Assembly: GCA_017938695.1 (NCBI GenBank)
Contig: JAGBBA010000057.1
Location: forward strand, 506 to 64,505
Direction: 5' to 3'
From: Clostridia bacterium
Lineage (GTDB): Bacteria; Bacillota; Clostridia; Christensenellales; Aristaeellaceae
DNA length: 64,000 nucleotides
The notes below the pieces were generated by a model. That model was not told where the DNA came from, did not search any database, and saw nothing but the letters and a program-made list of their open reading frames with translations. This document shows positions 1 through 64,000 of the stretch, piece by piece. Within the stretch, counting starts at the first letter, position 1; the number at the start of each line of letters is the position of its first letter. A program made the translations under genes and the position numbers.

Positions 1-1
1 G

Positions 2-1807
2 CAGTTCGAGGCTATGGGCGTTGACCGGGTCAAGACCCGCAAGTCCGTGGCGTATATCGACCACAACACCCTGCAGACCGGCTTTGAAAACGCCGACGAC
101 CACCAGTATATCCAAACCGTGGCCAAGAAGCATGGCATTTTCTGCTCCAAGCCCGGCAACGGCATCTGCCATCAGGTGCAGCTGGAACGCTTCGGCGTGC
201 CCGGCCTGACCCTGCTGGGCTCCGACAGCCACACCCCCACCGGCGGCGGCATCGGCATGCTGGCCATCGGCGCGGGCGGCCTGGACGTGGCCGTGGCCAT
301 GGGCGGCGGTGCTTATTTCATGACCTGCCCGAAGGTGGTGGGCATCAAGCTGGTGGGCCAGCTGCAGAAGGGCGTGGCCGCCAAGGATATCATTCTGGAA
401 GTGCTGCGCCGCCTGAGCGTTAAGGGCGGTGTGGGCAAGGTGATGGAATACATCGGCCCCGGCGTGGCCACCCTGACCGTGCCCGAGCGCGCCACCATCG
501 CCAACATGGGCGCAGAGCTGGGCGCCACTACCTCCATCTTCCCCTCTGACGAGGTGACCCGCGCCTTCCTGAAGGCCCAGAAGCGCGAAGAGGACTTCGT
601 GCCCCTGGCTGCCGACGAGATCACCGCCTACGACGAAATGATCGAGATCGACCTGAGCACCCTGGTGCCCCTGGTGGCCCGTCCCCACATGCCCGACAAT
701 GTGGAAACCGTGGAGAACGTGGGCCCCATCAAGGTGGATCAGGTGTTCATCGGCAGCTGTACCAACTCCTCCTATCAGGATATGATGCGCGTGGCGAAGA
801 TCCTCAAGGGCAAGACCGTGCATCCCGACGTGAGTCTGGTCATCGGCCCCGGCTCCAAGCAGGTGCTGACCATGCTGGCCCGCAATGGTGCCCTGGCGGA
901 TATGCTGGGTGCCGGTGCTCGCATCCTGGAATCTGCCTGCGGCCCCTGCATCGGCATGGGCCAGAGCCCCAAGACCAACGCAGTGTCCGTCCGCACCAAC
1001 AACCGTAACTTCTACGCCCGCAGCGGAACCGCCTCTGCCGGCATTTACCTCACCAGCTGCGAAACGGCCGCCATCACCGCCCTCACCGGCGTGCTGACCG
1101 ACCCCCGCTGCCTGGATATGGATCTCACCATCCCCCAGCCCGAAGAATTCGAAGTCAACGACAACCTGGTGATTCCCCCCGTGGAAGCCGGTGCCGAGGA
1201 CACGGTGGAAGTCGTGCGCGGCCCCAACATCCAGCCCTTCCCCCTGGGCCACACCCTGGAAGCCGACGTGGCTGGCAAGGCCCTTTTGAAGATGGAGGAC
1301 AACATCACCACCGACCACATCATGCCCTCCAATGCCAAGCTCCTGCCCTACCGCAGCAACGTGCCCTACCTGAGCGATTTCTGCCTCACCCCCGTGGATG
1401 AAACCTTCCCTGCCCGCGCCAAGGCAGAAAAGGGCGGCTTCCTGGTGGCTGGCAGCAACTATGGCCAGGGCTCCAGCCGTGAGCATGCCGCCCTGGTGCC
1501 GCTGTACCTGGGCATCCGCGCGGTGGCTGCCAAGAGCTTCGCCCGCATCCACCAGGCAAATTTGATCAACAACGGCATTATGCCCTTGACCTTCCAGGAT
1601 GAAAAGGATTATGATGATATCGACATGATGGATGAGCTGGCTCTGCCGGGCATCCGCGCCGCCATCGAGGCTGGCGAGGAGAAGCTCACCCTGCGCAACG
1701 TCACCAAGGGACACGACTACACCGTGCTTCTCCCCCTGACCGAGCGCCAGCGCGGTATGATCCTGGCAGGCGGCCTCCTCAACTACACGAAGGAGTGCAA
1801 TAGCTAA
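2..1807 (+). CDS. aconitate hydratase (aconitase), 5' end cut by window edge
   Basis: The frame is open from nt 2. Fe-S ligand motifs IGSCTNSS and CGPCIGMG plus GSSREHAA match the aconitase/IPM-isomerase family. Confidence 0.9.
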   Translation, partial: QFEAMGVDRVKTRKSVAYIDHNTLQTGFENADDHQYIQTVAKKHGIFCSKPGNGICHQVQLERFGVPGLTLLGSDSHTPTGGGIGMLAIGAGGLDVAVAMGGGAYFMTCPKVVGIKLVGQLQKGVAAKDIILEVLRRLSVKGGVGKVMEYIGPGVATLTVPERATIANMGAELGATTSIFPSDEVTRAFLKAQKREEDFVPLAADEITAYDEMIEIDLSTLVPLVARPHMPDNVETVENVGPIKVDQVFIGSCTNSSYQDMMRVAKILKGKTVHPDVSLVIGPGSKQVLTMLARNGALADMLGAGARILESACGPCIGMGQSPKTNAVSVRTNNRNFYARSGTASAGIYLTSCETAAITALTGVLTDPRCLDMDLTIPQPEEFEVNDNLVIPPVEAGAEDTVEVVRGPNIQPFPLGHTLEADVAGKALLKMEDNITTDHIMPSNAKLLPYRSNVPYLSDFCLTPVDETFPARAKAEKGGFLVAGSNYGQGSSREHAALVPLYLGIRAVAAKSFARIHQANLINNGIMPLTFQDEKDYDDIDMMDELALPGIRAAIEAGEEKLTLRNVTKGHDYTVLLPLTERQRGMILAGGLLNYTKECNS

Positions 1808-1808
1808 C

Positions 1809-2696
1809 ATGAAGAAACTGGCGGCACTGTTCCTGGCCCTGATGCTGCTCCTGTCCACCGCTGTGGCGGAGGGCTGCATCGTCAACCTGATCGACGATCC
1901 TGATACGGAGTTTGCCTTTGAAGAGGGCAAGGACATCTTTTCCGTGGTGTACCCCAACATTCACGGCTCCGATGCGGCGATCCTCATGTATCAGGACGAA
2001 GTATGGATGATCGACTGCTCCACCGACGACCAGGCCCCCCATCTGGTGGTGCCTGCCCTGGAGGATCTGGGCATCACCCACATCGACGTGGCCTTCAACA
2101 GTCACCCCCACGACGACCATATCACCGGCTTTGAGTTCATCGACAAACAGGCCAGCATCGGCACGCTGATGGTGGCCTTCCCCGAGGACTACAACTACAT
2201 CATCAAGCGCACCGTGTATCGCCTGAAGAACAAGGGTACCGCTGTGGCCCACACCGCCGACGGCGAGACCCTCACCATGGGCGACGGCGGCGTGACCATG
2301 GACGTGGTGCAGCGTTTCGGCGGCGGCTTTACCGACAACGACAAGTCCGCCTTGCTGATGATCCGCTACGGCCAGCGCAGCCTGTTCACCGTGGGCGATA
2401 TCGAGAACCGCGGCCAGCAGGCCCTGCTGGACAATCCCCCGGCCTGTGGCGTGAAGGCGGACATCCTGAAGTATCCCCACCACGGCCACGCCCCCATGAA
2501 CCGGGAGCTATTCCAGCAGATCGACCCCGAGCTGGTGCTGATCACAGCCCACCAGTTCCCGGCGGACGACGGCTTTGATTTCATCCAGCAGATGGGCGTG
2601 CCGGGGTTGAGCACCTGGTACGGCATCATCCGCTTCCGCACCGATGGCAACATCTGGGTGGTGGACATGCTGCCCACCCGTGTGCAGAACAAGTGA
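1809..2696 (+). CDS. secreted MBL-fold metallo-hydrolase
   Basis: N-terminal signal peptide MKKLAALFLALMLLLSTAVA. HxHxDH motif (HPHDDH) and downstream HHGH. Confidence 0.8.
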   Translation: MKKLAALFLALMLLLSTAVAEGCIVNLIDDPDTEFAFEEGKDIFSVVYPNIHGSDAAILMYQDEVWMIDCSTDDQAPHLVVPALEDLGITHIDVAFNSHPHDDHITGFEFIDKQASIGTLMVAFPEDYNYIIKRTVYRLKNKGTAVAHTADGETLTMGDGGVTMDVVQRFGGGFTDNDKSALLMIRYGQRSLFTVGDIENRGQQALLDNPPACGVKADILKYPHHGHAPMNRELFQQIDPELVLITAHQFPADDGFDFIQQMGVPGLSTWYGIIRFRTDGNIWVVDMLPTRVQNK

Positions 2697-2704
2697 GGTG
2701 CGCC

Positions 2705-3388
2705 ATGAAGTACCGCTATCTCCTGGCTGACAACGACAACACCCTGATGGACTTCGATGCCGCCGAACGCAAGGCATTGCGCAACGCCCTGGCTGCCTTC
2801 GGCCAGAGCTGCGACGATGAAACCTTTAACACCTATCACCACATCAACAAGCTTCTGTGGGAGGCCCTTGAGCGCGGCGAAACCACCCAGGCCAAGCTAA
2901 AGGTAGAACGCTTCGCCCAGCTCATCGCCCACTACGGATGGCCGGGCATTGACCCGGTGCAGCTGGCCGCCACCTTCCAGAACGACTTGGCCACCCATGC
3001 CGATCTGATCCCCGGCACGATGGATTTCCTCCGAGCCGTGAAGCCCCACATGAAGATCGCCCTGGTGTCCAACGGCGTCAGCTTCACCCAGCGCAACCGC
3101 CTGAGCGTGTGCGAGTTCACTTACCTGCTGGACGCGGTGGTGATCTCCGAGGAGATCGGCGTCAGCAAGCCCAATCCTCTGATGGTGGAAAAAGCCCTCG
3201 AAATGCTGGGCTGCACCGACAAGCGCGAGGCCGTTTTCCTGGGGGATAGTCACTCCGCTGACATTGCCGCCGCCTGCAATGCGGGCATCGACAGCATCTG
3301 GCTCACCCGCAAGGGGAAGGGGCAGAGCGACAAGGCTACCTATATTGTGGAAAGCCTGGAAGAGGCCGCTGAAATTCTGCTGAAGTAA
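2705..3388 (+). CDS. HAD-IA family hydrolase (nucleotidase/phosphatase-like)
   Basis: DxDxT motif (DNDNTLMDF), SNG motif and a C-terminal GDS..D motif. The ATG at 2705 follows GAGG; the track start at 2693 is a GTG overlapping the previous stop. Confidence 0.8.
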   Translation: MKYRYLLADNDNTLMDFDAAERKALRNALAAFGQSCDDETFNTYHHINKLLWEALERGETTQAKLKVERFAQLIAHYGWPGIDPVQLAATFQNDLATHADLIPGTMDFLRAVKPHMKIALVSNGVSFTQRNRLSVCEFTYLLDAVVISEEIGVSKPNPLMVEKALEMLGCTDKREAVFLGDSHSADIAAACNAGIDSIWLTRKGKGQSDKATYIVESLEEAAEILLK

Positions 3389-3397
3389 ATGAACAGA

Positions 3398-3429
3398 AAC
3401 CGCAAGCTGGTCAAGGCTTGCGGTTTTTT
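3398..3429 (+). terminator. rho-independent terminator after the HAD gene
   Basis: aaccgcaagc / gcttgcggtt 10-bp stem followed by a T-run. Confidence 0.8.
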
Positions 3430-3457
3430 GCAAGCAGGTTTATATTGCAGCAAGGGG

Positions 3458-3700
3458 CCGCTTTCGCGCGTCGAAAGCGGCGCAAAGCCGCCGGGGGGAA
3501 GCGATTACGCTTCCCTCCGGACCCCCTCGCTCCTTTTGGGGCAAGTCGAGCGGCTGTAAAGCGGGGCGGCTCCGTTGCAGAGGATTGCCTGAATTTCCGC
3601 TTTCAGCGGAAGCAATCCTCTGCAAAGTCACCGCATTGTTCCTTTGCGGCTTGAGCGACAGCCGCAGGGGCTTGAGGGGGGCGGGGCTGCTGGCTGTTTT
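3458..3700. repeat. hairpin-array intergenic element (distant member of the window-wide family)
   Basis: Consecutive perfect hairpins: ccgctttcg/cgaaagcgg, gggaagcg/cgcttccc and a long gcagaggattgc...gcaatcctctgc at 3577-3623. The GAGGATTGCC core is shared with other copies. Confidence 0.6.
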
Positions 3701-3790
3701 GGGGAAAGGTATACTCAGGGTTCGGGTTTTTCTTGTATTTTCCATCATGGGTATGGTATACTGAAAAAAAGTTTCGTTGGAGGTGCCGGT

Positions 3791-4558
3791 ATGGCTTTTC
3801 TTCAAGTACAATTCTTTTCTGAAACACTGAACGTTGCATCCACCGTCAATGTTATTATGCCCGAGCCCAGCCAGGGCATTGGCATGGAAGCCGCCCAGGC
3901 CGACGAGCTGCCCAAGGTGCTGTATCTGCTCCATGGTTACAGCGACGACCACTCCATCTGGATGCGCCGCACCTCGGTGGAGCGCTACGCCGCCCAGCAC
4001 AACCTGGCGGTGATCATGCCCGCGGTGAACCACAGCTTCTACACCAACGAGGTGCAGGGCGAACGCTACTGGGATTATGTGAGCGAAGAGCTCCCCCGGG
4101 CCATGCACCGGTTCTTCCGCCTGTCTGACAAGCCCGAGGATACCTTCGTGGCGGGCCTGTCCATGGGCGGCTACGGCGCCATGAAGCTGGCCCTCACCCA
4201 CCCGGAGCGTTTCGGCGCGGCAGCAAGCTTCTCCGGTGCAGTGAACATCTGCGACATGACCGGCCGCAGCAAGGACCGGCTGGATGGCTTCCGCCGGGTG
4301 TTCGGCCCCCTGAGCAAGATGAAGGGCAGCCAGCACGACCTGTTCCACCTGATGAAGAACAAGCCCGAGAACGCGCCCCGACTCTACGTTTCCTGCGGCA
4401 CGGCGGATTTCCTGTATCACCAGCATGAGAAGTTCATCCCTGCGCTGAAGAAGTACGGCTGGGACGTGACCCACTACGAGGAGCCCGACGCAGTGCACGA
4501 GTGGGGCTTCTGGGATCGGGAGATCAAGAAGTTCATCCCCTTTGCCATGGAAAAATAA
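3791..4558 (+). CDS. esterase family protein (esterase D / tributyrin esterase-like serine hydrolase)
   Basis: GLSMGGYGA (GxSxG nucleophile elbow). GGAGG RBS sits 8 nt before the ATG at 3791. The upstream part of the track ORF lies in repeat DNA. Confidence 0.8.
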   Translation: MAFLQVQFFSETLNVASTVNVIMPEPSQGIGMEAAQADELPKVLYLLHGYSDDHSIWMRRTSVERYAAQHNLAVIMPAVNHSFYTNEVQGERYWDYVSEELPRAMHRFFRLSDKPEDTFVAGLSMGGYGAMKLALTHPERFGAAASFSGAVNICDMTGRSKDRLDGFRRVFGPLSKMKGSQHDLFHLMKNKPENAPRLYVSCGTADFLYHQHEKFIPALKKYGWDVTHYEEPDAVHEWGFWDREIKKFIPFAMEK

Positions 4559-4670
4559 TCAAGCAGCAAGAAAAGACGAGCATCCGGCACAAGGTCGGAC
4601 GCTCGTTTGTATAAGAAGTTGTACAAACGGGTGCCATGGGGGGCCCCGCTTTCTCAGCCACCGGTCACGA

Positions 4671-5024
4671 TCACTCCGGCCGCCAGAATCCGCCGGTGTG
4701 GAAGTTCTCCCCCTCCAGCTTTTCCGCCGTCATGCGGAACATCACGCAGCCGTCGGGGCAAACGATGGTCTTGCTATATTGCCCGTCGCCGCCGATGTTC
4801 CGCAGGTCGCCCCCGGCGCGCACCGCCTCCATAATGGGGAACATCTGCAGCATCACCTTGGAGCAGATGCCCTGGCCCTGCGCATTCACCGGGCAGCCGT
4901 AGGTGCAGGTATACTTGTCGCCGATCTCCTCGCCATTGCGGCAGTAGTTCTCCGTCTTGTCGCCCTGGAGGAACCCCACCACCTCGATGGTCCAGGCGTA
5001 CTCCTCGTCATACCACTTTTTCAT
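4671..5024 (-). CDS. small cysteine-rich protein (TIGR04076-like)
   Basis: GGAGG RBS before the ATG at 5024. Conserved-looking Cys pairs (YGCP...GIC, CPDGC). The family assignment is from memory of the motif pattern only. Confidence 0.6.
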   Translation of the reverse strand: MKKWYDEEYAWTIEVVGFLQGDKTENYCRNGEEIGDKYTCTYGCPVNAQGQGICSKVMLQMFPIMEAVRAGGDLRNIGGDGQYSKTIVCPDGCVMFRMTAEKLEGENFHTGGFWRPE

Positions 5025-5049
5025 AAATCCTCCATGTAAACTCAGATTG

Positions 5050-5260
5050 CCCAAAGGCTGATTTGGGTTCGACTAATTCAGCTGTCCGCAGGACTAAAAT
5101 CATGTAAGCCGGCTTTGCCGGCTTCGCGGGTCGTTGATTTTGCTTGCAAAATCAATTCCTTACAAATCCAGCCGTCCTCTGGTCGGCTGGATTTGCTTCC
5201 TCAAAAAAGTGGCTCTGCCACTTTTTTGAAACATAAAGCCGCAGCAAAAGCGCTGCGGCT
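5050..5260. repeat. array of six consecutive hairpins between two minus-strand genes
   Basis: Stems at about 5050-5067, 5106-5124, 5134-5155, 5164-5193, 5203-5227 (aaaaaagtggctctgccactttttt) and 5237-5260. The last two probably act as the recA terminator. Confidence 0.6.
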
Positions 5261-5267
5261 GCTTTTC

Positions 5268-6401
5268 TTATTCGTCTGCCAGTTCTTCTTCCAGCAGGGC
5301 CAGATCGTCCTCTTCCTCCTCGGCCTGGAGCTTCATGGCAGCCTCGTCCTCGGGGGCGGGCTCAGCGAAGAGCTCCTTGCGCAGGATAGCGTCGATCTCG
5401 TCGGTGATCTCGGGGTTGTCGCGCAGGTACAGGCGGGTGTTCTCGCGGCCCTGGCCGATGCGCTGATCCTTGTAGGAGAACCACGCGCCGCTCTTGTGGA
5501 TGATGTCGCGCTCCACGGCCATATCCAGCAGGGTGCCTTCCTTGGAGATGCCCTCGCCGTACACGATATCGAACTCGGCCACGCGGAAGGGCGGAGCCAC
5601 CTTGTTCTTCACGACCTTCACCTTGGTGTGGTTGCCCACGATGGCGGTGCCGTTCTTGAGCTGCTCGCCGCGGCGCACGTCCAGGCGCACAGAGGCGTAG
5701 AACTTCAGCGCACGGCCGCCGGGAGTGGTTTCGGGGTTGCCGTACATCACGCCCACCTTTTCACGCAGCTGGTTGATGAACACCGCCACGCAGCCGGTCT
5801 TGTTGATGATACCGGCCAGCTTGCGCAGGGCCTGGCTCATCAGTCGGGCCTGCAGGCCCACGAAGCTGTCGCCCATTTCGCCGTCGATTTCCGCCTTGGG
5901 CACCAGGGCCGCCACGGAGTCGATCACCACCACGTCCAGTGCACCGGAGCGCACCAGAGCCTCGGCAATTTCCAGGGCCTGCTCGCCGGTGTCGGGCTGG
6001 GAAACATAGAGCTCGTCGATGTTCACGCCCAGCTTCTTGGCATACACGGGGTCCAGCGCGTGCTCGGCGTCCACAAAGGCCGCGATGCCGCCAGCCTTCT
6101 GGGCCTCCGCCACGATGTGCAGGGCCACAGTGGTCTTACCGGAGGATTCAGGGCCATAGATCTCCACGATACGGCCGCGGGGAATACCGCCCACGCCCAG
6201 GGCTGCGTCCAGGGTGAGGCAGCCGGTGGGGATCACCTCGATATTCTGGGTGCTGGCCTCGCCCAGCTTCATCACAGAACCCTTGCCAAACTGTTTATCC
6301 AGATCAGCCAGCGCATGCTCCAGCGCCTTGAGCTTCTCTGCCTGCGCCCCGTCCTTCACGGGTGCAGTCTTTTCGGCCTTTGCCGCTTTCTTCGTTGCCA
6401 T
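5268..6401 (-). CDS. recA: recombinase RecA
   Basis: Walker A GPESSGKT and the typical RecA core ([24 protein letters not shown]). The ATG at 6401 follows AAAGGA; the track start at 6410 is a GTG too close to the RBS. Confidence 0.97.
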
Positions 6402-6483
6402 GTTGAACACGTCCTTTCAACTCGATAGACCTATCGTATCACGGCCTGTTCGCATTTGCAAGGGGAACACGCGAAAAAAGTCG

Positions 6484-6660
6484 CTTAAGGGCTTTCAGCC
6501 CTTAAGAATCCCGACCAGAGGGATTTCATCCCTCTGGACTCCCGCTCGGGGGTGGCCGGCGTAGTGGTCTGCGGGCAGGGGTCACGGCGCGAATACGGTC
6601 GCGCCGCGACGCGGAGCATGCGGCATTTGTGGCATACGCACTCCATTATTTCTCATTCAT
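6484..6660 (+). repeat. short copy of the mosaic hairpin element (2 unit hairpins + GC-hairpin module)
   Basis: cttaagggctttcagcccttaag (6484-6506), ccagagggatttcatccctctgg (6515-6537) and ggtcacggcgcga..tcgcgccgcgacgcggagc (6579-6617). Confidence 0.75.
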
Positions 6661-6688
6661 ATTCGATTGTTCTCCTTGTGTACTTCGC

Positions 6689-6718
6689 TTGACATTCATC
6701 CTTTTCCGGGCGTATAAT
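6689..6718 (+). promoter_or_regulatory. sigma-70-type promoter for the aro leader/operon
   Basis: TTGACA (6689-6694), an 18-nt spacer, then TATAAT (6713-6718). Confidence 0.6.
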
Positions 6719-6758
6719 CCAGCCATGGATACAGATAGTATCCGCAGGAGGAAACACC

Positions 6759-6821
6759 ATGCTGCATTGCTTCTACTTTACGTTTAGCGTCCCGGGCGGC
6801 TTTGCCGTGCCGGGTGTCTGA
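6759..6821 (+). CDS. candidate 20-aa leader peptide MLHCFYFTFSVPGGFAVPGV (Phe/Tyr-rich)
   Basis: AGGAGG sits 7 nt upstream of the ATG. The FYFTF codon cluster is at 6771-6785. It lies between the promoter and the terminator, upstream of DAHP synthase. Confidence 0.4.
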   Translation: MLHCFYFTFSVPGGFAVPGV

Positions 6822-6870
6822 GCGTACCGTTGAAGCAGCACCTTTTGCTGCCGCCATCGTGCGGCACGAT

Positions 6871-6904
6871 CCGGGCGGCCTTTAACGGCCCCCGGTTTTT
6901 ATTT
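6871..6904 (+). terminator. intrinsic terminator / attenuator in the aroF leader
   Basis: ccgggcggcc-tttaac-ggcccccgg stem followed by TTTTTATTT, ending 27 nt before the aroF ATG. Confidence 0.65.
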
Positions 6905-6930
6905 GCATTCATTAAAGGAGGCAACCACCC

Positions 6931-7944
6931 ATGATTATCGTTCTGAAGCAAGGCACTTCCCAGCAGGAGATTGACAAGCTGACAAACATTATCGTCAGCA
7001 AGGGCATCAATGTGAATCCTATGTTTGGTTCCGATCTGACCATTCTGGGCCTGATCGGCGACACCAGCCAGGTCGACCCCGCCCAGATCGAGTCCTTCCG
7101 CTGCGTTGAACGCATCATGAAGGTGGCAGAGCCCTTCAAAAAGGCCAACCGTATGTTCCACCCCGGCGAGAGCGTCATCAAGGTGGGCGATACCGAGGTG
7201 GGCGGCAAGAAGCTGGCCATTATGGCAGGCCCCTGCTCGGTGGAGAGCAAGGAGCAGATCACCTATGTGGCCCAGGAGGTCAAGAAGGCCGGTGCCACCA
7301 TTCTGCGCGGCGGTGCCTTCAAGCCCCGCACCTCCCCCTATGCCTTCCAGGGCCTGAAGTACGACGGCCTTGATCTGCTGGTAGAGGCCCGCGCCGCCAC
7401 CGGCCTGCCCATTGTTACCGAGATCATGAGCCCCTACGACATCGAGATCTTCGATGAAAAGGTGGACTGCATCCAGGTGGGTGCCCGCAACATGCAGAAC
7501 TTCGACCTTCTGCGCCTGCTGGGCCAGAGCAAGAAGCCCATCCTGCTCAAGCGCGGCCTGTCCTCCACCATCGAAGAGTGGCTCATGAGTGCCGAGTACA
7601 TCATGGCCGGTGGCAACCCCAACGTGATCCTGTGCGAGCGCGGCATCCGCACCTACGAAACCTACACCCGCAACACCCTGGACCTTTCCGCCGTGCTGGC
7701 CGTGAAGCGTCTGAGCCACCTGCCGGTCATCGTTGACCCCAGCCACGCCACCGGCAAGTTCTGGATGGTGGAGCCCCTGGCCCGCGCCGCCATCGCCGTA
7801 GGTGCCGACGGCGTGATGATCGAAGTCCACAACGACCCCGCCCACGCCCTGTGCGACGGTGCCCAATCCATCAAGCCCGACCTCTTCGCCGACGTCATGA
7901 AGGACATCCGCACCATCGCCGCCTGTGTCGGCCGCGAGGCCTAA
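6931..7944 (+). CDS. aroF: 3-deoxy-7-phosphoheptulonate (DAHP) synthase, type I-beta with N-terminal regulatory domain
   Basis: AAAGGAGG RBS. KDO8P/DAHP I-beta core (AGPCSVES, RGGAFKPRTSPY, DPSHATG) preceded by an extra domain of about 65 aa. Confidence 0.92.
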   Translation: MIIVLKQGTSQQEIDKLTNIIVSKGINVNPMFGSDLTILGLIGDTSQVDPAQIESFRCVERIMKVAEPFKKANRMFHPGESVIKVGDTEVGGKKLAIMAGPCSVESKEQITYVAQEVKKAGATILRGGAFKPRTSPYAFQGLKYDGLDLLVEARAATGLPIVTEIMSPYDIEIFDEKVDCIQVGARNMQNFDLLRLLGQSKKPILLKRGLSSTIEEWLMSAEYIMAGGNPNVILCERGIRTYETYTRNTLDLSAVLAVKRLSHLPVIVDPSHATGKFWMVEPLARAAIAVGADGVMIEVHNDPAHALCDGAQSIKPDLFADVMKDIRTIAACVGREA

Positions 7945-8239
7945 GGGGACTCTGTACCCTTAGGGATCCCCTGTCAGAGGGGCTTTGCCCCTCTGGACAC
8001 CCCACGAAGGGCCTTCGGCCCTTTCGAAACCCATGCGGGGAGAGCGTTGCTTGGCGGTCTCCGAGCTGGGGTCCCGGCGCGCAACGGGCGCGCCGCGACG
8101 CGGAGCAAGGCGCAAAGCCTCCCTTGTGCAAAGGGAGGTGGCAGCCCGCAGGGCTGCCGGAGGGATTGCCTGCTGCAATTCCCCTCATGCGCCCAGCCCA
8201 CACTCCATTCCGCATTCCGAATTCCGAATTCCGAATTCT
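7941..8239 (+). repeat. long mosaic hairpin element inside the aroF-aroB intergenic region (no terminator module)
   Basis: Three unit hairpins (7941-7963, 7974-7997, 8004-8025), the GC hairpin (8071-8107), the caaagcctccc..aagggaggtggcagccc..gggctgccggagggattgcctgc module (8113-8176) and a heptamer array (8205-8239). It is collinear with the 38740-39091 copy. Confidence 0.85.
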
Positions 8240-8254
8240 TCAAGGAGGCCTTCC

Positions 8255-9325
8255 ATGCCTACCATCACCGTTTCTCTTGGGGATCGCACCTACCCTGTCC
8301 ATATTGAGTCTGGTCTTATTGATCGCGTCGGGCAACAGGCCCGCGAGGTGCTGGGCGAGTGCGCCCTGGCCATCATTACCGATGACCATGTGGCACCACT
8401 GTACCTTGCCCGTGTGGAGGCTTCGCTGGATGCTGCGGGCTTGCGGCACACCAGCATCGTGCTGCCTCACGGTGAGCCCACCAAGTGCCTGGCGCAGCTC
8501 AGCCGCCTGTATGATTTCCTGTGCGAGAGCCGCATCACCCGCAAGGATGCCATCATTGCTCTGGGCGGCGGTGTGATTGGCGATCTGGCAGGGCTGGCGG
8601 CGGCTACCTTCCTGCGGGGCATCCGGTTCATTCAGGTGCCCACCACGCTGCTGGCCCAGGTGGATTCCTCGGTGGGCGGCAAGGTGGCGGTGGATCTGCC
8701 CCAGGGCAAGAACCTGGTGGGTGCGTTCTATCAGCCTGCGGCGGTGCTGTGCGATCCCATGACGCTGAACACCCTCACTGATGATTACTGGCGTGATGGT
8801 CTGGGCGAGGTGGTGAAGTACGGCTGCATCAACGATGCTGAACTGTTTGCCCTGCTGGAGGCTTGCGCCCCCGGTGGCCGCCAGGCCCTGATGGAGCAGA
8901 TCGACACCATTCTGCAGCACTGCATCCAGGCCAAGGCTGACGTGGTGGCCCAGGACGAATGCGACATCGGCCTGCGCATGACGCTGAACTTCGGCCACAC
9001 CATTGGCCATGCGGTGGAAACCTGCCAGCACTACGATGGCTTGCGCCACGGCGAGGCGGTGGCCCTGGGCATGACGGTGATGACGCACCTCACCGAAGGC
9101 CGGGGCATGACGGCTCCCGGCACCGCAGCCCGTCTGGATGCGTTGCTTTCCGCCCTGGAAATGCCCATGCAGCTGCCGGATATTCCGGAGGATGACCTGA
9201 TCGCTGCCATGGGCATGGACAAGAAATCCGCTGGCAAAACCCTGAATGTGATCGTGCTGGACAAGATCGGCCAGTGCCGCATCCACCCAACTTCGGCAGA
9301 TTTCTTCAAAGGTATTCGTGCATAA
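8255..9325 (+). CDS. aroB: 3-dehydroquinate synthase
   Basis: AAGGAGG RBS before the ATG at 8255. GGGVIGDLAG nucleotide-binding motif and metal-ligand region NFGHTIGHA. The track ORF's N-terminal 90 aa lie in repeat DNA. Confidence 0.93.
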   Translation: MPTITVSLGDRTYPVHIESGLIDRVGQQAREVLGECALAIITDDHVAPLYLARVEASLDAAGLRHTSIVLPHGEPTKCLAQLSRLYDFLCESRITRKDAIIALGGGVIGDLAGLAAATFLRGIRFIQVPTTLLAQVDSSVGGKVAVDLPQGKNLVGAFYQPAAVLCDPMTLNTLTDDYWRDGLGEVVKYGCINDAELFALLEACAPGGRQALMEQIDTILQHCIQAKADVVAQDECDIGLRMTLNFGHTIGHAVETCQHYDGLRHGEAVALGMTVMTHLTEGRGMTAPGTAARLDALLSALEMPMQLPDIPEDDLIAAMGMDKKSAGKTLNVIVLDKIGQCRIHPTSADFFKGIRA

Positions 9326-9477
9326 TTATCAATATTCAACAAAACACAACAAATTGATGTATTTCTCTTTTCAAGGGCTTGAAAAAAAGGTACAATATAA
9401 TAGGCTTGTTTTGCGGACAGCAGCGGCTGTCCGCTTTTATTGACTGATGATCTGCCCCCCGATAGGAGGCCTCTTCT

Positions 9478-10473
9478 ATGACCCAGCCTGTGGACGCCTG
9501 GCGGCTTCTTCTGTGGGAAGCCGATATGCCCCTGACCGACGACCAGCGCACTGCGCTTACATCCGCTGCGGTTCAAGCCATGCAACCCATTGGCGAAGCA
9601 TCCGCCAGCTTTGCCCCCCAGGGCGATGTGCTGACCATCTCCCTGCATCACACCCGGTTCGCCGCCGCCATCCAGCGGGACATGGCCCTGTGGCTCTGCG
9701 CCCAGAACCTGATGGAAACCGTTTCCCTCACCATGGATCAGGTGGGCACCATGTCCGTCAGCGAGGAGTTCAGCCAGGAAAGCGAAGGGAGCAGCCACCT
9801 TGCCGCCATGCAGGAGATCTCCGACTGGTGGGCAAGTGTGTCGCCCATGCCGGGCAGCCTGGCCCGCAGCCGCCGCACCCATCTGCAAACCATTATCAAA
9901 CGCCGCCAGTATACGGCCCTGGGCGGCTACGTCAGCCGGGAGCTCCGCGCCGAGCAGGAGCCCGGGCGCATGTGCTACGCCTATGTGCCGCTGGTGATCG
10001 AGGCCATCTGGAGCCAGCACGCCGATCTGTCCTTGCAGGCACTCACCGGCAGCCTGAACCTGAACGACATGGCCCGCCGCCCCAAGGATGCCCTGATGGC
10101 CTGGCTCAACGCCCTGCCTACGCTCCTGCGGCAAAGCCCCTCCGCCGCCACCGCCGCACCCATCGACCGGGTGATCGCCGGCATCCAGGCGGATTGCTCC
10201 CTGCCCTATTCCCAGCAGAACCTGAGCCGTTCTCTGGGCCTGACCCCTGCCTATTTCTGCCGCCTGTTCCATGAAAAAACCGGGCAGCACTTTTCCACCT
10301 TTCTCACCCGCACCCGCATGGAAAAAGCCCAGGAGCTCCTTTCCGACGGCCAGGAGCACAGCCTGGGCGAAGTCAGTGCTGCCTGCGGCTACCCCAACAA
10401 GAGCTACTTCTGCCAGGTGTTCAAAAAATACACCGGCCTGACCCCCGGCGAATTTGAACAACGGAAAAAGTGA
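9478..10473 (+). CDS. AraC-family transcriptional regulator
   Basis: C-terminal double HTH (LSRSLGLTPAYFCRLF ... GYPNKSYFCQVFKKYTGLTPGEF). Confidence 0.85.
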   Translation: MTQPVDAWRLLLWEADMPLTDDQRTALTSAAVQAMQPIGEASASFAPQGDVLTISLHHTRFAAAIQRDMALWLCAQNLMETVSLTMDQVGTMSVSEEFSQESEGSSHLAAMQEISDWWASVSPMPGSLARSRRTHLQTIIKRRQYTALGGYVSRELRAEQEPGRMCYAYVPLVIEAIWSQHADLSLQALTGSLNLNDMARRPKDALMAWLNALPTLLRQSPSAATAAPIDRVIAGIQADCSLPYSQQNLSRSLGLTPAYFCRLFHEKTGQHFSTFLTRTRMEKAQELLSDGQEHSLGEVSAACGYPNKSYFCQVFKKYTGLTPGEFEQRKK

Positions 10474-10596
10474 CCCCTGCAAGAAACAAAGCCTGTCTTA
10501 CGTTACAATATTGGACATGATCAGACAAGGACAGGCTGTCATGGCCTGTCCTGTTCCGCATATATTGCATTATCCATGCTCATGAGGAGGTTCCCC

Positions 10597-12342
10597 ATGC
10601 GACGATTGATCTGCCTGCTGCTTTGCCTGATGCTGCTCCCCCTGCCTGCCCTGGCGGAAGAAGAAGCCGCCTCCCCCACCATCCGGGTGCTTTTACGCCG
10701 GCTCAACCTCACCGACTGCGCTTACCTCACCCTGGACGGCCCCTACACCGTTGCCACCAAGCTGGGTGCCACGATGACCTTCCCCAAGGGCAGCGAGGTG
10801 ACGGTGAACATCCGCGGCGGCGAGCTATACCTGTTCTACCAGGGCATGAGCCTGCAAGCCGGTAAGGAAGTGCGCTTTATCCGCAACGCCTCCGAGGCCA
10901 GCGGCACCGAGGGCATCCGCTTTGCCAAGAACGGCAATTTCTACCCCGGCGACCTGAAGCTGACCATCGAAAACGGTGCGCTTTATCCGGTGATGACCCT
11001 GGCCGTGGAGGACTACCTGCTGGGCGTTGTCCCCTATGAAATGGGCGACAGCTTCCCCCTGGAGGCCCTGAAGGCCCAGGCCATCTGCGCCCGCACCTAC
11101 GCGCTGTCCCACGTGGACCCCTCCGACGCCTACGACGTGGTGGACACCACCAACGATCAGGTGTTCAAGGGCGTTGACCTGGATAGCAAGCTGTCCATCC
11201 AGGCCGTGCAGGACACCGCCGGCATCGTGGGCATGTACAAGGGCAAGCTGGCCAACTGCTATTACAGTGCCTCCAACGGCGGCCAGACCGAGCTGGTGGA
11301 AAACGTGTGGAGCGGCCGAGACCGCGGCGGCTATTTCGCCATCACCGACGACCCCTTCGACCTGGAGAACCCTGCCAGCGTGGTGCGCCGCGCGAAGCTG
11401 AACAAAAACGGTCAGGACATCCCGGCGGATTTCAATGCGGTGCTGTCCAGCTACATGGCGGATAAACTGATCAAGCACGGCTTTGAGCCCCTGCCCAAGG
11501 CCTTCCGCATTGACGAGATCAAGTCCGTTTCCCTGGCAGGCACCAAGTTTGATCCCCCCAGCCGCTTTGTGGACGAGATGACCATCACCTTCACCTGGTC
11601 GGGCAAAAAGCTGCTGACCTGGTATGACGGCCAGGAGGACAGCGACGAGGAGATCTCCCTGTTCTCTGCCACGCCGGTACCCACCGAGACCCCCGAACCC
11701 ACCGCAGAGCCGGAGATCACCCCTGAGCCCCAGCCGGTGTACAGCGACTTCATCCCCGTGGAGGAAGAGGCTACCGTCACCCTGCCCATTTTCCCCGAGG
11801 TGATCCGAGCACTGGGGCTGTCCATTTCCGGCAGCGACAATGAGATGCTCACCCTGGTGGAGACCGACGACGCCTTCACCCTGGAGGCCCGCCGCTTCGG
11901 CCACGGCGTGGGCATGAGCCAGCGCGGTGCCCAGTGGATGGCCGCCGCCTACGGCAAGCAGTATCATGAAATTCTGGCCTTCTACTATCCCGGCATGGAG
12001 CTGGCCAAGTTGGCCGCTGGCGAGCTGCCCCTGCCCACCACCCAGCCCGAGCTGGCCCAAACGCCGCCTCCCCCGGCCACGCCCACGCCCCGGCCCACCC
12101 TGATGCCCGTGACCACGTCCATCCCCCAGGGGGCCTACCTGGCCAGCGTGGAAGGCATCGACGATGATTCCAGCCTGAACCTGCGCCAGGAGCCCAGTCT
12201 GGCCTCGGAAATCCTGATGCGGCTGTACAAGCATCAGCAGCTGATCGTGCTGGAAACCGCCGAAGACCCGGCCTGGGTCAAGGTGAAGACCGACGTGATC
12301 GAGGGCTATGTGATGCTCAGCTATCTGGAAAAGGTGAAATAA
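10597..12342 (+). CDS. SpoIID/LytB-domain protein with C-terminal SH3-like domain, secreted
   Basis: GAGGAGG RBS and a signal peptide. SpoIID motifs (LKAQAICARTYAL, YSASNGGQTE, GHGVGMSQRGA). Pro/Thr-rich linkers. The C-terminus resembles SH3b. Confidence 0.85.
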   Translation: MRRLICLLLCLMLLPLPALAEEEAASPTIRVLLRRLNLTDCAYLTLDGPYTVATKLGATMTFPKGSEVTVNIRGGELYLFYQGMSLQAGKEVRFIRNASEASGTEGIRFAKNGNFYPGDLKLTIENGALYPVMTLAVEDYLLGVVPYEMGDSFPLEALKAQAICARTYALSHVDPSDAYDVVDTTNDQVFKGVDLDSKLSIQAVQDTAGIVGMYKGKLANCYYSASNGGQTELVENVWSGRDRGGYFAITDDPFDLENPASVVRRAKLNKNGQDIPADFNAVLSSYMADKLIKHGFEPLPKAFRIDEIKSVSLAGTKFDPPSRFVDEMTITFTWSGKKLLTWYDGQEDSDEEISLFSATPVPTETPEPTAEPEITPEPQPVYSDFIPVEEEATVTLPIFPEVIRALGLSISGSDNEMLTLVETDDAFTLEARRFGHGVGMSQRGAQWMAAAYGKQYHEILAFYYPGMELAKLAAGELPLPTTQPELAQTPPPPATPTPRPTLMPVTTSIPQGAYLASVEGIDDDSSLNLRQEPSLASEILMRLYKHQQLIVLETAEDPAWVKVKTDVIEGYVMLSYLEKVK

Positions 12343-12371
12343 CCGCCAACTGACACGAAAGAAGGTGCTTC

Positions 12372-13937
12372 ATGCGCACCGCGACCATTTATAACTATCT
12401 GGTGGAGGCAGCCCTCATCGGCAGCGTGCTGATCCTGCTGGGGCTGGTGCTGCGTCCCCTGTGCCGCAGGATCGTGGGCAGCAGGGTATTGTGCCTGGCA
12501 TGGCTGTTGATCGTGCTGCGACTGCTGGTGCCCCTGGCCCTGCCCAACCCGGCCATGAACGCCCTGAAGCCCACCCTCAGCCAGGACCCGGGCATCCGCC
12601 CCATGGCTGACCAGGTGCGCACCCGGGTGGAAGACACCGCCCGGGATCTCTACTGGAAGACCCTTGACCATGCCGACCCGGATACCCCGGCGGCCGCGCT
12701 GATGCTGCGCATCATGTACGCCGCTGGCAACGGGCGGCTGTCCCGGCAGCTGATGGGTGTGTACGCCATCGGTGCCGCGCTCTCCGCCGCCTGGATGTTT
12801 TGGCAGAACATCGCCTTCCGCCGCAGGATGAACCGCCGGTGCACCGGCAGCCTGTCGCCCGAACAGCAAGCTGCTTATGAGGCGCAGTGCGTCCAGCGCA
12901 AGCTCCGGCCGCTGCAGGTGCATTTTGTGCAAGATTTGCCCGGCTCCTGCCGCATGGGCAGGCAGGTGTATCTCCCGGCCGGTGCGCCGCAGGAGCTGCT
13001 CCCGGCCATGCTGCTCCGTGAAACCAGCCACCGCTATCTGACGCTCCACGCCATTCTGCGCAACGTGTGCTGCGTGGTGCACTGGTTCAATCCCCTGGTA
13101 TGGTTCGCTGCCCACCTGAGCCGCATGGATCTGGAGCTGGCCTGCGACGAGCGCGCCGTCGCCCCCATGGATGAGCCCCAGCGCAAGGCTTACGCCAGGC
13201 TGATGCTCTCTGCCCGGGATGTGCGCCGCGCGCGCCCCGGCCTGACAGTGGCGGCCTCCTGCTGCACGCTGGCCGCCTCCATGCAGAAGCTACGCATCAA
13301 CCGGGTGCTGCACATGCAGCCCGTCCGCCGCTGGGCCATTGCCGCCTATGCCGTGGGCTGCGTGCTGCTGGGGCTGATGATGTTTTCCACCGATGTGCAG
13401 ACCTCCCTGGCCAACCTGCCCCATCTGGAGCAGAAAAGCATCCGTCCCCGGGAGGTCATCGCCACCCAGGAGGACGCCCAACACTTCGCCCAGGCCTTCC
13501 TGACCCTGGAGGGCATCGGGGCCGACCTGGCCGAGCAGCCTGCCTACATCGCCCAGACCAGCGCAGGCTGGCTGGTGGAATGGTACGAAACGCAGGGCGC
13601 ACCCCCTATTTTGCTCAGCTTCACCGCGGAAGGCAGCGTGCTCTCCTACCTGAACCCCGTGCACAACACCGATAAGCTGCACCCTCTGGCGACCCCCATC
13701 ACCCACGGCTCCCTGGAAGGCCAGCCCTGGTGCACCTTCCTGGCGGAATTCACCCGGCTGCACATGCCCGAATGCTTCGCCGCCTACGAGGCCATGGAGA
13801 TCGTCCGCAACGGCCGGCTGGACGGGGAGCAGTTTATCATCGTGCACTTGCTGTCCGCTGAGAAGCTTCCCCTGTGGGAGGTGGCCGTGCAGGTGGCCCC
13901 AGAGGGACGCATCCTGTCCTTTGCCTCTGTGCAATAG
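12372..13937 (+). CDS. BlaR1/M56-family membrane protein with degenerate HExxH
   Basis: N-terminal TM helices and the family signature HWFNPLVW...ELACDE. The zinc motif reads RETSH instead of HExxH. The C-terminal domain of about 200 aa is unknown. Confidence 0.7.
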   Translation: MRTATIYNYLVEAALIGSVLILLGLVLRPLCRRIVGSRVLCLAWLLIVLRLLVPLALPNPAMNALKPTLSQDPGIRPMADQVRTRVEDTARDLYWKTLDHADPDTPAAALMLRIMYAAGNGRLSRQLMGVYAIGAALSAAWMFWQNIAFRRRMNRRCTGSLSPEQQAAYEAQCVQRKLRPLQVHFVQDLPGSCRMGRQVYLPAGAPQELLPAMLLRETSHRYLTLHAILRNVCCVVHWFNPLVWFAAHLSRMDLELACDERAVAPMDEPQRKAYARLMLSARDVRRARPGLTVAASCCTLAASMQKLRINRVLHMQPVRRWAIAAYAVGCVLLGLMMFSTDVQTSLANLPHLEQKSIRPREVIATQEDAQHFAQAFLTLEGIGADLAEQPAYIAQTSAGWLVEWYETQGAPPILLSFTAEGSVLSYLNPVHNTDKLHPLATPITHGSLEGQPWCTFLAEFTRLHMPECFAAYEAMEIVRNGRLDGEQFIIVHLLSAEKLPLWEVAVQVAPEGRILSFASVQ

Positions 13938-13944
13938 TCTTTTG

Positions 13945-13970
13945 CCGGTGCCATGTGCACCGGTTTTTTT
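13945..13970 (+). terminator. rho-independent terminator
   Basis: ccggtgc/gcaccgg stem followed by a T7 run. Confidence 0.75.
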
Positions 13971-14009
13971 CTGTCCGCAGAAAATACACAGCATATCCAA
14001 TGGCAGAGA

Positions 14010-14038
14010 TTGACTTGCCTACCACAGACGGGTAAAAT
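14010..14038 (+). promoter_or_regulatory. sigma-70-type promoter of the ABC transporter operon
   Basis: TTGACT, a 17-nt spacer, then TAAAAT. Confidence 0.5.
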
Positions 14039-14074
14039 AGGAATGAAACCGTAAAATAACAAAGGCGGGATAGT

Positions 14075-15175
<1,101 letters not shown>

Positions 15176-15184
15176 GGAGGACGC

Positions 15185-16075
15185 ATGGAAAACAGAAGCA
15201 TGAAGGGCTGGCTCTACCTTCTGCCGGCCATCCTATTCCTGGGCGTTTTCATGGTGTATCCCCTGATCGACGTATTCATCTATTCCTTTGAGGAGGGCTA
15301 TAACTCCGCCTCCCAGACCTACTTTGGCGTGGGCACCTACAACTATTCCTATGTGCTCCACGACCCCTACTTCCTCCAGGCGGTGAAGAACACGTTGATC
15401 CTGGTGGCCATTACCGTGCCGGTATCCACAGGGCTGTCGCTGCTCATTTCCCTGGGACTGAGCAACATCCCCAAGCTGCGCAACCTGTTCCAGACGGTGT
15501 ACTTCCTCCCCTACGTGACCAACACCCTGGCCGTGGGCCTGGTGTTCATGATCCTCTTCCGCAAGACCCCCTATACCGACGGCCTGGCTAACCTGGTCAT
15601 CAACTTTTTCGGCGGCGAGTCCATCGACTTCATCGACGGCCCCTACTGGGCGAAGATGTTCGTTCTGTGCCTGTACACGGTGTGGGTGGTTATGCCCTTC
15701 AAGATCCTGGTGCTCACCAGTGCCCTGGCCTCGGTGAACGAAACCTACTACAAAGCTGCCCGGGTGGACGGCACCAGCCGCAGCCGCATCTTCTTCCGCA
15801 TCACCCTGCCGCTGATCTCCCCCACCATGTTCTATCTGATCATCACCGGCTTCATCGGTGCCTTCAAGGCGTACAGCGATGCAGTAGCCCTGTTTGGCAC
15901 CAACCTGAACGCGGCGGAGATGAACACCATCGTGGGCTATGTATATGATATGCTCTACGGCGACAGCGGCGGATACCCGTCCTTTGCCTCGGCAGCGGCC
16001 ATCATCCTGTTTGTGATCGTGCTGACCATCACCTGCATCAACCTGCTGGTGAGCAAAAAGCACGTCCATTATTGA
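15185..16075 (+). CDS. carbohydrate ABC transporter permease (MalF-like)
   Basis: Six predicted TM segments and an EAA-type loop (YYKAARVDGTSRSRIFFRITLP). Confidence 0.9.
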   Translation: MENRSMKGWLYLLPAILFLGVFMVYPLIDVFIYSFEEGYNSASQTYFGVGTYNYSYVLHDPYFLQAVKNTLILVAITVPVSTGLSLLISLGLSNIPKLRNLFQTVYFLPYVTNTLAVGLVFMILFRKTPYTDGLANLVINFFGGESIDFIDGPYWAKMFVLCLYTVWVVMPFKILVLTSALASVNETYYKAARVDGTSRSRIFFRITLPLISPTMFYLIITGFIGAFKAYSDAVALFGTNLNAAEMNTIVGYVYDMLYGDSGGYPSFASAAAIILFVIVLTITCINLLVSKKHVHY

Positions 16076-16089
16076 GAGGAGGGAAGCAG

Positions 16090-16965
16090 ATGGGCAAGTC
16101 CATGGACTTTGAAAAGATCGAGCGCGGCGCACGCCGGTCCGAGCGTGTGCGCAACACCATCATCTATGTGCTGCTGGGCATCTGGGCCCTGGTGGTGCTC
16201 TTCCCCTTCTACTGGATGGTCCTCTCCTCGGTGAAAAGTTACAGTGCCTATAATGCCGAGTACATCCCCCAGCTGTTCACCCTGTCCCCCACGCTGCAAA
16301 ACTACGCCGACGCCTTTACCGCCGTGCCCCTGGCGAAGTATTTCCTCAACACGCTGATCTTCACCGTGATCACCACAGCGGTGATGATGATCGTCACCGT
16401 GCTGGCGGCCTTTGCCTTTGCCCGGCTGGATTTCCCCGGCAAGAACATCGCCTTTGTGATCTTCCTCTCCCTGATGATGATCCCCAACGAGCTGGTGATC
16501 ATCACCAACTTTGTCACCATCACCAACCTTGACCTGCGCAACACCTTCCTGGGCCTGATCCTGCCCTCCATCACCTCGGTGTTCTACATCTATCTGCTCA
16601 AGGAGAACTTCGCCCAGGTGCCGGATGAACTGTACTACGCCGCCAAGGTGGACGCCACCAGCGACTTCAAGTACCTGTGGAAGGTGATGATCCCCATCTG
16701 CCGCCCCACGCTGGTAACCATCACCATCCTGAAGGTCATCGAATGCTGGAACTCCTATGTGTGGCCGCGGCTGATCACCGACGACCCCAACTACTACCTG
16801 GTGTCCAACGGCATCCAGGAGATCCGCGAGAACGGCTTTGGCCGCGAGAACATCCCCGCCATGATGTCGGCGGTGGTGGTGATCTCCGTGCCGCTGATCC
16901 TTCTGTTCCTCATTTTCCACAAGAAGATCATGGCCGGCGTGGCGAGAGGAGGCACCAAGGGATGA
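16090..16965 (+). CDS. carbohydrate ABC transporter permease (MalG-like)
   Basis: EAA loop (LYYAAKVDATSDFKYLWKVMIP). GAGGAGGG RBS before the ATG at 16090; the track start at 16072 is a TTG. Confidence 0.9.
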   Translation: MGKSMDFEKIERGARRSERVRNTIIYVLLGIWALVVLFPFYWMVLSSVKSYSAYNAEYIPQLFTLSPTLQNYADAFTAVPLAKYFLNTLIFTVITTAVMMIVTVLAAFAFARLDFPGKNIAFVIFLSLMMIPNELVIITNFVTITNLDLRNTFLGLILPSITSVFYIYLLKENFAQVPDELYYAAKVDATSDFKYLWKVMIPICRPTLVTITILKVIECWNSYVWPRLITDDPNYYLVSNGIQEIRENGFGRENIPAMMSAVVVISVPLILLFLIFHKKIMAGVARGGTKG

Positions 16966-18572
16966 TGCGACTTGCCAAGCGTATGCTGCTCATGCTGTGC
17001 CTTGCAGCCTGCCTGGTGCTTACCGGCTGCCACGGTGCCCAGGAAACCTCTGCCTTTGAGATTCCCGAAGCCTTCGATACCTCACGCCAGTACGAGATCA
17101 CCTTCTGGGCCAAGAACGACACCAACATCACCCAGGCGGATCTCTACCGCAAGGCCATTGAGGACTTCCAGGCCATTTACCCCAACATCACCGTGAACCT
17201 GCGCCTGTACACCGATTACGGCCGCATTTACAACGATGTGATCACCAACATCGCCACCGGCACCACCCCCAACGTGTGCATCACCTACCCCGACCACATC
17301 GCCACCTACCTCACCGGCGATAACTGCGTGGTGCCCCTGGACGAGCTTTTCACCCACGAAAAGTACGGCCTGGGCGGCAGCGAGGTGCTCTTTGACGCCC
17401 CCACCCAGGCGGAGATCGTGCCCCAGTTCCTGTCGGAGTGCGCCTTTGGCGGACACTACTACGCCGTGCCCTACATGCGCTCCACCGAGGCCTGCTACGT
17501 CAACAAGACCTATGTGGAAAAGCTGGGCTTCACCCTGCCGGAGAAACTCACCTGGGACTTCGTTTGGGAAGTAGCCGACGCCGCAGCCCAGCAGGATGAA
17601 GAAGGCACCTACCTGGTCAACGGCCAGAAGGTGATGATCCCCTTCCTGTACAAGTCCACCGACAACATGATGATCCAGATGCTGCGGCAGAAGGGCGCAG
17701 GTTACTCCACCGACGCCGGGGAGATCCTCATCTTCAACGACACCACCCGGGAGCTGCTCTCCACCGTGGCCGAGCATGTGAAGAAGGGTGCCTTCTCCAC
17801 CTTCAAGATCTCCAGCTACCCGGCCAACTTCCTCAACGCGGGCCAGTGCATCTTCGCCATCGACTCCACCGCCGGTGCCACCTGGATGGGCTCCGACGCG
17901 CCGCTGATCGACATTGCCGAGGATAAGCTGGTGCAGTTTGAAACCGCCGTGATGACCATCCCCCAGTTCGACCCCGAGCATCCGCAGATGATCTCCCAGG
18001 GCCCGTCCATGTGCGTGTTCAACAAGGACGATCCCCAGGAGGTGCTGGCCTCCTGGCTGTTCACCCAGTACATGCTCACCAACGATGTGCAGATCGCCTA
18101 CGCCAGCACCGAGGGTTACGTCCCCGTGACCACCAAGGCGCAGCAATCCGACAATTACCAGGATTATCTCGCCCGGGCCGGAGAGGATAATGAGCATCAC
18201 TACATCGTGAAGATGCAGGCCACGCAGCTCCTGCTGGACAATGTGGGCAACACCTTCGTGACCCCGGTGTTCAACGGCTCAGCTTCCCTGCGCGACGCCG
18301 CCGGCCAGATGATTGAGGAGGTCACCAAGGGCATCCGCCGCAAAAAGACGGTGGACGACGCCTTCATCACCGAGCTGTACAGCAAGATGAACTCCCTCTA
18401 CCGCCTGGACCAGGACAAGGGCGGCACAGCCTCCGGCAAGAAGGATCTGGGCCCCCTGCCCGTCACGGCCCGGCTGCTCATCGCCGCGCTGGTCTTCACC
18501 TGGGCGATGATCCTGCTCTACATGGCCCGGGACGGCATCAAAAAACGGAAACTGTTAAAGAACAAGCAATAG
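16962..18572 (+). CDS. extracellular solute-binding lipoprotein with an extra C-terminal TM segment
   Basis: The start overlaps the previous stop (ATGA). Lipobox LVLTGC. Family-1 SBP-like body. The C-terminus ARLLIAALVFTWAMILLYMA is followed by a basic tail. Confidence 0.85.
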   Translation: MMRLAKRMLLMLCLAACLVLTGCHGAQETSAFEIPEAFDTSRQYEITFWAKNDTNITQADLYRKAIEDFQAIYPNITVNLRLYTDYGRIYNDVITNIATGTTPNVCITYPDHIATYLTGDNCVVPLDELFTHEKYGLGGSEVLFDAPTQAEIVPQFLSECAFGGHYYAVPYMRSTEACYVNKTYVEKLGFTLPEKLTWDFVWEVADAAAQQDEEGTYLVNGQKVMIPFLYKSTDNMMIQMLRQKGAGYSTDAGEILIFNDTTRELLSTVAEHVKKGAFSTFKISSYPANFLNAGQCIFAIDSTAGATWMGSDAPLIDIAEDKLVQFETAVMTIPQFDPEHPQMISQGPSMCVFNKDDPQEVLASWLFTQYMLTNDVQIAYASTEGYVPVTTKAQQSDNYQDYLARAGEDNEHHYIVKMQATQLLLDNVGNTFVTPVFNGSASLRDAAGQMIEEVTKGIRRKKTVDDAFITELYSKMNSLYRLDQDKGGTASGKKDLGPLPVTARLLIAALVFTWAMILLYMARDGIKKRKLLKNKQ

Positions 18573-18646
18573 CATTGATTTTTTGCCAAATTGATGTATA
18601 ATAAATGCCGTACCCAATCACCAAGCGAATCGAAAGGAAGAGAAAC

Positions 18647-19354
18647 ATGAAGAAGTTCTTTGCCCTGATGCTGGCTCTGTGCCTGATGCTGGCCTGCGGT
18701 GCCTGCGTTGCCGAAGAGACCGCTGTGGAAGCTAAGTCCGAAGGCGTTATGACCTATGCCGAGTACGACGCTGCCGCCATGGACGCCGAAGTTGTGCTGG
18801 AGTGCTACGTCCAGGCTACCCAGTCCTGGTGGGACAACAAGATCACCGTGTACGCTGCCGATCAGGAAGGTGCTTACTTCCTGTATGAAATGGCTTGCTC
18901 CGAAGAAGACGCTGCCAAGCTGGTGCCCGGTGCCAAGATCAAGGTGACCGGCTACAAGGGTGCCTGGGCTGGCGAAATCGAAGTGATGGAAGCTACCTTC
19001 GAGTTTGTCGAGGGCGGCATCAACTATATCGCCGAGGCTGTTGACATGACCGCTCTGCTGGGCACTGAAGAGCTGATCGCCAAGCAGAACCAGAAGGCCG
19101 CCTTCAAGGGCCTGACCGTGGAAAAGATCGAGTACAAGAACGGCGAACCCGGCGACGACATCTACGTCACCCTGGGCCTGAACGGTGCTTCCTACAGCTT
19201 CTGCGTGGAACGCTATCTGACCGCCCCCGACACCGAAGTGTACACCACCGTTGGCACCCTGCAGGCTGGCGACGTGGTGGACGTGGAAGCTTTCGTGTAC
19301 TGGTACGAAGGCCCCAACCCCCACATCACTTCCATCGTGAAGGCTGCTCAGTAA
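18647..19354 (+). CDS. hypothetical lipoprotein
   Basis: AAAGGAAG RBS and lipobox LMLACGAC. No recognisable catalytic motif. Confidence 0.7.
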   Translation: MKKFFALMLALCLMLACGACVAEETAVEAKSEGVMTYAEYDAAAMDAEVVLECYVQATQSWWDNKITVYAADQEGAYFLYEMACSEEDAAKLVPGAKIKVTGYKGAWAGEIEVMEATFEFVEGGINYIAEAVDMTALLGTEELIAKQNQKAAFKGLTVEKIEYKNGEPGDDIYVTLGLNGASYSFCVERYLTAPDTEVYTTVGTLQAGDVVDVEAFVYWYEGPNPHITSIVKAAQ

Positions 19355-19365
19355 TTCGCAATCAA

Positions 19366-19407
19366 AAGCCCTCCGCATGATTCACTCATGCGGAGGGCTT
19401 CTTTTTT
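19366..19407 (+). terminator. rho-independent terminator
   Basis: 15-bp stem aagccctccgcatga/tcatgcggagggctt followed by a T-run. Confidence 0.9.
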
Positions 19408-19409
19408 GT

Positions 19410-20048
19410 TCATTTGATTCTTTTCCCTGCGGCGATGTAGAAAACCGGGCGGGCCCTGTCGCCTGTCTGCTGGTATACCAGCGAGTACCCCTGCGGTACA
19501 AGGCCATAGCGGCCATTCAGCCTATCAAGGCAGCGCAGCACACCTTCGAAATAAGCATCTGTTGGCTGCCCGGCAGGCTGGATCACCAGATGGCATGCCC
19601 ACCGGAGCTGCGGATGCTCCGTCACGCACACGCCGTCATTGCAGAAAACCACGCTGCCAGCCGGGCCGGTGCAGTCCTCCACCATGACGTGATCCGTCAA
19701 CAGGTGGAAGTGCACCTGCTGCACCTCCTGCCGCTTTCCTCCATTGGCAACCAGCGTGAAGCCATCGTGATAGGCAGGATGCTTCGCCCGTATCGCCTGG
19801 ACTGCATCCCATATCTTGATGAAATCCCCGGCATGCTCTGCCATGTGCAAAAGCGTCTGCACCGGCTTGCGGGGTGAGATGATCACATGGTTCGGGTAGG
19901 CAGGCCGGGGATGCTCAAAGGCAAGGATATCCTTGCTGCAAAACACCTTTTTCACCGGGATCGCCCAGGCGCAGTACCGGAAGGCCAGGCCCACCGCCCT
20001 GCCCATCCATGGTGCCTTTGCCAGCCTGAACAGCAGCTGCTTCACCAT
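19410..20048 (-). CDS. HIT-like domain protein
   Basis: HVIISPRKP and a degenerate histidine triad QQVHFHLLT. The C-terminal half looks like a second degenerate HIT fold. Confidence 0.45.
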   Translation of the reverse strand: MVKQLLFRLAKAPWMGRAVGLAFRYCAWAIPVKKVFCSKDILAFEHPRPAYPNHVIISPRKPVQTLLHMAEHAGDFIKIWDAVQAIRAKHPAYHDGFTLVANGGKRQEVQQVHFHLLTDHVMVEDCTGPAGSVVFCNDGVCVTEHPQLRWACHLVIQPAGQPTDAYFEGVLRCLDRLNGRYGLVPQGYSLVYQQTGDRARPVFYIAAGKRIK

Positions 20049-20070
20049 GCTTTCACCCCCCGCCGTGCAA

Positions 20071-20994
20071 TCATTCGCTGATGAAATCCTCCACGCCGTT
20101 CAGCGTGACGAAATAAGGATCGCGGTACACCTCGCGCAGCTTTTCATCGGTGTTGAATTCGTCCGAGGTCAGCCAGCGAGTGTGCCAGGTCATGAACCAC
20201 ACCCAGGGAGCCTTTTCTTCCTCCATCTGGGTACGGCTGGGAATCTCGCCATTCTCGTGATAGCAAATCGGCATGCCTTCCGGCGCAATGGCCGCGCACT
20301 TGCGGTACAGTTCGCCCTGGGCACCGCCCTGGTAGCTGTCGCCGCCCAGGATGTCCACGCAGTCGTCCCCGGGGTACCAGGGCTGCAAATCCCCCGGCGC
20401 ATCGGAGAAGCCCAGCACCCAGATCAGGTTGTTCAGCCCGTGCAGGTTGGTGTAGCGGTCGTACATCAGCCGCCAAAGCTTCACAAAGCCCTCTGCGCCG
20501 CCCCGGCCCCACCAGAACCACTTGCCGTCCATCTCATGGAAGGGCCGCCACAAAACGGGAATGTTCATCCGCTGCAGCCGCTTCAGGTACGGCACGGCCC
20601 TGTCCATGCCCTGCAAAAGAGCGGCATGGGCCTCAGTGCCTTCGGTAAAGGCGTTGTCCCAGTCCAGCTCATCCTCCTTGGACTGCATGTAGGACGAGGC
20701 AAAGTCCACGCCCGTGTGCCAGCAGATGGTCACAATGCCGCCCCGGGCATGCCAGTCCATGGCGCGGCGCACCACGCCCTGGAAATCGTTGTCGATGAAA
20801 TCCAGCCCGCGGATGGCCGGCATGCGGCCCGTGCGCATCAGCAGGTAGTTGATCTCATGCTCCGTAGTTCCGCACCAGCCGGATTCCATCTGCCCCGTCA
20901 GGCAACGCTTTCCCTGCAGGGAACAAATATAGTCATACAAACGCTGTGCCACACCCATGGCATTGGGATTGCAAAGCTGTCTTGCCATTGTCAT
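20071..20994 (-). CDS. glycoside hydrolase family 26 (beta-mannanase-like), no signal peptide
   Basis: GH26 signatures WRPFHEMDGKWFWWG and the conserved Trp/His/Glu context. Cytoplasmic N-terminus. Confidence 0.8.
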   Translation of the reverse strand: MTMARQLCNPNAMGVAQRLYDYICSLQGKRCLTGQMESGWCGTTEHEINYLLMRTGRMPAIRGLDFIDNDFQGVVRRAMDWHARGGIVTICWHTGVDFASSYMQSKEDELDWDNAFTEGTEAHAALLQGMDRAVPYLKRLQRMNIPVLWRPFHEMDGKWFWWGRGGAEGFVKLWRLMYDRYTNLHGLNNLIWVLGFSDAPGDLQPWYPGDDCVDILGGDSYQGGAQGELYRKCAAIAPEGMPICYHENGEIPSRTQMEEEKAPWVWFMTWHTRWLTSDEFNTDEKLREVYRDPYFVTLNGVEDFISE

Positions 20995-21107
20995 TTCCTC
21001 CCAGTTGGTTGTTATCCGCAGTATAGCAGACTAACGGCATGTTAGGCAAGGGGGTGAATGGTCGCTTCTCAATCATTTCAATTTTTACAATAAATTTTCG
21101 CAAAGCA

Positions 21108-21136
21108 TTGAAAGATTGCATTTGTTGGTATATAAT
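21108..21136 (+). promoter_or_regulatory. sigma-70-type promoter
   Basis: TTGAAA, a 17-nt spacer, then TATAAT. Confidence 0.6.
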
Positions 21137-21184
21137 AACAGAGAGTTGACCAGGCACGCTTACCTGGAACAAGGAGGAAGACAA

Positions 21185-22024
21185 ATGAACGCCTTGAATA
21201 TCTATGCCTTTGCCGACGAGGCCTCCGGGCAGATCGCCAAGCAGATTGCCGCCATGCAGCGCAATGGCCTGAACGGCCTGGAGATCCGCGGTGTGGACGG
21301 CCAGAACATCGCCGATATTTCTGTGGAAAAAGCCCGCGAGGTGCGCCGCAAGCTGGACGACGTTGGCCTCACCGTGTGGAGCATGGGCTCCCCCATCGGC
21401 AAGATCGGCATCGAAAGCGACGGCTTTGCCGCCCACCTGGACAAGCTGCGCCATGTGCTGGCCCTGGCGGATGTGCTGGGTGCCAGAAACGTGCGCATGT
21501 TTTCCTTCTTCGTGCCGGAAGGCAAGGCGGCGGAGTATCGCGGCCAGGTGCTGGATCAGATGGGCCAGATGCTGGACGTGGCCCGGGGCAGCGGCATTGC
21601 GCTGTGCCACGAGAACGAAAAGGGCATTTACGGCGATATGGCCGACCGCTGCCATGAGCTGATGACCACCTTTCCGGAGCTGGCGGGCGTGTTCGACCCG
21701 GCCAACTTCATCCAGTGCGGCCAGGATACCCTAGAAGCCTGGGCACTGCTGAAGAATCGCATCAAGTACCTGCACATCAAGGATGCGCTGCCCAACGGCA
21801 AAGTGGTGCCCGCCGGCAAGGGCATCGGCCATGTGAAGCACATTCTGGCTGATTTCCGCAGCTGCGGCGGCACCGCCGTGTCCATCGAGCCCCACCTGAG
21901 CGTGTTCGACGGATTGAAGGATCTGGAACAGGCCGGCAACCGCACGGAAGTGGACAAGTTCAGCTACGCCAGCAGCGACGCAGCCTTCGACGCAGCCTGT
22001 GCTGCCCTGAAGGATCTGCTGTAA
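21185..22024 (+). CDS. sugar phosphate isomerase/epimerase (xylose-isomerase-like TIM barrel)
   Basis: AAGGAGG RBS. Family-typical LCHENEKG and IEPH metal-ligand contexts. Confidence 0.75.
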   Translation: MNALNIYAFADEASGQIAKQIAAMQRNGLNGLEIRGVDGQNIADISVEKAREVRRKLDDVGLTVWSMGSPIGKIGIESDGFAAHLDKLRHVLALADVLGARNVRMFSFFVPEGKAAEYRGQVLDQMGQMLDVARGSGIALCHENEKGIYGDMADRCHELMTTFPELAGVFDPANFIQCGQDTLEAWALLKNRIKYLHIKDALPNGKVVPAGKGIGHVKHILADFRSCGGTAVSIEPHLSVFDGLKDLEQAGNRTEVDKFSYASSDAAFDAACAALKDLL

Positions 22025-22034
22025 TAAGGAGGAT

Positions 22035-23216
22035 ATGACCATGGAAAAGATTCGTCTTGGTATCATTGGCATCGGCAACATGGGCAGCGGCCACGCCTGC
22101 CGCGTGGTGGACGGCGAGTGCCCTGATTTTGTGCTGACTGCTGTGGCGGACGTGAACCCCGCCCGCAAGGACTGGGCTGCCAAGCGCCTGGGCGAGAACG
22201 TGGCGTTCTTTGATACGGCGGAGGCTATGCTGGACAGCGGCCTTATCGATGCCTGCATCGTGGCTACGCCCCACTATGACCATCCCGGTCTGGCCATTGA
22301 GTGCATGAAGCGTTCCATCCATGTGTTGGTGGAAAAGCCCGCCGGTGTGTACACCAAGCAGGTGCGTGAAATGATGGCCGTGGCTGACCAGCACCCCGAG
22401 GTGAAGTTCGGCCTGATGTTCAACCAGCGCACCAACCATGTGTACCGCAAGGCCCGTGAGATCGTGCAGAGCGGCAAGTATGGCCAGATCCGCCGCACCA
22501 ACTGGATCATCACCGATTGGTATCGCACCCAGTATTATTATGACTCCGGTGCCTGGCGCGCCACCTGGGCGGGCGAGGGCGGCGGCGTGCTGCTGAACCA
22601 GTGCCCCCACCAGCTTGACCTGTGGCAGTGGATCTGCGGCATGCCCGTGAAGGTGCAGACCCACATGAAGTTCGGCAAGTGGCACGACATCGAAGTGGAA
22701 GATGACGTGACCACCTATGTGGAATACGAAAACGGCGCGACCGGCGTGTTCGTCACCACCACCGGCGATGCCCACGGCACCAACCGCTTTGAGATCATGA
22801 TGGACAAGGCCAAGCTGGTGGTGACCTATGGCGGCATCGAGCTGAAGGAGTTCAGCGTTTCCGAGCCCGAATGGACCGCCACCTGCAAGGAAGGCTTTGC
22901 TACCATGCCCGCCGAGGATATCCAGGTGGAAACCGACGGCAAGAACGAGCAGCACAACGGCGTGATCAACGCCTGGGGCGGCGCGATCCTGCGCGGTGAA
23001 CCCATGATCGCCGACGGCCGCGAGGGCATCCATGGCCTGATGCTGTCCAACGCCATGCATCTTTCCGCCTTCCTGGGCAAGGAAGTGGAGCTGCCCATCG
23101 ACGAAGACCTGTTCTATGAGGAGCTCATGAAGCGCGTCGCCACCTCCCGCCACAAGACCAACACCGTGGAGGCTGTGGTGGCTGACCTGAGCAATACCTT
23201 CAGCGGCTCCAACTAA
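22035..23216 (+). CDS. Gfo/Idh/MocA-family oxidoreductase
   Basis: N-terminal Rossmann motif LGIIGIGNMG and the EKP motif (VLVEKPAG). Confidence 0.88.
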   Translation: MTMEKIRLGIIGIGNMGSGHACRVVDGECPDFVLTAVADVNPARKDWAAKRLGENVAFFDTAEAMLDSGLIDACIVATPHYDHPGLAIECMKRSIHVLVEKPAGVYTKQVREMMAVADQHPEVKFGLMFNQRTNHVYRKAREIVQSGKYGQIRRTNWIITDWYRTQYYYDSGAWRATWAGEGGGVLLNQCPHQLDLWQWICGMPVKVQTHMKFGKWHDIEVEDDVTTYVEYENGATGVFVTTTGDAHGTNRFEIMMDKAKLVVTYGGIELKEFSVSEPEWTATCKEGFATMPAEDIQVETDGKNEQHNGVINAWGGAILRGEPMIADGREGIHGLMLSNAMHLSAFLGKEVELPIDEDLFYEELMKRVATSRHKTNTVEAVVADLSNTFSGSN

Positions 23217-23245
23217 GCCAGCCCATGCCGCAAAGGAGCAGCCCC

Positions 23246-24106
23246 ATGAAAGATCATCCCGTTTGGCGGTTTGATGACCAGATGCCTGAGGGGCGGGAGT
23301 TCGAGATCTATCACGCCACCAACACCACCCCTCAGCCCACCATCTACCAAAGCCACCATTATTACGAGCTTTATTTCATCCTGCGCGGCTCCATCCGGGT
23401 GATCGTGGAAGAAACAGACGTAAGCCCGGTGCTGGGCGATGCGCTGATCTACCCGCCCCACTGCATGCACCGCGTGACCCATACTGATCCGTCCCAGCCC
23501 TACGAACGCTTCTACCTTTACCTGTCCAGGGATTTCCTGCTCTCCATCAGCACAGAAGGGTATAACTTCGTTGAGGTGCTGGATCGCCTGACCGGCAGCA
23601 ACCGTTTTTGCGTCCATCCTGGCAGCCAGGCGGTGCTGGAGCTTGTCCCCATGACGGATGAGATCATCGAAGCGGCCAGGGATACCTCCCCTGCTGCCCT
23701 TCTGGCCAACCGCTGCCGGATGACCATCTACCTGATCCGGCTATTGCAGCTGCTGGAGGAAAGCGTGACCTCGACAACCGAAGGCCCGGCCTCCCGCATG
23801 AATGAGCTGATCCGCTACATCAACCAGAATGCCGCCCAGCCCCTTTCGCTGGATCATCTGGCGGAGGTGTTCGGCATCAGCAAGTATGCGCTGCTGCATG
23901 AGTTCAAGGACTACACCGGCATGTCCATCCACCAGTACATCCTGACGCGGCGCATCATCCTTGCCCAGCAGATGATCCAGCAGGGCGTCAAACCCCGGCA
24001 GGCCTGCGAACAAAGCGGCTTTACCGATTACACCAGCTTCTACCGCGCCTTCAAGGCCCGGACGGGCAGATCGCCTGCGCAATACAGCAAAACGCAGGCT
24101 GAATAA
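23246..24106 (+). CDS. AraC-family regulator (cupin sensor + HTH)
   Basis: N-terminal cupin-like region and C-terminal HTH (FGISKYALLHEF ... GFTDYTSFYRAFKARTGRSPAQY). AAAGGAG RBS before the ATG at 23246. Confidence 0.85.
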   Translation: MKDHPVWRFDDQMPEGREFEIYHATNTTPQPTIYQSHHYYELYFILRGSIRVIVEETDVSPVLGDALIYPPHCMHRVTHTDPSQPYERFYLYLSRDFLLSISTEGYNFVEVLDRLTGSNRFCVHPGSQAVLELVPMTDEIIEAARDTSPAALLANRCRMTIYLIRLLQLLEESVTSTTEGPASRMNELIRYINQNAAQPLSLDHLAEVFGISKYALLHEFKDYTGMSIHQYILTRRIILAQQMIQQGVKPRQACEQSGFTDYTSFYRAFKARTGRSPAQYSKTQAE

Positions 24107-24126
24107 CACACCAAAGGAGAATTGGT

Positions 24127-25359
24127 ATGCACAAGAAAGTGGCTTTTCTGCTTGCTATGATGCTGTTCATCAGCATGCTTCCGGTTTCCGGCCTCGCGCT
24201 GGGTGAAAACGGCAAAACCAAGGACGACTATGTTTCCCTGGACAGCCTCGCCCGGGAGCACGGCTTCGTGATGGGTGCCAGCTACAACTACAACCAGTGC
24301 AAGAGCAACCCCGCCTATATGGATCTGGTCAAGACCCATTTCTCTTCCATCACCTGCACCAATGAAACCAAGGCCTACTCCCTGCTGGATCAGAAGGCCA
24401 GCAAGGCCGCCAAAGACGGCATGCCGGTGATGAACTACTACCAGGCCGACAAGATGATCCAGTGGGCCCAGGACAACGGCATGAAGGTTCGCGGCCATGT
24501 GCTGGTGTGGGACGCCTACATGTGCGACTGGTTCTTCCGCGAGGGCTATGACAGCAAAAAGCCCTACGCCGATCAGGAAACCATGCGCGCCCGCACCAAG
24601 TATTATATCGAGCAGGTGATCACCCACTTTGAGGAAAAGTTCCCCGGCGTGATCTACTGCTGGGACGTGGTCAACGAGGCCATCGGCGACAACGCCAAGG
24701 AATGGGACAGCAAGGATGAACGCCACCTGCGCACCATCCGCAGCGGCGTGGATAACCTGTTCAAGACCCACGTGGGCGACGACTATGTGGAGTTCTCCTT
24801 CCTCTGCGCCAAGGACACGGTGGAAAAGCTGGGCACGGACATCAAGCTGTTCTACAACGACTACAACATGTTCTTCTCCGATAAGCGCAGTGCTGCCATT
24901 GCCCTGGCCCGCTCCATCAACACCTATGCCAAGGATGAAAACGGCAACTACCGCCAGCTGATCGACGGCATGGGCATGCAGGGCTACATCGGCGGTTACG
25001 GCAAGCAGCAGGACTGCCTGGAGGATTCCCACATCACCCGCATCGAGGCCTCCATCCGCCTGTACGCCAAGGAAGGTCTGGAAGTGCACATCACCGAAAT
25101 GGCCGTGCGCAACTTCCAGAACGACGATGCCACCGTGGCCCTCCACGCCGATTTCTACGGCCGCCTGTTCGAGATGTTCAAGAAGGTCAACAGCGGCGAC
25201 GAAAAGCCCTTGACCTGCGTGGCCATCTGGGGCGTGACCGACGCCCCCACCGCCACCGGCTACAACTACAACCTGATCAGCCCCTACGGCGGCCTGGTGA
25301 CGGAGAAGTATCAGATCAAGACCTCCTTCGACACCGTGCACAGCGTGATGAGCAAGTAA
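24127..25359 (+). CDS. secreted glycoside hydrolase family 10 (endo-1,4-beta-xylanase)
   Basis: Signal peptide. GH10 acid/base WDVVNEA and nucleophile ITEMAV. Confidence 0.88.
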   Translation: MHKKVAFLLAMMLFISMLPVSGLALGENGKTKDDYVSLDSLAREHGFVMGASYNYNQCKSNPAYMDLVKTHFSSITCTNETKAYSLLDQKASKAAKDGMPVMNYYQADKMIQWAQDNGMKVRGHVLVWDAYMCDWFFREGYDSKKPYADQETMRARTKYYIEQVITHFEEKFPGVIYCWDVVNEAIGDNAKEWDSKDERHLRTIRSGVDNLFKTHVGDDYVEFSFLCAKDTVEKLGTDIKLFYNDYNMFFSDKRSAAIALARSINTYAKDENGNYRQLIDGMGMQGYIGGYGKQQDCLEDSHITRIEASIRLYAKEGLEVHITEMAVRNFQNDDATVALHADFYGRLFEMFKKVNSGDEKPLTCVAIWGVTDAPTATGYNYNLISPYGGLVTEKYQIKTSFDTVHSVMSK

Positions 25360-25529
25360 ACGAAGGCGAGCAGGTGGGCGCATGAAAGAATCAATATGCT
25401 TCTCCTCCTGAAAGCAAAACTTTCTGGCGTATTTGATGTTAAAACATCAGACCATGGATATTCAGTTGTAAAAGGAGTAGCAACTGAGGATCCTGTGTTA
25501 CGAATTCAACAAAGCGTATATTTTCCCAT

Positions 25530-25577
25530 AAAAAAACTGTGTGCAGAGAACGCTAATCCTCCGCACACAGTTTTTTA
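25530..25577. terminator. bidirectional terminator between convergent genes
   Basis: actgtgtgc/gcacacagt stem flanked by an A-run and a T-run. Confidence 0.8.
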
Positions 25578-25581
25578 TATC

Positions 25582-27024
25582 TTACGCTTCGTTTTCCTCG
25601 GTTACGCGGCACAGGGCCAGGGCGTCGCCGATGGTTTTTTCGTAGGCTTCGTGGCCGTACTTGTCCACTTCGCTCTTGTCCTTGGGGCCGTGGGTCAGGC
25701 AGCCCGCGCCGCCGATGCAGCCGCCGGTGCAGGCCATGCCCTCGATGAAGTTTTCCTTCAGCAGGTTCTTTTGCTTCTTCAGCAGAGCCACGCGGCATTC
25801 CTCGATGCCGTCGCAGATCACCGGGTTCACGATCAGGTCCAGCTTCTGCTCCTTGATGGCCTGCACCACGGAGTCGCTCAGGCCGCCGGAGCGGGCGAAG
25901 ATGCGGCCGAAGTAGCTGGCGTTGTCCAGCACGCCCACCTCCAGGGACTTCAGGTCCAGGTCGCGGCTGTCGATCCACGCCTGCAGCTCCTCAAAGGTGA
26001 GCACGCAGTCCACATGGGGCTTCACGTTCTCGCGCTGGGCCTCGGCCTTCTTGGCGGTGCAGGGGCCGATGAAAATCACCTTGGCGGTGGGGTCAGTCTT
26101 CTTGATGTAGCGGCCCAGTTCAGCCATGGGGGAATAGTTGTGGCTGATGTGCTGCTTCAGCGAGGGGAAGGACTTCTCGATGTAGGAAACAAAGGCCGGG
26201 CAGCAGCTGGAGGTGAGGAAGCCCTTCTCCGCCAGCTCCCGGGACTCCTTGTAGGCCACCATATCCGCGCCCAGGGCAGCCTCGATCACGGTGAAGAAGC
26301 CCAGCTCCTTCAGCGCGGTGATCACCTGGCCCACCTTCACATGCACAAACTGGCTGGAAATGGAGGGTGCCACCACGGCATACACGCGGTAATTCTTGTT
26401 GTGGTCGCTTTCGCGGATCATCTTGATGGCATCCAGCAGGAAGCTCTTGTCCTGCAGGGCACCGAAGGGGCACTGGTACACGCAGGCACCGCAGTTGATG
26501 CACTTGCCCTCGTCGATCTGCGCCACATGGTTTTCACCCTGGGAGATGGCCTTTACCTTGCAGGCGCGCTCGCAGGGGCGCACATGGTTCTGAATGGCAC
26601 TGTACGGGCACACGCTGGCGCACTTGCCGCAGTTGATGCACTTGTCGGGATCAATATGGGCGTGGTGGTTCTCGTCGAAGGAGATGGCATTGCGGGGGCA
26701 CACGCTGGCGCAGCGGTGGGCGATGCAGCCGCGGCAGTCGGGGCCTACGCGGTAGCCGCTGACAGGGCACTCGTCACAGGCGATGTCGATGACCTCCACG
26801 ATGTTGGGGTTGGTCTTGTCGCCGCCCATGGCCATCTTCACGCGCTCGGCCACAATGGCGCGCTCCTTGTAGATGCAGCAGCGCAGCTCACTCTTGGGGC
26901 CGGGGGAGATCAGCTTGGGAATGTCCAAATAGCAATCCTGCAGGGTGTCCTGATAGGCATGGCGGGCGACCTCGCGCAGAACCTTGTATTTCAGCTTCTG
27001 TACATAAGTGTCGAACAGTTGCAT
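25582..27024 (-). CDS. [FeFe]-hydrogenase-like protein (ferredoxin-type N-terminus + H-cluster domain; HfsD-like)
   Basis: Three CxxCxxCxxxCP-type motifs. H-cluster motifs TSSCCPAF, GPCTAKKAE and EGMACTGGCIGGAG. Confidence 0.85.
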   Translation of the reverse strand: MQLFDTYVQKLKYKVLREVARHAYQDTLQDCYLDIPKLISPGPKSELRCCIYKERAIVAERVKMAMGGDKTNPNIVEVIDIACDECPVSGYRVGPDCRGCIAHRCASVCPRNAISFDENHHAHIDPDKCINCGKCASVCPYSAIQNHVRPCERACKVKAISQGENHVAQIDEGKCINCGACVYQCPFGALQDKSFLLDAIKMIRESDHNKNYRVYAVVAPSISSQFVHVKVGQVITALKELGFFTVIEAALGADMVAYKESRELAEKGFLTSSCCPAFVSYIEKSFPSLKQHISHNYSPMAELGRYIKKTDPTAKVIFIGPCTAKKAEAQRENVKPHVDCVLTFEELQAWIDSRDLDLKSLEVGVLDNASYFGRIFARSGGLSDSVVQAIKEQKLDLIVNPVICDGIEECRVALLKKQKNLLKENFIEGMACTGGCIGGAGCLTHGPKDKSEVDKYGHEAYEKTIGDALALCRVTEENEA

Positions 27025-27045
27025 CTTCTGGTGCCTCCATTCAGC

Positions 27046-28230
27046 TTAGAAGTAGGATAGCCGGATGTGCTTGCCCATCTTTTCCAGGCATTCGGCCAAT
27101 TTGGTGATCAGCTGCTGCTTGATGGCGAAGTTGATGGGCAGATCCGGATTTTGATGGGCCGGGTTGATGGCGCGGCCCACGTAAAAATTGACGTCGGTGG
27201 CGTTTTCGAACAGCTCCTTGGCGATCAGGCTGGCACCGTCCTTGCGGGTGAGCCACAGGGGGGCCATCTTGGCCTGGTCGAGGAAGTCCTCGGCGTAGGC
27301 CAGCACTTTCGCCAGGGTGATCACGCCCTCGGTGGTCAGGTCAACGCCCTTGATGGTGCTGATGGGCGGCACCTCGGGGTCGTGATAGTCCAGCGAGGCC
27401 ACGATGGGCTGGTTGAGGTAACGGGAAACCACATTGCTGGTGGTGCCGCCGCAGACGATCTTGGTGCCCTTCTTGCCGAAGAACAGGTTCATCATCCGGG
27501 TATCGTCTTCCTTGTTTTCAGGCGGGCCCACCACCATGTTCACGGTATGGCGGTTGCGCACGCGGGCCACAGCGATGGTGGTATCGTCGCCAGGGCGGCC
27601 GCCGTAGAGCCTGTCGCACTCGTCGATGATCAGGCTGGCGGTGGACTTGGCGCTGTTCTCCGGCAGGTAGTTGGCCATGGCGTAATCCGCAATGGAATCC
27701 CTCGTCCAGCCGAAGTTCATGGTCATGCCCACACCGGCCCATTCCGCGCCGTCGCTCATGGCGATGAACAGGTCGTCCACCTCAATGGGGAAAGTGCTCT
27801 CCCAGATGGTCTTGCCGGCAATCACGCGGGTGGTGCGGGGATAGTCGAACACCTCGCCCTTGCGCAGCACGATGGTGGCCGGATTGTCAAACTGGATGAT
27901 ATGCGCCGTTTCGTTGTTGTGGATCTGCAGGATGGTAAAGGTGGAGTAGGCCACCTGGCGCACCGAGCACACTGGCAGCGTGCTGGCAATGGTGGATACG
28001 CACTCCTCCAGGGGGATGCCGCCGGCGATCATGGTACACAGGATCTTGGAGGTCAGCGTGGAGAGAATGTTGGCCTTCACGCCGCTGCCCAGGCCGTCGG
28101 CCAGGACCAGGGTCAGGTCCTCGTTGCCGCCGCCGTGCACCTCCACCTTGTCGCCGCACAGGGTCTCGCCTACGTGGTTCAGGCTGATCCAGCCCGTTTC
28201 AATCCAAAGATCATTCATGAGCCATCGCAT
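27046..28230 (-). CDS. SpoIIE/PP2C-family serine phosphatase
   Basis: CGDKVEV...VLADGLGSGVKA and MSDGAEW motifs. The start overlaps the hydrogenase stop by 20 nt (8 nt if the alternative ATG at 28218 is used). Confidence 0.85.
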   Translation of the reverse strand: MRWLMNDLWIETGWISLNHVGETLCGDKVEVHGGGNEDLTLVLADGLGSGVKANILSTLTSKILCTMIAGGIPLEECVSTIASTLPVCSVRQVAYSTFTILQIHNNETAHIIQFDNPATIVLRKGEVFDYPRTTRVIAGKTIWESTFPIEVDDLFIAMSDGAEWAGVGMTMNFGWTRDSIADYAMANYLPENSAKSTASLIIDECDRLYGGRPGDDTTIAVARVRNRHTVNMVVGPPENKEDDTRMMNLFFGKKGTKIVCGGTTSNVVSRYLNQPIVASLDYHDPEVPPISTIKGVDLTTEGVITLAKVLAYAEDFLDQAKMAPLWLTRKDGASLIAKELFENATDVNFYVGRAINPAHQNPDLPINFAIKQQLITKLAECLEKMGKHIRLSYF

Positions 28231-29887
28231 CCTTCAGTTTGGTGAGGGCGATCTGCGTTTCAGCGGTGGTTTCGCCCAGCAGCGACGCGATCTCCTGCAC
28301 GATGCGCATCTGCTTGTCGATCACCTTGTTGGTGATCTCCACCGTCTGCTGCTTCAGTTCGCTGCCCTGCAGGCGCAGCTGCTCCTGCTCGGTCACGTCG
28401 CGGATGAGGGTGATCACCACATGATACTGACGGTCGTAGAGGATGGTTTCATCCACATAGCGGCCGTAATCGGCCAGGTAGTGCTTGCAGGAGGTGGTGT
28501 GCAGCGCGGCGTTGACGATATTCACATAGGGTTCGGGGCTGAGGATGCGGATCACATGCTCGTGCAAAATGTCGTTGACATTTTTCAGGCCGAACATCTT
28601 CAGCGCGGAGGGGTTGATCTGCTGCACCACCAGATCCTCGTTCATCACGATAACGGCAGTGGGAGTATTGTTGATGATGGTATCGGAGAAGCTCTCCGCC
28701 TTTTCCTTCAGGAAGGGCAGGCACATTTCGATCTTGGCCTTGCCCTCCAGGATGGCGATGGCCTTGTCCCGGCAGGTGGGATAGCCGCAGCTGCCGCAGT
28801 TCAGCTCCTTCTCGGGGCTGGTTTTGCCCATCTTGAACAGCATATCGCGGATGGCGTCGCCGCCGAAATTCACACGGCGGTCGCCCTCGAAGGCGTAGGT
28901 GGTGCGGATGTTGGGCTTGTGCTCGATGACGTAGGGGGTCTCGCCGTTGCCGGAGAAGGTGTCCACGCGCATGGCACCCTTCAGGCGTCGCTCGGCATGG
29001 TCGCGGATGCAGGGGCCATTGACGCAGCTGCCCTCGCAGGCACTCATCTCGATGAACACCTTGCCGAATTCGCTGTTCTCGATCTCGTCAAACACGCCGC
29101 GGCAGTTGTCGATGCCGTCGATGGCGATGCGGCGGTAGCCCTCCACCTTGGCGGTGGCCTTCAATACGCCGCCGGTAGCCGGGTACAAGCGGGCCAGGGC
29201 GCCCTCGCTGGCAGGGTCCACATGCTCGTAGGGCAGCTCGATGCCCTCGGCGGCGAACCAGTCGGCCAGCTCGTCAAAGGTGAGCACAGCATCCACATAG
29301 CTGCTCTCGTCGCCCTCCTGCTTCTTGGCGATGCAGGGGCCGATGAACACCGTGTAGGCGTCGGGCTGCTGCTCCTTGATCAGCTTGCAGTGGGCCTCCA
29401 TGGGGGTCATCACCTTGGCCAGGTAAGGCAGCATGGCGGGATAGTACTTCTTGATCAGCATGTTGATGGAGGGGCAGCAGCTGGAAATGATCACATGCAG
29501 CTTGCCCTCGCGCATGATGTCGGCGTACTCCTCGCTGACCAGCTGCGCGCCAATGGCGGTCTCCTGCACCTCGGCAAAACCCAGGCCAGTGAGAGCCTCG
29601 GCGATGACGGACAGGTTGCGGATGCGGAAGTTGGCAATGAAGGACGGTGCCAGGCTGCACACCACGCGCTTGCCTGCGGCAATGGCGGCCTTCACCTGCA
29701 GCACGTCGTTGCGCACCTGCTTGGCCTTCTGGGGGCAGGTGACGTAGCAGCGGCCGCAGAGAATGCAGTCGTTATGCACGATCTCCGCGGTATCGTGGGC
29801 GAAGGTGATGGCCTTCACCGAGCAATCGCGGATGCACTTGTAGCAGTCGGTACAGTTGTTTTTGTTCAGATTCAGTATCTCTTGCAT
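28211..29887 (-). CDS. sensory-type [FeFe]-hydrogenase with C-terminal Cys motif and PAS domain (HydS/HfsB-like)
   Basis: 2x[4Fe-4S] N-terminus. H-cluster motifs SSCCPSI, GPCIAKKQE and EMSACEGSCVNG. An extra CGSCGYPTC motif, then a PAS-like region and a coiled C-terminus. GGAGGGG RBS. Confidence 0.85.
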   Translation of the reverse strand: MQEILNLNKNNCTDCYKCIRDCSVKAITFAHDTAEIVHNDCILCGRCYVTCPQKAKQVRNDVLQVKAAIAAGKRVVCSLAPSFIANFRIRNLSVIAEALTGLGFAEVQETAIGAQLVSEEYADIMREGKLHVIISSCCPSINMLIKKYYPAMLPYLAKVMTPMEAHCKLIKEQQPDAYTVFIGPCIAKKQEGDESSYVDAVLTFDELADWFAAEGIELPYEHVDPASEGALARLYPATGGVLKATAKVEGYRRIAIDGIDNCRGVFDEIENSEFGKVFIEMSACEGSCVNGPCIRDHAERRLKGAMRVDTFSGNGETPYVIEHKPNIRTTYAFEGDRRVNFGGDAIRDMLFKMGKTSPEKELNCGSCGYPTCRDKAIAILEGKAKIEMCLPFLKEKAESFSDTIINNTPTAVIVMNEDLVVQQINPSALKMFGLKNVNDILHEHVIRILSPEPYVNIVNAALHTTSCKHYLADYGRYVDETILYDRQYHVVITLIRDVTEQEQLRLQGSELKQQTVEITNKVIDKQMRIVQEIASLLGETTAETQIALTKLKDAMAHE

Positions 29888-29962
29888 GGTGACCCCTCCG
29901 GATAAACACTGCGACAGGGCTGACGCGTTTCACGCCAGCCCTGATGAATAGATTGCCGCTTT

Positions 29963-30202
29963 TTACAGCCGGGGAAGAACGTCCTTTTCAAAGAAATCCC
30001 GGGTGTCGGCCGGCGTGAGGGAGAAGGCCTCGCCGTCGATGGTGACGCACACGCCGTTCTGGCAGTTGCCCATGCAGAACTGGCCGGCCAGCTCGATCTT
30101 GTCGCTCAGGTTGTTCTCTTTTACCAGCTTCTGAAGATCTTCCACGATCATACGGGAGCCCTTCAGGTGGCAGCTGGAACCGATACAGATGGTGATTTTC
30201 AT
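29963..30202 (-). CDS. thioredoxin-like [2Fe-2S] ferredoxin (NuoE/HndA-like small protein)
   Basis: Cx4C ... Cx3C pattern (CIGSSC, CMGNC). AAAGGAG RBS favours the ATG at 30202. Confidence 0.75.
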   Translation of the reverse strand: MKITICIGSSCHLKGSRMIVEDLQKLVKENNLSDKIELAGQFCMGNCQNGVCVTIDGEAFSLTPADTRDFFEKDVLPRL

Positions 30203-30223
30203 GGTCAGCATCTCCTTTTGTGA

Positions 30224-30979
30224 TTACTGATAATCCACAACGTTGACCCAGGAAAGCAGGAACTCGCGCTCGTCGGCATTGCCCTTCACAGACTGGCTGG
30301 CTGCCACGATGGGCATCCACTTCTGCACATACTGCATGGCGGTATCGCTCTTCTTGCAGAACAGATGCAGATATTTCTTTGCCATTTCTTTGTCGCCGGA
30401 GAGGCAGAACAGCAGGTAGGTGCGGGCGGCATCAGCCGAGGCATTGCCCTGGGTGGCGTGGGACCAGTCCAGGATGTAGGGGGTGCCGTCCTCGGTGATG
30501 ATGATGTTGGAGGGGTTGAAGTCGCCGTGGCACACCTTGTTGTGCTTGGGCATACCCTCCAGACGGGTGTGCAGGTCGTAGCGGGTGGTGGCGTCCAGCT
30601 CCGTCTGGCTGATCTTGCGGTTCATCTTGTCCTTGAGCTTGTTCAGCATGGGGCAGGTTTTGCTGTGCATTTCCAGCTGCAGGTCCACCAGCAGCTCCAG
30701 GTATTCATCCTGGTGCTCGCCTTCGGTATCCTCCTGCATCAGCTGAGCAAGGGTCTTACCCTTGATATATTCGGAAACAATGGCCCATTTTCCTTCTACC
30801 ATGGTCACTTCCAGCACCCGGGGAATGTTCAGCCCGGTCTCCTCGATGCGGGCCTGGTTGAGGGCCTCGTTCAGCACGTCCGCCTTGGAATACTCGGCGT
30901 CGAACACCTTAACGCAGCGGTCGCCGTCGCGGTAGATGGTCTTTTTGTTGCGCAGGGCGATAACACGATCCAGCTTCAT
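30224..30979 (-). CDS. APH/choline-kinase-fold phosphotransferase (putative protein kinase)
   Basis: Catalytic loop HGDFNPSNIII, metal-binding ILDW and N-lobe CVKVF. AAGGAGG RBS lies in the 15-nt gap after adhE. Confidence 0.75.
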   Translation of the reverse strand: MKLDRVIALRNKKTIYRDGDRCVKVFDAEYSKADVLNEALNQARIEETGLNIPRVLEVTMVEGKWAIVSEYIKGKTLAQLMQEDTEGEHQDEYLELLVDLQLEMHSKTCPMLNKLKDKMNRKISQTELDATTRYDLHTRLEGMPKHNKVCHGDFNPSNIIITEDGTPYILDWSHATQGNASADAARTYLLFCLSGDKEMAKKYLHLFCKKSDTAMQYVQKWMPIVAASQSVKGNADEREFLLSWVNVVDYQ

Positions 30980-30994
30980 ATCTGTTTCCTCCTT

Positions 30995-33697
30995 TTACGC
31001 CTTGCGGCCCTTGCTGTAAACAGCTTTGATGGTATCGGTGGTGTCCTTCACGGGCAGGTCCTTCTCGGTGGGCATGGCCTGCTCCTCAAAGTGCTTGCCG
31101 TAGTAGGCATTCAGGTACATCTGCTTGATCTCGCTCATCAGCGGATAGCGGGGGTTGGCACCGGTGCACTGGTCGTCGAAGGCCTGCTCCACCATATCAT
31201 CGAGGTTGTCCAGGAAGGCCTTCTCGTCCACGCCGTACTCGGCGATGGTGTCCTTGATGCCCACCCTGTGCTTCAGGTCGTTGATCATGGCGATCAGGCC
31301 TTCCAGCTTCTGCTCGTCAGTGTCAGCCTTCACGCCCAGGTAGTCGGCGATCTCGGCATAGCGGGCCAGGGTGTGGGGATGATCATACTGGGAGAAAGTG
31401 CCCATCTTGGCAGGAGCCTCGCTGGCGTTGAAGCGCAGCACCTCTTCGATCATCAGGGCGTTGGCCACGCCGTGGGGCAGGTGGTGGAACGCGCCCAGCT
31501 TGTGGGCCATGGAGTGGCACACGCCCAGGAAGGCGTTGGCGAAGGCCATACCAGCCATGGTGGCGGCGTTGGCCATCTTCTCGCGGGCTTCCACATCGGT
31601 CTGGCCGTTCTCGTAGGCGCGGGGCAGGTACTGGAAGATGGTCTTCAGGGCCTTCAGTGCCAGGCCGTCGGTGTAATCGGTGGCCAGCATGGCGGCATAG
31701 GCTTCCAGCGCGTGGGTCACCGCGTCGATGCCGGAGGCGGCAGTCAGACCCTTGGGGGCGGACATATGGAAGTCAGTGTCGATGATGGCCATGTTGGGCA
31801 GCAGCTCGTAGTCGGCCAGGGGGTACTTCACGCCGGATTGCTCATCGGTGATGACGGCGAAGGGGGTCACCTCGGAGCCGGTGCCAGCGGAGGTCGGAAC
31901 CGCGATGAAGTAGGCCTTCTCGCCCATCTTGGGGAAGGTGTACACGCGCTTGCGGATGTCGATGAAGCGCATGGCCATGTCCATGAAGTCGGCTTCGGGA
32001 TGCTCGTACAGCACCCACATGATCTTGGCCGCGTCCATGGCGGAGCCGCCGCCCAGGGCGATGATGGTATCGGGCTGGAAGGCCGCCATCTGGGCCGCAC
32101 CGGCCTTGGCATTGGCCAGGGTGGGATCGGGCTGCACGTCAAAGAAGGTGGTGTGGGTGATGCCCAGCTCGTCCAGCTTGTCGGTCACGGGCTTGGTGTA
32201 GCCGTTCTGATACAGGAAGTTATCGGTAACGATGAAGGCCTTCTTCTTGCCCATGACGGACTTCAGTTCGTCCAGGGCCACGGGCAGGCAGCCCTTCTTG
32301 ATATAGATCTTCTGGGGGGTACGGAACCAGAGCATATTCTCCCTTCTTTCAGCAACGGTCTTGATGTTCAAAAGGTGCTTCACGCCCACGTTTTCAGAAA
32401 CGGAGTTGCCGCCCCAGGAGCCGCAGCCCAGCGTGAGGGAGGGAGCCAGCTTGAAGTTGTACAGGTCGCCGATGCCGCCGTGGGAGGAAGGAGTGTTCAC
32501 CAGGATGCGGCAGGTCTTCATGCGGGCGGCAAACTGGTGGAGCTTCTCCTGCTCGGTGGTTTCATTCAGGTAGATGGAGGAAGTGTGGCCGTAGCCGCCG
32601 TCCGCCACCAGCTGCTCGGCCTTGGCCAGGGCGTCCTCGAAAGAGGTTGCCTTGTACATGGCCAGCACGGGGGAAAGCTTCTCGTGGGCGAACTCCTCGC
32701 TCAGCTCCACGCTCTCCACCTCGCCGATGAGGATCTTGGTACCCTCGGGCACGGTGACGCCAGCCAGCTCGGCGATCTTCGCAGCCTTCTGGCCAACGAT
32801 CTTGGCGTTCAGGCCGCCGTTGATGATGATGGTCTTGCGGACCTTCTCGGTTTCCTCGGGGTTGAGGAAGTAGCAGCCGCGGGCAGCGAACTCGGCCTTC
32901 ACGGCTTCGTAGACACTCTCCATCACGATAACAGACTGTTCGGAGGCGCAGATCATGCCGTTGTCGAAGGTCTTGGAATGGATGATGGAGCTGACAGCCA
33001 GCAGCACATCGGCGGTATCGTCGATGATGGCAGGGGTGTTGCCGGCACCAACGCCCAGGGCGGGCTTGCCGGAGGAATACGCAGCCTTCACCATGCCGGG
33101 GCCGCCGGTGGCCAGGATGATGTCGCTCTCCTTCATCACGGTGTTGGTCATCTCCAGGCTGGGCACGTCGATCCAGTCGATGATGCCCTCGGGTGCACCG
33201 GCAGCCACAGCGGCTTCCAGCACCAGCTTGGCAGCAGCGATGGTGCAGCCCTTGGCCCGGGGATGGGGAGAAATGATAATGGCATTACGGGTCTTCAGGG
33301 CCAGGAGGCACTTGAAGATGGCCGTGGAGGTGGGGTTGGTGGTGGGGATCACCGCGGCGATAACGCCGATGGGCTCGGCGATCTTCTTCACGCCGAAGGC
33401 CTTGTCCTCCTCGATCACACCGCAGGTCTTGGTGTTCTTGTAGGCATTATAAATATATTCTGCAGCATAGTTGTTCTTGATCACCTTGTCTTCCACAACG
33501 CCCATGCCGGTCTCCGCCACGGCCATCTTGGCCAGGGAGATGCGGGCCTTGTTGGCAGCGGAAGCCGCCGCCAGGAAGATCTTGTCCACCTGCTCCTGGG
33601 TGTAGGTGGCAAAAACCTGCTGCGCCTTACGGGTACGGCCGATGGCCTCCTCCAGGGAAGCTACACTGTCAATGATATCGTAACGTTTCGTTTCCAT
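30995..33697 (-). CDS. adhE: bifunctional acetaldehyde-CoA / alcohol dehydrogenase
   Basis: 900 aa. N-terminal ALDH domain (catalytic Cys context FDNGMICASEQS) and a C-terminal Fe-ADH domain (GGGSAMDAAK, His-rich metal site). Confidence 0.97.
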   Translation of the reverse strand: METKRYDIIDSVASLEEAIGRTRKAQQVFATYTQEQVDKIFLAAASAANKARISLAKMAVAETGMGVVEDKVIKNNYAAEYIYNAYKNTKTCGVIEEDKAFGVKKIAEPIGVIAAVIPTTNPTSTAIFKCLLALKTRNAIIISPHPRAKGCTIAAAKLVLEAAVAAGAPEGIIDWIDVPSLEMTNTVMKESDIILATGGPGMVKAAYSSGKPALGVGAGNTPAIIDDTADVLLAVSSIIHSKTFDNGMICASEQSVIVMESVYEAVKAEFAARGCYFLNPEETEKVRKTIIINGGLNAKIVGQKAAKIAELAGVTVPEGTKILIGEVESVELSEEFAHEKLSPVLAMYKATSFEDALAKAEQLVADGGYGHTSSIYLNETTEQEKLHQFAARMKTCRILVNTPSSHGGIGDLYNFKLAPSLTLGCGSWGGNSVSENVGVKHLLNIKTVAERRENMLWFRTPQKIYIKKGCLPVALDELKSVMGKKKAFIVTDNFLYQNGYTKPVTDKLDELGITHTTFFDVQPDPTLANAKAGAAQMAAFQPDTIIALGGGSAMDAAKIMWVLYEHPEADFMDMAMRFIDIRKRVYTFPKMGEKAYFIAVPTSAGTGSEVTPFAVITDEQSGVKYPLADYELLPNMAIIDTDFHMSAPKGLTAASGIDAVTHALEAYAAMLATDYTDGLALKALKTIFQYLPRAYENGQTDVEAREKMANAATMAGMAFANAFLGVCHSMAHKLGAFHHLPHGVANALMIEEVLRFNASEAPAKMGTFSQYDHPHTLARYAEIADYLGVKADTDEQKLEGLIAMINDLKHRVGIKDTIAEYGVDEKAFLDNLDDMVEQAFDDQCTGANPRYPLMSEIKQMYLNAYYGKHFEEQAMPTEKDLPVKDTTDTIKAVYSKGRKA

Positions 33698-33753
33698 AAC
33701 GAACCCTCCTCACAACTGAGCCGCTGGCCGGATGCACGGTGCATCCCCTCGGC

Positions 33754-33771
33754 TCGTTAATATTTTAACAA
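33754..33771. promoter_or_regulatory. Rex-like operator upstream of adhE
   Basis: The minus strand reads TTGTTAAAATATTAACGA against the clostridial Rex consensus TTGTTAAnnnnTTAACAA (1 mismatch). It lies about 60 nt upstream of the adhE ATG. Confidence 0.5.
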
Positions 33772-33857
33772 AAGAGGGCGCGTTTGTGAAATCTGAAAAT
33801 GTTATAGGGTATGATCAATTTTCATATAAGGCAAAATTGGTCTGAAAGCAGAACAAA

Positions 33858-34778
33858 TCAGAGGTATCGTCTCCGGGCCTGGCACAGCTCGGTGATGAAC
33901 GCCTGATCCAGCGTGGTCAGCCGGTAGCCGTTGCGGTAGATCAGCACGTCCCGGTAAACGCGCTGGTTTTCCTTGCACACCTTCTGCACCAGGCCGTAGC
34001 GTTCCAGCAGCTTGTCCGGCACAGGGGAAATCCACATGAAGGTATCGGTGTTTTCGCTCAGCAGGTCAAACTGGCTGGCACGCTCGTAGATAAAGATGCG
34101 CCGGTCAATGTTATCGGGCAGCTCCTCCTTCACCACCTTGGACAGTGGCAGCGAGGGCACATAAGGGTCAGCATGGGCGATCTCGATATAGGGCCGCAGA
34201 TCCTCGAAGGTGATGTCCTCCTTCTGGGCCAGGGGGTGCTGGCGGCTCATCAGCAGCTGGTAGGAGAACTCGCAGATCATCTCGTAGGTGATCTCCTTCT
34301 CATCCAGCATGCTGCGGAAATACTGGTCGTAATTCTCCGCATAGCGGATGATGCCCAGCCGGAAATCATTCTCCAGCAGATTACGGATGGTGCGCTGGGA
34401 GTTGGTCTCCTTGTAGAACAATTCCGCACTCTGGTCAGAAAGCTGGCAGGAGAACTTTGCAAAGGCCTCGGAGATATAGCTGGCCCGTGGCACGGAAATG
34501 GAAAACCGCTGCTTGGGCACCGCAGGCTTCTTGTACATGTTCTCTACCTGGTCGATCTGCTGCAGGATGCTCTTGGCATACTGAATAAACTCTTCGCCCT
34601 CGGGGGTCAGAAGCATACCCTTCGCCGAGCGGTCGAAGATGGTGATGCCCAGGCCTGCCTCCAGCTCCTTGATCGAACGGCTCAGGTTGGGCTGGGCAAT
34701 CAGCAATGCCTGCGCCGCCTTGTTCAGCGAGCCCGCTTTCGCCACCTCAACAGCGTATTTCATGTGGAGGATGTTCAT
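33858..34778 (-). CDS. LysR-family transcriptional regulator
   Basis: N-terminal wHTH (MKYAVEVAKAGSLNKAAQALLIAQPNLSRSIKELE) and a LysR substrate-binding domain. Confidence 0.9.
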   Translation of the reverse strand: MNILHMKYAVEVAKAGSLNKAAQALLIAQPNLSRSIKELEAGLGITIFDRSAKGMLLTPEGEEFIQYAKSILQQIDQVENMYKKPAVPKQRFSISVPRASYISEAFAKFSCQLSDQSAELFYKETNSQRTIRNLLENDFRLGIIRYAENYDQYFRSMLDEKEITYEMICEFSYQLLMSRQHPLAQKEDITFEDLRPYIEIAHADPYVPSLPLSKVVKEELPDNIDRRIFIYERASQFDLLSENTDTFMWISPVPDKLLERYGLVQKVCKENQRVYRDVLIYRNGYRLTTLDQAFITELCQARRRYL

Positions 34779-34806
34779 CCTGCGTCACTCCTGCTCATGG
34801 TAATCG

Positions 34807-34851
34807 TAATAACTACATCTCTATTATAAAAGGGAAAACGGTGGAGTGCAA
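34807..34851 (-). promoter_or_regulatory. lysR promoter with overlapping T-N11-A-type inverted repeat
   Basis: On the minus strand: TTGCAC, a 17-nt spacer, then TATAAT. The TAATA-N10-TATTA dyad (34807-34826) overlaps the -10 element. Confidence 0.45.
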
Positions 34852-35151
34852 CCAGATAAAATGACCATTTTCACATCAAACATCTACACCAAAACTGGAT
34901 TTGTGATATAATATACCCATCCGGGCCATGAGGAGACCGAGGAAGAAATAAGGAAGCTCCAGGTCAGAAAACTGGTACCAGCAAAAGAGCCGTGTCGTCA
35001 ATTACCCCCGGTTATACGACACATTTACGACAATCGGGGGATAAACGACGCCAATATATGCGAAGTTATACGAAAAATGCAGTGAAAACCATCTGCTGCA
35101 CAAATGTTGTGAAGTTTAGTAAAATCAACGGTTTCAAGGAGTTTTGAGCAT

Positions 35152-35610
35152 ATGAAGAAAGTATTGTTCGTCTGCCACGGCAACATCTGCCGCAGCCCCA
35201 TGGCGGAGATGATCCTCAAGCACCTGGTGCGGGAGCGCGGGCTGGAAAAGCAGTTCACCATTGCCTCTGCTGCCACCAGCACCGAGGAGATCGGCAATCC
35301 GGTGTATCCGCCAGCCCGCGCGGAGCTGGCGCGGCACGGCATCCCCGTGGAGAAGCGAGGTGCCCGGCAATTGACCCGGGCGGATTATGCTGCCTACGAT
35401 CTGCTGATCGGCATGGATAACGCCAACATCCGCAACATGAACCGGATGCTGGGCGGCGACCCGGAGGGGAAGATCCACCGGCTGATGGACTTCACCAATC
35501 GCCCCGGCGAGGTGTCTGATCCCTGGTATTCGGACAGGTTTGATATTGCGTATCGTGATATCCTTGAAGGCTGTCAGGGTTTGCTGGCCCATGTGCTGGA
35601 GCAGCCCTGA
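35152..35610 (+). CDS. low-molecular-weight protein-tyrosine phosphatase
   Basis: CX5R(S) P-loop VLFVCHGNICRSPMAE and the DP general-acid motif (SDPWY). Confidence 0.9.
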   Translation: MKKVLFVCHGNICRSPMAEMILKHLVRERGLEKQFTIASAATSTEEIGNPVYPPARAELARHGIPVEKRGARQLTRADYAAYDLLIGMDNANIRNMNRMLGGDPEGKIHRLMDFTNRPGEVSDPWYSDRFDIAYRDILEGCQGLLAHVLEQP

Positions 35611-35658
35611 CACGCGAAAGGCGACGTACCGCAAAGGTACGCCGCCTTTTCGTATGCA

Positions 35659-36579
35659 TCAGGTACGCTGCACGCCGAATACGCCGATGATGATCACCGC
35701 CGCGGCGATCACAGAAACCAGGGTAATGCTCTCCCCTAAGAACACCACCCCTGCAAAGACCGACAGCACCGTGGTCACATTGCAGAAGGCGGTGGATTTG
35801 CTCACCGGGAGCACCGTGGCGGCATAGTTCAGGCAAAGGAAGGCCAGGATGGACGACAGCAGCGACAGGTACAGCATCGCCAGCATGAAGGGGCCGCTGC
35901 GCAGCGGTGCCAGCAGGGCCGCCGGAGCTTGCCTGCATTCCACCACGGCCAGCAGCGTAAAGATCACCGCACCTACCAGCATCATCACATAGGTGCGCTC
36001 CAGGGCGGAGAATTTCCCCGATAGCCTGCGGCTGAGCATATTGAACGCCGCGCCGCTGATCACCGCGCCCACCAGCAGCAGCACGCCCAGGGGCCTGATG
36101 TCGCCGCCGGAGCTTTGCTGCAAGGTCATCACCACCACACCGGCGATGGACAGCAGCGAAAAGAGTACCTGCTGCCAGGTGGGTTTCTCCCCCAGCAGCA
36201 CGGCACCGGCCGCCAGCGCAACAATGGGGATCAGCGCGATGATCACCCCGGACACCGTCGCATTGGTCATGCTGATGCCATAGCTCTCGCACAGGAAATA
36301 CAAAACCGGCTGGATCAACCCCAGCAACGTCAGCGGAGCCGTTTCTTTCCATGACAGGCGGAAGCGCAGCCAGCCCTGGCGGTTGGTCTTCTTAGCCCAC
36401 AGAACCACAACGGTCATGAACGCAAAGGCCAGGCAAAAGCGGTACATCAGCATCACAAAGGGCGATGCCGCCTGCAAGGCCACGCGGGAAAACATAAAAC
36501 TGAAACCAAAGATGCTGTTGCCGCACAGGGCGGCCAGGGTGCCCCACAGCACCTTTCTGCCAGGTCGAATCTCTGCCAT
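35659..36579 (-). CDS. EamA/DMT-family transporter
   Basis: Ten predicted TM helices in two EamA repeats. The start at 36579 (MAEIRPG) was chosen because the track's 120-aa N-terminal extension overlaps the upstream gene. Confidence 0.85.
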   Translation of the reverse strand: MAEIRPGRKVLWGTLAALCGNSIFGFSFMFSRVALQAASPFVMLMYRFCLAFAFMTVVVLWAKKTNRQGWLRFRLSWKETAPLTLLGLIQPVLYFLCESYGISMTNATVSGVIIALIPIVALAAGAVLLGEKPTWQQVLFSLLSIAGVVVMTLQQSSGGDIRPLGVLLLVGAVISGAAFNMLSRRLSGKFSALERTYVMMLVGAVIFTLLAVVECRQAPAALLAPLRSGPFMLAMLYLSLLSSILAFLCLNYAATVLPVSKSTAFCNVTTVLSVFAGVVFLGESITLVSVIAAAVIIIGVFGVQRT

Positions 36580-36587
36580 AGGGCTGA

Positions 36588-37841
36588 TCAGCACCTCTTC
36601 TCGCTCATCATGATATGCACGATGGTGCTGTTGGTCTTGCCCATGCCTTCCAACACCAGTTCGCCCAAGTGAGCGATTAGGTGGTCGAAGTCGTTGTCCA
36701 GAATGCCGTCCTGGGCGTGGATGCCGCTGCCCTCCATGGCCAGGCAGGCAGCCTCCACCGCCAGGCCTGCGGACAGGGCCACCTTGCTGGCACAGCCTTC
36801 CTTGGCACCGTCGCAGATCATGCCGCTCACCGAGCCCAGGATGTTCCGTGCGGCCTGCAGCATTTCTTTTTCGCCGCCGCCCAGGATGTATACCACGCCC
36901 AGCGAAGCCCCCAGGCCCGAGGCCACGCCGCAGGCGCACACGCTGCTCAGGGGGCCGATGTGGCTCTTGATGTACAGGTTCACCATGTTGGCCAGGGCCA
37001 GGGCGCGGAGCAGCTTTTCTTCATCCGCACCGAAGGCCTGGGCCGCCGCATCCACCGTCAGGAACAGGGTCAGGCCCTGGTTGCCGCTGCCGGTGGCAGT
37101 CATAACGGGCAGGGGCACGCCGCTCATGCGGGCGTAGCTGGCCGCACCAGCCATACGCTTGGCCTGCACGAACACGCTGGGATCCTTCAGCATCATGCTG
37201 GGCAGCACCTGGCGATCCAGGCCCTTCTCCACCGCCGTGCGGTAGACCTTGCGGTTCATGCCCAGCGCATCCTTCAAAAACAGCAGCTCGTTCACATCAG
37301 CATGATCGGCAAAGTCCAGGTACGCCGCCACGTCTCCTACGATGGCCTCTTCCGCCGCTGCTTCGCTGCTCACTTCATCCACAAAGGGTGCAAAGGGCGC
37401 ATGCTCGATGCGGGCAATGCGGTCGTGGGCCTGGCTGGTGATGACCCGCACGCAGTCGCAGTCGGTTTCGATCACCGTTTCAATATACAGCCCCTGCGCG
37501 CCTTCAGCTATCTCCACGCTGACCTTTTCGCGCAAGGCCTTGCCCTGGGCCAGCTGCTCCGCCGTCACGGTATGCAAAGCGTTCATACCGGCCTCGCTGT
37601 CACCGGCGGTGATGCCCAGGGCCACGCATAGCTCCACGCCGCGCTCGTCTGCACCGGGGATGCCCACGCCCATGGCGTTCTTGAACAGATAGGCATCCAG
37701 CCGGGCGGTCACGCGCCAGATTTCCCCCTTCGCATGCTTGCGGGCGGTGGCCGCATTCAGCGCAATGGCCGAGGGTTCTGTACAGCCGGTGGATTCTGCC
37801 AGGGTGCCGCGGATCTGGTCGATATACTGCTGATAGGACAT
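36588..37841 (-). CDS. UPF0597/YhaM-type L-cysteine desulfidase family protein (serine dehydratase alpha-like)
   Basis: N-terminal GCTEPSAIALNAA signature and conserved Cys residues. Start at MSYQQYI. Confidence 0.75.
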   Translation of the reverse strand: MSYQQYIDQIRGTLAESTGCTEPSAIALNAATARKHAKGEIWRVTARLDAYLFKNAMGVGIPGADERGVELCVALGITAGDSEAGMNALHTVTAEQLAQGKALREKVSVEIAEGAQGLYIETVIETDCDCVRVITSQAHDRIARIEHAPFAPFVDEVSSEAAAEEAIVGDVAAYLDFADHADVNELLFLKDALGMNRKVYRTAVEKGLDRQVLPSMMLKDPSVFVQAKRMAGAASYARMSGVPLPVMTATGSGNQGLTLFLTVDAAAQAFGADEEKLLRALALANMVNLYIKSHIGPLSSVCACGVASGLGASLGVVYILGGGEKEMLQAARNILGSVSGMICDGAKEGCASKVALSAGLAVEAACLAMEGSGIHAQDGILDNDFDHLIAHLGELVLEGMGKTNSTIVHIMMSEKRC

Positions 37842-37995
37842 AAACGCGCCTCGTTTCTTATGTGCTGCATAATGATTTCGTCCTGCGGTGCTTTTTTTCC
37901 TGCAATTTGCTGCAAAACTTGACGCGGCCACCGTTTCAGTGGTATAATAACACGTTTCTGTTTGAATTTCCTTTTAATATACAGGAGGTATCATC

Positions 37996-38742
37996 ATGTC
38001 CGGTCATTCCAAGTGGCATAATATTCAGGCTAAGAAAGGCAAGGCCGACGCCAAGCGCGGCGCGATTTTCACCAAGATCGGCCGCGAGATCGCCATCGCC
38101 GTGCGCGAGGGCGGCGCTAACCCCGAGTCCAACGGCAAGCTGCGCGACGTGATCGCCAAGGCCAAGGCCAACAACATGCCCAACGATAACATCCAGCGTT
38201 CCATCAAGAAGGCTTCCGGTGAAATGGGCGACGTGAACTACGAGCAGATCACCTACGAAGGCTATGCCCCCGGCGGCGTGGCTGTGATCGTGGATACCAT
38301 CACCGACAACCGCAACCGCACCGTGTCCGACGTGCGCCACTGCTTCGCCAAGAACGGCGGCAACCTGGGCAACGCCGGTTCCGTGTCCTTCATGTTCGAC
38401 GAGAAGGGCGTGCTGGTGGTGGAGCGCACCCCCGGCAGCGATGAGGACGAAATGATGATGATGGCTCTGGACGCCGGTGCCGAAGACATGAAGGCCGAGG
38501 AAGACGTCTACGAGATCTACACCTCCCCCGCCGATTTCTCCGCCGTCCGCGAAGCCCTCGAAGGCCAGGGCCTGACCTTCCTCTCCGCCGAGGTGAACAA
38601 GATCCCCCAGAACACCGTGTCTGTGGACGATCCCGACACCCTCAAGAACATCCAGAAGCTCCTGGACATGCTCGACGACAACGACGACGTGCAGAACGTT
38701 TACCACAACGCCGAACTCCCCGAGGAGGACGACGAGGAGTAA
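37996..38742 (+). CDS. yebC: YebC/PmpR-family DNA-binding regulator
   Basis: [23 protein letters not shown]-terminus. Full-length family match by motif. Confidence 0.93.
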
Positions 38743-39091
38743 GGGGCTCTGCCCCTTAACCCCGCCAAAGGGGCCTTGCCCCTTTGGAAACCCCACCAGA
38801 GGGCTCTGCCCTCTGGACTCCGCGAAGGGCCATTCGGCCCTCTCGACACCCATCCTGTGTGAGCATACAGGGTGGGTTTTCCTTTGGGGTCACGGCGCGC
38901 AACGGGCGCGCCGCGACGCAGGATAAGAGCAAAGCCTCCCTTGTGCAAAGGGAGGTGGCAGCCCGAAGGGCTGACGGAGGGATTGCCTGCCGCATCCCCC
39001 AACACGCCGCATTTATAAAATGTAGGAGCAAACTGCGTTCGCCCAGTCCACATTCTAAATTCCGCATTCCGAATTCCTAATTCCTAATTTT
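38740..39091 (+). repeat. full-length mosaic hairpin element (archetype copy)
   Basis: Four unit hairpins (38740-38759, 38765-38787, 38797-38817, 38823-38845), a terminator module (38847-38884), the GC hairpin (38888-38919), the cctccctt/aagggagg + ggcagccc modules with GGAGGGATTGCCTGC (38930-38990) and a heptamer array (39057-39091). Confidence 0.9.
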
Positions 39092-39151
39092 CTTTTCCTC
39101 CTCCCCGTGCTATAATATATCCACCACGAATCGTAAAAGGAGGCCGCCTCC

Positions 39152-40480
39152 ATGAATATGGTCAATATCATCACCAAGAAAAAGCTGGGCCAGGAGCTTA
39201 CTGCCCAGGAGATCGACTATTTTGTGCAGGGTGCCGCCCGGCAGACCATCCCGGATTATCAACTGGCCGCGCTATTGATGGCCATTCGTTTTCAGGGCAT
39301 GACGCCGCAGGAAACCACCCACCTCACCCTGTCCATGCGTGATTCCGGCGACGTGTGCGACCTGTCCGCCATTCCCGGCATCAAGGTGGATAAGCACTCC
39401 ACCGGCGGCGTGGGCGACACCACCACCCTGGTGCTGGCTCCCCTGGTGGCTGCCTGCGGCGTGCCCGTGGCCAAGATGAGCGGCCGCGGCCTGGGCCATA
39501 CCGGCGGCACGCTGGATAAGCTGGAATCCGTGCCGGGGCTCAGCGTGGAGCTCAGCGAGGATGCTTTCATCCGGCAGGTGAACAGCATCGGCGTGGCGGT
39601 CATCGGCCAGACGGGCTCCCTGGCCCCGGCGGACAAGACCCTCTACGCCCTGCGCGACGTGACCGCCACCGTGGACAGCCTGCCCCTGATCGCCTCCTCC
39701 ATCATGTCCAAGAAGCTGGCCTCCGGCGCAGATGCCATCGTGCTTGATGTGAAGACCGGTTCCGGTGCCATTATGCAGACGCTGGAGGGTTCCATCGAGC
39801 TGGCCGAAGCCATGGTCAAGATCGGCGCACTGGCTGGCAAGCCTGTCACCGCCATCGTCACCGGCATGGAGCAGCCCCTGGGCACCCATGTGGGCAACGC
39901 CCTGGAGGTGAAGGACGCCATTGACGTGCTCTCCGGCCGCACCACCGGCGCACTGCTGGAGGTTTCGCGGCTGCTGGGCAGCCACATGCTGGTGCTGGCA
40001 GGCCGTGCCGCCACTCCCGAGGAAGGCCGCGCCCTTCTGCAGGAGGCCCTGGACAGCCGTCGCGGCCTGGCCAAGCTGAAGGAAATGCTGGCCGCTCAGG
40101 GCGGCGATCCCACCGTGTGCGACGATGTGTCGCGCCTGCCCCAGCCTGCGGTGATCCGCACCGTGACCGCCGGTTGCAGCGGCTATGTGGCCGAAATGGA
40201 CACCACGGCCCTGGGGCTGGCTGCCCAGGCCATGGGTGCCGGCCGCGTGCAGAAAACCGATACCCTGGATTACTCCGTGGGCTTTGTACTGCCCGTGCGC
40301 ATTGGCGACCAGGTGCAGCCCGATACGCTCCTGTGCACCCTTTACGCCCGCAGCGAAGAGGAGGCCGCCAAAGCCGAAGCCGCCATCCGCGCCGCCATCC
40401 GTTTCGCCAATGAACCCGTGGCTGCACCGCCGCTGTGCTATGCCATTGTGACGAAGGACGGCGTACAGCGTTTCGCCTGA
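39152..40480 (+). CDS. pdp: pyrimidine-nucleoside (thymidine) phosphorylase
   Basis: KHSTGGVGD and SGRGLGHTGGTLDKLE signatures. Extended -10 TGcTATAAT at 39108-39116. Confidence 0.95.
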   Translation: MNMVNIITKKKLGQELTAQEIDYFVQGAARQTIPDYQLAALLMAIRFQGMTPQETTHLTLSMRDSGDVCDLSAIPGIKVDKHSTGGVGDTTTLVLAPLVAACGVPVAKMSGRGLGHTGGTLDKLESVPGLSVELSEDAFIRQVNSIGVAVIGQTGSLAPADKTLYALRDVTATVDSLPLIASSIMSKKLASGADAIVLDVKTGSGAIMQTLEGSIELAEAMVKIGALAGKPVTAIVTGMEQPLGTHVGNALEVKDAIDVLSGRTTGALLEVSRLLGSHMLVLAGRAATPEEGRALLQEALDSRRGLAKLKEMLAAQGGDPTVCDDVSRLPQPAVIRTVTAGCSGYVAEMDTTALGLAAQAMGAGRVQKTDTLDYSVGFVLPVRIGDQVQPDTLLCTLYARSEEEAAKAEAAIRAAIRFANEPVAAPPLCYAIVTKDGVQRFA

Positions 40481-40493
40481 TGCAGGAGGGTTT

Positions 40494-41087
40494 ATGAATA
40501 TCAAGCAAGCACTGGAAAGCAAACTGGGCCCTGCCGGTCAGCTTCAACTGAACGATGTTGATGTTGATACCGCCAGCATCCGCGCCATCATGATCAATGA
40601 AGTCGTTCCTGCCGACCCTGCCCAGGACTTCTACGGCAGCAGCGGCGAAGAATACCTCGCCACCACCATCCCGCTGTTCCAGAAAGCCGGACTGCCGGTG
40701 GAAAGCATCCGCGACATTCTGGACATGGGTGTGTACATCACCAATGCCGTCAAGACCCCCAAAACGGCCTATGCCATTGAAAAAGCCGGCCTGGAAGAAA
40801 GCCTCCCCTGGCTGGAAGCCGAACTGGCTCTGTTTCCCCATGTGAAGGTCGTGATGCTCATGGGCGACGTAGCGAAAAAGATGTTCAACCAGATCGCCCG
40901 CAAGGTGACCAGGAAGAACGTCATCCCCTCCGGCGCGACTTACAAGCTTCGCGCCACGCCGTTCTATTTCGGCGAAATTCGCGTTATGCCCTCGTATATC
41001 ATGACAGGCGGCAACATCCTGATCGAGAAGAGCAAAGTCACTATGGCCGCGCAGGATATCGCCGCCATGGCAGAGATCATCCGATAA
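40494..41087 (+). CDS. uracil-DNA glycosylase-superfamily protein
   Basis: A UDG-fold-like pattern (GVYITNAVKTP, VVMLMGDVA). The catalytic motifs are not canonical. Confidence 0.5.
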   Translation: MNIKQALESKLGPAGQLQLNDVDVDTASIRAIMINEVVPADPAQDFYGSSGEEYLATTIPLFQKAGLPVESIRDILDMGVYITNAVKTPKTAYAIEKAGLEESLPWLEAELALFPHVKVVMLMGDVAKKMFNQIARKVTRKNVIPSGATYKLRATPFYFGEIRVMPSYIMTGGNILIEKSKVTMAAQDIAAMAEIIR

Positions 41088-41210
41088 CATCAGCCGGACA
41101 TTCCGTCCGGTTTTTTCTTTGTTCCAAAACGCTTCCCACCGTTGACGCGCCTCGCCCTGCGTGGTAGGATGAACCTTGTTCCACTATACGAAATCGAGGC
41201 GAATGTCCCC

Positions 41211-41912
41211 ATGAACCGCTTATTCCTCAAGGGTGTGAAGCACGGCATCCCCATTGCGCTGGGGTATCTGTCCGTGTCCTTCACCTTCGGCATGAAGGCC
41301 GTCAGCGACGGCCTGGCCTGGCAGCAGGCTGTGCTGATCTCCATGACCAACGTGACCAGCGCGGGCCAGTTTGCCGGTCTGCCGCTGATGCTGGCCCAGT
41401 CCTCGCTGATCGAGGCCGCTCTCACCCAGCTGATCATCAACCTGCGCTATGCGCTGATGAGCCTCTCCCTCTCCCAGAAGCTGGACAAATCCATGACCAC
41501 GCCCCACCGCATGGCCTTCTCCTTCTGCAATACGGACGAGATCTTTGCCGTAGCGTCTTCCCAGCCGGAAAAGGTGGGCAAGTGGTATCTGTACGGGCTG
41601 ATGTCCACGCCCTGGCTGGGCTGGGCACTGGGCACGCTGCTGGGTGCCGTGGCCGGGCAGCTGCTGCCGGAGTTCTTCCGTACCGCCCTGGGCATCGCCA
41701 TTTATGGCATGTTCCTGGCCATCATCCTGCCCCCGGCCCGCAAGGAGCACCCCGTCCGCGTGGTGGTGGGTATTGCTGTGGCACTGAGCCTGTGCTTCCG
41801 CTATCTGCCGGTGCTCAACCAGCTTTCCAGCGGCTTTGTGATCATCATCTGCGCAGTGGCCGCCTCCACCATCGGCGCGCTGCTGTTCCCGGTAAAGGAG
41901 GATGCTGCATGA
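41211..41912 (+). CDS. azlC: AzlC-family branched-chain amino acid transporter subunit
   Basis: Membrane protein with the AzlC N-terminus (GIPIALGYLSVSFTFG). Followed by an overlapping azlD. Confidence 0.85.
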   Translation: MNRLFLKGVKHGIPIALGYLSVSFTFGMKAVSDGLAWQQAVLISMTNVTSAGQFAGLPLMLAQSSLIEAALTQLIINLRYALMSLSLSQKLDKSMTTPHRMAFSFCNTDEIFAVASSQPEKVGKWYLYGLMSTPWLGWALGTLLGAVAGQLLPEFFRTALGIAIYGMFLAIILPPARKEHPVRVVVGIAVALSLCFRYLPVLNQLSSGFVIIICAVAASTIGALLFPVKEDAA

Positions 41913-42226
41913 GCTGGACAAGCTTCTTCCCCTACCTGATCGTGATGGCCGGCGTGACCTACCTGATCCGCATGCTGCCGCTGACGGTCTTCCGCAAGGA
42001 AATCAAGAGCGTTTTTGTGAAGTCCTTCCTGCACTATGTGCCCTATGCGGTGCTGGGTGCCATGACCTTCCCGGATGTGCTGTACTCCACCGGCAGCCTG
42101 TGGACGGCCCTGGTGGGCCTGGTGGTGGCTGTGGTGATGGCCTGGCGCGGCCGCAGCCTGCTGACGGTGGCCATCGGTGCCTGCCTGGCGGTCGCCGCTG
42201 CCCAGGGCGTGATGCTGCTGCTGTGA
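41909..42226 (+). CDS. azlD: AzlD-family membrane protein
   Basis: 105 aa with 3-4 TM segments and an ATGA overlap with azlC. It is embedded in a longer spurious track ORF. Confidence 0.8.
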   Translation: MSWTSFFPYLIVMAGVTYLIRMLPLTVFRKEIKSVFVKSFLHYVPYAVLGAMTFPDVLYSTGSLWTALVGLVVAVVMAWRGRSLLTVAIGACLAVAAAQGVMLLL

Positions 42227-42377
42227 CCCCTGCTTTCCTTTCCCTCTGCCTTGGCAGAGGGGTTTTGGTTTGCATGCTGGCCAACAACAGCATAGCATAC
42301 AACGAAGCCGAAGTCATCCCCATGCTGGAAGCCGCCTTGACCGGGCTTATCACGACCATCAAAACGGAGGAAAAGCC

Positions 42378-43154
42378 ATGCTGAAGAAACTGTATCAAAA
42401 GAACGAAATCCACTTTGCCCTGGTGTGGATCGGCCTGTATGTGGTGGTGATGAACATCGCCATGCAATGCTGCAACGGCTTTGACGACCTGGCCAGCAAA
42501 ACCGTCCCTCAGCTGCTGGTGCCGGTGGGGTGCATCCTGGTGCTGGCGGTGCTTTCCACTGCATGGATCCTCCGCAACGGCCTTGCAGAAAAGTACGGCC
42601 TGTGCTGCTTCCGGGGAAGCCTTAAAACCTATCTGTGGTTCATCCCCCTGGTGATCCTGTCCTGCACCAATCTGAAGAACGGCCTGGGGCTCGGTGCCGC
42701 GCTGAGCCTCTCGCTGCTGATGATGGTCAACATGGCCGTCGCAGGCTACGTGGAGGAGGTCATCTTCCGCGGGTTTCTGTTCCGCGCCATGCAGAAGGAT
42801 AACCTGAAAACGGCCGTGATCGTATCCGCCGTGACCTTTGGTGCTGGGCACATCGTCAACCTGGCCAACACCGCCGATGTGCTGGGCGTGCTGCTGCAGG
42901 TGTGCTATGCCATCACCATTGGCTTTCTGTACACGGTGATCGTGTACAAGGGCGGCAGCCTGTGGCCCTGCATTGCGAGCCACATGTTCGTCAACGGCAG
43001 CAGCGTTTTTGCCCTGGCGGAAGGCCCCTTTACCCAATGGATGACCGCCCTGTTCGGCCAGGTCACGCCTGCCATGCTGCAGGCCTGTAGCGCGCTGGTG
43101 ATCATGCTCATCTCCGGCGGCTACGCCCTGTGGCTGTGGAAAAAAGCGAAATAA
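42378..43154 (+). CDS. CPBP (CAAX) family intramembrane metalloprotease
   Basis: EEVIFRGFLF and FGAGH motifs. GGAGG RBS before the ATG at 42378. Confidence 0.85.
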   Translation: MLKKLYQKNEIHFALVWIGLYVVVMNIAMQCCNGFDDLASKTVPQLLVPVGCILVLAVLSTAWILRNGLAEKYGLCCFRGSLKTYLWFIPLVILSCTNLKNGLGLGAALSLSLLMMVNMAVAGYVEEVIFRGFLFRAMQKDNLKTAVIVSAVTFGAGHIVNLANTADVLGVLLQVCYAITIGFLYTVIVYKGGSLWPCIASHMFVNGSSVFALAEGPFTQWMTALFGQVTPAMLQACSALVIMLISGGYALWLWKKAK

Positions 43155-43295
43155 GCATGACGGCCGGCTAATCCAAGCATGATAGTGGAGATAGCATTCA
43201 TCCACCAAAAAGGGAGCTCGTTTTGAGTATGCATTTTGCATCAGCTAAGCACATATTGTAAAATGTTTTTGCAATGTTTTTCTGCCTGGTGCATC

Positions 43296-43324
43296 TTGAC
43301 AGATGAACACCGAAGGAGTATTTT
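43296..43324 (+). promoter_or_regulatory. candidate promoter of the cstA leader
   Basis: TTGACA, a 17-nt spacer, then TATTTT. Confidence 0.4.
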
Positions 43325-43590
43325 ATACGCGTAAACCACATACGCAATGCAGTGATTGAGACACACGCGCTTCCACAGCGCCCCCAGAGAAATGCCGGTT
43401 GGTGCGAGGCATGGCAAGCATGGAAGACCAGCGTATCCCTCATGAGCAGTCCGCTGAATCTGCGCTTTCATGCAGGGTAGGCCAGACCGTTATCTTCACG
43501 TTACAGAAGAGCACATTCGTCCTGAGTGACTGATGTGGCTGAGCAGGCCGCAAACAATGCGGCAACAGGAGTGGTATCGCGGGAAATACA

Positions 43591-43637
43591 AACCCGTCTC
43601 CTTTCGATCCTTCAGGTCGGATGGGGACGGGTTTTTT
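43591..43637 (+). terminator. intrinsic terminator inside the cstA 5' leader
   Basis: 11-bp stem aacccgtctcc/ggggacgggtt (one G-U pair) followed by T6, ending 90 nt before the cstA ATG. Confidence 0.7.
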
Positions 43638-43727
43638 GATATACAGCGCACTTTCCCCGGCAGAGGCATCCGCGGAGCCATGCTGAGAAAAACACGCAAA
43701 CGATCATACAGAAAGGATGTCCTGAAA

Positions 43728-45407
43728 ATGAACGGAATCACCATTATGCTGATCGCCCTCGCCGTGCTGGGGGCAGGTTACCTTCTCTATGGCCGCTGGC
43801 TGGCCAAGACCTGGGGCATCGATCCCAAGGCCAAGACCCCTGCCTATGAAATGGAGGACGGCGTGGACTATACGCCCACTGCCCCTGGTGTGGTGTTTGG
43901 TCACCAGTTTGCCTCCATTGCCGGAGCGGGTCCCATCAACGGCCCCATTCAGGCAGCCATCTTCGGCTGGGTGCCGGTGCTTTTGTGGGTGCTGATCGGC
44001 GGCCTGTTCTTCGGCGCCGTGCAGGACTTTGTGGCCATGTACGCCTCTGTGAGAAACAAGGGCCGCACCATCGGCTATATTATCGAGCTGTATATCGGCA
44101 AGATCGGCAAAAAGCTCTTCACCCTGTTTGTCTGGCTCTTCTCCATCCTGGTGGTGGCTGCCTTTGCTGATGTGGTAGCCAATACCTTCAACGGCTTTGC
44201 CGCGACCCCCGAGGTCTCCCTGGCCAATGGTCAGGTGGCTACCACCTCCATGCTGTTTATTGCTGCAGCTGTCACGCTGGGCGTGGTGCTGAAGGTGTGC
44301 CGCTTCAAGCCGCTGGTGAACACCGCCATCGCGGTGGGTCTGCTGGTTTTGTGCATTGTGCTGGGCATGGTGCTGCCCATGTATGTGCCCACCGGCACCT
44401 GGCACCTGATCGTGTTTGTGTACATTGCTGTTGCCTCCATTGTGCCTGTATGGGCGCTGCTCCAGCCCCGTGACTATCTGAACAGCTACCTGCTGGTAGC
44501 CATGATCGTGGCGGCTGTGCTGGGCGTGCTGGTAGCCAATCCCCAGATGAACCTGAACGCCTTCAACGGCTTTACGGTCAACGGTCAGCATATGTTCCCC
44601 ATCCTGTTTGTGACCATCGCCTGCGGCGCGGTATCCGGCTTCCATTCGCTGGTGTCCTCCGGCACCGCCTCCAAGCAGGTGCAGAATGAGAAGCACATGC
44701 TGCCCATCTCCTTCGGCTCCATGCTGCTGGAAAGCTTGCTGGCCGTGATTGCCCTGATCGCCGTGGGCGCTGTGTCCAGCGGCGCGCAGGTAGCCTCCGG
44801 TACCCCTGCGGTGGTCTTTGCCTCCGCCATCTCTGGCTTCCTGGGCAAGGTGGGCATCCCCCAGGATGTGGCCTTCACGCTGATCAACCTGTCCGTCTCC
44901 GCCTTCGCCCTCACCTCGCTGGACTCTGTTGCCCGTGTGGGTCGCCTGGCCTTCCAGGAGTTCTTCCTGGACTCCACCGATGACGAGGAGAACATGAGCC
45001 CCGTGAAAAAGTTCCTCACCAACAAGTACACCGCCACCGTGGCTACGCTGGTGATGGCCTATGCCCTTGCCAAGGCTGGCTATGCCAACATCTGGCCCCT
45101 GTTCGGCTCGGCCAACCAGCTGCTGAGCGCCCTGGCGCTGATCGCCTGCGCCGTGTTCCTCAAGCGCACCAACCGCAAGGGCTGGATGCTGTGGGCACCC
45201 ATGGCCATCATGCTGGCTGTGACCCTGACCGCTCTGGGCATGACCATCTTTGGCAAGTTCGGCGGCATCTTTGCCGGCACCACCGCCAATCTGGGCGGCG
45301 ACCTGCTGCAGGGCAGCTTTGCCGTTGCGCTGTTCGTGCTGGGCGTGATCGTTGCCGTGCAGGGCGTGAAGAAGCTCTTCGGCAAGGAAGAATCCGTGCA
45401 GGCGTGA
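43728..45407 (+). CDS. cstA: carbon starvation protein A (peptide/pyruvate transporter family)
   Basis: Typical CstA N-terminus (YLLYGRWLAKTWGIDP, HQFASIAGAGPINGP) and a multi-TM body. Start at MNGITIM after AAAGGA. Confidence 0.93.
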   Translation: MNGITIMLIALAVLGAGYLLYGRWLAKTWGIDPKAKTPAYEMEDGVDYTPTAPGVVFGHQFASIAGAGPINGPIQAAIFGWVPVLLWVLIGGLFFGAVQDFVAMYASVRNKGRTIGYIIELYIGKIGKKLFTLFVWLFSILVVAAFADVVANTFNGFAATPEVSLANGQVATTSMLFIAAAVTLGVVLKVCRFKPLVNTAIAVGLLVLCIVLGMVLPMYVPTGTWHLIVFVYIAVASIVPVWALLQPRDYLNSYLLVAMIVAAVLGVLVANPQMNLNAFNGFTVNGQHMFPILFVTIACGAVSGFHSLVSSGTASKQVQNEKHMLPISFGSMLLESLLAVIALIAVGAVSSGAQVASGTPAVVFASAISGFLGKVGIPQDVAFTLINLSVSAFALTSLDSVARVGRLAFQEFFLDSTDDEENMSPVKKFLTNKYTATVATLVMAYALAKAGYANIWPLFGSANQLLSALALIACAVFLKRTNRKGWMLWAPMAIMLAVTLTALGMTIFGKFGGIFAGTTANLGGDLLQGSFAVALFVLGVIVAVQGVKKLFGKEESVQA

Positions 45408-45433
45408 TTTTCGCTGCGCTGGTACAAACAAGT

Positions 45434-45467
45434 AAAAAAGGCCTGCCCCATGCGGCAGGCTTTTTTG
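45434..45467 (+). terminator. rho-independent terminator after cstA
   Basis: gcctgcc/ggcaggc stem flanked by an A-run and T6. Confidence 0.85.
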
Positions 45468-45542
45468 CACTCTTCCTTCTCCTGCGCATAGGCTGACAGT
45501 GCAGGCACGGCCTGCAAATCCACCAAGGAAGGTGAACATCCT

Positions 45543-46154
45543 ATGCGCAACGATTATATCGGCACCAGCATCGACGGCGACCGCGCCGCATGCTGCCAGC
45601 ACCATCATAACAACAATGGAGGCCAGCGGCCTTGCCGTCCTCAGCCGGGCTGCGCCGCCCCTCAGCTCAATTACGGCTGCGACGAGCCCTGCCAGCCCCG
45701 TCCTGCCTGCCGCCCCGGCTGCGATGACCGCCGCGATCCCCGGCCCTGCAACGAGCCCTGCTACGAGCAGGAGCGTTCCTGCTCCCCCTGTGGCGGCCGT
45801 ACCCCTGCCATGGTTTACGCTGCCCATCACGACCTGGACAGTGCCTATTGCAGCGAGAAGGCCCTCATCCGCGGCACGCTGTTCGGCTGCCTGGATAAGC
45901 CCATGTGCAACGAACGCTGCACCGATACCCCCTGCGCCACCCAGTGCCAGGCGGACAAATTCGCCATCTGGGAGCTGCGGCTGTACCTGAACACCCACCC
46001 CCACGACCAGAAGGCCCTGGCCCTGATGCGCAAGCTGCTTGAACAGATGGATCACGACTGCACCTGTACCTTCTACCCCGACTGCAACTGCTGGTCCTGG
46101 CTGGACGGCCCTTGGCCCTGGGAATATCAGCGTTGCTGCGGAAAGGAGGCATAA
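45543..46154 (+). CDS. CotJA-CotJB fusion protein with Cys/Pro-rich N-terminal extension
   Basis: CotJA-like MVYAAHHDLDSAYCSEKALIRGTLFGCLDKP. CotJB-like AIWELRLYLNTHPHDQKAL ... GPWPWEY. Confidence 0.75.
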   Translation: MRNDYIGTSIDGDRAACCQHHHNNNGGQRPCRPQPGCAAPQLNYGCDEPCQPRPACRPGCDDRRDPRPCNEPCYEQERSCSPCGGRTPAMVYAAHHDLDSAYCSEKALIRGTLFGCLDKPMCNERCTDTPCATQCQADKFAIWELRLYLNTHPHDQKALALMRKLLEQMDHDCTCTFYPDCNCWSWLDGPWPWEYQRCCGKEA

Positions 46155-46157
46155 GCC

Positions 46158-46763
46158 ATGTTTATCTATGAAAAAGAGCTGCAATATCCCGTGCGCATCC
46201 GCAAGCCGGATCAGCGCATGGCCTCAGTGATCATCAGCCAGTACGGCGGCCCCGACGGCGAGCTGGGTGCCTCCCTGCGCTACCTGAGCCAGCGGTACTC
46301 CATGCCCTACAACGAGCTCAAGGGTCTGCTGACGGACATCGGCACCGAGGAGCTGGGACATCTGGAGATGGTGGGCAGCATGATCCACCAGCTGACCCGC
46401 GACCTGAGCGACAGCCAGATCCAGGACAGCGCCTTCGCCCCCTACTTCACCGATCACGGTCTGGGCGTCTATCCCCAGTTTGCCAGCGGTCAGCCCTACC
46501 ACGCCGCCGCCATGGCCGTCAAGGGCGACCCCCTCACCGATCTGCACGAAGACCTGGCAGCCGAGCAGAAGGCCCGCACCACCTACGAAAACCTGATCCA
46601 CCTGTGCGACGACCCGGACGTGAAGGACGTTCTGCGCTTCCTGCGGGCCCGGGAGATCGTGCACTACCAGCGTTTTGCCGAGGCCCTTGCCATGGTGCAG
46701 GATCGCCTGGACGAAAAGAACTTCTACGCTTTCAACCCCGCCTTCCAGTGCGGATGCAAGTAA
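46158..46763 (+). CDS. cotJC: spore coat protein CotJC (manganese-catalase family)
   Basis: QYGGPDGELGASLRYLSQRY and EELGHLEM di-metal motifs. Follows the cotJA/B gene after a 3-nt gap. Confidence 0.88.
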   Translation: MFIYEKELQYPVRIRKPDQRMASVIISQYGGPDGELGASLRYLSQRYSMPYNELKGLLTDIGTEELGHLEMVGSMIHQLTRDLSDSQIQDSAFAPYFTDHGLGVYPQFASGQPYHAAAMAVKGDPLTDLHEDLAAEQKARTTYENLIHLCDDPDVKDVLRFLRAREIVHYQRFAEALAMVQDRLDEKNFYAFNPAFQCGCK

Positions 46764-46823
46764 TGCCATCAGAAAACGCCGCAGCCCTTCACGGGTTGCG
46801 GCTTCGTTGTGCTTTTGGGGGTG

Positions 46824-47570
46824 TCACTTTACATACTCCCCGTAACGCTCCATAAACTGGTCATACTCATACCGGTCGGTGATCCACACGATCACATGGG
46901 CCTCCTTGATGCCCAGCCGGGTGTAGGCTTCCCAGCGGGTGTTGCCGTCGTTGAGCTCAAACTCCCCTTCGTTTTTCCCCTCGGGGATCAGATAATGCAC
47001 GATCAGCGGCGGAATATCTATTTCGCGAGGGATCTCCTCCATCAGCTGGCGGACATGGTTCTCCCACGCCACGGGATGCACCTGAAACTTCAGCCCTTCC
47101 TCCACCGGGCCGGTGCAGCGGTGGAAAAGCGACAGGGGCATTTTAACAGGCCCCAGGAACATGCGGTCAACGATCTTCAAGCCATCGGAAAAGGGTTCAT
47201 TGTGTCCGTCAGACAGGAGGTAGGCATGTACCCACTCTTCCAGCATGCCCTGGCGTGACCACTCCTGGGCAGAGGACAGCGTGCCCTGATACTCCATTTG
47301 GATCGACTCCTTTCTGCAATATACGATTCTCTTGATCGACTCGCAGGAGAGATGATACCTTTCCGCCAGCTGGTCGATGGTTTCGCCGATGGCAAACCGG
47401 GCGCGGATATCCCGATTGCGCTCCCTCAGCTCCTGCCGGTAGCCGCTGGCGGTGCCCCACTGCCGCTTTCTCTCCCGGGCAGGGATATATACCAGCTTGC
47501 CGGAAATGTACTTCTGCACCTGGCGCAAAAGCGGCTCTGGCAAAAGATCCCTGGCGTTTTCGTATTTCAT
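46824..47570 (-). CDS. CD3324/Mor-like HTH domain fused to a ParB/Srx-like domain
   Basis: The N-terminus MKYENARDLLPEPLLRQVQKYISGKLVYIP...SIKRIVY resembles small CD3324-family proteins. The C-terminus has ELNDGNTRWEAYTRLG (ParB-N DGxxR-like). GGAG RBS before the ATG at 47570. Confidence 0.6.
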   Translation of the reverse strand: MKYENARDLLPEPLLRQVQKYISGKLVYIPARERKRQWGTASGYRQELRERNRDIRARFAIGETIDQLAERYHLSCESIKRIVYCRKESIQMEYQGTLSSAQEWSRQGMLEEWVHAYLLSDGHNEPFSDGLKIVDRMFLGPVKMPLSLFHRCTGPVEEGLKFQVHPVAWENHVRQLMEEIPREIDIPPLIVHYLIPEGKNEGEFELNDGNTRWEAYTRLGIKEAHVIVWITDRYEYDQFMERYGEYVK

Positions 47571-47657
47571 GGTGCGCTCTCCTTTCAAGGGCATTGTATC
47601 GCAAAAAGGCGGTACAGGCTATCCCGTAAACGGGTATCACCTGTTTTTGACATAGTA

Positions 47658-47687
47658 TTGACACGATTGAAAATCCATTGGTATAAT
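47658..47687 (+). promoter_or_regulatory. sigma-70-type promoter
   Basis: TTGACA, an 18-nt spacer, then TATAAT. Confidence 0.6.
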
Positions 47688-47753
47688 GTTTTTGGTATTT
47701 TCCTTTTTTGACCCGTTACAGATGGATAGATATCATTGTGTGGAGGTGTTTGT

Positions 47754-49166
47754 ATGAACATGTTCAAGAAGCTTGCAAGCCTTCTTCTGGCGGTGCTGAT
47801 GCTGGCCAGCTGCTTTCCCGCATCGGCAGAAGACCTGGCCGCGCAGTTGGTGGATACCTGGATCGAGAACGACGGCTACGGCACGCTGCACCTGAATGCC
47901 GACGGTACCGCCGTGATGAACTACTACGACGACACCGTGACCGAGTGCACTTGGGCCGTGACCGAAGAGGGCCCCAAGTTCCTGGACGGCATGTGGTACA
48001 ACTCCCCCATGGAGCTGCTGGATGAAAACACCCTCAGCGTCAGCAATGGCTGGATGGTCTTCACCCGTGAAGGCGAGGAACCCTCCGTTCTGCCGCTGAA
48101 TGCCGTGCCCGTGGGCGAAGATGGCGAGCCCTTCCTGGGCACCTGGTCGCTGAGCACCATCAACGTTGAGGGTGAAACCTACAACGCTGCTGATTTCGGT
48201 ATGAGCATGGAGCTGACCTTCAACGCCGACGGTACCGTGACCTCCCTGGAGGACGGCGAAACCAACACCTCCACCTGGTCGGTGGAATACGGCGCAGCCA
48301 TGGTGGACGGCCTGTTCCTGACCCTGAACGACGAAGGACAACTGGTGCTGACGGATGAAGGCAGCGAGATGATCTTCGTTCACGGCGCAGCCAGCAGTGA
48401 GGGCGAGCTGTCTGAAGAAGAGCAGCTGTTGGCCCTGCTGCAGCTGATGAGCCAGATGGAGCTGGAAGAAACCGAAGAATCCACCTTGCCTGAGCACTTG
48501 CAGGGCTATGTAGGCGAATGGCACATGGTCTACACCGCCACCGGCGGTCTGACCGGCGACCTGCGCACCATGGGCGTGACCTGCACCCTGGACCTGTACA
48601 GCGACGGCGACGGCTCCATCGACTTCCCCTCCTATGAGTTCAGCACCTGGTACGAGGAGGACGGCATCGTCCGCTTCGGTGAGAGCGGCATGCCCATGAC
48701 CCTGCTGGAAGACGGCTTCCTGCAATACGGCACGGAGCTGGGCGGTTACATGATCTTCAGCCAGGACCCCGAGGCAGTCTACACCCCTGCGGCGGCTGAA
48801 CCCACCGCCGCCCCCGAGGCCCCTGCTGCCGCTGCTGGCCGCACCTTCACCAGCAACGAAGAATACCTGGGCATCAAGTTCGTGGCCGACACCTACACCA
48901 TGGCCGGGCAGACTTACGATGCCTCCGCGCTGGGGACGGAATATTCCCTGCTGTTCCATGAAAACGGCACCTGCGATTTCAGCATGGCCGGTGCCATGAT
49001 GCCGGGCCTGTCCTGGGGCCTGGGCAACGTGGCCGTGGGCCTGAACCAGATCGAGGCCTTCTCCATCAACTACTACGGCACCATGTTCAACGCCGTGCCC
49101 ACTTCCACTGGCTTTGACATGGACTTCTACGGCACCATGACGCTGCACTTCGTCCCTGCGGAATAA
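47754..49166 (+). CDS. secreted repeat protein of unknown function
   Basis: GGAGG RBS and a signal peptide. An internally repeated motif ([LF]xxNADGT[AV]) suggests tandem lipocalin-like modules. Confidence 0.7.
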   Translation: MNMFKKLASLLLAVLMLASCFPASAEDLAAQLVDTWIENDGYGTLHLNADGTAVMNYYDDTVTECTWAVTEEGPKFLDGMWYNSPMELLDENTLSVSNGWMVFTREGEEPSVLPLNAVPVGEDGEPFLGTWSLSTINVEGETYNAADFGMSMELTFNADGTVTSLEDGETNTSTWSVEYGAAMVDGLFLTLNDEGQLVLTDEGSEMIFVHGAASSEGELSEEEQLLALLQLMSQMELEETEESTLPEHLQGYVGEWHMVYTATGGLTGDLRTMGVTCTLDLYSDGDGSIDFPSYEFSTWYEEDGIVRFGESGMPMTLLEDGFLQYGTELGGYMIFSQDPEAVYTPAAAEPTAAPEAPAAAAGRTFTSNEEYLGIKFVADTYTMAGQTYDASALGTEYSLLFHENGTCDFSMAGAMMPGLSWGLGNVAVGLNQIEAFSINYYGTMFNAVPTSTGFDMDFYGTMTLHFVPAE

Positions 49167-49180
49167 AGCCAAGCACAACA

Positions 49181-49217
49181 AACGCCTGCCAGATTTCAGC
49201 CTGGCAGGCGTTTTTTT
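49181..49217. terminator. bidirectional terminator
   Basis: 12-bp stem aacgcctgccag/ctggcaggcgtt followed by T7. Confidence 0.9.
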
Positions 49218-49226
49218 GATACATGC

Positions 49227-50423
49227 TTAGTCACTTGTATAGTTGTCGAAGTAGCCCTGGATGTACACAATGGGCGTGCCCTTGTCGCCGGAGCCGCTGG
49301 TCAGGTCGCACAGGGAGCCAATCAGGTCGGTGAGGCGGCGGGGGGTGGTGCCCTGGGCGGCCATCTGGCCTACCAGGCTGGAGCCGTCCTTCTTCTGGAT
49401 CGCGCCCTTGATGGCGTCGCGCAGGGCTTCGCCGGAGAGACCGGCAAAGTCGTTGTCCGCCAGGTACTTCAGCTTCAGCTCGTTGGGGGTGCCCTCCAGG
49501 CCGGCAGTGTAGGCCGGGGAAACCACCGGGTCAGCCAGCTCCCAGATCTTGCCCACGGGATCCTTGAAGGCACCGTCGCCGTACACCATCACTTCGATGT
49601 GCTTGCCGGTGGCCTTCAGCAGGCGATCCTGGATGTCCTCCACCAGGTCCTGGCACTCGCGGGGGAAGAGCTTCACGGTATCCTCGGTGGACTTGTTGGA
49701 GCCCAGCAGGCCGTAGCGGGCATTGTAGCCGCTGCCGTCGATGGACTCGGTCATGATCTCGTCCAGGCCGAACACGCGCTCAGCACCGGCGGCCTTCAAC
49801 AGACGCTTGGTGCGCTCGCGGGTGTGGATGTCGCAGTTGATCACATTCTTGGTGTAGTTCAGGATGGCGCGGCAGTCGTTGGCGAAGACGATCTCCACCT
49901 CGGCACCGCAGCCGCGAATCAGCTCGGAATAGTATTCCACATAGTCCACGCCGGTGAAGGGATGCTTGATGTAGCCGAACATGGTGCGGTACTGCTCCTC
50001 GGAGAGCACATCGCGGTAGGGATCCACGTTGTGCTTGTCCATCAGATCCCAGTCGATGAGGTGGTTGCCCACTTCGTCGGAGGGGTAGGACAGCATCAGC
50101 ACGATCTTCTTGCAGCCCTTGGCAATGCCGCGCAGGCAAATAGCAAAGCGGTTACGGCTCAGGATGGGGAAGATCACGCCCACGGTTTCGCCGCCCAGCT
50201 TGTTCTTGACGTCCTGTGCAATGTTTTCCACGCTGGCATAGTTGCCCTGGGAACGGGCCACGATGGCCTCGGTCATGGCAACCACGTCGCGGTCGCGGGG
50301 AGAGATGCTGCCCTCGTTGATGGCTTCCTGGATGGAGTCCACCACGATCTTGGCCAGATCATCGCCCTGACGGATGATAGGGGCGCGCACGCCCATGGAG
50401 ACGGTACCGATCATACGGCTCAT
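49227..50423 (-). CDS. CofE-like (F420-0:gamma-glutamyl ligase family) protein
   Basis: GAGGAG RBS before the ATG at 50423. The N-terminal IIRQGDDL...AMTEAIVARSQG pattern fits the CofE fold. The function in this organism is unknown. Confidence 0.6.
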   Translation of the reverse strand: MSRMIGTVSMGVRAPIIRQGDDLAKIVVDSIQEAINEGSISPRDRDVVAMTEAIVARSQGNYASVENIAQDVKNKLGGETVGVIFPILSRNRFAICLRGIAKGCKKIVLMLSYPSDEVGNHLIDWDLMDKHNVDPYRDVLSEEQYRTMFGYIKHPFTGVDYVEYYSELIRGCGAEVEIVFANDCRAILNYTKNVINCDIHTRERTKRLLKAAGAERVFGLDEIMTESIDGSGYNARYGLLGSNKSTEDTVKLFPRECQDLVEDIQDRLLKATGKHIEVMVYGDGAFKDPVGKIWELADPVVSPAYTAGLEGTPNELKLKYLADNDFAGLSGEALRDAIKGAIQKKDGSSLVGQMAAQGTTPRRLTDLIGSLCDLTSGSGDKGTPIVYIQGYFDNYTSD

Positions 50424-50735
50424 AAAAACACTCCTCATTTCTGCAAAAGAGTCGCCGAAGTCGTTTTGGTCTTTTACTGCAATATTATACAGCAAGTTTT
50501 CACTTTGGCAAACATATTTTTGTTTTTTGGAAGAATTTTTTTCTTTCAGGAATGGCACGGCCTCCCTTATCCTTGCAAACAACCGGTTTTTCTCCCCTGA
50601 TTTTTGACATTTTCTTGCTATAAGGTGCAATTTAGCAAACATTTTTCACATCCGCGCCATTGTTTATTCGTGTTTACAGCGTTATACTACATTGTACCGT
50701 TTTTTCAAACGACGCAGAATGGAGAGGATTTACGC

Positions 50736-51425
50736 ATGGAAAACCTCAATCTGATTTATACCGGCAAGACCAAGAATGTTTACGCCCTGGACAACGGCAA
50801 CTGCCTGCTGAAGTTCAAGGATGACTGCACCGGCAAGGACGGCGTGTTCGATCCCGGCGAGAACTCCGTGGGCCTGACCATCGAAGGCGTGGGCGATGTG
50901 AACCTGCGCATGTCCATCTACTTCTTTGAGAAGATCAACGCCGCCGGCATCTACACCCATTATGTGAATGCCGACCTGAACAACACCACCATGGAAGTGC
51001 TGAAGGCCAAGCCCTTCGGCCACGGCCTGGAAGTGATCTGCCGCCACAAGGCTGTGGGCAGCTTCATCCGCCGCTATGGTGCCTACATCGAGTCCGGTGC
51101 CGACCTGCCCGCCTATGTGGAAATGACCTTCAAGGACGACGAGAAGGGCGATCCCCTGGTCACCAAGGACGCTCTGGCTGCCCTGGGCGTGATGACCGAG
51201 GAACAGTACGACACCATCAAGGACATGACCCAGAAGATCACCCAGATCGTCGCTGACGACCTGAAGGAGAAGGGCCTGGTCCTGTACGACATCAAGTTCG
51301 AGTACGGCTACGACGCCGACGGCAAGGTGATGCTGATCGACGAGATCGCCTCCGGCAACATGCGCGTGTACAAGGACGGCGAGTACATCGACCCCATGAC
51401 CCTGTCCAAGCTGTTCTTCGCCTAA
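50736..51425 (+). CDS. purC: phosphoribosylaminoimidazole-succinocarboxamide (SAICAR) synthase
   Basis: N-terminus [11 protein letters not shown] and the conserved [10 protein letters not shown]-type C-terminal region. Confidence 0.9.
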
Positions 51426-51430
51426 AGGCG

Positions 51431-51690
51431 TCACGAAAGTGGCAAAGCCACTTTCGTGAGGATTGCGCTCCGTCACTGTTCGCTACGCTCACGGGCGTTC
51501 CTTCGCGTAAGGTATGTTTTCCGGTTTCGGCCATCACCGGGGCAAGCCCGGCGATGGCTACACTTGCCCATTGCAAGCAATGGGCTGCGTTAGTCAGGCT
51601 GAAGCCTGACCTCACGGAGCGAAAACGCCCCGCCCCGTCGGCGGAGCCGCCGGATACGATTACAGTCAGAGGGCCTGCGGGCCCTCCGAT
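51431..51690 (+). repeat. hairpin-array intergenic element
   Basis: tcacgaaagtggcaaagccactttcgtga (51431-51459) followed by GAGGATTGCG. Further hairpins at 51531-51557, 51566-51585, 51594-51611 and 51667-51688. Confidence 0.6.
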
Positions 51691-51771
51691 ACCTCCCAGG
51701 TTTTGCAAAGTATATGAAGGAGCGTGCTGCCACGCTCCTTCTGTTATATCTGCCCGAAAGGAGGTCCACCT

Positions 51772-52869
51772 ATGCCGGGCTTCAACCCCAAAAGCCTCAC
51801 CGACTGCCGGGAGCAGAAGCAGTTCCCCTGCATCGACGTGGTGAAGCTGATTTGCGCCGTGCTGGTGATCACCGCTCACATCGCCCCCTTCGGCGAAACG
51901 GATGTGCCGCTCCTGATGACCATCAACGATATCATCCAGCGGTATCTGTGCCGCATCGCCGTGCCGTTCTTCTTTGTGTGCACCGGCTTTCTGCTCTTCC
52001 GCAGAACAGAACCGGCAAACGCCCTCTCTCCCGCCCTGGGCTATGCCAAGAAGCTTCTGCGCATGTACCTGCTCTGGACGGCCATCTACTGCGTGTTCAT
52101 CCTGCGTGACATCCTGATGAACCCCCAGAGCGTTTTGCAGGGCATCGTCATCGCCCTGCGGGATTTCTTCCTGGTAGGCAGCTATGTGCACCTGTGGTAT
52201 CTGCATGCGTCCATCACCGCCGTGGTGCTGGCTGCGTTCCTGCTCAGCCGGGAAGTCGCGCCCACGAAGATCTTCGGCATCTCCCTGGTGCTGTATTGCA
52301 TCGGCCTGCTGGCGGAATCCTACTTCGGGCTGATCCGCCCCCTGCAAGGCGTGCCAGCCCTGTGGCAAACGCTGAAAGCCGTGCAGAGCGTGATCTTCAC
52401 CACCCGTAACGGCCTGTTCGAGGGCCTGGCCTTCGTCAGCCTGGGCATGCTGCTGGCCTATAAGCCCATCCGCCTGTCCCTGAAAGCCGCTGTGCTGGGA
52501 CTGATCGCCTCGCTGGCCCTGCTGCTGGCAGAAGGTCTTCTGCTGGACAACGCCGGGTGGATCCGCGACACCGATTACTACCTTTCCCTGCTGCCGGTGG
52601 CCTTCTTCATGTTCTACCTGGCCGCCCATATCCAGCTGAAGCCCGGCAAGCTCTACCCCTACCTGCGCACCCTGTCCACGCTGGTGTACTTCATCCACAT
52701 CTGGATCCGCGGCGCGCTGATGATCCTGTCGGACATCCTCCACCTGGGCTGGACGCAAAACGCCATGCTGTTCCTGCTGACGCTGGTGCTCAGCGTGATC
52801 GGCGCGATGGTGATCGCGAAAATGGCGCAGCACCCCAAGCTGAGCTTTCTGAAAAAACTGTATGTGTAA
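51772..52869 (+). CDS. acyltransferase-3 family membrane protein
   Basis: AAAGGAGG RBS before the ATG at 51772. About 10 TM segments with acyltransferase_3-like N-terminal His/Arg context. Confidence 0.75.
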   Translation: MPGFNPKSLTDCREQKQFPCIDVVKLICAVLVITAHIAPFGETDVPLLMTINDIIQRYLCRIAVPFFFVCTGFLLFRRTEPANALSPALGYAKKLLRMYLLWTAIYCVFILRDILMNPQSVLQGIVIALRDFFLVGSYVHLWYLHASITAVVLAAFLLSREVAPTKIFGISLVLYCIGLLAESYFGLIRPLQGVPALWQTLKAVQSVIFTTRNGLFEGLAFVSLGMLLAYKPIRLSLKAAVLGLIASLALLLAEGLLLDNAGWIRDTDYYLSLLPVAFFMFYLAAHIQLKPGKLYPYLRTLSTLVYFIHIWIRGALMILSDILHLGWTQNAMLFLLTLVLSVIGAMVIAKMAQHPKLSFLKKLYV

Positions 52870-52875
52870 CGCAAA

Positions 52876-52904
52876 AACGAACGGCGACGAGCCGTTCGTT
52901 TTTT
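52876..52904 (+). terminator. rho-independent terminator
   Basis: aacgaacggc/gccgttcgtt stem followed by a T-run. Confidence 0.85.
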
Positions 52905-52943
52905 GCATTGGTAGCGGATACCGCAGCATGAGTTGCATCTTAT

Positions 52944-53245
52944 AGAAGAAACACCGCGGGCAATGCAGCAGGCAATCCCTCCGGCTTCGCTGCGCTCAGC
53001 CACCTCCCTTTGCACAAGGGAGGCTTTGCGTCTTGCCCTCAATTCGGCATTGTCGCGGTGCACCCGTTGCGCGCCGTGACCCCTGCAAAGGAAAAACCCA
53101 CGCTGCTCTCGCAAAGTGGGTTTCGAAAGGGCCGAACGGCCCTTCGTGGGGTGGAGGGGCAACGCCCCTCCCGGGAGTCCAGAGGGCAGAGCCCTCTGGC
53201 GGGTGTGCAGAGGGCAGAGCCCTTTGCCAGGGGCAAAGCACCTGG
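52944..53245 (-). repeat. full-length mosaic hairpin element, inverted orientation, abutting the dnaA stop
   Basis: The reverse complement is collinear with 38740-39091: five unit hairpins, a terminator module (aaacccac..gtgggttttt), the GC hairpin, the cctccctt/aagggagg module and GGAGGGATTGCCTGC. There is no heptamer array. Confidence 0.85.
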
Positions 53246-54577
53246 TCACTTGCCTTCTTTGATGAGGTTTTTGATGTCGTTGACCACGCTGGACATGGAG
53301 GAAGAGGACTTGATGTTGGCGGCCACGGTGTTGCATGAGTGCAGGATGGTGGAGTGGTCGCGGTTGCCGAAGGCCTGGCCGATCTGGGGCAGGCTCATGG
53401 TGGTCATCTCACGGGTGAGGTAGATGGCGATCTGCCGGGGCACGGTGATCTCGCGGCGGCGGGTGGAGCTGATGAGATCAGCGGTGGTAATGCCGTAGTA
53501 GTTGCTCACCGTTTGCATGATGGTTTCGGCGGTGATGGCACGGGTCTTCTTGACGAAGATATCGCGCAGGGCGTCCTGGCAGAGGGCGGCGGTGATGGGC
53601 TCGCCCACCAGGTTGGCGTAGGCCACCAGGCGCGTCAGGCTGCCCTCCAGCTCGCGGATGTTGCTGTCCACATTGGAGGCGATCAGCTCCAGCACATCGT
53701 CGCCCACGTTGACGTGATCCTGCCGGGCCTTCTCGCGGAGGATGGCGATGCGGGTTTCAATGTCGGGCCGGGCGATATCGGCGATCAGTCCCCAGGCAAA
53801 GCGGCTGGAAAGACGCTCCTCCAGGCGGTTGATCTCCTGGGGCGGCTTGTCGCTGGTGAGGATGATCTGCTTGCCGGCGGTGTGCAGGGCGTTGAAGGTG
53901 TGGAAGAACTCCTCCTGGGTACTGTCGCGGCCGGCGATGAACTGGATATCGTCCACCATCAGGATGTCCACATTGCGGAAGCGGTTGCGGAACTCGGTGT
54001 TGCGGTTCTGCTGGATGGCGGAGATCAGCTCGTTGGTGAAGTTTTCGCTGGTGATGTAGAGCAGCCGCTTTTCGGGGTACTGCTGCTGCACATAATGGCC
54101 GATGGCGTGCATCAGGTGGGTCTTTCCCAGGCCCACGCCGCCGTGGATAAACAGGGGGTTGTAGGCATCGGCAGGGGATTCGGCCACCGCCAGGGAGGCC
54201 GCGTGGGCAAAGCGGTTATTGCTGCCCACCACAAAGGTATCGAAGGTGTACTTGGGGTTCAGCTGAACAGACCCTACCGCCAGGCCACTGGATGCAGCTG
54301 CCTGGGCGCGGATCTCGTCGTTTTCCAGTTCGGCACTGGTGAGCACGGTAACGGATATGCGGTGGCCAGCCACCTGCGAAATGCAGTTGGAAATCAGGGG
54401 CACATAACGGTTGTTGACCATCACCTTCATGGCTTCCATGCCAATGCGCAGGGTAAGCACATCGTTTTCCAGCTTCACAGGGGTGAGGTTGTTTTCGATC
54501 CAGGTTTGATAAGAAACCGGGTTGATCTCACTCTTGAGCAGCTCGCACGCGCTGTCCCAAAGTTCCTTCATGTCCAT
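53246..54577 (-). CDS. dnaA: chromosomal replication initiator DnaA
   Basis: AAA+ Walker A GGVGLGKTHL, box VII and C-terminal DNA-binding helix (IGQAFGNRDHSTILHS). GGAGGAAG RBS. Confidence 0.98.
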   Translation of the reverse strand: MDMKELWDSACELLKSEINPVSYQTWIENNLTPVKLENDVLTLRIGMEAMKVMVNNRYVPLISNCISQVAGHRISVTVLTSAELENDEIRAQAAASSGLAVGSVQLNPKYTFDTFVVGSNNRFAHAASLAVAESPADAYNPLFIHGGVGLGKTHLMHAIGHYVQQQYPEKRLLYITSENFTNELISAIQQNRNTEFRNRFRNVDILMVDDIQFIAGRDSTQEEFFHTFNALHTAGKQIILTSDKPPQEINRLEERLSSRFAWGLIADIARPDIETRIAILREKARQDHVNVGDDVLELIASNVDSNIRELEGSLTRLVAYANLVGEPITAALCQDALRDIFVKKTRAITAETIMQTVSNYYGITTADLISSTRRREITVPRQIAIYLTREMTTMSLPQIGQAFGNRDHSTILHSCNTVAANIKSSSSMSSVVNDIKNLIKEGK

Positions 54578-54599
54578 GTGTATCTTCCTCCGCTTGCGT

Positions 54600-54965
54600 A
54601 TGCCGGGGTGAATGAATGTTCACGCCGGGAAAAAAAGCGCACGATTGCGGTGCATCGTGAGCTGTGGATAACTCGCTTGTGGATAACTTCATTCGCATCT
54701 TTCAGCTGATTCAGCATAGCATAAAAATCAAGAAATTTCAAGGGGTGCACCAAAGTGCTGGATAGGCCACCTGTGGATAACCATCTCCCACAAGGGATTG
54801 TGGTGAACATGTGTACTACCACAAGACCTGCAAATCTGCACTGAATATTTAACCGAAATATGAATATAAATACATGACCTTTGGCAAATTGTACAGAAAC
54901 TTAACAGGATCGTAAGATTTGGCATTTTTACCTGTGGATAACAGGATTATAACATGTGGATGTCG
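54600..54965. other. oriC-like region: DnaA-box cluster plus AT-rich segment
   Basis: Perfect TGTGGATAA at 54663-71, 54678-86, 54772-80 and 54933-41, all in the same orientation. A 1-mismatch box lies at 54955-63. The AT-rich stretch is at about 54836-54905. Confidence 0.8.
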
Positions 54966-55001
54966 AATGAAGAAAAAGATACCAATGAGGAGGCGAAGGA
55001 C

Positions 55002-55496
55002 ATGCCTGTGGCAATATCGACCTACAGCGTGAAGTGCGTGCTGCGGCCCTACCTGGGCTCGGATATGGTGGACGGCACCGGCATTGCCGAAGAAGCCGCC
55101 CATGTGCTGCGCTCCTATGCCCCCTACCGCGATACCCTGGAGGACCTGGCGGAGCGGCTGAGCAACATCCTGTTCGATGTGCTGTACTCCACCCTGGGCC
55201 CCCGGATGACCATCCGGCTGGACAACGGCGAAATGGTGCGCATCATGATGAAGGATCTGCCCGACATGGCCGACGCCGTTCTGGGCGCGCTGTTCGACAC
55301 CATGACGGTGTATTCCGTGAATTTCCAGACGCTGAAGGACTACTCCATGCGCACCGGTTCCCTCAGCGCGATGCGTGTGCTCTATCAGAAGTACGACGAT
55401 TTCCAGTCTCCGGAGGAAAAGGCCCTGATGGCGCGGATCATCCGGGATAATTATCCCAAGCATTTGTATGAATCCTGGCTGAAGGACGAAGCATGA
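55002..55496 (+). CDS. hypothetical protein
   Basis: GAGGAGG RBS 8 nt before the ATG at 55002; the track start at 54954 has no RBS and overlaps DnaA boxes. No recognisable motifs. Confidence 0.6.
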   Translation: MPVAISTYSVKCVLRPYLGSDMVDGTGIAEEAAHVLRSYAPYRDTLEDLAERLSNILFDVLYSTLGPRMTIRLDNGEMVRIMMKDLPDMADAVLGALFDTMTVYSVNFQTLKDYSMRTGSLSAMRVLYQKYDDFQSPEEKALMARIIRDNYPKHLYESWLKDEA

Positions 55497-55550
55497 AAAA
55501 TGCTCCGTCCTTCGTTCCATCCATGAAGACTGTTTGAAAGGAATCCCAGC

Positions 55551-56450
55551 ATGAAGAAGCTCCTGGCTACCCTGCTGGCGGCGATGCTGCTCCCTGCCGC
55601 TGCCATGGCGGAGACCATCGTCACCTCGTTTTATCCCGTCTATCTGTTCACCCTGAACCTGACCCAAGGCATCGACGGCATGGAGGTCCGCAACCTGGCC
55701 GCTCCGGACACCGGCTGCCTGCATGACTATCAACTGCAGACCGGCGACATGAAAAAGCTGGCGGCGGCGGATGCGTTCCTCATCAACGGCGCAGGCATGG
55801 AGAACTATCTTTCCGGCGTGATGGAGGCCTTCCCGGAGCTGCCGGTGGTGGACGCCTCCGCAGGCATTGAGCTGCTGTGCACTGAAGAAGAGCACGACCA
55901 TGACCATGATCATGAGCATGATCACGGGGCCTACAACGCCCACGTGTGGCTGGATGCCCAGAACGCCCAGACCATGGTGTCCAACCTGGCGGAAGGTCTG
56001 ATGGCCGCTTGCCCGGACAAGGCCGAGGCCATCGCCGCCAACCGGGATGCCTACCTGGCCCGTCTGGCTGTGCTGGATGAAGAGCTCGCCGCCGGGCTGG
56101 CCGATCTGCCCCGGAAGGATATCATCACCTTCCACGAGGCGTTCCCCTATTTTGCCCAGGCCTACGGGCTGAACGTGGCCGCCGTGGTGAACCGGGAGCC
56201 CAGCGACGCGCTCTCCCCTGCCAAGCTGGCTGAGCTGGTGAAGCTGGTGGTGAAGCTGGGTGTGCCGCCCCTGTTCGTGGAGCCCCAGTACGAGGACATG
56301 GCCGCCCAGACCCTGGCCCGGGAGACCGGCGCGGCGGTGTACAGCCTGGACCCCGTGGTCACCGGCCCGGAAAGCGACATCCCCCTGACCTACTATGAAG
56401 ATGTGATGCGTGCCAATATGCAGGTGCTGCAAAACGCACTCTCCCAGTGA
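55551..56450 (+). CDS. znuA: metal (zinc-type) ABC transporter substrate-binding protein, cluster A-I
   Basis: Signal peptide and a His/Asp-rich loop EEEHDHDHDHEHDHG typical of ZnuA/AdcA-type SBPs. Confidence 0.8.
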   Translation: MKKLLATLLAAMLLPAAAMAETIVTSFYPVYLFTLNLTQGIDGMEVRNLAAPDTGCLHDYQLQTGDMKKLAAADAFLINGAGMENYLSGVMEAFPELPVVDASAGIELLCTEEEHDHDHDHEHDHGAYNAHVWLDAQNAQTMVSNLAEGLMAACPDKAEAIAANRDAYLARLAVLDEELAAGLADLPRKDIITFHEAFPYFAQAYGLNVAAVVNREPSDALSPAKLAELVKLVVKLGVPPLFVEPQYEDMAAQTLARETGAAVYSLDPVVTGPESDIPLTYYEDVMRANMQVLQNALSQ

Positions 56451-56464
56451 AAGGAGAACTACCC

Positions 56465-57502
56465 ATGAAAAAGCTTGCCGGTGTGCTGTGCGCACTGCTG
56501 ATCCTCGCCCTGTCCGCCTCTGCCCTGGCGGAGACCATGACCATCTCCCTGATCGGCGACTGCACCGTGGGCGACCAGTACAAGTACCGCGGCTACAAGT
56601 CCTCCTTCACCTACAAGATCACCCAAGCGGGCCTGGACTACCCCTTCAGCCTGGTGGCGGATATGTTTGCCGCCGACGACCTGACCGTGGCCAACTGCGA
56701 GGGCGTGCTGACCAACCGCAGCCCCGGCAAAAACGCCAAGTTCATGACCCTGGGCGCAGGCATGGAATTTGCGCAGGTGTTCTCCCTGGGCAATGTGGAC
56801 GTGTGCAACACTGCCAACAACCACGCCAAGGACTTCGGCAACAAGGGCCTGGAGGACACCTTCGCCGCCCTGGAGGCCGTGGGCATCGGTGCCTTCGGCG
56901 ACGAGATCACCTACACCACCACCATCAAGGGCGTGAAGATTGGCTTTGTGGGCTACACCTATCCCATCACCGAGCCCAAGCTGCAGCGGTATGAAAAGAT
57001 GATCAATCAGCTGCGGGCAGAGGGCTGCACCTTCATCATCGCCAGCGCCCACTGGGGCAAGGAGGAAAGCCTGAACATCAACCTCCAGCAGCGCGAAGGT
57101 GCCCCCGCCCTGATCGACACGGGCGCCGATATGGTCTACGGCCACGGCTCCCACACCCTGCAGCCTATCCAGGTATACAAGGGCAAGCTGATTTTCTACA
57201 GCCTGTCCAACTTCACCTTCGGTGCCAACGCCGCCCCCAAGGACGACGACACCGCCGTGATCCAGGTGACCTACGACATCAACCCCGACGGCACCATGAC
57301 CGTGGCCGAGCTGACCGCCATCCCCTTCAAGATGCACAAGGACAAGGATTTCCGCCCCTATCCCATCGAGGATGAAGCAGGCAAGCTGAAGGTGTGGAAG
57401 AAGCTGGTGTTCTCCAAGGCCAAGGATCCTGACAGCGGCCTGCCGGAGAGCTTCCTGACCACCGGCTATGCCGACCTGCGCACAAAGGAGGCCGCCGAAT
57501 GA
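56465..57502 (+). CDS. CapA-family metallophosphatase-like protein, secreted
   Basis: Signal peptide and CapA motifs (NCEGVLT, TANNHAKDFG, SAHWGKE, GHGSHTLQP). Confidence 0.85.
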   Translation: MKKLAGVLCALLILALSASALAETMTISLIGDCTVGDQYKYRGYKSSFTYKITQAGLDYPFSLVADMFAADDLTVANCEGVLTNRSPGKNAKFMTLGAGMEFAQVFSLGNVDVCNTANNHAKDFGNKGLEDTFAALEAVGIGAFGDEITYTTTIKGVKIGFVGYTYPITEPKLQRYEKMINQLRAEGCTFIIASAHWGKEESLNINLQQREGAPALIDTGADMVYGHGSHTLQPIQVYKGKLIFYSLSNFTFGANAAPKDDDTAVIQVTYDINPDGTMTVAELTAIPFKMHKDKDFRPYPIEDEAGKLKVWKKLVFSKAKDPDSGLPESFLTTGYADLRTKEAAE

Positions 57503-58257
57503 ACATCCTTCTGGTGAATGACGACGGCTTCGACAGCCCCTTCCTGCATCTATTGTGCCGCGCCGTAGCGGCCCGGGGCCATCATGTGACCGTATGCGCC
57601 CCCGCCACCCAGCAGAGTGCCAAATCCCACGCCTACACGGTGGCCCTGCCCCTGATGGCCAAACGCCGCGACATGGAAGGTGCCGACGAGGCCTGGGCCA
57701 TCGAAGGCACGCCGGTGGACTGCTGCCGCATCGGCTTTATGAGCATCTGTGAAAAGCGGCCCGATCTGGTGATCAGCGGCATCAACCTGGGCTACAACAC
57801 CGGCTTTGCGGTGTATGTTTCCGGCACTGTGGGTGCCGCCCGCGAGGCCGCCATGCAGGGCATCCCTGCCATGTCCCTGAGTGCCGAATACCAAACCCCG
57901 CCGGAGACCGTGCAGTTCTTTGCCGACTGGGCCGCTGCCCTGGCCGAACGCCTGGTGGATTACCCCGCCCCCGAGTTCTCCGTGTGCAACCTGAACGTTC
58001 CGCCCGTGCCCATGTATGAGCTGAAAGAGCCCAAAATGTGCCCCATCACCCGCAACCTCTACAAGGACACCTACGAACGCCGCGAAAGCCCCCGGGGCGA
58101 CAGCTACTTCTGGCTCACCCCCCTGGAGCAGGACTACGACGCCACCCCCGGCAGCGACCAGGACTGGCTGAGCCGCGGCCACATCACCTGCACCTTCCTC
58201 ACCCCCGACGGCGTGGTGGATCAGGAAAAGTATGCGGATTTCCTGAAGGAGCTGTAA
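57499..58257 (+). CDS. surE: 5'/3'-nucleotidase SurE
   Basis: MNILLVNDDGFDSP and SGINLGYN motifs. 4-nt overlap with the upstream gene. Confidence 0.93.
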   Translation: MNILLVNDDGFDSPFLHLLCRAVAARGHHVTVCAPATQQSAKSHAYTVALPLMAKRRDMEGADEAWAIEGTPVDCCRIGFMSICEKRPDLVISGINLGYNTGFAVYVSGTVGAAREAAMQGIPAMSLSAEYQTPPETVQFFADWAAALAERLVDYPAPEFSVCNLNVPPVPMYELKEPKMCPITRNLYKDTYERRESPRGDSYFWLTPLEQDYDATPGSDQDWLSRGHITCTFLTPDGVVDQEKYADFLKEL

Positions 58258-58264
58258 GTTTTGC

Positions 58265-58293
58265 TTGCAAAACTTCGTCCCCGGTGTTATAAT
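58265..58293 (+). promoter_or_regulatory. sigma-70-type promoter of the pheST leader
   Basis: TTGCAA, a 17-nt spacer, then TATAAT. Confidence 0.65.
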
Positions 58294-58299
58294 GCATTC

Positions 58300-58567
58300 A
58301 ATATCATCAAAGGCGACGACGGAGACAATGCCGGAGCCAAGGCTGGCCTAAGAGAGGGACGCACATGGTGCAAGCGTCCTGACGAGCCTTCCGGAAATTC
58401 CCTCCTGAGCTGCGCAGCGGAACGGGCTTTGGCCTCAGTAGGTTGCGACGGGTCGGCCCCGTAATCGGCATCGAGCATATCGCAGGAGCATTCCTGCCGT
58501 ATGGAATCAGGGTGGTAACACGCGGCAATTCGCCTTCGTCCCTTTCGCGGACGAGGGTTTTTTATTT
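58300..58567 (+). promoter_or_regulatory. T-box riboswitch leader (Phe)
   Basis: AGAGAG and GGTGCAA stem-I elements. TTC triplets at 58389-91 and 58398-400. T-box sequence AATCAGGGTGGTAACACGCGG (58504-58524). Terminator ..cgtccctttcgcggacgaggg + T6. Confidence 0.85.
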
Positions 58568-58595
58568 GCTGACACACAGAAAGGAAGGTTTGACT

Positions 58596-59618
58596 ATGAA
58601 GGAAAAGATCGCGCAGATTGAACAGCTGCTCGTAAGCGAGCTGGCGATGTGCGAAAACATGCAGGCCCTGGACGCCCTGCGCGTGAAGGTGCTGGGCAAG
58701 AAGGGCGAATTGACCGCCCTTTTGCGCGGCATGGGCCAGCTCTCCCCCGAGGAGCGTCCCGCCGCCGGCCAGATGATCAACGAGGCCCGTGAGAAGTTCA
58801 CCGCCATGCTGGAAGAAAAGCAGGCCCTGCTGAAGAAAAAGGCCCAGGAGGAAGCCCTCCAGCGCGAGACCATCGACGTGACCCAGCCCGCCGCTGCCCC
58901 CAAGGCTGGCTGCGTGCACCCCATGACCCTGGTGCTCAACGAAGTCATCGACTGCTTCACCGGCATGGGCTTCGAAGTGGTGGAAGGCCCCGAAGTGGAG
59001 CTGGATCACTACAACTTTGAACTGATGAACATCCCCAAGAATCACCCTGCCCGCGACGCGCAGGACACCTTCTATGTGGATGACAACATCGTGCTGCGCA
59101 CCCACACCAGCCCTGTGCAGGCCCGCACCATGCTCACCCGCAAGCCCCCCATCCGCGTTATCTGCCCCGGCCGCGTGTATCGTGCCGACGAGATGGATGC
59201 CACCCACAGCCCCGTCTTCCACCAGATGGAAGGCCTGGTCATCGACAAGGACGTGACCATGGCTGATCTGCGCGGCACCCTGAATGCCTTCGCCGAGCGG
59301 TTGTACGGCAAGGGTATCACCACCCGTTTCCGCCCCAGCTTCTTCCCCTTCACCGAGCCCTCCGCTGAGGTGGACCTGACCTGCGTGGCCTGCCACGGCA
59401 AGGGCTGCCGCGTGTGCAAGGGCACCGGCTGGATCGAGGTGCTGGGCTGCGGCATGGTCAACCCCCACGTGCTGGAAATGTGCGGCATCGACCCCAACGA
59501 GTACTCCGGCTTCGCCTTCGGCATCGGCATCGAGCGCATCACCATGCAGCGTTACGGCATCCCCGACCTGCGCCTCCTCTTCGAAGGCGACGTTCGTTTC
59601 CTGGGCCAGTTCCGCTGA
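58596..59618 (+). CDS. pheS: phenylalanine--tRNA ligase alpha subunit
   Basis: Class II aaRS motifs (FELMNIPKNHPARD, GRVYR, GFAFGIGIERI). Start at MKEKIAQ after GAAAGGAAGG. Confidence 0.96.
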   Translation: MKEKIAQIEQLLVSELAMCENMQALDALRVKVLGKKGELTALLRGMGQLSPEERPAAGQMINEAREKFTAMLEEKQALLKKKAQEEALQRETIDVTQPAAAPKAGCVHPMTLVLNEVIDCFTGMGFEVVEGPEVELDHYNFELMNIPKNHPARDAQDTFYVDDNIVLRTHTSPVQARTMLTRKPPIRVICPGRVYRADEMDATHSPVFHQMEGLVIDKDVTMADLRGTLNAFAERLYGKGITTRFRPSFFPFTEPSAEVDLTCVACHGKGCRVCKGTGWIEVLGCGMVNPHVLEMCGIDPNEYSGFAFGIGIERITMQRYGIPDLRLLFEGDVRFLGQFR

Positions 59619-59624
59619 GTTACG

Positions 59625-59706
59625 CCAGAGGCTCTGCCTCTGGACTCCGCCAAAGGGCTCTGCCCTTTGGAATCCCGCTTAAGGGTCTTCGACCCTTAAG
59701 AATCCC
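59625..59706 (+). repeat. three unit hairpins of the mosaic family between pheS and pheT
   Basis: ccagaggctctgcctctgg, ccaaagggctctgccctttgg and cttaagggtcttcgacccttaag, each followed by an RAHYCC tail. No T-run. Confidence 0.85.
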
Positions 59707-59773
59707 ATTCTGCGATGTTGCGCTTCGGTTCCCTTGGAATTGATTGCGCATGGAACATAAAGGAGGCGTACCG

Positions 59774-62167
59774 ATGAAGGTACCTATGCAATGGATCAAG
59801 GAATATGCGGATATTCCTGTTTCTGCTGAAGAATATCAGAATAAAATGATCATGATCGGCAACGGCGTCGAGGGCTATGAAGAGATCGGCGGCGAAGTCG
59901 AGGGCGTGGTGGTTGGCCGCGTGGTGACCTGCGAGCCCCATCCCGATTCCGATCACCTGCACGTGACCACCGTGGACGTGGGCGAGGAAGAGCTGCTGAA
60001 CATCGTCTGCGGTGCTCCCAACTGCGAGGCGGGCATCCTGGTGCCCGTGGCCAAGATCGGTGCCAAGCTGCCCGGCGGCATCAAGATCAAGAAGGGCAAG
60101 CTCCGCGGCGTAGCCAGCGAGGGCATGCTCTGCGGCGGCGACGAGCTGGGCGTGCCGGTGGAGCTGTATCCCCATGTGGGCGAGAAGGGTCTGCTGATCT
60201 TCAACGAAGAATATCCCCTGGGTGCGGACGTGAAGCCCATCCTGGGTATTGACGATACCGTGATGGACTTCGAAGTGCTGGCCAACCGTCCCGACTGCCT
60301 GAGCGTGTGGGGCATTGCCCGCGAGACCGCCGTGGCCTGCGGCACCAAGTTCGTCAAGCCCGAGATCGCCGTGAAGGAATGCGGCGGCGACATCCACGAC
60401 TATGTGAAGGTGGATGTGGAAGCTACCGACCTGTGCCCCCGTTACATCTCCCGCGTCATCAAGGACGTGCGCGTGGGCCCCAGCCCCATGTGGCTGCGTA
60501 AGTACCTCAACGGTGCCGGCATGCGCTCCATCAACAACGTGGTGGACATCACCAACTTCATCATGCTGGAGACCGGCCACCCCATGCACGCCTTTGACCT
60601 GGACATGGTGGAAGGCAACCACATCATCGTCCGCAAGGCCGTGGAGGGCGAGCACATCACCACCCTGGATGGCAAGCAGCACGACCTGACCCCCGGCCAG
60701 CTGGTGATCTGCGATGCCAATAAGCCCTCCTGCGTGGCTGGCATCATGGGCGGCGAGGAATCCGAGATCACCGAAAAGACCCACACCATGATGTTCGAGT
60801 GCGCTGTGTTCGACCGTGCCGCCACCCGTGTCACCAGCCGCGCCCTGGGCATCCGCACCGAGTCCTCCGGCCGCTTTGAGAAGGGCGTATCCGTGAAGAC
60901 CGCCATGGAAGCCATGCAGCGCGCCTGCCAGATGATCAACGAGCTGGACGCTGGCGACGTGGTTTCCGGCATCATCGACATTTATCCAGATCCTGCTAAG
61001 GAGCAGGTCATCACCGGTTCCTGCCAGCGCATCGCCCGCCGCACCGGCGTGGATATCCCCGCTGACGACATCGTGCGCATCCTGACCGACCTGCACTTCG
61101 GCGTGGAGCGCGACGGCGATCAGCTCACCGTGACCGTGCCTGACTACCGCCAGGATGTGGACGGCGAGGCCGACCTCAGCGAAGAAGCCCTGCGCGTGTA
61201 CGGCTACGACAAGATCCCCTCCACCCTGCTGCGCGGCGAAACCACCCCCGGCGGCCGCTCTGACCGCATGCGCCTGAAGGACGAAGTCGCCCGTTACCTC
61301 ACCGGCATGGGCTTCTTCGAGATCATGAACTTCTCCTTCGTCAGCCCCAAGACCGTCCTGAAGCTGGACATGGGCGAGGATGATCCCCGGCTGAACCAGT
61401 TGCCCATCCGCAACCCCCTGGGCGAGGATACCAGCGTGATGCGCACCACCCTCACCCCCGGCATGCTCACCACCCTGGCCCTGAACATGAACCACGGCAA
61501 CGAGTCCGCCCGGCTTTACGAAGTGGCCGCCGTCTTCGATGCTGAGAACCGCACCGAAGAGAACCTGCCCACCGAGAACCAGAAGCTCTGCCTGGGCGTG
61601 TATGGCAAGGAGGAAGACTTCTTCACCCTGCGCGGCATGGTGGAGCGTCTGCTGGCCTCCCTGGGCATTGAAACCGTGGTGGAAGCCCGTGGCGAGAGCT
61701 ATCTGCATCCCGGTCGCCGTGCCGTGCTGATGGCTGGCGACGAGCGCGTCTGCTGCCTGGGCGAGGTGCATCCCGTCGTCCGCGAAGAATTCGACATGCC
61801 TGCCCGTGCCTACATTGCCGAGCTGGACATGGATCAGCTGGCCCGCCTGCGCAAGCCCATGGGTGCTGTGAAGCCCATGCCCCGCTACCCCGCCGTGACC
61901 CGCGACCTGTCCCTGGTGATGGCTGAAAGCACCCTGGTCGGCCCCCTGATGGCCGATATGGCCAAGGCTGCCGGTGCCATCCTGGAGGATGCCAAGATGT
62001 TCGACGTCTACCGCTCCGCCGCCCTGGGCGAGAACATGAAGTCCGTGGCCTTCTCCTTCGTCCTCCGCGGTGCCGATCACACCCTGACCGAAGCCGAAGT
62101 CGCCAAGGCCATGGAGAAGATCCTCAAGGTCGCCGCCGAAAAGTACAACGCCGTCATCCGCGCCTAA
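59774..62167 (+). CDS. pheT: phenylalanine--tRNA ligase beta subunit
   Basis: AGGAGG RBS 7 nt before the ATG at 59774. tRNA-binding, B3/4, B5 and FDX-ACB domain order evident from conserved blocks. Confidence 0.96.
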   Translation: MKVPMQWIKEYADIPVSAEEYQNKMIMIGNGVEGYEEIGGEVEGVVVGRVVTCEPHPDSDHLHVTTVDVGEEELLNIVCGAPNCEAGILVPVAKIGAKLPGGIKIKKGKLRGVASEGMLCGGDELGVPVELYPHVGEKGLLIFNEEYPLGADVKPILGIDDTVMDFEVLANRPDCLSVWGIARETAVACGTKFVKPEIAVKECGGDIHDYVKVDVEATDLCPRYISRVIKDVRVGPSPMWLRKYLNGAGMRSINNVVDITNFIMLETGHPMHAFDLDMVEGNHIIVRKAVEGEHITTLDGKQHDLTPGQLVICDANKPSCVAGIMGGEESEITEKTHTMMFECAVFDRAATRVTSRALGIRTESSGRFEKGVSVKTAMEAMQRACQMINELDAGDVVSGIIDIYPDPAKEQVITGSCQRIARRTGVDIPADDIVRILTDLHFGVERDGDQLTVTVPDYRQDVDGEADLSEEALRVYGYDKIPSTLLRGETTPGGRSDRMRLKDEVARYLTGMGFFEIMNFSFVSPKTVLKLDMGEDDPRLNQLPIRNPLGEDTSVMRTTLTPGMLTTLALNMNHGNESARLYEVAAVFDAENRTEENLPTENQKLCLGVYGKEEDFFTLRGMVERLLASLGIETVVEARGESYLHPGRRAVLMAGDERVCCLGEVHPVVREEFDMPARAYIAELDMDQLARLRKPMGAVKPMPRYPAVTRDLSLVMAESTLVGPLMADMAKAAGAILEDAKMFDVYRSAALGENMKSVAFSFVLRGADHTLTEAEVAKAMEKILKVAAEKYNAVIRA

Positions 62168-62181
62168 GCGCGTTTTCCCCG

Positions 62182-62223
62182 CCCCGGCATGGCTCACACG
62201 CCCTGCCGGGGCTTTCATTTTTT
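62182..62223 (+). terminator. rho-independent terminator after pheT
   Basis: ccccggca/tgccgggg stem followed by a T-rich run. Confidence 0.7.
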
Positions 62224-62287
62224 GATTCACATTCAGTTCAAGCAGTTCTGCTACGCTGATGCCATCAACACGAAAGGATGTGGCATC

Positions 62288-62935
62288 ATGGCTGATCGCT
62301 TGAACAGCAAAGAAATCAAATACCAACAGGCATTTTGGGTGTTTATGGCAGGCAGTGTTCTGGGGTTTGTACTGGAAGGCCTGTGGTGCGTGTGGCGCAA
62401 AGGCGCGTGGGAAAACCACGCTGCCACCGTATGGGGGCCGCTTTGTCTGGTGTATGGCGTAGGCGCACTGGCCATTTATGTGATGGCCATGTACAGCCAG
62501 GGCTGGCGGGCACGCAGACAGTTTTTCTGGTGCGCGTTAGCTGGCACCGCCGTGGAATACTTCACCAGCCTGTTTCAAGAGCTCCTTTTCGGCTCCCGTT
62601 CCTGGGATTACAGCAAGCACTACATCCACCTCAACGGACGTGTTAGCCTGCGTATGACACTGATGTGGGGCCTGCTGGGCCTTTTATTCATCCGGCTGAT
62701 CATGCCCCTCCTGCAACGGTGGCTCAGCCACATGCAGGGTGTATTCTGGCAACGGGCCTGCGTGATGCTCAGCTGCTGGATGGTAGTCAACCTGCTACTC
62801 ACCGGCGCAGCCCTGAGCCGCTGGAAGGAACGGCAGCAGGACATCGCCCCCGGCAACTGCGTGGAACTTTCCCTGGACAAGCACTTTCCCAACGCCCGTA
62901 TGGAAGCCATCTTTAACAACATGGTGTTCAACTGA
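62288..62935 (+). CDS. membrane protein (PF06541-like putative ABC-transporter type IV family)
   Basis: Multi-TM protein with a conserved-looking GFVLEGLWC...VWGPLCLVYGVGA block. Start at MADRLNS. Confidence 0.55.
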   Translation: MADRLNSKEIKYQQAFWVFMAGSVLGFVLEGLWCVWRKGAWENHAATVWGPLCLVYGVGALAIYVMAMYSQGWRARRQFFWCALAGTAVEYFTSLFQELLFGSRSWDYSKHYIHLNGRVSLRMTLMWGLLGLLFIRLIMPLLQRWLSHMQGVFWQRACVMLSCWMVVNLLLTGAALSRWKERQQDIAPGNCVELSLDKHFPNARMEAIFNNMVFN

Positions 62936-63057
62936 ACCCTTTTTTTTCCTGCAGATCTGCAGCCATCCGCAATTGGTGTCAGGAGTGCGTATCCTTGAAA
63001 AATACATAAAGAATGCAGGATGAGGGTTGTCATCTTGCATTTCGAGCTGTAAAATAA

Positions 63058-64000
<943 letters not shown>

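What the first reader, a model, noticed from the sequence alone, without database searches (positions are those of the whole stretch)
6759..6904. Candidate ribosome-mediated attenuator: Phe/Tyr-rich leader peptide upstream of DAHP synthase
A consensus-like promoter (6689-6718) is followed by AGGAGG-N7-ATG and a 20-codon ORF, MLHCFYFTFSVPGGFAVPGV. The ORF has an FYFTF cluster.

Next come two small hairpins and an intrinsic terminator (6871-6904), then the aroF RBS.

The segment GCCGTGCCGGG (6804-6814) lies near the leader stop codon. It can pair either with CCCGGGCGGC (6791-6800) or with the 5' terminator arm CCGGGCGGCC (6871-6880). That gives the classic 1:2 / 2:3 / 3:4 attenuation topology.

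Aromatic-codon leader peptides are textbook for enterobacterial pheA and pheST. In Firmicutes, amino-acid operons are usually T-box controlled, and pheS in this same window is. A peptide attenuator on aroF-aroB would therefore be unusual here.
Basis: partly seen in the sequence, partly recalled or inferred. Interest (0 to 1): 0.65.

Follow-up and report, generated by a model that had tools for sequence, protein, structure and literature searches.

The report
Aromatic-codon leader peptide attenuator of aroF
A 20-codon Phe/Tyr-rich mini-gene and three mutually exclusive RNA hairpins in front of the first shikimate-pathway gene (aroF) most likely form a classical ribosome-sensing transcription attenuator; the design is conserved across many gut Clostridia but is a new example of a well-known mechanism.

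Summary
There is a perfect TTGACA-N18-TATAAT promoter, AGGAGG-N7-ATG, the ORF MLHCFYFTFSVPGGFAVPGV (6759-6821), a bulged GC hairpin with a U-tract (6871-6904), then aroF-aroB.

Comparative evidence supports the attenuator reading.
- 66 of 80 orthologous aroF loci (Christensenellales-like MAGs, Anaerotruncus, Marasmitruncus, Clostridium) carry an SD+ATG mini-ORF rich in Phe/Tyr(/Trp), followed by a terminator.
- In 42 unique relatives of the window type, leader hairpin 1:2 plus the terminator are 90% paired, with 16 pairs changed on both sides.
- A conserved antiterminator is 88% paired, against at most 61% for slid controls. It joins the ORF end and the following bases (window 6827-6835) to the terminator loop and inner stem (6880-6888).
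- Partial-transcript folding puts the antiterminator in place only when a ribosome is parked on the aromatic codons.

Nothing here is experimental. The mechanism class is textbook. aroF leader peptides are already known in Corynebacterium (aroR) and predicted in Acholeplasma. This is a new member of a known kind, of moderate interest.

The parts
6689..6718 (+). Promoter: -35 TTGACA (6689-6694), 18-nt spacer, -10 TATAAT (6713-6718). Predicted start of transcription is near 6725.
   Evidence: 12/12 consensus match. An equally good TTGACA-N16-18-TATAAT lies 19-60 nt upstream of the leader ATG in 58 of 65 leader-bearing aroF loci.
6727..6743 (+). P0: small 5' hairpin GGAUAC-AGAUA-GUAUCC between the transcription start and the SD. 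Its role is unknown; a 5'-end stabiliser is my guess.
   Evidence: Present in every fold. By eye, hairpins of different sequence sit at the same place in relatives, e.g. L005, L021, L027, L038, L041. Not tested formally.
6746..6751 (+). Shine-Dalgarno AGGAGG of the leader ORF, 7 nt before the ATG.
   Evidence: GGAGG-like SDs precede the leader ATG in nearly all relatives, and the ATG is an invariant alignment column.
6759..6821 (+). Leader ORF, 20 codons plus UGA: MLHCFYFTFSVPGGFAVPGV.
   Evidence: Across 42 unique relatives there are 0 in-frame stops between the ATG and the apical hairpin, against 12 and 4 in the other two frames, and no indels over the first 12 codons.
6771..6785 (+). Regulatory codons UUC UAC UUU ACG UUU (F5 Y6 F7 T8 F9). 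This is the predicted stall site when Phe-tRNA (and Tyr-tRNA) charging is low.
   Evidence: The F-x-F core is the most conserved part of the ORF (TTT at columns 45-47 is invariant). Leaders are 21.8% aromatic against 6.9% in seven genes of the window.
6763..6790 (+). Segment 1: 5' arm of the long leader hairpin; contains the aromatic codons.
   Evidence: MFE pairs 6763-6790 with 6815-6840. The equivalent helix in the alignment is 86% paired, with 7 pairs changed on both sides.
6791..6814 (+). Apical GC hairpin CCCGGGCGGC-UUU-GCCGuGCCGGG, followed by a U-rich stretch. It is a candidate RNA-polymerase pause hairpin (inference).
   Evidence: CCCGG/CCGGG is nearly invariant (98% paired). The pause role is inferred from analogy with the trp and his leaders (own knowledge).
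6815..6840 (+). Segment 2: 3' arm of the leader hairpin. It includes the stop codon UGA (6819-6821) and the conserved antiterminator strand CCGUUGAAG (6827-6835).
6841..6848 (+). CCUUUUGC, which pairs with the SD region 6744-6751 in the full-length fold (a possible anti-SD closing the whole leader ORF).
   Evidence: SD-to-spacer complementarity in relatives is suggestive only (mean z -0.66; 9 of 41 with z below -1.5).
6849..6866 (+). Spacer hairpin B (UGCCGC-CAUCGU-GCGGCA). Variable in relatives. Its 5' arm, 6850-6855, can also pair with 6874-6879.
   Evidence: This region is not alignable across relatives.
6874..6888 (+). Segment 3: terminator 5' arm, loop and first two bases of the 3' arm. 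The core CUUUAACGG (6880-6888) pairs with 6827-6835 to form the antiterminator.
   Evidence: Conserved CUCUUUGCGG / CUUUACGG in the terminator loops of relatives. 88.3% paired against at most 61% in slid controls; 0/500 shuffles reach the observed value. It forms in partial-transcript folds only when a ribosome sits on the aromatic codons.
6871..6904 (+). Intrinsic terminator (3:4): stem 6871-6880 / 6887-6895 with bulged C6876, loop UUUAAC, U-tract UUUUUAUUU 6896-6904.
   Evidence: Alignment helix is 90% paired, with 8 of 10 pairs changed on both sides.
6931..7944 (+). aroF: DAHP synthase (type I-beta, with an N-terminal ferredoxin-like regulatory domain). This is the regulated gene.
   Evidence: Pfam DAHP_synth_1 4e-79 and DAHP_snth_FXD 1e-20.
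8255..9325 (+). aroB: 3-dehydroquinate synthase, second gene of the unit. The true start is ATG 8255 (MPTITVSLGD), not the TTG at 7985.
   Evidence: aroB follows aroF directly in metagenomic relative L085.

Best explanation
This is a ribosome-mediated (leader-peptide) transcription attenuator that sets aroF-aroB expression according to the supply of charged tRNA-Phe, and probably tRNA-Tyr.

Proposed sequence of events:
1. A strong constitutive promoter starts transcription near 6725.
2. A ribosome loads at AGGAGG/AUG (6746-6761) and translates the 20-codon leader.
3. If Phe-tRNA and Tyr-tRNA are plentiful, the ribosome runs to UGA (6819-6821). There it covers the first two-thirds of CCGUUGAAG (6827-6835), so the terminator 6871-6895 plus U-tract forms and transcription stops near 6900.
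4. If no ribosome loads, segment 1 (6763-6790) pairs with segment 2 (6815-6840), and the terminator also forms.
5. If charged tRNA-Phe/Tyr is scarce, the ribosome stalls on UUC-UAC-UUU-ACG-UUU (6771-6785) and covers segment 1. Segment 2 is left free, and its core pairs with CUUUAACGG (6880-6888) as soon as that emerges. In this lineage 6804-6814 may also pair with 6870-6879. The terminator stem cannot nucleate, and RNA polymerase reads through into aroF-aroB.

Shown here: the sequence elements, their conservation, covariation in all three helices, and the dependence of the predicted fold on ribosome position.

Inferred: that the ORF is translated, that stalling occurs at these codons, that termination happens at the U-tract, and that the decision is kinetic. 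At equilibrium the terminator always wins.
For: (1) Conservation of the ORF as an ORF.
- 66 of 80 aroF loci have an SD+ATG mini-ORF rich in F/Y/W upstream of aroF. 52 were found by covariance model R1 (11 of them not in its seed). 14 of a second sequence type were found by inspection.
- The ATG is invariant. There are no indels in the first 12 codons although codons 2-6 are highly variable. In-frame stops number 0, against 12 and 4 in the other frames.
- The variable codons 2-6 are 19.5% aromatic in frame, against 3.3% and 13.3% out of frame.

(2) At least two poorly alignable sequence types share the same logic.
- The window type has the core xYFTFTFP.
- The Anaerotruncus/Marasmitruncus/Clostridium type reads KQNRFYGFFSWGFFFSTGF and scores only 16-17 bits with R1.
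- The Egerieenecus form and the L058/L073/L078 forms are detectable divergent relatives of the window type (23-45 bits).
- All have aromatic codons in or next to the 5' arm of a hairpin, plus an ORF-end sequence complementary to the terminator: GAUGAGU:ACUCAUU, AAAUGAGC:GCUCAUUU, GAGAAGAGU:GCUCUUUUC.

(3) Structure.
- Helix 1:2 plus the terminator are 89.9% paired against at most 50% when slid, with 16 pairs changed on both sides.
- The antiterminator 2:3 is 88.3% paired against at most 61%, with 5 pairs changed on both sides; 0/500 shuffles reach it.
- Matched insertions occur in the window clade: CCGUUGAAG:CUUUAACGG against CCGUAAAG:CUUUGCGG elsewhere.

(4) Ribosome-position modelling on transcripts ending at 6888-6890.
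- With the A site on F5, Y6 or F7, 15 nt of segment 3 pair upstream, including the 9-bp antiterminator, at both transcript ends. For F9 this holds at 6888 but not at 6890.
- With no ribosome, or a ribosome at the stop codon, 3-6 nt pair upstream and there is no antiterminator.
- Across 42 leaders, segment 3 sequestration is 0.69 (aromatic stall), 0.30 (stop) and 0.42 (no ribosome). Stall exceeds stop in 39 of 42.

(5) Specificity.
- R1 gives one significant hit per locus, always just upstream of aroF.
- A motif-first metagenome scan gave 2 genuine hits, both upstream of aroF.
- No other such ORF exists in the window.

(6) Codon detail.
- The wobble base of the first conserved Phe codon covaries with the middle base of the paired UAA/UGA: TTT:TAA 21, TTC:TGA 5, TTT:TGA 2, TTC:TAA 1. 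Both coding meanings and the base pair are kept.
- The leader uses codons that are rare in this genome (TTT, ACG, CCG against TTC 79%, ACC 85%, CCC 76%).

(7) Functional logic. The pathway's products are Phe, Tyr and Trp. C. glutamicum uses the same design (AroR, Phe-Tyr-Phe) on aroF.
Against: - There are no experimental data: no Ribo-seq, Term-seq or reporter.
- Conservation in the core is at the nucleotide level, with no three-base periodicity (mean entropy 0.39/0.45/0.49 for codon positions 1/2/3). The Phe codons could therefore be conserved because they pair with AAA/AAG of segment 2, not because they are read.
- At equilibrium the terminator forms whatever the ribosome position, so the model needs kinetic control. 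That is usual for attenuators but unproven here.
- Duplex energies of 2:3 are only modestly better than mononucleotide shuffles (mean z -1.2).
- The 42 sequences are related, so cell counts overstate independent events. The TTC:TGA covariation may be a single event.
- The conserved antiterminator occupies the loop and inner stem. In the window the outer 5-bp CCGGG:CCCGG stem could still form.
- The leader SD is paired in the full-length MFE fold.
Confidence: 0.8

Rival explanations
1. Same attenuator, but with the first reader's antiterminator. GCCGUGCCGGG (6804-6814) switches between CCCGGGCGGC (6791-6800) and the terminator 5' arm CCGGGCGGCC (6871-6880), and this is the regulatory 2:3 helix.
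For: The complementarity is real in the window. 6792-6800 and 6871-6879 are identical 9-mers. One partial-transcript fold, with the ribosome at F9 and the transcript ending at 6890, uses 6809-6814 with 6871-6876. It could add to the conserved helix and give a long composite antiterminator covering 6870-6888.
Against: It is not conserved: 55.1% paired across 42 leaders against 45-52% for slid controls, and 103/500 shuffles reach the number of double-change pairs. L001 and L013, whose aroF products are 97% identical to the window's, have a different 5' arm (GGGAAGGC / CAGGGAGGC) that cannot pair with it. A ribosome stalled at F5-F7 does not reach the apical hairpin, so 6804-6814 stays paired with 6791-6800.
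Confidence: 0.2
2. A translation-independent RNA switch. The conserved leader would bind a protein, a tRNA or a small molecule that selects between terminator and antiterminator, and the ORF would be a by-product of the conserved sequence.
For: Core conservation is at the nucleotide level without codon periodicity. The apical CCCGG/CCGGG hairpin is almost invariant in sequence, more than pairing alone requires. Unclassified cis-elements upstream of aro operons exist in Lactobacillales.
Against: No Rfam family matches the leader even at E up to 10; T-boxes are found elsewhere in the window but not here. The invariant ATG with a GGAGG-type SD, the absence of in-frame stops, and aromatic enrichment in the variable, unpaired codons 2-6 are not expected of a non-coding switch. 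A sequence type barely detectable by the window-type model (type B) is again aromatic-rich in the frame that starts at SD+ATG. All conserved blocks are accounted for by the three helices, leaving no orphan conserved loops typical of aptamers.
Confidence: 0.08
3. The mini-ORF acts through its peptide. Either it is a nascent-chain arrest peptide (F-x-F-x-F-P) that senses free amino acid in the exit tunnel, as TnaC does, or it is a functional hydrophobic micropeptide.
For: Pro12 after the Phe cluster is nearly invariant (CCG/CCC at columns 54-56). The peptides are hydrophobic.
Against: Peptide sequence outside the base-paired core is not conserved, and the C-terminal frame differs between clades. 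The stop codon falls at 9 different alignment columns. Types A and B share composition only. A stall induced by high free Phe would raise expression of a biosynthetic gene when product is abundant, which is the wrong sign (own reasoning).
Confidence: 0.04
4. No regulation. The hairpins are a structured 5' UTR or a leaky constitutive terminator, and the aromatic ORF is a coincidence.
For: One such ORF per 64-kb window is not far from the 0.3 expected by chance. At equilibrium the terminator always forms.
Against: The ORF, the terminator and a covarying antiterminator are conserved across orders of Clostridia, specifically upstream of aroF.
Confidence: 0.03

Closest known systems
Corynebacterium glutamicum aroR-aroF attenuator (Neshat et al. 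2014, as summarised in PMC11802643)
   Same: [quoted passage not shown] Ribosome stalling under Phe limitation raises transcription. The window's leader also reads F-Y-F(-T-F).
   Different: Actinobacterium against Clostridia. No sequence relationship was tested here. The window element has its own conserved RNA core (UUUACGUUUACGUUCCCGG ... CGUAAAG ... CUUUGCGG). Independent origin is likely.
uORFC-13-1 motif upstream of aroF in Acholeplasma and environmental sequences (Brewer et al. 2021, PMC8632094)
   Same: Predicted promoter, RBS, start codon, a U-run encoding Phe and an adjacent intrinsic terminator, exclusively upstream of aroF, in a Firmicutes-related lineage.
   Different: Described from 24 AT-rich Acholeplasma or environmental sequences, with 'at least one' Phe codon. 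Its alignment was not available, so identity or overlap with the Clostridia types, especially the AT-rich Clostridium type B, could not be checked.
Enterobacterial pheA (pheL) and pheST leaders; E. coli trp leader
   Same: SD plus short ORF with tandem regulatory codons, 1:2 / 2:3 / 3:4 alternative helices, a stop codon placed so that a terminating ribosome masks segment 2, and an antiterminator weaker than the terminator (own knowledge; pheL in PMC3082878).
   Different: No match to Rfam Phe_leader or Trp_leader. The aromatic codons alternate with Thr/Ala codons rather than forming a run. The antiterminator's 3' strand is the terminator loop and inner stem rather than mainly the 5' arm. The target is the common pathway, not the Phe branch.
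Other Firmicutes leader-peptide attenuators: His leaders of hisS/hisZ paralogues in bacilli (PMC2965389), the Leu-rich attenuator peptide of S. aureus ilv-leu (PMC5794164), and the Lactococcus leu/phe leader (Rfam; from memory)
   Same: They show that ribosome-mediated attenuation coexists with T-boxes in Firmicutes. The window likewise has T-box-like leaders on pheST and cstA.
   Different: Different amino acids, genes and sequences. None is reported for Clostridia aroF in the literature I could search.

Membership tests
Ribosome-mediated (leader-peptide) transcription attenuators | Short ORF with its own SD and start codon inside the 5' leader of a biosynthetic operon | tested here: met
   AGGAGG-N7-ATG and a 20-codon ORF at 6746-6821. 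SD and an invariant ATG are conserved in 42 unique relatives.
Ribosome-mediated (leader-peptide) transcription attenuators | Cluster of codons for the amino acid(s) made by the regulated pathway | tested here: met
   F5 Y6 F7 T8 F9 in the window. The F-x-F(-x-F) core is conserved. Leaders are 21.8% aromatic against 6.9% in genes of the window. Type B leaders also carry Trp.
Ribosome-mediated (leader-peptide) transcription attenuators | Intrinsic terminator between the leader ORF and the first structural gene | tested here: met
   6871-6904. The stem is 90% paired with 8 of 10 pairs changed on both sides across relatives, followed by a U-tract.
Ribosome-mediated (leader-peptide) transcription attenuators | Mutually exclusive 1:2, 2:3 (antiterminator) and 3:4 helices, with segment 1 overlapping the regulatory codons | tested here: met
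1:2 is 86% paired, 2:3 is 88.3% paired (slid controls at most 61%), and 3:4 is 90% paired.
Ribosome-mediated (leader-peptide) transcription attenuators | Geometry: a ribosome at the regulatory codons frees segment 2, and a ribosome at the stop codon masks it | tested here: met
   Constrained folding of partial transcripts for the window and for 42 relatives: 39 of 42 show more antiterminator with an aromatic stall than with a ribosome at the stop. This is a model, not a measurement.
Ribosome-mediated (leader-peptide) transcription attenuators | The leader is translated, and read-through responds to the charging level of the cognate tRNA | not testable with these tools
   Needs Ribo-seq, Term-seq, reporters or in vitro coupled transcription-translation.
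Rfam leader families (Phe_leader, Trp_leader, leu/phe leader and others) | Match to the family covariance model | tested here: not met
   No Rfam family reaches gathering score in the window. At E up to 10 on 6400-7000 there are only four spurious hits, none a leader family. No hits on the leaders of 20 related loci either.
T-box leaders | Match to the T-box model (specifier loop, T-box sequence, antiterminator bulge) | tested here: not met
   No T-box match at 6400-7000 even at E up to 10. The same search settings find T-boxes at 43343-43604 and 58307-58546.
uORFC-13-1 motif (aroF uORF, Acholeplasma) | Sequence and structure consensus of the published motif | not testable with these tools
   The alignment is not in the held supplement. 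Only the verbal description could be compared. It works alike; membership is unknown.
C. glutamicum aroR leader | Homology to the aroR leader sequence and structure | not tested
   The sequence was not at hand. Only the functional description was compared.

The most novel reading that the evidence does not exclude
The window element would be one member of an uncatalogued family of aromatic-codon attenuators that spans several orders of Clostridia and has taken the regulatory place upstream of aroF at the entry to the shikimate pathway.
- In its Trp-containing form (KQNRFYGFFSWGFFFSTGF in Anaerotruncus, Marasmitruncus and Clostridium), a single leader would read Phe, Tyr and Trp charging at once.
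- The near-invariant CCCGG/CCGGG hairpin plus U-rich tract would act as an RNA-polymerase pause that synchronises the first ribosome.
- The SD/anti-SD closure would limit the leader to one round of translation.
- The RNA would be dual-coded to the point that a Phe wobble base covaries with the stop codon's middle base.
Probability: 0.3. Interest if true: 0.55.

Novelty: new member of a known kind. Interest (0 to 1): 0.45.

Why it matters
It fills a gap in how gut and rumen Clostridia, most of them uncultured, control entry into aromatic amino acid synthesis. The control is a translation-coupled attenuator on aroF-aroB, working alongside a T-box-like leader upstream of pheST in the same genome.

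It offers a compact, well-defined Phe/Tyr-responsive part of about 180 nt, with a consensus promoter, that could serve as a biosensor in Gram-positive anaerobes.

It also provides a covariance model for annotating these leaders. They are absent from Rfam 15, and their ORFs of 20-40 codons fall below typical gene-calling length cut-offs.

Cultured carriers of the sister type would make the prediction testable: Anaerotruncus colihominis DSM 17241, Marasmitruncus massiliensis and Clostridium chromiireducens DSM 23318. The mechanism itself is textbook, so the conceptual gain is modest.

Tried and rejected
1. Equilibrium folding of the full leader with a ribosome footprint masked at each codon. The terminator forms with probability at least 0.986 at every position, so this test cannot discriminate. 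I replaced it with partial-transcript folding.
2. RNAalifold on the MAFFT alignment recovered only the apical helix and the terminator. The 1:2 and 2:3 helices had to be specified by hand and tested with pair counts.
3. Codon-position entropy shows no three-base periodicity. The ORF is not under ordinary protein-level selection, so I did not use that argument.
4. Frame-preserving loop indels of 15/12/9/6 nt appear in rows whose stop lies in the segment 2 core. I judged this partly circular, because those rows are selected for being in frame, and give it little weight.
5. The SD/anti-SD long-range pairing was inconclusive (mean z -0.66).
6. Duplex energy of 2:3 against shuffles gave only mean z -1.2. 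The case rests on position and covariation, not on energy.
7. The metagenome scan with the 19-nt core pattern returned 103 stretches. Only 2 of the 80 listed are real leaders by the covariance model. Of the other 78, 76 do not match the model and 2 match it only partially (L113, L155: 23.8 bits, not followed up); about 100 chance matches are expected from the pattern's information content.
8. The supplement of PMC8632094 did not hold the uORFC-13-1 alignment.
9. The overlapping ORF MDTDSIRRRKHHAALLLLYV (ATG 6725) has no SD, lies at the predicted transcription start and is not conserved in L003, so I rejected it.
10. A weak second R1 hit in the window at 46678-46808 (13.8 bits, E 0.18) was treated as chance.
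Full report
**Observation.** The region reads as the first-stage reader described it.
- TTGACA (6689-6694), 18 nt, TATAAT (6713-6718): a 12/12 promoter match.
- AGGAGG (6746-6751), 7 nt, ATG 6759.
- A 20-codon ORF, MLHCFYFTFSVPGGFAVPGV, ending at UGA 6819-6821.
- A GC-rich hairpin with one bulged C (6871-6895), followed by UUUUUAUUU (6896-6904).
- GGAGG (6917-6921) and the ATG of a 337-aa protein at 6931.

That protein is a DAHP synthase of the I-beta type with the N-terminal ferredoxin-like domain (Pfam 4e-79 and 1e-20). 3-Dehydroquinate synthase follows; its real start is ATG 8255. recA lies upstream on the other strand (5268-6410). The 211-nt leader folds much better than shuffles (-91.3 kcal/mol, z = -5.5). 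Rfam has nothing for this leader, even at E up to 10. An SD-preceded short ORF with at least 4 aromatic residues in 8 occurs only once in the 64-kb window, against 0.3 expected per window. The single occurrence proves little, but its location does matter.

**Source organism and relatives.** The aroF protein retrieved 80 loci from the species-representative genome collection.
- The closest (97-89% identity) are 'Clostridia', 'Aristaeellaceae' and Christensenellales MAGs from ruminant and other guts.
- More distant ones include Anaerotruncus, Marasmitruncus, 'Candidatus Egerieenecus', Christensenellaceae and two Clostridium species.

**The mini-ORF is conserved.** Listing short ORFs in the 300 nt upstream of each aroF gave an aromatic-rich ORF, preceded by a GGAGG-type SD, in most loci. 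Four sequence types appear.
- A, the window type, with the core x-Y/S-F-T/A-F-T-F/I-P. Examples: MLYSVSFTFTFPVSF..., MMFAVLFTFTFPAF..., MLHSSYFAFTFPAAF...
- B, KQNRFYGFFSWGFFFSTGF, in Anaerotruncus and Marasmitruncus, and MQKFYSFFYFTFWGFYFSAGY in Clostridium chromiireducens and Clostridium sp. LS.
- C, MKGALYFTFTSRSSFFSGFGFF, in Egerieenecus.
- D, ...FTGLFSFMGRSGYRFGY.

In an alignment of 42 unique type A leaders (A1):
- The ATG is invariant.
- There is no indel in the first 12 codons, although codons 2-6 are almost unconserved.
- There is no in-frame stop, against 12 and 4 stops in the other two frames.
- Codons 2-6 are 19.5% aromatic in frame, against 3.3% and 13.3% out of frame.

Leaders overall are 21.8% F/Y/W, against 6.9% in seven genes of the window. 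A perfect or near-perfect TTGACA-N16-18-TATAAT lies 19-60 nt upstream of the leader ATG in 58 of 65 loci. The ORF therefore sits at the very 5' end of the transcript.

**RNA structure.** In the window the MFE fold has these elements.
- A small 5' hairpin (6727-6743).
- One long hairpin that folds the ORF on itself. Segment 1 (6763-6790, holding the aromatic codons) pairs with segment 2 (6815-6840, holding the stop codon). It is capped by a GC hairpin (6791-6814) and closed by the SD region (6744-6751) pairing with 6841-6848.
- A spacer hairpin (6849-6866).
- The terminator.

Relatives fold the same way. Their terminator loops are unexpectedly conserved, as CUCUUUGCGG or CUUUACGG. That sequence repeats the CUUUACG of the Phe-Thr codons and is complementary to the end of the ORF ((A)CCGUAAAG, which often contains the stop codon).

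Pair counts on A1:
- 1:2 plus terminator: 89.9% of cells paired, at most 50% when the partner is slid by 1-3 columns. 16 pairs have changes on both sides, and 0/500 shuffles reach the observed value.
- Antiterminator 2:3 (columns 90-97 with 163-172): 88.3% paired against at most 61% slid. 5 pairs have changes on both sides, and 0/500 shuffles reach the percentage or the covariation score.

In the window this helix is CCGUUGAAG (6827-6835) with CUUUAACGG (6880-6888). It is one base pair longer on both strands than the CCGUAAAG:CUUUGCGG of most relatives, which is a matched insertion. It may add to the antiterminator in the window and in L002/L003, but it is not the conserved switch.

**Dependence on ribosome position.** Equilibrium folding of the complete leader always gives the terminator. 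The same holds for the E. coli trp leader, whose 3:4 helix is also more stable than 2:3 (own knowledge). I therefore folded transcripts ending at 6888-6890, just before the terminator's 3' arm is complete, using only the RNA 3' of a footprint that reaches 12 nt past the A-site codon.
- With the A site on F5, Y6 or F7, 15 nt of 6874-6888 pair upstream, including the 9-bp antiterminator. The same holds for F9 at transcript end 6888.
- With no ribosome, or with the ribosome at UGA, only 3-6 nt do, and the antiterminator is absent.
- Repeating this on all 42 leaders gave mean sequestration of 0.69 (aromatic stall), 0.30 (stop) and 0.42 (no ribosome). The stall value exceeded the stop value in 39 of 42.

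**Coding against RNA constraints.** The conserved core is conserved at the nucleotide level, and entropy shows no codon periodicity. The peptide sequence as such is not selected, which is normal for leader peptides. What is conserved:
- The start.
- The frame through the aromatic codons.
- The Phe codons. TTT at columns 45-47 is invariant, while the intervening Thr position varies (T/A/S/M/R/K).
- A stop that falls within about 12 nt before, or a few nt into, the segment 2 core in 39 of 42 rows.

The wobble base of the first conserved Phe codon covaries with the middle base of the paired UAA/UGA triplet: TTT:TAA 21, TTC:TGA 5, TTT:TGA 2, TTC:TAA 1. This may be one evolutionary event. The leader uses TTT, ACG and CCG, whereas the window's genes prefer TTC (79%), ACC (85%) and CCC (76%). 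This fits either pairing constraints or slow decoding.

**Distribution and specificity.** A covariance model built from A1 (R1) found exactly one significant hit per locus, always immediately upstream of aroF, in 52 of 80 loci plus the window.
- 11 of these loci were not in the seed.
- Types C and D score 23-45 bits. Type B is marginal (16-17 bits, E 0.02-0.05).
- Type B leaders (14 loci) share the logic. The aromatic run follows a 5' strand (AAACAGAAUCGA) that pairs with GAUUGUGUUUG, and the ORF end (GAUGAGU or AAUGAGU) is complementary to the terminator 5' arm ACUCAUU.
- The 14 loci without a leader are mostly Christensenellaceae. None of the four scanned (L053, L055, L063, L072) has an Rfam element next to aroF.
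- A motif-first scan of metagenome contigs gave mostly chance matches, as the pattern's information content predicts. The two genuine hits are both upstream of aroF, and one is followed directly by aroB.
- No second copy or similar ORF exists in the window.

**Comparison with what is known.** The mechanism class is textbook. The closest functional precedents are these.
- The C. glutamicum aroR-aroF attenuator. Its leader peptide carries Phe-Tyr-Phe and responds to Phe limitation.
- The uORFC-13-1 motif, predicted upstream of aroF in Acholeplasma.
- Leader peptides in Firmicutes: His in bacilli and a Leu-rich peptide in S. aureus.

The window element matches no Rfam leader family and no T-box. 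I found no description of a Clostridia aroF leader peptide in five full-text searches. I could not compare it with the uORFC-13-1 alignment. I therefore file it as a new member of a known kind. The same genome has T-box-like leaders upstream of pheST and cstA, so both ways of reading tRNA charging may coexist there.

**Rivals.**
- A non-coding protein- or ligand-binding switch is hard to reconcile with the invariant SD and ATG, the stop avoidance, the aromatic enrichment in unpaired variable codons, and a type B that the window-type model barely detects yet is again aromatic-rich.
- A peptide-acting arrest or micropeptide model is disfavoured by the lack of peptide conservation and by the regulatory sign.
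- A non-regulatory structure is disfavoured by the conserved, covarying antiterminator.

**Limits.** Everything rests on sequence analysis. The 42 sequences are related, so counts of cells are not counts of events. The footprint model is crude. In the window the outer 5 bp of the terminator could form despite the conserved antiterminator. The pause role of the apical hairpin, and the SD/anti-SD closure, are conjectures.

Noticed in passing
window 6488-6512, 6519-6543, 7978-8002, 8008-8032, 38769-38793, 38827-38851, 53118-53142(-), 53173-53197(-), 59682-59706: There is an interspersed family of hairpin modules of about 25-30 nt, AGGGnnTTnnnCCCTnnnGAnnCCC, often in tandem pairs in intergenic spacers (9 matches against 0.19 expected). 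The copies on either side of aroF also share CGCGCCGCGACGCGGAGCA (6600 and 8089), which makes a composite repeat of about 140 nt. They look like REP/MITE-type elements.
   Followed up: partly
window 7945-8254: The non-coding gap between aroF and aroB is 310 nt, largely made of the repeat above plus an ATTCCGA-type tandem at 8207-8234. In metagenomic relative L085 aroB starts about 40 nt after aroF, so the spacer looks like an insertion. The listed ORF 7985-9325 (TTG) over-extends aroB; the real start is ATG 8255.
   Followed up: partly
window 58307-58546 (+) and 43343-43604 (+): Two full-length T-box matches score below Rfam's gathering score (70-71 bits against 93) but have E about 1e-13. One is upstream of pheS-pheT (58590-62167). 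The other is upstream of a CstA-family carbon-starvation/peptide transporter gene (43650-45407), a less usual T-box target. Specifier codons were not examined.
   Followed up: partly
window 6506-6484 (- strand): The scan flagged a terminator-like hairpin on the minus strand between the aroF promoter and the recA start (6410). It coincides with one of the REP-like modules, so it is probably not a recA leader element.
   Followed up: no
window 6727-6743; same position in L005, L010, L021, L027, L034, L038, L041: A small hairpin of varying sequence lies between the -10 box and the leader SD in many relatives. By eye it covaries. It may be a 5'-end stabiliser. It was not tested formally.
   Followed up: no
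L056 2257-2451 (Anaerotruncus colihominis DSM 17241, NZ_CP102255.1), L048 2256-2448 (Marasmitruncus massiliensis), L076 125-327 (Clostridium chromiireducens DSM 23318), L080 2268-2464: A second, barely related aromatic leader type upstream of aroF contains Trp as well as Phe and Tyr (e.g. KQNRFYGFFSWGFFFSTGF). It has its own conserved terminator (AACUCAUUGACGCAAUGGGUU) and an ORF end complementary to it. These carriers are cultured strains, so they are suitable for experiments.
   Followed up: partly
L053-L055, L057, L059, L063, L065, L068, L069, L071, L072, L074, L075, L079 (upstream of aroF): 14 of 80 aroF loci, mostly Christensenellaceae, have no aromatic leader ORF and no hit to model R1. 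Four of them were scanned with Rfam, and none has a family next to aroF (the T-box in L072 lies about 1.9 kb upstream). How aroF is regulated in these loci is open.
   Followed up: no
window 6759-6821 compared with genes of the window: The leader is built from codons that are rare in this 60% GC genome: TTT, ACG and CCG, where the genes use TTC 79%, ACC 85% and CCC 76%.
   Followed up: yes
window 9478-10473: An AraC-family regulator (HTH_18) is encoded about 150 nt downstream of aroB on the same strand, followed by a SpoIID/SH3 protein (10576-12342). Whether it belongs to the aroF-aroB unit was not examined.
   Followed up: no

Follow-up and report, generated by a model that had tools for sequence, protein, structure and literature searches.

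The window, by which we mean the whole 64-kb stretch of DNA analysed, contains six minus-strand genes between positions 25582 and 33697 that encode, in order, AdhE, an APH-fold kinase, a [2Fe-2S] protein, a PAS-containing [FeFe]-hydrogenase (HydS), a SpoIIE/PP2C phosphatase and a second [FeFe]-hydrogenase, and that appear to form a single putative operon (Table 1). A first-pass annotation had recognised these genes; their ORF coordinates confirm all six, and every domain assigned to their products was recovered with Pfam. The same annotation proposed that adhE is joined in one putative operon to an hfs-like PAS-hydrogenase/phosphatase module, which is supported by several features. The junctions are tight or overlapping, each gene is preceded by a ribosome binding site (RBS), all six genes are bracketed in a scan of the window by a single promoter-like site and a single strong terminator, and collinear clusters are found elsewhere. 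The genes had been described as uninterrupted by intrinsic terminators, and our scan of the minus strand between them likewise gave no terminator-like site. The spacings originally given as 15, 21, 75 and 21 nt hold, but the overlap of 20 nt between hydS and the phosphatase gene is more likely to be 8 nt. The phosphatase gene most likely starts at 28218, since its homologues are 390 aa long, the RBS spacing is appropriate, the R. albus genes overlap by 8 nt and the public gene call is also of 390 aa. This overlap implies translational coupling. The 21-nt gap between the kinase and [2Fe-2S] genes depends on a start at 30202 for the latter, chosen on account of its RBS, the alignment with R. albus and a public gene call of 79 aa.

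Table 1. Coordinates of the six genes and of the neighbouring and regulatory features.
Feature	Position	Strand	Evidence and remarks
LysR-family transcriptional regulator	33858..34778	-	Pfam HTH_1 + LysR_substrate; immediately upstream of the putative operon, same strand
Promoter-like site TTCACA-17-TAAAAT with TG extension (extended -10)	33762..33790	-	Consensus match only
Rex operator-like palindrome TTGTTAAAATATTAACGA	33754..33771	.	Overlaps the -10 hexamer of the adhE promoter-like site
adhE, bifunctional acetaldehyde-CoA/alcohol dehydrogenase, 900 aa	30995..33697	-	NCBIfam equivalog NF010378; Pfam Aldedh + Fe-ADH + ADH_Fe_C
APH/RIO-fold kinase, 251 aa	30224..30979	-	Pfam APH 61.8 bits, RIO1 37 bits
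Thioredoxin-like [2Fe-2S] ferredoxin, 79 aa, NuoE C-terminal-like	29963..30202 (ORF alternative start 30211)	-	Pfam 2Fe-2S_thioredx
Stable GC hairpin in the 75-nt spacer before hydS	29914..29942	-	dG -31.5 kcal/mol, z -4.3; no U-run
HydS/HfsB-type putative sensory [FeFe]-hydrogenase, 558 aa	28211..29887	-	Pfam Fe_hyd_lg_C, FeS (PF04060), PAS
SpoIIE/PP2C Ser/Thr phosphatase, 390 aa	27046..28218 (ORF alternative start 28230)	-	Pfam SpoIIE at residues 37-225
HydA2/HfsD-type monomeric catalytic [FeFe]-hydrogenase, 480 aa	25582..27024	-	TIGR04105 FeFe_hydrog_B1; Pfam Fe_hyd_lg_C + 2x Fer4
Intrinsic terminator, end of the putative operon	25530..25576	-	Perfect long stem then U7; fold dG -29.8 kcal/mol, z -8.3

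AdhE scores well above the equivalog cut-off (1393 against 951 bits) and is 75% identical to its R. albus counterpart, while the kinase shares 76% identity with the R. albus "phosphotransferase". The [2Fe-2S] protein exceeds the Pfam cut-off (31.8 against 24.8 bits), contains the motif Cx4C...Cx3C and shares 58% and 46% identity with its two counterparts in R. albus. The fold of the PP2C protein, which is 57% identical to that encoded on R. albus pRUMAL01, matches SpoIIE and RssB-type PP2C structures, and its metal-binding Asp residues are invariant. Its C-terminal 167 residues form an uncharacterised alpha/beta domain that is confidently modelled (pLDDT 88.7) and for which structural and sequence comparisons gave no significant relative.

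Both hydrogenases contain the four H-cluster Cys residues originally ascribed to them, but otherwise they diverge. HydS (47% identical to R. albus HydS) comprises a 2x[4Fe-4S] domain, the H-domain, a 4-Cys FeS motif, a PAS domain and a conserved C-terminal helix that is near-invariant. Comparison of its residue pattern with CpI and TmHydS reveals that C299 is retained in addition to the cluster ligands, whereas M353, M497 and S319 are replaced by G, S and A respectively and the E282 position is variable. It scores 209 against the catalytic model, below the cut-off of 450. The active site thus bears substitutions of the sensory type, and we regard HydS as a putative sensor. In contrast, the product of the sixth gene matches TIGR04105 over its full length (560.5 bits, cut-off 450), as does its 68% identical R. 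albus homolog in score (577 bits). It keeps C299, C300, C355, C499, C503, E279, E282, S319 and M497, with M353 replaced by G, so that the CpI proton-relay residues are retained and the catalytic set is intact. This score and these residues rule out a second sensor-like paralogue. The last four genes had been assigned collectively to a sensory-hydrogenase/hfsABCD module; the hfs-like architecture stands, but the sixth gene is catalytic and lies outside the sensor. As an orthologue of HydA2/HfsD, it would be a regulated output beside AdhE.

The promoter-like site upstream of adhE ranks top in a consensus scan (10/12 matches) and lies 65 nt from the ATG. Its -10 hexamer is covered by an operator-like palindrome, which is an addition from the present work. 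When the window was searched with TTGTTAANNNNTTAACAA, which we take from Clostridial Rex regulons to be the Rex operator consensus, this box was the single match at up to 2 mismatches in 64 kb (0.01 expected by chance), and among 15 related loci whose cluster is without rex, 13 have an equivalent box 5' of adhE. No rex gene was found within the 64-kb window, so it is the operator by itself that points to Rex control here. The adjacent LysR protein is 63% identical to that at the equivalent place on pRUMAL01, and a LysR gene is located within 900 nt upstream in 20/26 loci containing adhE. The spacer before hydS contains a hairpin whose stem, GGGCTGRYG...CRYCAGCCC, occurs once in the window and at the equivalent position in 5 related loci; an Rfam search gave no family match. 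It could attenuate or process the mRNA, which counts against the single-operon reading.

We surveyed 59 species genomes that possess a HydS homolog with enough flanking sequence, looking for the adjacency of adhE to PAS-hydrogenase/PP2C genes that the first-pass annotation had suggested seeking in relatives. The gene order is far beyond chance: adhE is directly upstream in 31 of these 59 informative loci, although this survey and a second one, based on the kinase, are weighted to close relatives (69-86% identity) and draw on loci that lack phylogenetic independence. HydA2 follows PP2C in 56/69 loci. That adhE and the sensor are contiguous therefore does not set the window apart, as this is found in about half of the surveyed HydS loci, has been published for R. 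albus 7 and can be seen in the C. thermocellum locus tags. The cluster is already described in these two organisms and is common in gut Clostridia, and the window provides an ordinary new example.

We consider it probable that the locus, which lies on a metagenome scaffold of an uncultured, Limiplasma-like member of the Clostridia, is an orthologue of the rex-adhE-kinase-2Fe2S-hydS-PP2C-hydA2 fermentation cluster of R. albus 7 and C. thermocellum, combining two alternative electron sinks with their own signalling module. AdhE would pass electrons from NADH to ethanol, and the ferredoxin-type monomeric hydrogenase HydA2/HfsD would pass those of reduced ferredoxin to H2. Build-up of H2 may block NADH disposal via a bifurcating hydrogenase, upon which Rex, presumably encoded elsewhere in the genome, would release the operator. 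HydS may use its PAS domain and C-terminal helix to signal H2 or redox state to the coupled PP2C protein, possibly opposed by the APH-fold kinase. Altered phosphorylation of a putative target would then cause AdhE and HydA2 to be made or activated, and carbon to move from acetate to ethanol. The link between H2/redox sensing and ethanol formation that had been proposed for this DNA is supported by collinearity with the clusters reported to be co-regulated in R. albus 7 and C. thermocellum. However, loss of hfsB in T. saccharolyticum raises rather than lowers adhE expression, and high ethanol also requires hfsC and hfsD, so any sign or wiring assigned to the HydS signal is tentative.

It is also conceivable, though we think it rather unlikely, that these genes are a co-regulated metabolic unit lacking a dedicated H2 sensor. 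Transcription would be governed by Rex on its own or perhaps together with LysR, HydS would be a low-activity or auxiliary hydrogenase, or a redox partner acting with the [2Fe-2S] protein and HydA2 in one Hfs system, and PP2C would tune that complex and not adhE. The conserved Rex operator on the promoter is consistent with this, as are the retention in HydS of C299 and all cluster ligands and the fact that about half of the loci contain the 2Fe2S-HydS-PP2C-HydA2 core but no adhE. Moreover, the chief H2-evolving hydrogenase of T. saccharolyticum was found to be hfsABCD, deletion of the whole operon lowers hydrogenase activity there, and a study of 2026 raises the possibility that HfsABC is a functional hydrogenase even in the absence of HfsD. 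Deletion of hfsB, on the other hand, raises both hydrogenase activity and adhE mRNA, the HydS substitutions are typical of sensory enzymes, and the PAS domain, near-invariant helix and overlapping phosphatase gene are hard to square with a purely catalytic subunit.

The kinase is tied more closely to adhE than to HydS/PP2C and does not fit well into a simple HydS-kinase relay. Among the 52 kinase-selected metagenome loci with an informative upstream flank, 49 have adhE before the kinase. Where both flanks are readable, HydS is next in 36 and missing in 16, of which 14 carry adhE upstream and which have unrelated genes downstream (NUDIX, peptidase, GlmS, SpoVA). Thus the adhE-kinase pair occurs also without the hydrogenase module, a further addition from the present work, and conversely 23 of the 59 HydS-selected genomes have neither adhE nor the kinase. 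The cluster could accordingly be two fused but separable modules, adhE-kinase and 2Fe2S-HydS-PP2C-HydA2, in which the kinase primarily phosphorylates AdhE or an AdhE-linked small molecule, PP2C is the opposing H2-responsive phosphatase where the hfs module is present, and ethanol flux is controlled post-translationally. The kinase does conserve its catalytic residues (K24, E38, HGD(153)xxxxN158 and D171), and the junction with adhE bears a strong RBS. We nevertheless judge this improbable, as many small-molecule kinases share the APH fold, five genome loci have the kinase and HydS without adhE, and the surveys are skewed as described above.

The closest known relative of the putative fermentation cluster is on R. 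albus 7 pRUMAL01, with the order LysR-Rex-AdhE (Aad)-phosphotransferase-2x(2Fe-2S)-HydS-SpoIIE phosphatase-HydA2 (Zheng et al. 2014; Greening et al. 2019, PMC6776011). Genes, order and strand match, with LysR upstream in both, identities of 47% to 76% and the same 8-nt hydS/PP2C overlap. In contrast to the window, the R. albus cluster includes rex, has two 2Fe-2S genes and leaves only ~10 nt before hydS in place of the hairpin-bearing spacer. An eight-gene cluster there, with a ferredoxin-only hydrogenase, the sensory hydrogenase and AdhE among its members, is down-regulated 111-fold when an H2 consumer is present in co-culture, and the authors propose co-transcription and H2 sensing (PMC6776011).

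By annotation rather than sequence, Clostridium (Acetivibrio) thermocellum Cthe_0422-0431 (Clo1313_1799-1793) has a similar order of rex (0422), adhE (0423), aminoglycoside phosphotransferase (0424), a small protein and an Fe-S/PAS hydrogenase (0425, 0426 Fe-S protein), SpoIIE (0427) and hydrogenase (0428-0431), and Cthe_0422-0432 are co-regulated as a block in transcriptomes (PMC3848806). Here hfs corresponds to Clo1313_1796-1793 and adhE to Clo1313_1798 (PMC5707799). The downstream hydrogenase differs in being annotated as multi-subunit (NADH dehydrogenase 24-kDa subunit plus Fe-only hydrogenase), and the operon structure was termed "slightly different" by the authors. Deletion of hfsB increases adhE expression and ethanol in both Thermoanaerobacterium and C. 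thermocellum (PMC5707799).

In the literature on T. saccharolyticum hfsABCD (Shaw 2009; Eminoglu 2017, PMC5707799), HfsB is taken to be the PAS hydrogenase (HydS), HfsC the Ser phosphatase and HfsD the counterpart of HydA2, and experiments have established a regulatory connection leading from hfsB to adhE. However, adhE (Tsac_0416) does not adjoin hfs, no kinase is reported in the operon, and HfsA is described as resembling no known proteins, unlike the thioredoxin-like protein of the window. Finally, T. maritima HydS (Chongdar 2018; PMC10055695) likewise possesses an F-cluster domain, H-domain, C-terminal 4-Cys cluster and PAS domain, the same Gly and Ser replacements of M353 and M497, and altered proton-pathway residues. 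It has Ala at the C299 position, where the window HydS and all six aligned relatives have the proton-relay Cys, and H2 turnover by the window enzyme could on this account be faster than that of this characterised sensor.

The adhE-hydrogenase cluster of the window is typical of a cluster type that has already been described and occurs widely, and the window brings no new principle. The six minus-strand open reading frames reported in the first-pass annotation were all recovered by ORF reading, and every domain that it named was matched by Pfam. With the [2Fe-2S] protein starting at ATG 30202, a choice backed by its ribosome binding site, by alignment with R. albus and by the public gene call, the intergenic distances of 15, 21, 75 and 21 nt are correct. 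The overlap of hydS with the phosphatase gene, previously put at 20 nt, is better given as 8 nt, since homologues of 390 aa and the spacing of the ribosome binding site point to ATG 28218; the same overlap of 8 nt is found in R. albus.

Genes of the adhE-hydrogenase operon in window coordinates
Gene product	Position	Strand	Length
AdhE (adhE)	30995..33697	-	900 aa
APH-fold kinase	30224..30979	-	251 aa
Thioredoxin-like [2Fe-2S] protein	29963..30202	-	79 aa
PAS-containing [FeFe]-hydrogenase (HydS)	28211..29887	-	558 aa
SpoIIE/PP2C phosphatase	27046..28218	-	390 aa
Second [FeFe]-hydrogenase (HydA2)	25582..27024	-	480 aa

Each of the six genes is preceded by a Shine-Dalgarno sequence. At 65 nt 5' of adhE there is a promoter-like site whose -10 element is extended (TTCACA-17-TGnTAAAAT, a match to consensus), and a very strong intrinsic terminator (dG -29.8 kcal/mol, z -8.3) is located 3' of hydA2. 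Scanning of the coding strand returned no terminator-like site between the genes, as had been claimed, and the promoter, terminator and spacing together suggest that the six genes are co-transcribed. An internal promoter-like site within the phosphatase gene (27923..27896, 9/12) was taken as chance because shuffling of the region gives about the same number of such sites. An Rfam scan of 25000-35500 returned sub-threshold chance matches only, mostly at the terminator, with no riboswitch or known leader. Long plus-strand ORFs are present opposite adhE, hydS and hydA2 (30365-33760, 27980-29905 and 25396-27060; 1131, 641 and 554 aa, respectively), with translations rich in Gly, Ala, Leu and Val; these were rejected as genes and are regarded as artefacts of a coding strand with 60% G+C. 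The window forms part of a 65.8-kb metagenome scaffold. Genes for the utilisation of plant polysaccharides are located downstream of the operon (16677-25359), encoding the binding protein of a sugar ABC transporter, a GH26 protein (mannanase family), a xylose-isomerase-like TIM barrel, a GFO/IDH/MocA oxidoreductase, an AraC regulator and a GH10 protein (xylanase family), the last of which is convergent with the operon at the terminator region.

The distribution of the cluster was surveyed by a HydS alignment scan with one genome per species, in which the best 80 loci were retained and the other cluster proteins were placed by tblastn. The first-pass annotation had suggested a synteny search, and this places adhE directly upstream in 31 of the 59 loci that extend at least 4.5 kb in that direction. 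The adhE-HydS arrangement is therefore common, with roughly half of the sampled HydS loci showing it. The kinase is also present in 29 of these 31 loci, rex is found upstream in 22/59, and neither adhE nor the kinase occurs in 23/59. HydA2 follows the phosphatase in 56 of 69 informative loci. The nearest relatives among the best 80 are Candidatus Limiplasma and Clostridia MAGs (HydS identity 65-89%).

A second scan, centred on the kinase in metagenome contigs (loci L084-L163), was counted over loci with both flanks readable. Here adhE upstream and HydS downstream were found together in 35 loci, and adhE accompanied the kinase without any hydrogenase module in a further 14 (e.g. L114 4349-7747 and L141 4369-7747), where the downstream genes are unrelated. 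The kinase without adhE was seen in at most three kinase-selected loci. As the adhE-kinase pair stands alone in 14 loci, and as 23 of the 59 HydS loci possess neither gene, the operon looks like two separable modules that have been joined, namely the adhE-kinase pair and a 2Fe2S-HydS-PP2C-HydA2 module; this modular picture is a useful by-product of the analysis. The stand-alone pairs and the rarity of the kinase without adhE also make the kinase look more closely tied to AdhE than to HydS or the phosphatase.

Upstream of adhE, a Rex operator-like palindrome, TTGTTAAAATATTAACGA (33754-33771), overlies the -10 element of the promoter with one mismatch to consensus. It is the sole Rex-box match in the 64-kb window, in which 0.01 would be expected, and we predict that it serves as a Rex regulon operator. 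No rex gene was detected in the window by tblastn with R. albus Rex. Among the 31 adhE-containing genome loci, 16 possess rex and 15 do not, so the gene is a variable feature of the cluster; an equivalent of the box is nevertheless found 5' of adhE in 13 of the 15 related clusters that lack it. A further useful by-product is that the promoter of the operon keeps a Rex operator also in clusters whose rex is encoded elsewhere. Just 5' of the -35 hexamer there is also a perfect 7-bp inverted repeat, TGAAAAT-N17-ATTTTCA (33794-33824); the stretch CCCTATAACATTTT is common to the window and locus L058. This repeat may be bound by the adjacent LysR regulator, whose position 5' of the cluster is kept in 20 out of 26 loci.

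The 75-nt spacer that separates hydS from the 2Fe-2S gene contains a stable GC hairpin (29914-29942; dG -31.5 kcal/mol, z -4.3), whereas in R. albus-type clusters the spacer before hydS is only about 10-30 nt. The stem, GGGCTGRYG..CRYCAGCCC, occurs at the same position in five loci of the Limiplasma clade (L003, L005, L006, L007 and L010), and one compensatory exchange, C-G to U-A, is observed among them. A dispersed repeat was rejected because the motif occurs once in the window. A canonical intrinsic terminator was likewise rejected, as no U-run follows the stem either in the window or in its relatives. No Rfam family was matched by the hairpin, which may act in mRNA processing, stability or attenuation.

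HydS contains an N-terminal ferredoxin-like domain, the H-domain, a C-terminal four-Cys motif (PF04060, residues 362-391; 45.2 bits, cut-off 23) and a PAS domain (PF00989, residues 402-473; 26.6 bits, cut-off 22.6), a plan that is the same as that of the characterised sensory enzyme. The H-cluster cysteines noted previously are indeed retained: SSCC138P, GPC185..K188 and AC284..SC288 are invariant across 7 homologues, and these Cys residues align with C300, C355, C499 and C503 of the C. pasteurianum [FeFe]-hydrogenase (CpI). In comparison with CpI, M353, M497 and S319 are replaced by Gly, Ser and Ala, respectively (invariant substitutions), the position of E282 is variable and C299 is kept. 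T. maritima HydS possesses exactly the same Gly and Ser at the M353 and M497 positions but has Ala (A131) at that of C299, where the window protein keeps Cys (PMC10055695). The substitutions point to a putative active site of the sensory type, although the retained C299 sets it apart from the T. maritima enzyme. Although the HydS proteins are only 47% identical overall, their final 36 residues (517-552; window 28232-28339) are almost invariant and include a conserved helix after the PAS domain (KQMR..QEIASLLGETTAET..AL..LK). This helix probably serves for docking, perhaps of the phosphatase, which is translationally coupled to HydS. The end of hydS in the window is followed by the overlapping SpoIIE gene, and SpoIIE is located likewise in nearly all of the best 80 related loci.

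The phosphatase retains its metal-binding Asp residues, and structure comparison identifies its N-terminal half as an ordinary SpoIIE/RssB-like PP2C. The C-terminal 167 aa (window 27049-27549) form a highly conserved alpha/beta domain with an invariant VCGGTT motif, which was modelled alone with a pLDDT of 88.7. This domain had no Pfam match even at E = 10, no sequence match in the PDB and no significant match to PDB folds, the best being methylglyoxal-synthase-like (E 0.017, TM about 0.4). The HydS tail and this domain are candidates for mutual contact surfaces.

The product of the sixth gene does not resemble a sensor. HydA2 passes the curated NCBIfam model for a monomeric [FeFe]-hydrogenase (TIGR04105, FeFe_hydrog_B1; 560.5 bits versus a cut-off of 450), with residues 4-445 aligned to profile positions 1-461 of 462. 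The R. albus HydA2 (11844-13280 of the pRUMAL01 region, L001) scores 577 bits against the same model. HydA2 keeps the equivalents of CpI E279, E282, S319, C299, C300, C355, C499, C503 and M497, with R286 replaced by Lys and M353 by Gly, and is predicted to be of the catalytic type. The family is named "B1" in NCBIfam, whereas the ferredoxin-only hydrogenase of R. albus is designated "group A1" (PMC6776011). For proteins of the HydS or HydA2 type no solved structures were found, and only distant group A enzymes matched. AdhE possesses the N-terminal acetylating ALDH and C-terminal Fe-ADH domains (Pfam) and matches equivalog NF010378 (1393 bits versus 951), and the kinase has kept its catalytic Lys and Glu, the HGDxxxxN motif and the Asp.

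By analogy with work on R. albus and Thermoanaerobacterium, high H2 would block the disposal of NADH via the bifurcating hydrogenase, upon which Rex would leave the promoter. HydS may then pass the H2 or redox state through its PAS domain to the PP2C phosphatase, and AdhE and HydA2 would become sinks for NADH and reduced ferredoxin. It is also conceivable, if rather improbable, that control is not purely transcriptional and that the kinase and phosphatase constitute an H2-responsive, post-translational phospho-switch on AdhE (or HydA2). Under this proposal the APH/RIO-fold kinase would be a dedicated partner of AdhE, with adhE-kinase as a conserved two-gene unit also without the hydrogenase module; in the fused operons the HydS-controlled PP2C would oppose the kinase, and the conserved spacer hairpin would fix the stoichiometry of the two modules. 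A relay involving HydS, PAS and a kinase was proposed by Zheng et al. 2014, as cited in PMC5707799. Fermenting Clostridia form either acetate plus H2 or ethanol, depending on the partial pressure of hydrogen, and for how this choice is made the cluster offers the best genomic clue. The choice has a central place in interspecies hydrogen transfer, both in guts and in rumens, and in the engineering of ethanol yield.

The first-pass annotation saw in the operon a direct genomic link between adhE and H2 sensing. This interpretation is supported, but the link is already on record, since the clusters of R. albus and C. thermocellum show it too. A protein search of plasmid records located the homologue on pRUMAL01 of R. 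albus 7, where one strand encodes, in order, LysR, Rex, AdhE, a phosphotransferase, two (2Fe-2S) proteins, a PAS hydrogenase, SpoIIE and a 4Fe-4S/hydrogenase protein. The window is collinear with this single-strand cluster, and identities to the R. albus proteins are 63% (LysR), 75% (AdhE), 76% (kinase), 58% (2Fe2S), 47% (HydS), 57% (PP2C) and 68% (HydA2). Greening et al. (PMC6776011) proposed co-transcription and direct H2 sensing for the R. albus cluster, and their "eight-gene cluster" appears, from annotation, to run from Rex to HydA2 on pRUMAL01.

In C. thermocellum the co-regulated block Cthe_0422-0431 encodes Rex (Cthe_0422), AdhE (0423), an aminoglycoside phosphotransferase (0424), 0425, an Fe-S protein (0426), SpoIIE (0427) and hydrogenase subunits (0428-0431) (PMC3848806), an order that, read from annotation, is that of the window. 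Transcriptomic data are available for both orthologous clusters (PMC6776011, PMC3848806). In strain DSM 1313, adhE has the locus tag Clo1313_1798 and hfs the tags Clo1313_1796-1793, with the kinase, PP2C and hydS genes at Clo1313_1797, 1794 and 1795; deletion of hfsB increases adhE expression and ethanol yield; loss of hfsB also increases adhE expression in T. saccharolyticum, in which high ethanol requires hfsC and hfsD (PMC5707799). The literature describes HfsA of T. saccharolyticum in terms that differ from those for the small 2Fe-2S protein. Tsac_0415, which adjoins adhE in T. saccharolyticum, was rejected as a kinase homologue because its product, a protein of unknown function, is found only in that genus and the gene is transcribed divergently. 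In R. albus and C. thermocellum rex lies before adhE, whereas the cluster of the window has no rex, and the arrangement known from these species extends to an uncultured Limiplasma-like lineage.

Follow-up and report, generated by a model that had tools for sequence, protein, structure and literature searches.

The hairpin mosaics in the intergenic spacers of this DNA, from an uncultured clostridial bacterium of the gut, are real, and small palindromic repeats of three or more types are stacked in them. One layer is shown to be the left end of an element that carries a DUF559 gene, homologous to the ends of that element. The window (the whole stretch of DNA that was analysed, 64,000 nucleotides) has its nearest coding matches in Faecousia and other Oscillospirales MAGs. 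The best explanation, which we consider probable, is that small palindromic elements, most of them non-autonomous, have piled up in gene-end spacers, with the third layer derived from the DUF559 element.

The first-pass annotation had described three long copies with the same ordered modules, here called copies A (7941-8239, + strand), B (38740-39091, + strand) and C (52944-53245, - strand). The module order in the sequence is indeed identical, and pairwise blastn gives 75-80% identity (A with B, 80.5% over 231 nt; B with C, 75.5% over 269 nt; A with C, 79.0% over 219 nt). The further claim that all loci form one modular family did not hold. We rejected a single uniform family, since the stacked elements are independent of one another and differ greatly in distribution. 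Region 38738-38995 of copy B folds into a row of local hairpins (four unit hairpins, a terminator-like stem, a GC hairpin and the hairpins H1 and H2) at -148.6 kcal/mol, with z = -7.4 vs shuffles. An assembly artefact was rejected because every base of copy C is the same in the assembly of an independent sample; being identical, this second sample carries no information on polymorphism. A CRISPR array was rejected as well, as the unit stem sequences differ and the units abut via tails of 5-8 nt.

The first layer consists of unit hairpins of about 19-25 nt, with a stem of 7-10 bp, a loop of 3-4 nt and a C-rich 3' tag RAMYCC (the tails seen are GACTCC, GAATCC, AACCCC and AAACCC). A scan for stems of at least 7 bp containing GGG and followed by the tail [AG]A[ACT][ACT]CC identified 11 perfect unit hairpins in the 64-kb window, whereas 100 first-order Markov simulations gave 0.1 on average and never more than 1. 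Together with imperfect units, these 11 are spread over six spacers. Unit hairpins were present where the first-pass annotation had placed them, including two units (plus a GC hairpin) in its short copy at 6484-6617 and three in the one at 59625-59706; its CTCTG loop is the same loop together with the closing C-G pair, which is here counted as stem. The arrays are as follows.

38740..38851, + strand: copy B array, four unit hairpins with C-rich tails (sequence, hairpin scan, folding)
38740-38758, + strand: copy B unit 1, TAAGGGGC-tct-GCCCCTTA, which includes the yebC stop codon
38765-38787, 38796-38816 and 38823-38845, + strand: copy B units 2-4
7940..8031, + strand: copy A, three units and tail (sequence, hairpin scan)
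7940-7964, + strand: copy A unit 1, which includes the DAHP-synthase stop codon
7975-7995 and 8005-8025, + strand: copy A units 2-3
53124..53245, - strand: copy C, five units directly behind the dnaA stop codon (sequence, hairpin scan)
53245-53227, 53226-53208, 53199-53179, 53171-53153 and 53146-53124, - strand: the copy C units
6484..6612, + strand: copy D, two units (6484-6506 and 6515-6537) and a GC hairpin (core 6585-6606)
59625..59706, + strand: copy E, three units, starting 7 nt past a stop codon (sequence, hairpin scan)

All units of an array are in direct orientation, each with its tail 3' of the stem, and four of the five arrays begin 0-8 nt past, or overlapping, the stop codon of the upstream gene. 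Copy D lies in the divergent spacer between recA and the DAHP-synthase gene and is inverted relative to recA. The same unit grammar is present in metagenome contigs of 31-72% GC, in a scan that demanded one specific hairpin and therefore gives a biased sample of its spread. In 76 of 118 distinct metagenome contexts another hairpin with a G-rich stem and a C-rich spacer lies immediately upstream. No DUF559 ORF was found near the unit-hairpin matches in metagenomes, indicating that the units and the DUF559 modules are independent. Nor did 573 kb of metagenome loci contain a recurrent cluster of transposase-like ORFs near unit arrays; small ORF clusters near a few of these loci encode a reverse-transcriptase-like protein and a four-helix-bundle protein. 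A BLAST search of PLSDB with a soil-type three-hairpin array gave no match.

The second layer consists of a terminator-like hairpin and its T-tract, with a 12-bp GC hairpin behind them. One hairpin per cassette combines a GC-rich stem-loop with a T-tract, as is characteristic of an intrinsic terminator, and a sense-strand T-tract is absent from the unit hairpins, the GC hairpin, H1 and H2. The terminator-like stem covaries among copies and relatives, with its ACCCA/TGGGT base and the T-tract kept, and inner stem pairs of the GC hairpin covary in relatives (CGGCGCAT/ATGCGCCG and CGGCGCGA/TCGCGCCG). Copies A and B also have in common a block of heptamer repeats, which is conserved upstream of aroB in relatives.

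38848..38887, + strand: copy B terminator-like hairpin ACCCATCCTGT..ACAGGGTGGGT, then TTTCCTTTGG (terminator scan, 38848-38877 plus TTTCCTTTGG)
38888..38917, + strand: copy B GC hairpin, GGTCACGGCGCGC-AACGG-GCGCGCCGCGAC (sequence, hairpin scan)
8070..8099, + strand: copy A GC hairpin, perfect core 8075-8095 (sequence, hairpin scan)
53052..53121, - strand: copy C terminator-like hairpin and GC hairpin (53082-53052, with substitutions) (sequence)
53121-53085, - strand: copy C terminator-like hairpin with T-tract (by eye; the terminator scan of the region gave none)
39041..39097, + strand: copy B block CCCAGTCCACATTCTAAATTCCGCATTCCGAATTCC, heptamer repeats ATTCCKM, common to copy A (family D7, blastn)
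8196..8238, + strand: copy A heptamer block, immediately 5' of the ribosome-binding site of aroB

The third layer comprises H1 (a hairpin with CCTCCC), a variable hairpin H2 and a box, GGAGGGATTG. As an RNA, H1 contains CCUCCC, the anti-Shine-Dalgarno counterpart of the GGAGGG box. The full element has the order H1, H2, box, an ORF of 122 aa (DUF559), box', H2' and H1', in which H1 and H1' are terminal inverted repeats of ~27 bp, the box serves as a ribosome-binding site and H2' contains the stop codon. The pattern AAGCCTCCCTT-N5-AAGGGAGGTGG, which fixes H1 and so makes H1 invariance in the collected set uninformative, was found at a minimum of 120 loci in one-genome-per-species contigs; among the loci listed, the titles are mostly Oscillospiraceae, Faecousia, Acutalibacteraceae or Clostridia MAGs. 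The modules in the window are 85-96% identical to those of many Oscillospirales MAGs, compared with 67% to 91% identity for the coding matches found.

In 12 of 132 instances an ORF of 120-124 aa begins within about 5-9 nt of the box, which is its ribosome-binding site. Two of these twelve ORFs were scanned and matched Pfam DUF559 (E 4e-30 and 1.5e-25), tblastn identified 14 homologous DUF559 ORFs in genome loci, and the closest solved structure is 3HRL, an 'endonuclease-like protein'. The conserved active-site motif of the DUF559 ORFs is D..ELDG..H. The ORF ends in (K/E)QSLSQLR*, codons that lie within box' and H2', and the miniatures retain these last codons (AAACAATCCCTCAGTCAG). Both box' and H1' are present in 64 of the 132 instances, with left and right ends 82% identical as inverted repeats. 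Two size classes dominate the spacer that separates box from box', with no more than 60 nt in 64 instances and 300-420 nt in 12, next to 10 of other lengths. This bimodal pattern indicates that the nuclease ORF is present or absent between conserved flanks. ORF-less miniatures make up about half of the copies sampled, and the twelve ORF-bearing copies, a minority, have both ends in common with them. All six H2 pairs show compensatory changes; one pair occurs as AU 55, UA 30, CG 7 and GC 7 times. Elsewhere the element is inserted in intergenic contexts, next to unrelated genes in different genomes. A search with the DUF559 ORF returned at least 7977 of the best 8000 candidate 90%-identity clusters at E <= 1e-20. 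Some clusters have ~1000 members, on contigs of 0.5-1 kb, as expected because the repeat breaks assemblies. Overall, the DUF559 element is widespread in Oscillospirales and apparently undescribed.

In the window, the third layer is found at the following positions.

38930..38990, + strand: copy B left end, with H1 at 38935-38955, H2 at 38959-38973 and the box ACGGAGGGATTGCCTGC at 38974-38990
38991..39005, + strand: copy B right inner box, reduced to a degenerate remnant, CGCATCCCCCAACAC vs consensus ACAATCCCYCAGTC (sequence, comparison with L259)
8113..8187, + strand: copy A left end, with H1 at 8118-8138, H2 at 8140-8158 and the box at 8157-8173
52972..53028, - strand: copy C left end (covariance model R1, 69.2 bits, sequence in the training alignment)

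Covariance model R1 scores copy B at 78.9 bits (E 4e-24) and copy A at 75.8 bits, both sequences being in its training alignment. The only matches of the CCTCCC/box covariance model in the window are the three long copies, at E 1e-21 to 1e-24, and as the model was trained on them they match by construction. The 'GAGGATTGC' loci at 3578-3620 and 51458-51466 were considered as homologues of the CCTCCC/box module; the covariance model did not detect them and we do not claim homology. The three copies are truncated relics without a right end. Two relatives (L259 and L260) hold a complete ORF-less miniature exactly at the copy A site, and tblastn found no DUF559 ORF in the 64-kb window. Compared with the miniature of L259 and L260, copy A has lost ~42 nt (H2' and H1'), and its box is followed by a 5-nt spacer and then a right inner box remnant at 8175-8187; L261-L263 have a more decayed version at this site. 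Copy B is missing the right-end hairpins H2' and H1', and two non-canonical pairs in the H2 of copy C indicate decay.

Of the three looser arrays that had been added to the family in the first-pass annotation, two (5050-5260 and 51431-51690) are relatives of one another and form a second family; the third, at 3458-3700, is unrelated, with no significant similarity to any other spacer compared.

51460..51690, + strand: second-family hairpin block, inserted so that it separates the purC terminator stem from its T-tract
5106..5260, + strand: second-family hairpin block, e.g. TCAAAAAAGTGGC-tct-GCCACTTTTTTGA (hairpin scan, blastn)

The block at 51460..51690 ends in a unit-like hairpin (51669-51686), is related to an insertion in L251 and to window 5040-5270, and is absent in L270, which encodes an identical PurC.

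Insertion polymorphism between strains, a check proposed along with the original description, was found: comparison with relatives showed variation in unit number, presence or absence of whole blocks, and rearrangement junctions inside the elements. Among relatives with identical YebC the array has three intact units, five intact units, or two intact units and a third that an insertion has split; the window has four, and its YebC is 99% identical to that of these relatives. The breakpoints of these indels are not always at unit boundaries, which is as compatible with slippage or hairpin-templated repair as with transposition. In the yebC-pdp spacer a second-family block of 246 nt, flanked by a ~25-nt duplication of the terminator, is present or absent, and the same is true of a block of ~230 nt downstream of purC. 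L259 and L260 have identical AroB and a different upstream gene, with the join falling within layer 2. The arrangement of yebC and recA seen in relatives is interrupted in the window, where the break falls at copy D. In relatives the copy D block lies between yebC and recA in the opposite orientation.

If the mosaics are a pile-up of mostly non-autonomous elements, a DUF559 nuclease acting in trans would spread or maintain the miniatures, most plausibly by cleaving the hairpin ends or the box/box' junction, and repair would then copy another copy of the element by homing or gene conversion. For the unit hairpins, spread would be through a REP-type process specific to hairpins. The window copies, which are decayed, would all be relics whose present effects are incidental and likely limited to a structured 3' UTR, termination of the upstream gene and a substrate for recombination. 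That the DUF559 protein moves anything is what we infer here; we found neither a clean empty site (both loci of the only cross-genome flank match, L024/L067, are filled) nor a target-site duplication for the DUF559 element. To our knowledge, DUF559 is not a known transposase family. The covariation of H2 fits an RNA structure equally well, for example a 5' leader controlling DUF559 translation.

It seems somewhat unlikely that the unit hairpins are classical REP/REPIN sequences moved by a Y1 transposase (RAYT, IS200/IS605-like) whose single-copy gene lies elsewhere, with the tail as cleavage or guide tag and the DUF559 module a mere neighbour. Short GC-rich palindromes, a conserved unpaired tag, gene-end position and strain-variable number would all be in keeping with such a system, as would the same grammar in very different metagenomic contigs, with a further upstream hairpin in 76 of the 118 contexts. 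The arrays also resemble the 'tagged' REP super-families, which are defined by an unpaired GTAG or CGTC tetranucleotide (PMC3733652). However, the tag of the window units is neither of these, and the direct orientation throughout leaves no inverted doublets as in REPINs and BIMEs. There is no Y1 transposase among the Pfam-annotated genes (~31 kb of the window and the relatives' loci), the 573 kb surrounding the metagenome matches gave no recurrent cluster of transposase-like ORFs, and Firmicutes go unmentioned in the survey of tagged REPs (PMC3733652).

The arrangement behind stop codons could also mean that the composites are host-maintained spacers (mRNA 3'-end stabilisers and terminators, or sites for a nucleoid protein or gyrase) that resemble each other through selection and gene conversion and not through mobility, which we regard as improbable. 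Effects of this kind are established for the REPs of E. coli, and the four arrays in sense orientation at 0-8 nt past a stop codon are followed by a covarying terminator-like hairpin. Such a role is difficult to reconcile with copy D, which is in a divergent promoter region and inverted relative to recA, with close strains and species that have plain terminators instead of arrays at the same loci, with the instability of unit number between strains and with a DUF559-derived part beyond the terminator. Very improbable, in our judgement, is a cis-regulatory RNA leader in which H1, H2 and the box hide or expose a Shine-Dalgarno sequence and the long copies regulate aroB and pdp. The strong compensatory covariation of H2 would be explained, the CCUCCC of H1 can pair alternatively with the GGGAGG of H1 or the GGAGGG box, the box is a real ribosome-binding site of an ORF in 12 loci, and copies A and B are oriented toward downstream genes. 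However, the boxes in the window lie 80-165 nt upstream of the next start codon, the downstream genes have ribosome-binding sites of their own, copy C faces the end of a convergent gene and its H2 is broken. The module is moreover repeated inverted at the other end of the element, stands beside unrelated genes in different genomes and matches no Rfam family. The module may act as leader of the DUF559 gene itself, but this gene is absent in the window.

Consistent with the first-pass view that the family is not a described one, Rfam 15 at the gathering score gave no match in the window, 20 metagenome loci and 14 related loci, and the focal 461 nt, scanned at E <= 10, gave only chance-level Rfam matches. 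In the literature searched, four 15-nt H1/H1' strings were in no paper and two short box strings were in unrelated papers only. Among six 13-mer unit-hairpin strings two had one match each. One of these papers deals with Desulfovibrio ND132 and lists hairpins of similar form among its 'intractable' gaps in sequencing, with no element described, and the other is unrelated. Papers in the searched literature that mention DUF559 describe no mobile element.

Returning to the stacked palindromic elements, we tentatively put forward a wider reading: DUF559 (Vsr-like PD-(D/E)XK) proteins may be the engine of an unrecognised class of bacterial selfish DNA, homing into or mobilising hairpin-ended, ORF-less miniatures that would occupy the gene-end spacers of gut Clostridia in very great numbers, and the RAMYCC arrays may form a third tagged REP super-family across many phyla. 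If the DUF559 link holds, it would give the very large DUF559 family a concrete role as the nuclease of a hairpin-ended mini-element, and would add a second enzyme class to the systems that populate bacterial genomes with palindromic repeats. If true, the novel DUF559 reading would describe a functional analogue of the RAYT/REPIN partnership with a different enzyme fold. The elements also matter in practice, as they break short-read assemblies of abundant gut Clostridia, with contigs ending inside them, mark rearrangement junctions between strains and yield spurious small ORFs.

The original comparison with REP/BIME-type or MITE-like elements stands in so far as these are intergenic palindromic repeats in a REP/BIME-like mosaic with a MITE-like component; the GTAG/CGTC tag and the alternating orientation are absent. 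Like the REP, BIME and REPIN sequences of Enterobacteria and Pseudomonas (PMC3733652, PMC3116915), the arrays are short GC-rich imperfect palindromes with a conserved unpaired tag, form mosaics with other motifs in gene-end spacers, vary in copy number between strains and coincide with recombination and assembly breakpoints. They differ in having RAMYCC on the 3' side in place of GTAG/CGTC, in tandem direct units where REP/BIME sequences form alternating or inverted doublets, in the lack of a RAYT gene in ~31 kb of the window, the relatives' loci and the metagenome ORF clusters, and in their host, a Firmicute (Clostridia), a group not mentioned in the tagged-REP survey (PMC3733652). The DUF559-type element resembles a MITE system in its terminal inverted repeats of ~27 bp (64 of 132; the window copies lack H1'), in its ORF-bearing minority and its ORF-less majority of miniatures, which keep both ends and derive from the longer form by internal deletion, with a bimodal spacer, and in its unrelated, intergenic insertion contexts. 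Unlike in MITEs, the sole ORF is a 122-aa PD-(D/E)XK (DUF559, Vsr-like) nuclease instead of a transposase, the inverted repeats are hairpins in their own right and the window copies have no right end. Neither an empty site nor a target-site duplication was recovered. BOX, RUP and SPRITE of Streptococcus pneumoniae are modular intergenic elements with several sub-units that fold into stable hairpins; they differ in their modules and have no evident sequence relation to the elements described here, and we know of no description of a master form with a nuclease gene. Finally, I-Bth0305I is a Vsr-like (EDxHD) free-standing homing endonuclease, and the DUF559 element shares with homing-endonuclease genes a small nuclease gene of Vsr-like fold, present or absent between conserved flanks, very abundant and patchy in distribution. 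Whereas the target of classical homing is one conserved allele, the 'allele' here would be a dispersed ORF-less miniature at many loci.

The first-pass annotation had claimed three long copies of an intergenic repeat with common ordered modules, and we read the same succession in each: tandem unit hairpins, a longer hairpin, a GC hairpin, H1, H2 and a box.

Repeat copies in the window and modules of the long copies
Copy A, 7941-8239 (+): long copy
Copy B, 38740-39091 (+): long copy
Copy C, 52944-53245 (-): long copy
Copy D, 6484-6617: short copy
Copy E, 59625-59706: short copy
GC hairpin of the long copies: GGTCACGGCGCGC-AACGG-GCGCGCCGCGAC
H1 hairpin of the long copies: CCTCCCTT/AAGGGAGG
H2 of the long copies: second short hairpin, after H1
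Box of the long copies: GGAGGGATTGCCTGC

Pairwise identity of A, B and C is 75-80% over 220-270 nt, and a mechanical hairpin scan recovered all the stems that the annotation had listed. Hairpins were counted as units if they had a perfect GGG-containing stem of 7 bp or more, a loop of up to 9 nt and the tail [AG]A[ACT][ACT]CC; by this definition the window (60% GC) holds 11 units, compared with an average of 0.1 and never more than 1 in 100 first-order Markov simulations. The region 38738-38995 folds as a row of local hairpins (-148.6 kcal/mol, z = -7.4). Both short copies were found as well; their description as unit hairpins only fails at copy D, where the GC hairpin is present too. An assembly artefact was ruled out, since a separate assembly from another sample has an identical copy C.

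The modules form three layers in a fixed order. The last unit is always CGAAGGGCC..GGCCCTYTCG-AMACCC and is followed by a hairpin of the form ACCCA-variable-TGGGT, then TTTYCCTTTG, then the GC hairpin. The ACCCA/TGGGT hairpin of copy B is terminator-like by the scan; its equivalent in copy C (53121-53085) was recognised by eye in the sequence and went unreported when that region was scanned. The terminator-like and GC stems covary among copies and relatives, and their bases are kept. Units, terminator and GC hairpin are a cassette at the gene 3' end, and the third layer (H1, H2 and box), a relic of the left end of a DUF559 element, is located between the cassette and the next gene. In four of the five arrays the first hairpin overlaps the upstream stop codon or begins no more than 8 nt from it, in sense orientation, the upstream genes being the DAHP-synthase gene, yebC, dnaA and a gene ending at 59618. 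The remaining array, that of copy D, occupies the spacer between the divergent recA and DAHP-synthase genes.

Some neighbouring features deserve mention. Upstream of the DAHP-synthase gene (6931-7944) is a Phe/Tyr-rich 20-codon ORF (6759-6821, MLHCFYFTFSVPGGFAVPGV*) with a promoter-like TTGACA-18-TATAAT at 6689-6718 and hairpins after it. The ORF is kept in a relative (L261, MRHCFYFTFTTPGGFAVPGV*) and, judged from its sequence, looks like an aromatic-amino-acid attenuation leader. The recA gene occupies 5268-6410 (-) and dnaA 53246-54577 (-), and the presence of dnaA makes it probable that the replication-origin region falls within the window; on the minus strand, the gene after dnaA is one other than dnaN. 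Copy C separates dnaA from a convergent acyltransferase gene.

The CCTCCC/GGAGGGATTG module belongs to a tiny inverted-repeat element with a DUF559 nuclease gene and abundant ORF-less miniatures. Searched as AAGCCTCCCTT-N5-AAGGGAGGTGG in one genome per species, it gave at least 120 loci, and the titles of the matches listed are mostly Oscillospiraceae, Faecousia, Acutalibacteraceae or other Clostridia MAGs from guts. Side-by-side reading of 132 instances among the matches listed gave the following anatomy.

Modules of the DUF559 element, in order
H1: AAAGCCTCCCTTGTGYAAAGGGAGGTGG
H2: hairpin, sequence variable
Box: (A/G)CGGAGGGATTGT
Spacer: between box and box'
Box': ACAATCCCYCAGTC
H2': hairpin after box'
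H1': CAGCYCCCTTTRCACAAGGGRGCCTTT, reverse complement of H1

The relationship of H1' to H1 makes the ends of the element inverted repeats of ~27 bp; each end is also a hairpin, and the mean end identity is 82% (64 instances among the matches listed). ORF-less and ORF-bearing forms were both observed directly, and spacer lengths are bimodal in the instances listed (<=60 nt in 64, 300-420 nt in 12, other lengths in 10). In its long form the spacer is an ORF of 120-124 aa whose start lies 5-9 nt past the box, which makes the box the ribosome-binding site of the ORF. Box' and H2' encode the final codons, (K/E)QSLSQLR-stop. Both ORFs submitted to a Pfam scan are DUF559 (PF04480, E 4e-30 and 1.5e-25), and tblastn on the genome loci found 14 homologous ORFs. 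The match to the NCBIfam DUF559 model PRK09767 is below the model cut-off, the closest solved structure is 3HRL, an 'endonuclease-like protein', and the D..ELDG..H residues are kept in the listed ORFs. A protein search with the ORF gave at least 7977 matches at E <= 1e-20 among 8000 candidates scored. Several 90%-identity ORF clusters have ~1000 member sequences on contigs of 0.5-1 kb, the expected effect of a multi-copy repeat on short-read assemblies.

Covariation in H2 is seen directly, with compensatory changes at 6/6 pairs and all four Watson-Crick types at several of them, suggesting that the H2 structure is under selection. The conservation of H1 is uninformative because the search pattern fixed H1. 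In some genomes (L049 ~2800-3004, L004 3860-4000, L067 2000-2300) tandem arrays of an H1-like hairpin or a 47-nt repeat adjoin DUF559 elements; there, the H1 hairpin has multiplied independently as well. At five other loci (L002, L083, L096, L109, L114) a conserved ~110 nt (tttcagtttcgggcatagccctaa...ggcctgccagccatgca...) precedes H1 of the miniature; this stretch may represent the 3' terminus of an RNA gene or of a different element.

The window copies are relics of DUF559-type miniatures. Their modules are directly homologous to the element ends (85-96% identity to the listed copies); coding matches found between the window and the same loci have 67% to 91% identity. No DUF559 ORF occurs in the window. 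At the copy A site, upstream of aroB, two relatives whose AroB is 90% identical to that of the window (L259, L260) have a complete miniature at exactly this position, consisting of H1, H2, box, 48 nt, box', H2' and H1'. Copy A has a spacer of just 5 nt and is without the ~42 nt comprising H2' and H1'; in copy C two pairs of H2 are broken. Relatives at 87% identity have a more decayed miniature (L261-L263) or, in one branch, an unrelated filler of ~330 nt that replaces it between the GC hairpin and aroB (L265-L267). This filler is GC-rich and highly structured-looking, and that of L265 had no match in the Rfam scan. A heptamer block, (ATTCCGM)n, is kept upstream of aroB in L259-L263 and recurs in copy B upstream of pdp. 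Its heptamers are ATTCCGC, ATTCCGA and ATTCCTA (window 8196-8238 and 39041-39097), preceded by CCCACACTC(T)AAA, and the aroB copy of the block abuts the ribosome-binding site of that gene on the upstream side. The block may be bound by a protein, or it may just belong to the repeated block.

The looser hairpin arrays had been taken as one family with shared motifs. Two of them (5050-5260 and 51431-51690) are related, and the third (3458-3700) is unlike the other spacers compared, window 3400-3720 having no match to any of them. The only hits of a covariance model of H1-H2-box were long copies A, B and C (E 1e-21 to 1e-24), which match by construction because they were in its training alignment; the 'GAGGATTGC' sites were not detected. 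Window 5040-5270 and 51426-51771 resemble each other in sequence and both match a 246-nt insertion in L251, and on this similarity the three make up a second family. Strain-level polymorphism was observed directly: among loci with identical YebC and the same neighbouring gene, the 246-nt block is present in the yebC-pdp spacer of L251 and L252 (2790-3040) and absent from L253 and L254. It is inserted in the yebC terminator, and ~25 nt of the terminator (CAGCAGCTTGAGGGTTCAGGCTGCT) are duplicated on both sides, unusually long for a target duplication. At purC, a ~230-nt block (window 51460-51690) lies between terminator stem and T-tract and is absent in L270, whose encoded PurC is identical.

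The unit hairpins are also unstable between strains. The yebC 3' array has 4 units in the window and, in strains with identical YebC (99% identical to that of the window), 3 units (L249), 5 (L248) or 2 plus a split third (L246, L247). The split is a ~130-nt insertion (~2825-2955) in the loop of the last unit (CGAAGGGCCGTTCG / insertion / CCCTTTCG), indicating that unit hairpins can be insertion targets. One unit has paired changes in both arms between strains (CTTAAG..CTTAAG vs CCCAAG..CTTGGG). Relatives at 92-95% YebC identity have ordinary terminators without units. Rearrangement junctions within the elements were likewise seen directly. L259 and L260 encode the same AroB and have different upstream genes, the join lying within the terminator/GC-hairpin layer. 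The order in relatives is yebC, cassette, recA; in the window recA abuts copy D, inverted, with copy B and then pdp coming after yebC. Contigs of other samples stop 51-213 nt past yebC.

Unit hairpins occur independently of the DUF559 module. It is missing from the yebC-recA arrays of relatives, and no DUF559 was found near unit-type hairpins in metagenomes. These were scanned with CCAGAGGG-N5-7-CCCTCTGGACTCC, a sample biased by the query; the unit-type matches listed lie on contigs of 31-72% GC, arrays of 2-5 units are common among them, and 76/118 distinct contexts listed have a further hairpin directly upstream with a GGGG/CCCC inner stem and an (A)CCCC spacer. The distribution of this grammar, a G-rich-arm hairpin with a C-rich tag in direct tandem, thus extends far beyond the host lineage. 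'Intractable' sequencing gaps of Desulfovibrio desulfuricans ND132 contain same-grammar hairpins (...ggttccccctctggactccc; PMC3409199, Table 3), so such arrays exist in Desulfobacterota and hinder sequencing. On contigs of 63-70% GC (L130, L143, L147, L155, L157 and others) an outer pairing (GGGTGAAGG ... CCCTTCACTTGG) encloses three unit-type hairpins, a four-way-junction-like element repeated across many metagenome contigs. At five loci (L141, L158, L215, L228, L243) CAGAGRNCAGAG-type repeats come after the matched hairpin, and clusters of reverse-transcriptase-like (example L224) and four-helix-bundle (example L228) ORFs each occur in 3-4 metagenome loci; taken together, they may point to a retroelement context.

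In the proposed mechanism, the DUF559 nuclease would target either the hairpin ends or the box/box' junction of the miniatures, and the ORF or the element would then spread by homing or gene conversion as repair draws on another copy. Mobilisation by this nuclease, proposed from sequence, is a tentative and somewhat doubtful reading; it fits a nuclease gene as the sole gene of the element, the presence or absence of this gene between conserved flanks, and the lack of any transposase. For the unit hairpins, a HUH enzyme specific to hairpins is one alternative, and slippage or hairpin-templated repair another. The metagenome unit arrays have no recurrent transposase nearby, none was found among the Pfam-annotated genes in ~31 kb of the window and in the relatives' loci, and array breakpoints are not always at unit boundaries. 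Current roles of the decayed window copies are likely incidental: stable 3'-UTR hairpins abutting the stop codon, terminator and recombination substrates. E. coli REPs affect mRNA stability and translation termination.

No family in Rfam 15 matches the repeat. In the literature searched, four 15-nt H1/H1' strings had no match, short box strings and two unit-hairpin 13-mers matched only papers describing no such element, and the DUF559 papers describe no DUF559 mobile element. The earlier REP/BIME- or MITE-like reading stands for the mosaic and its MITE component. Membership of the unit hairpins in RAYT-type REPs fails both on tag and on orientation: the unit-hairpin tag is neither GTAG nor CGTC, the two described REP tags in a survey that does not mention Firmicutes (PMC3733652). 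The window's own copies are ordinary relics, and what makes the mosaic interesting is its link to DUF559 and how widely tagged hairpin arrays occur. As in MITEs, the inverted repeats and the deletion-derivative relationship both hold for the DUF559-type element, and the composite works similarly to a REP/BIME mosaic with a MITE component.
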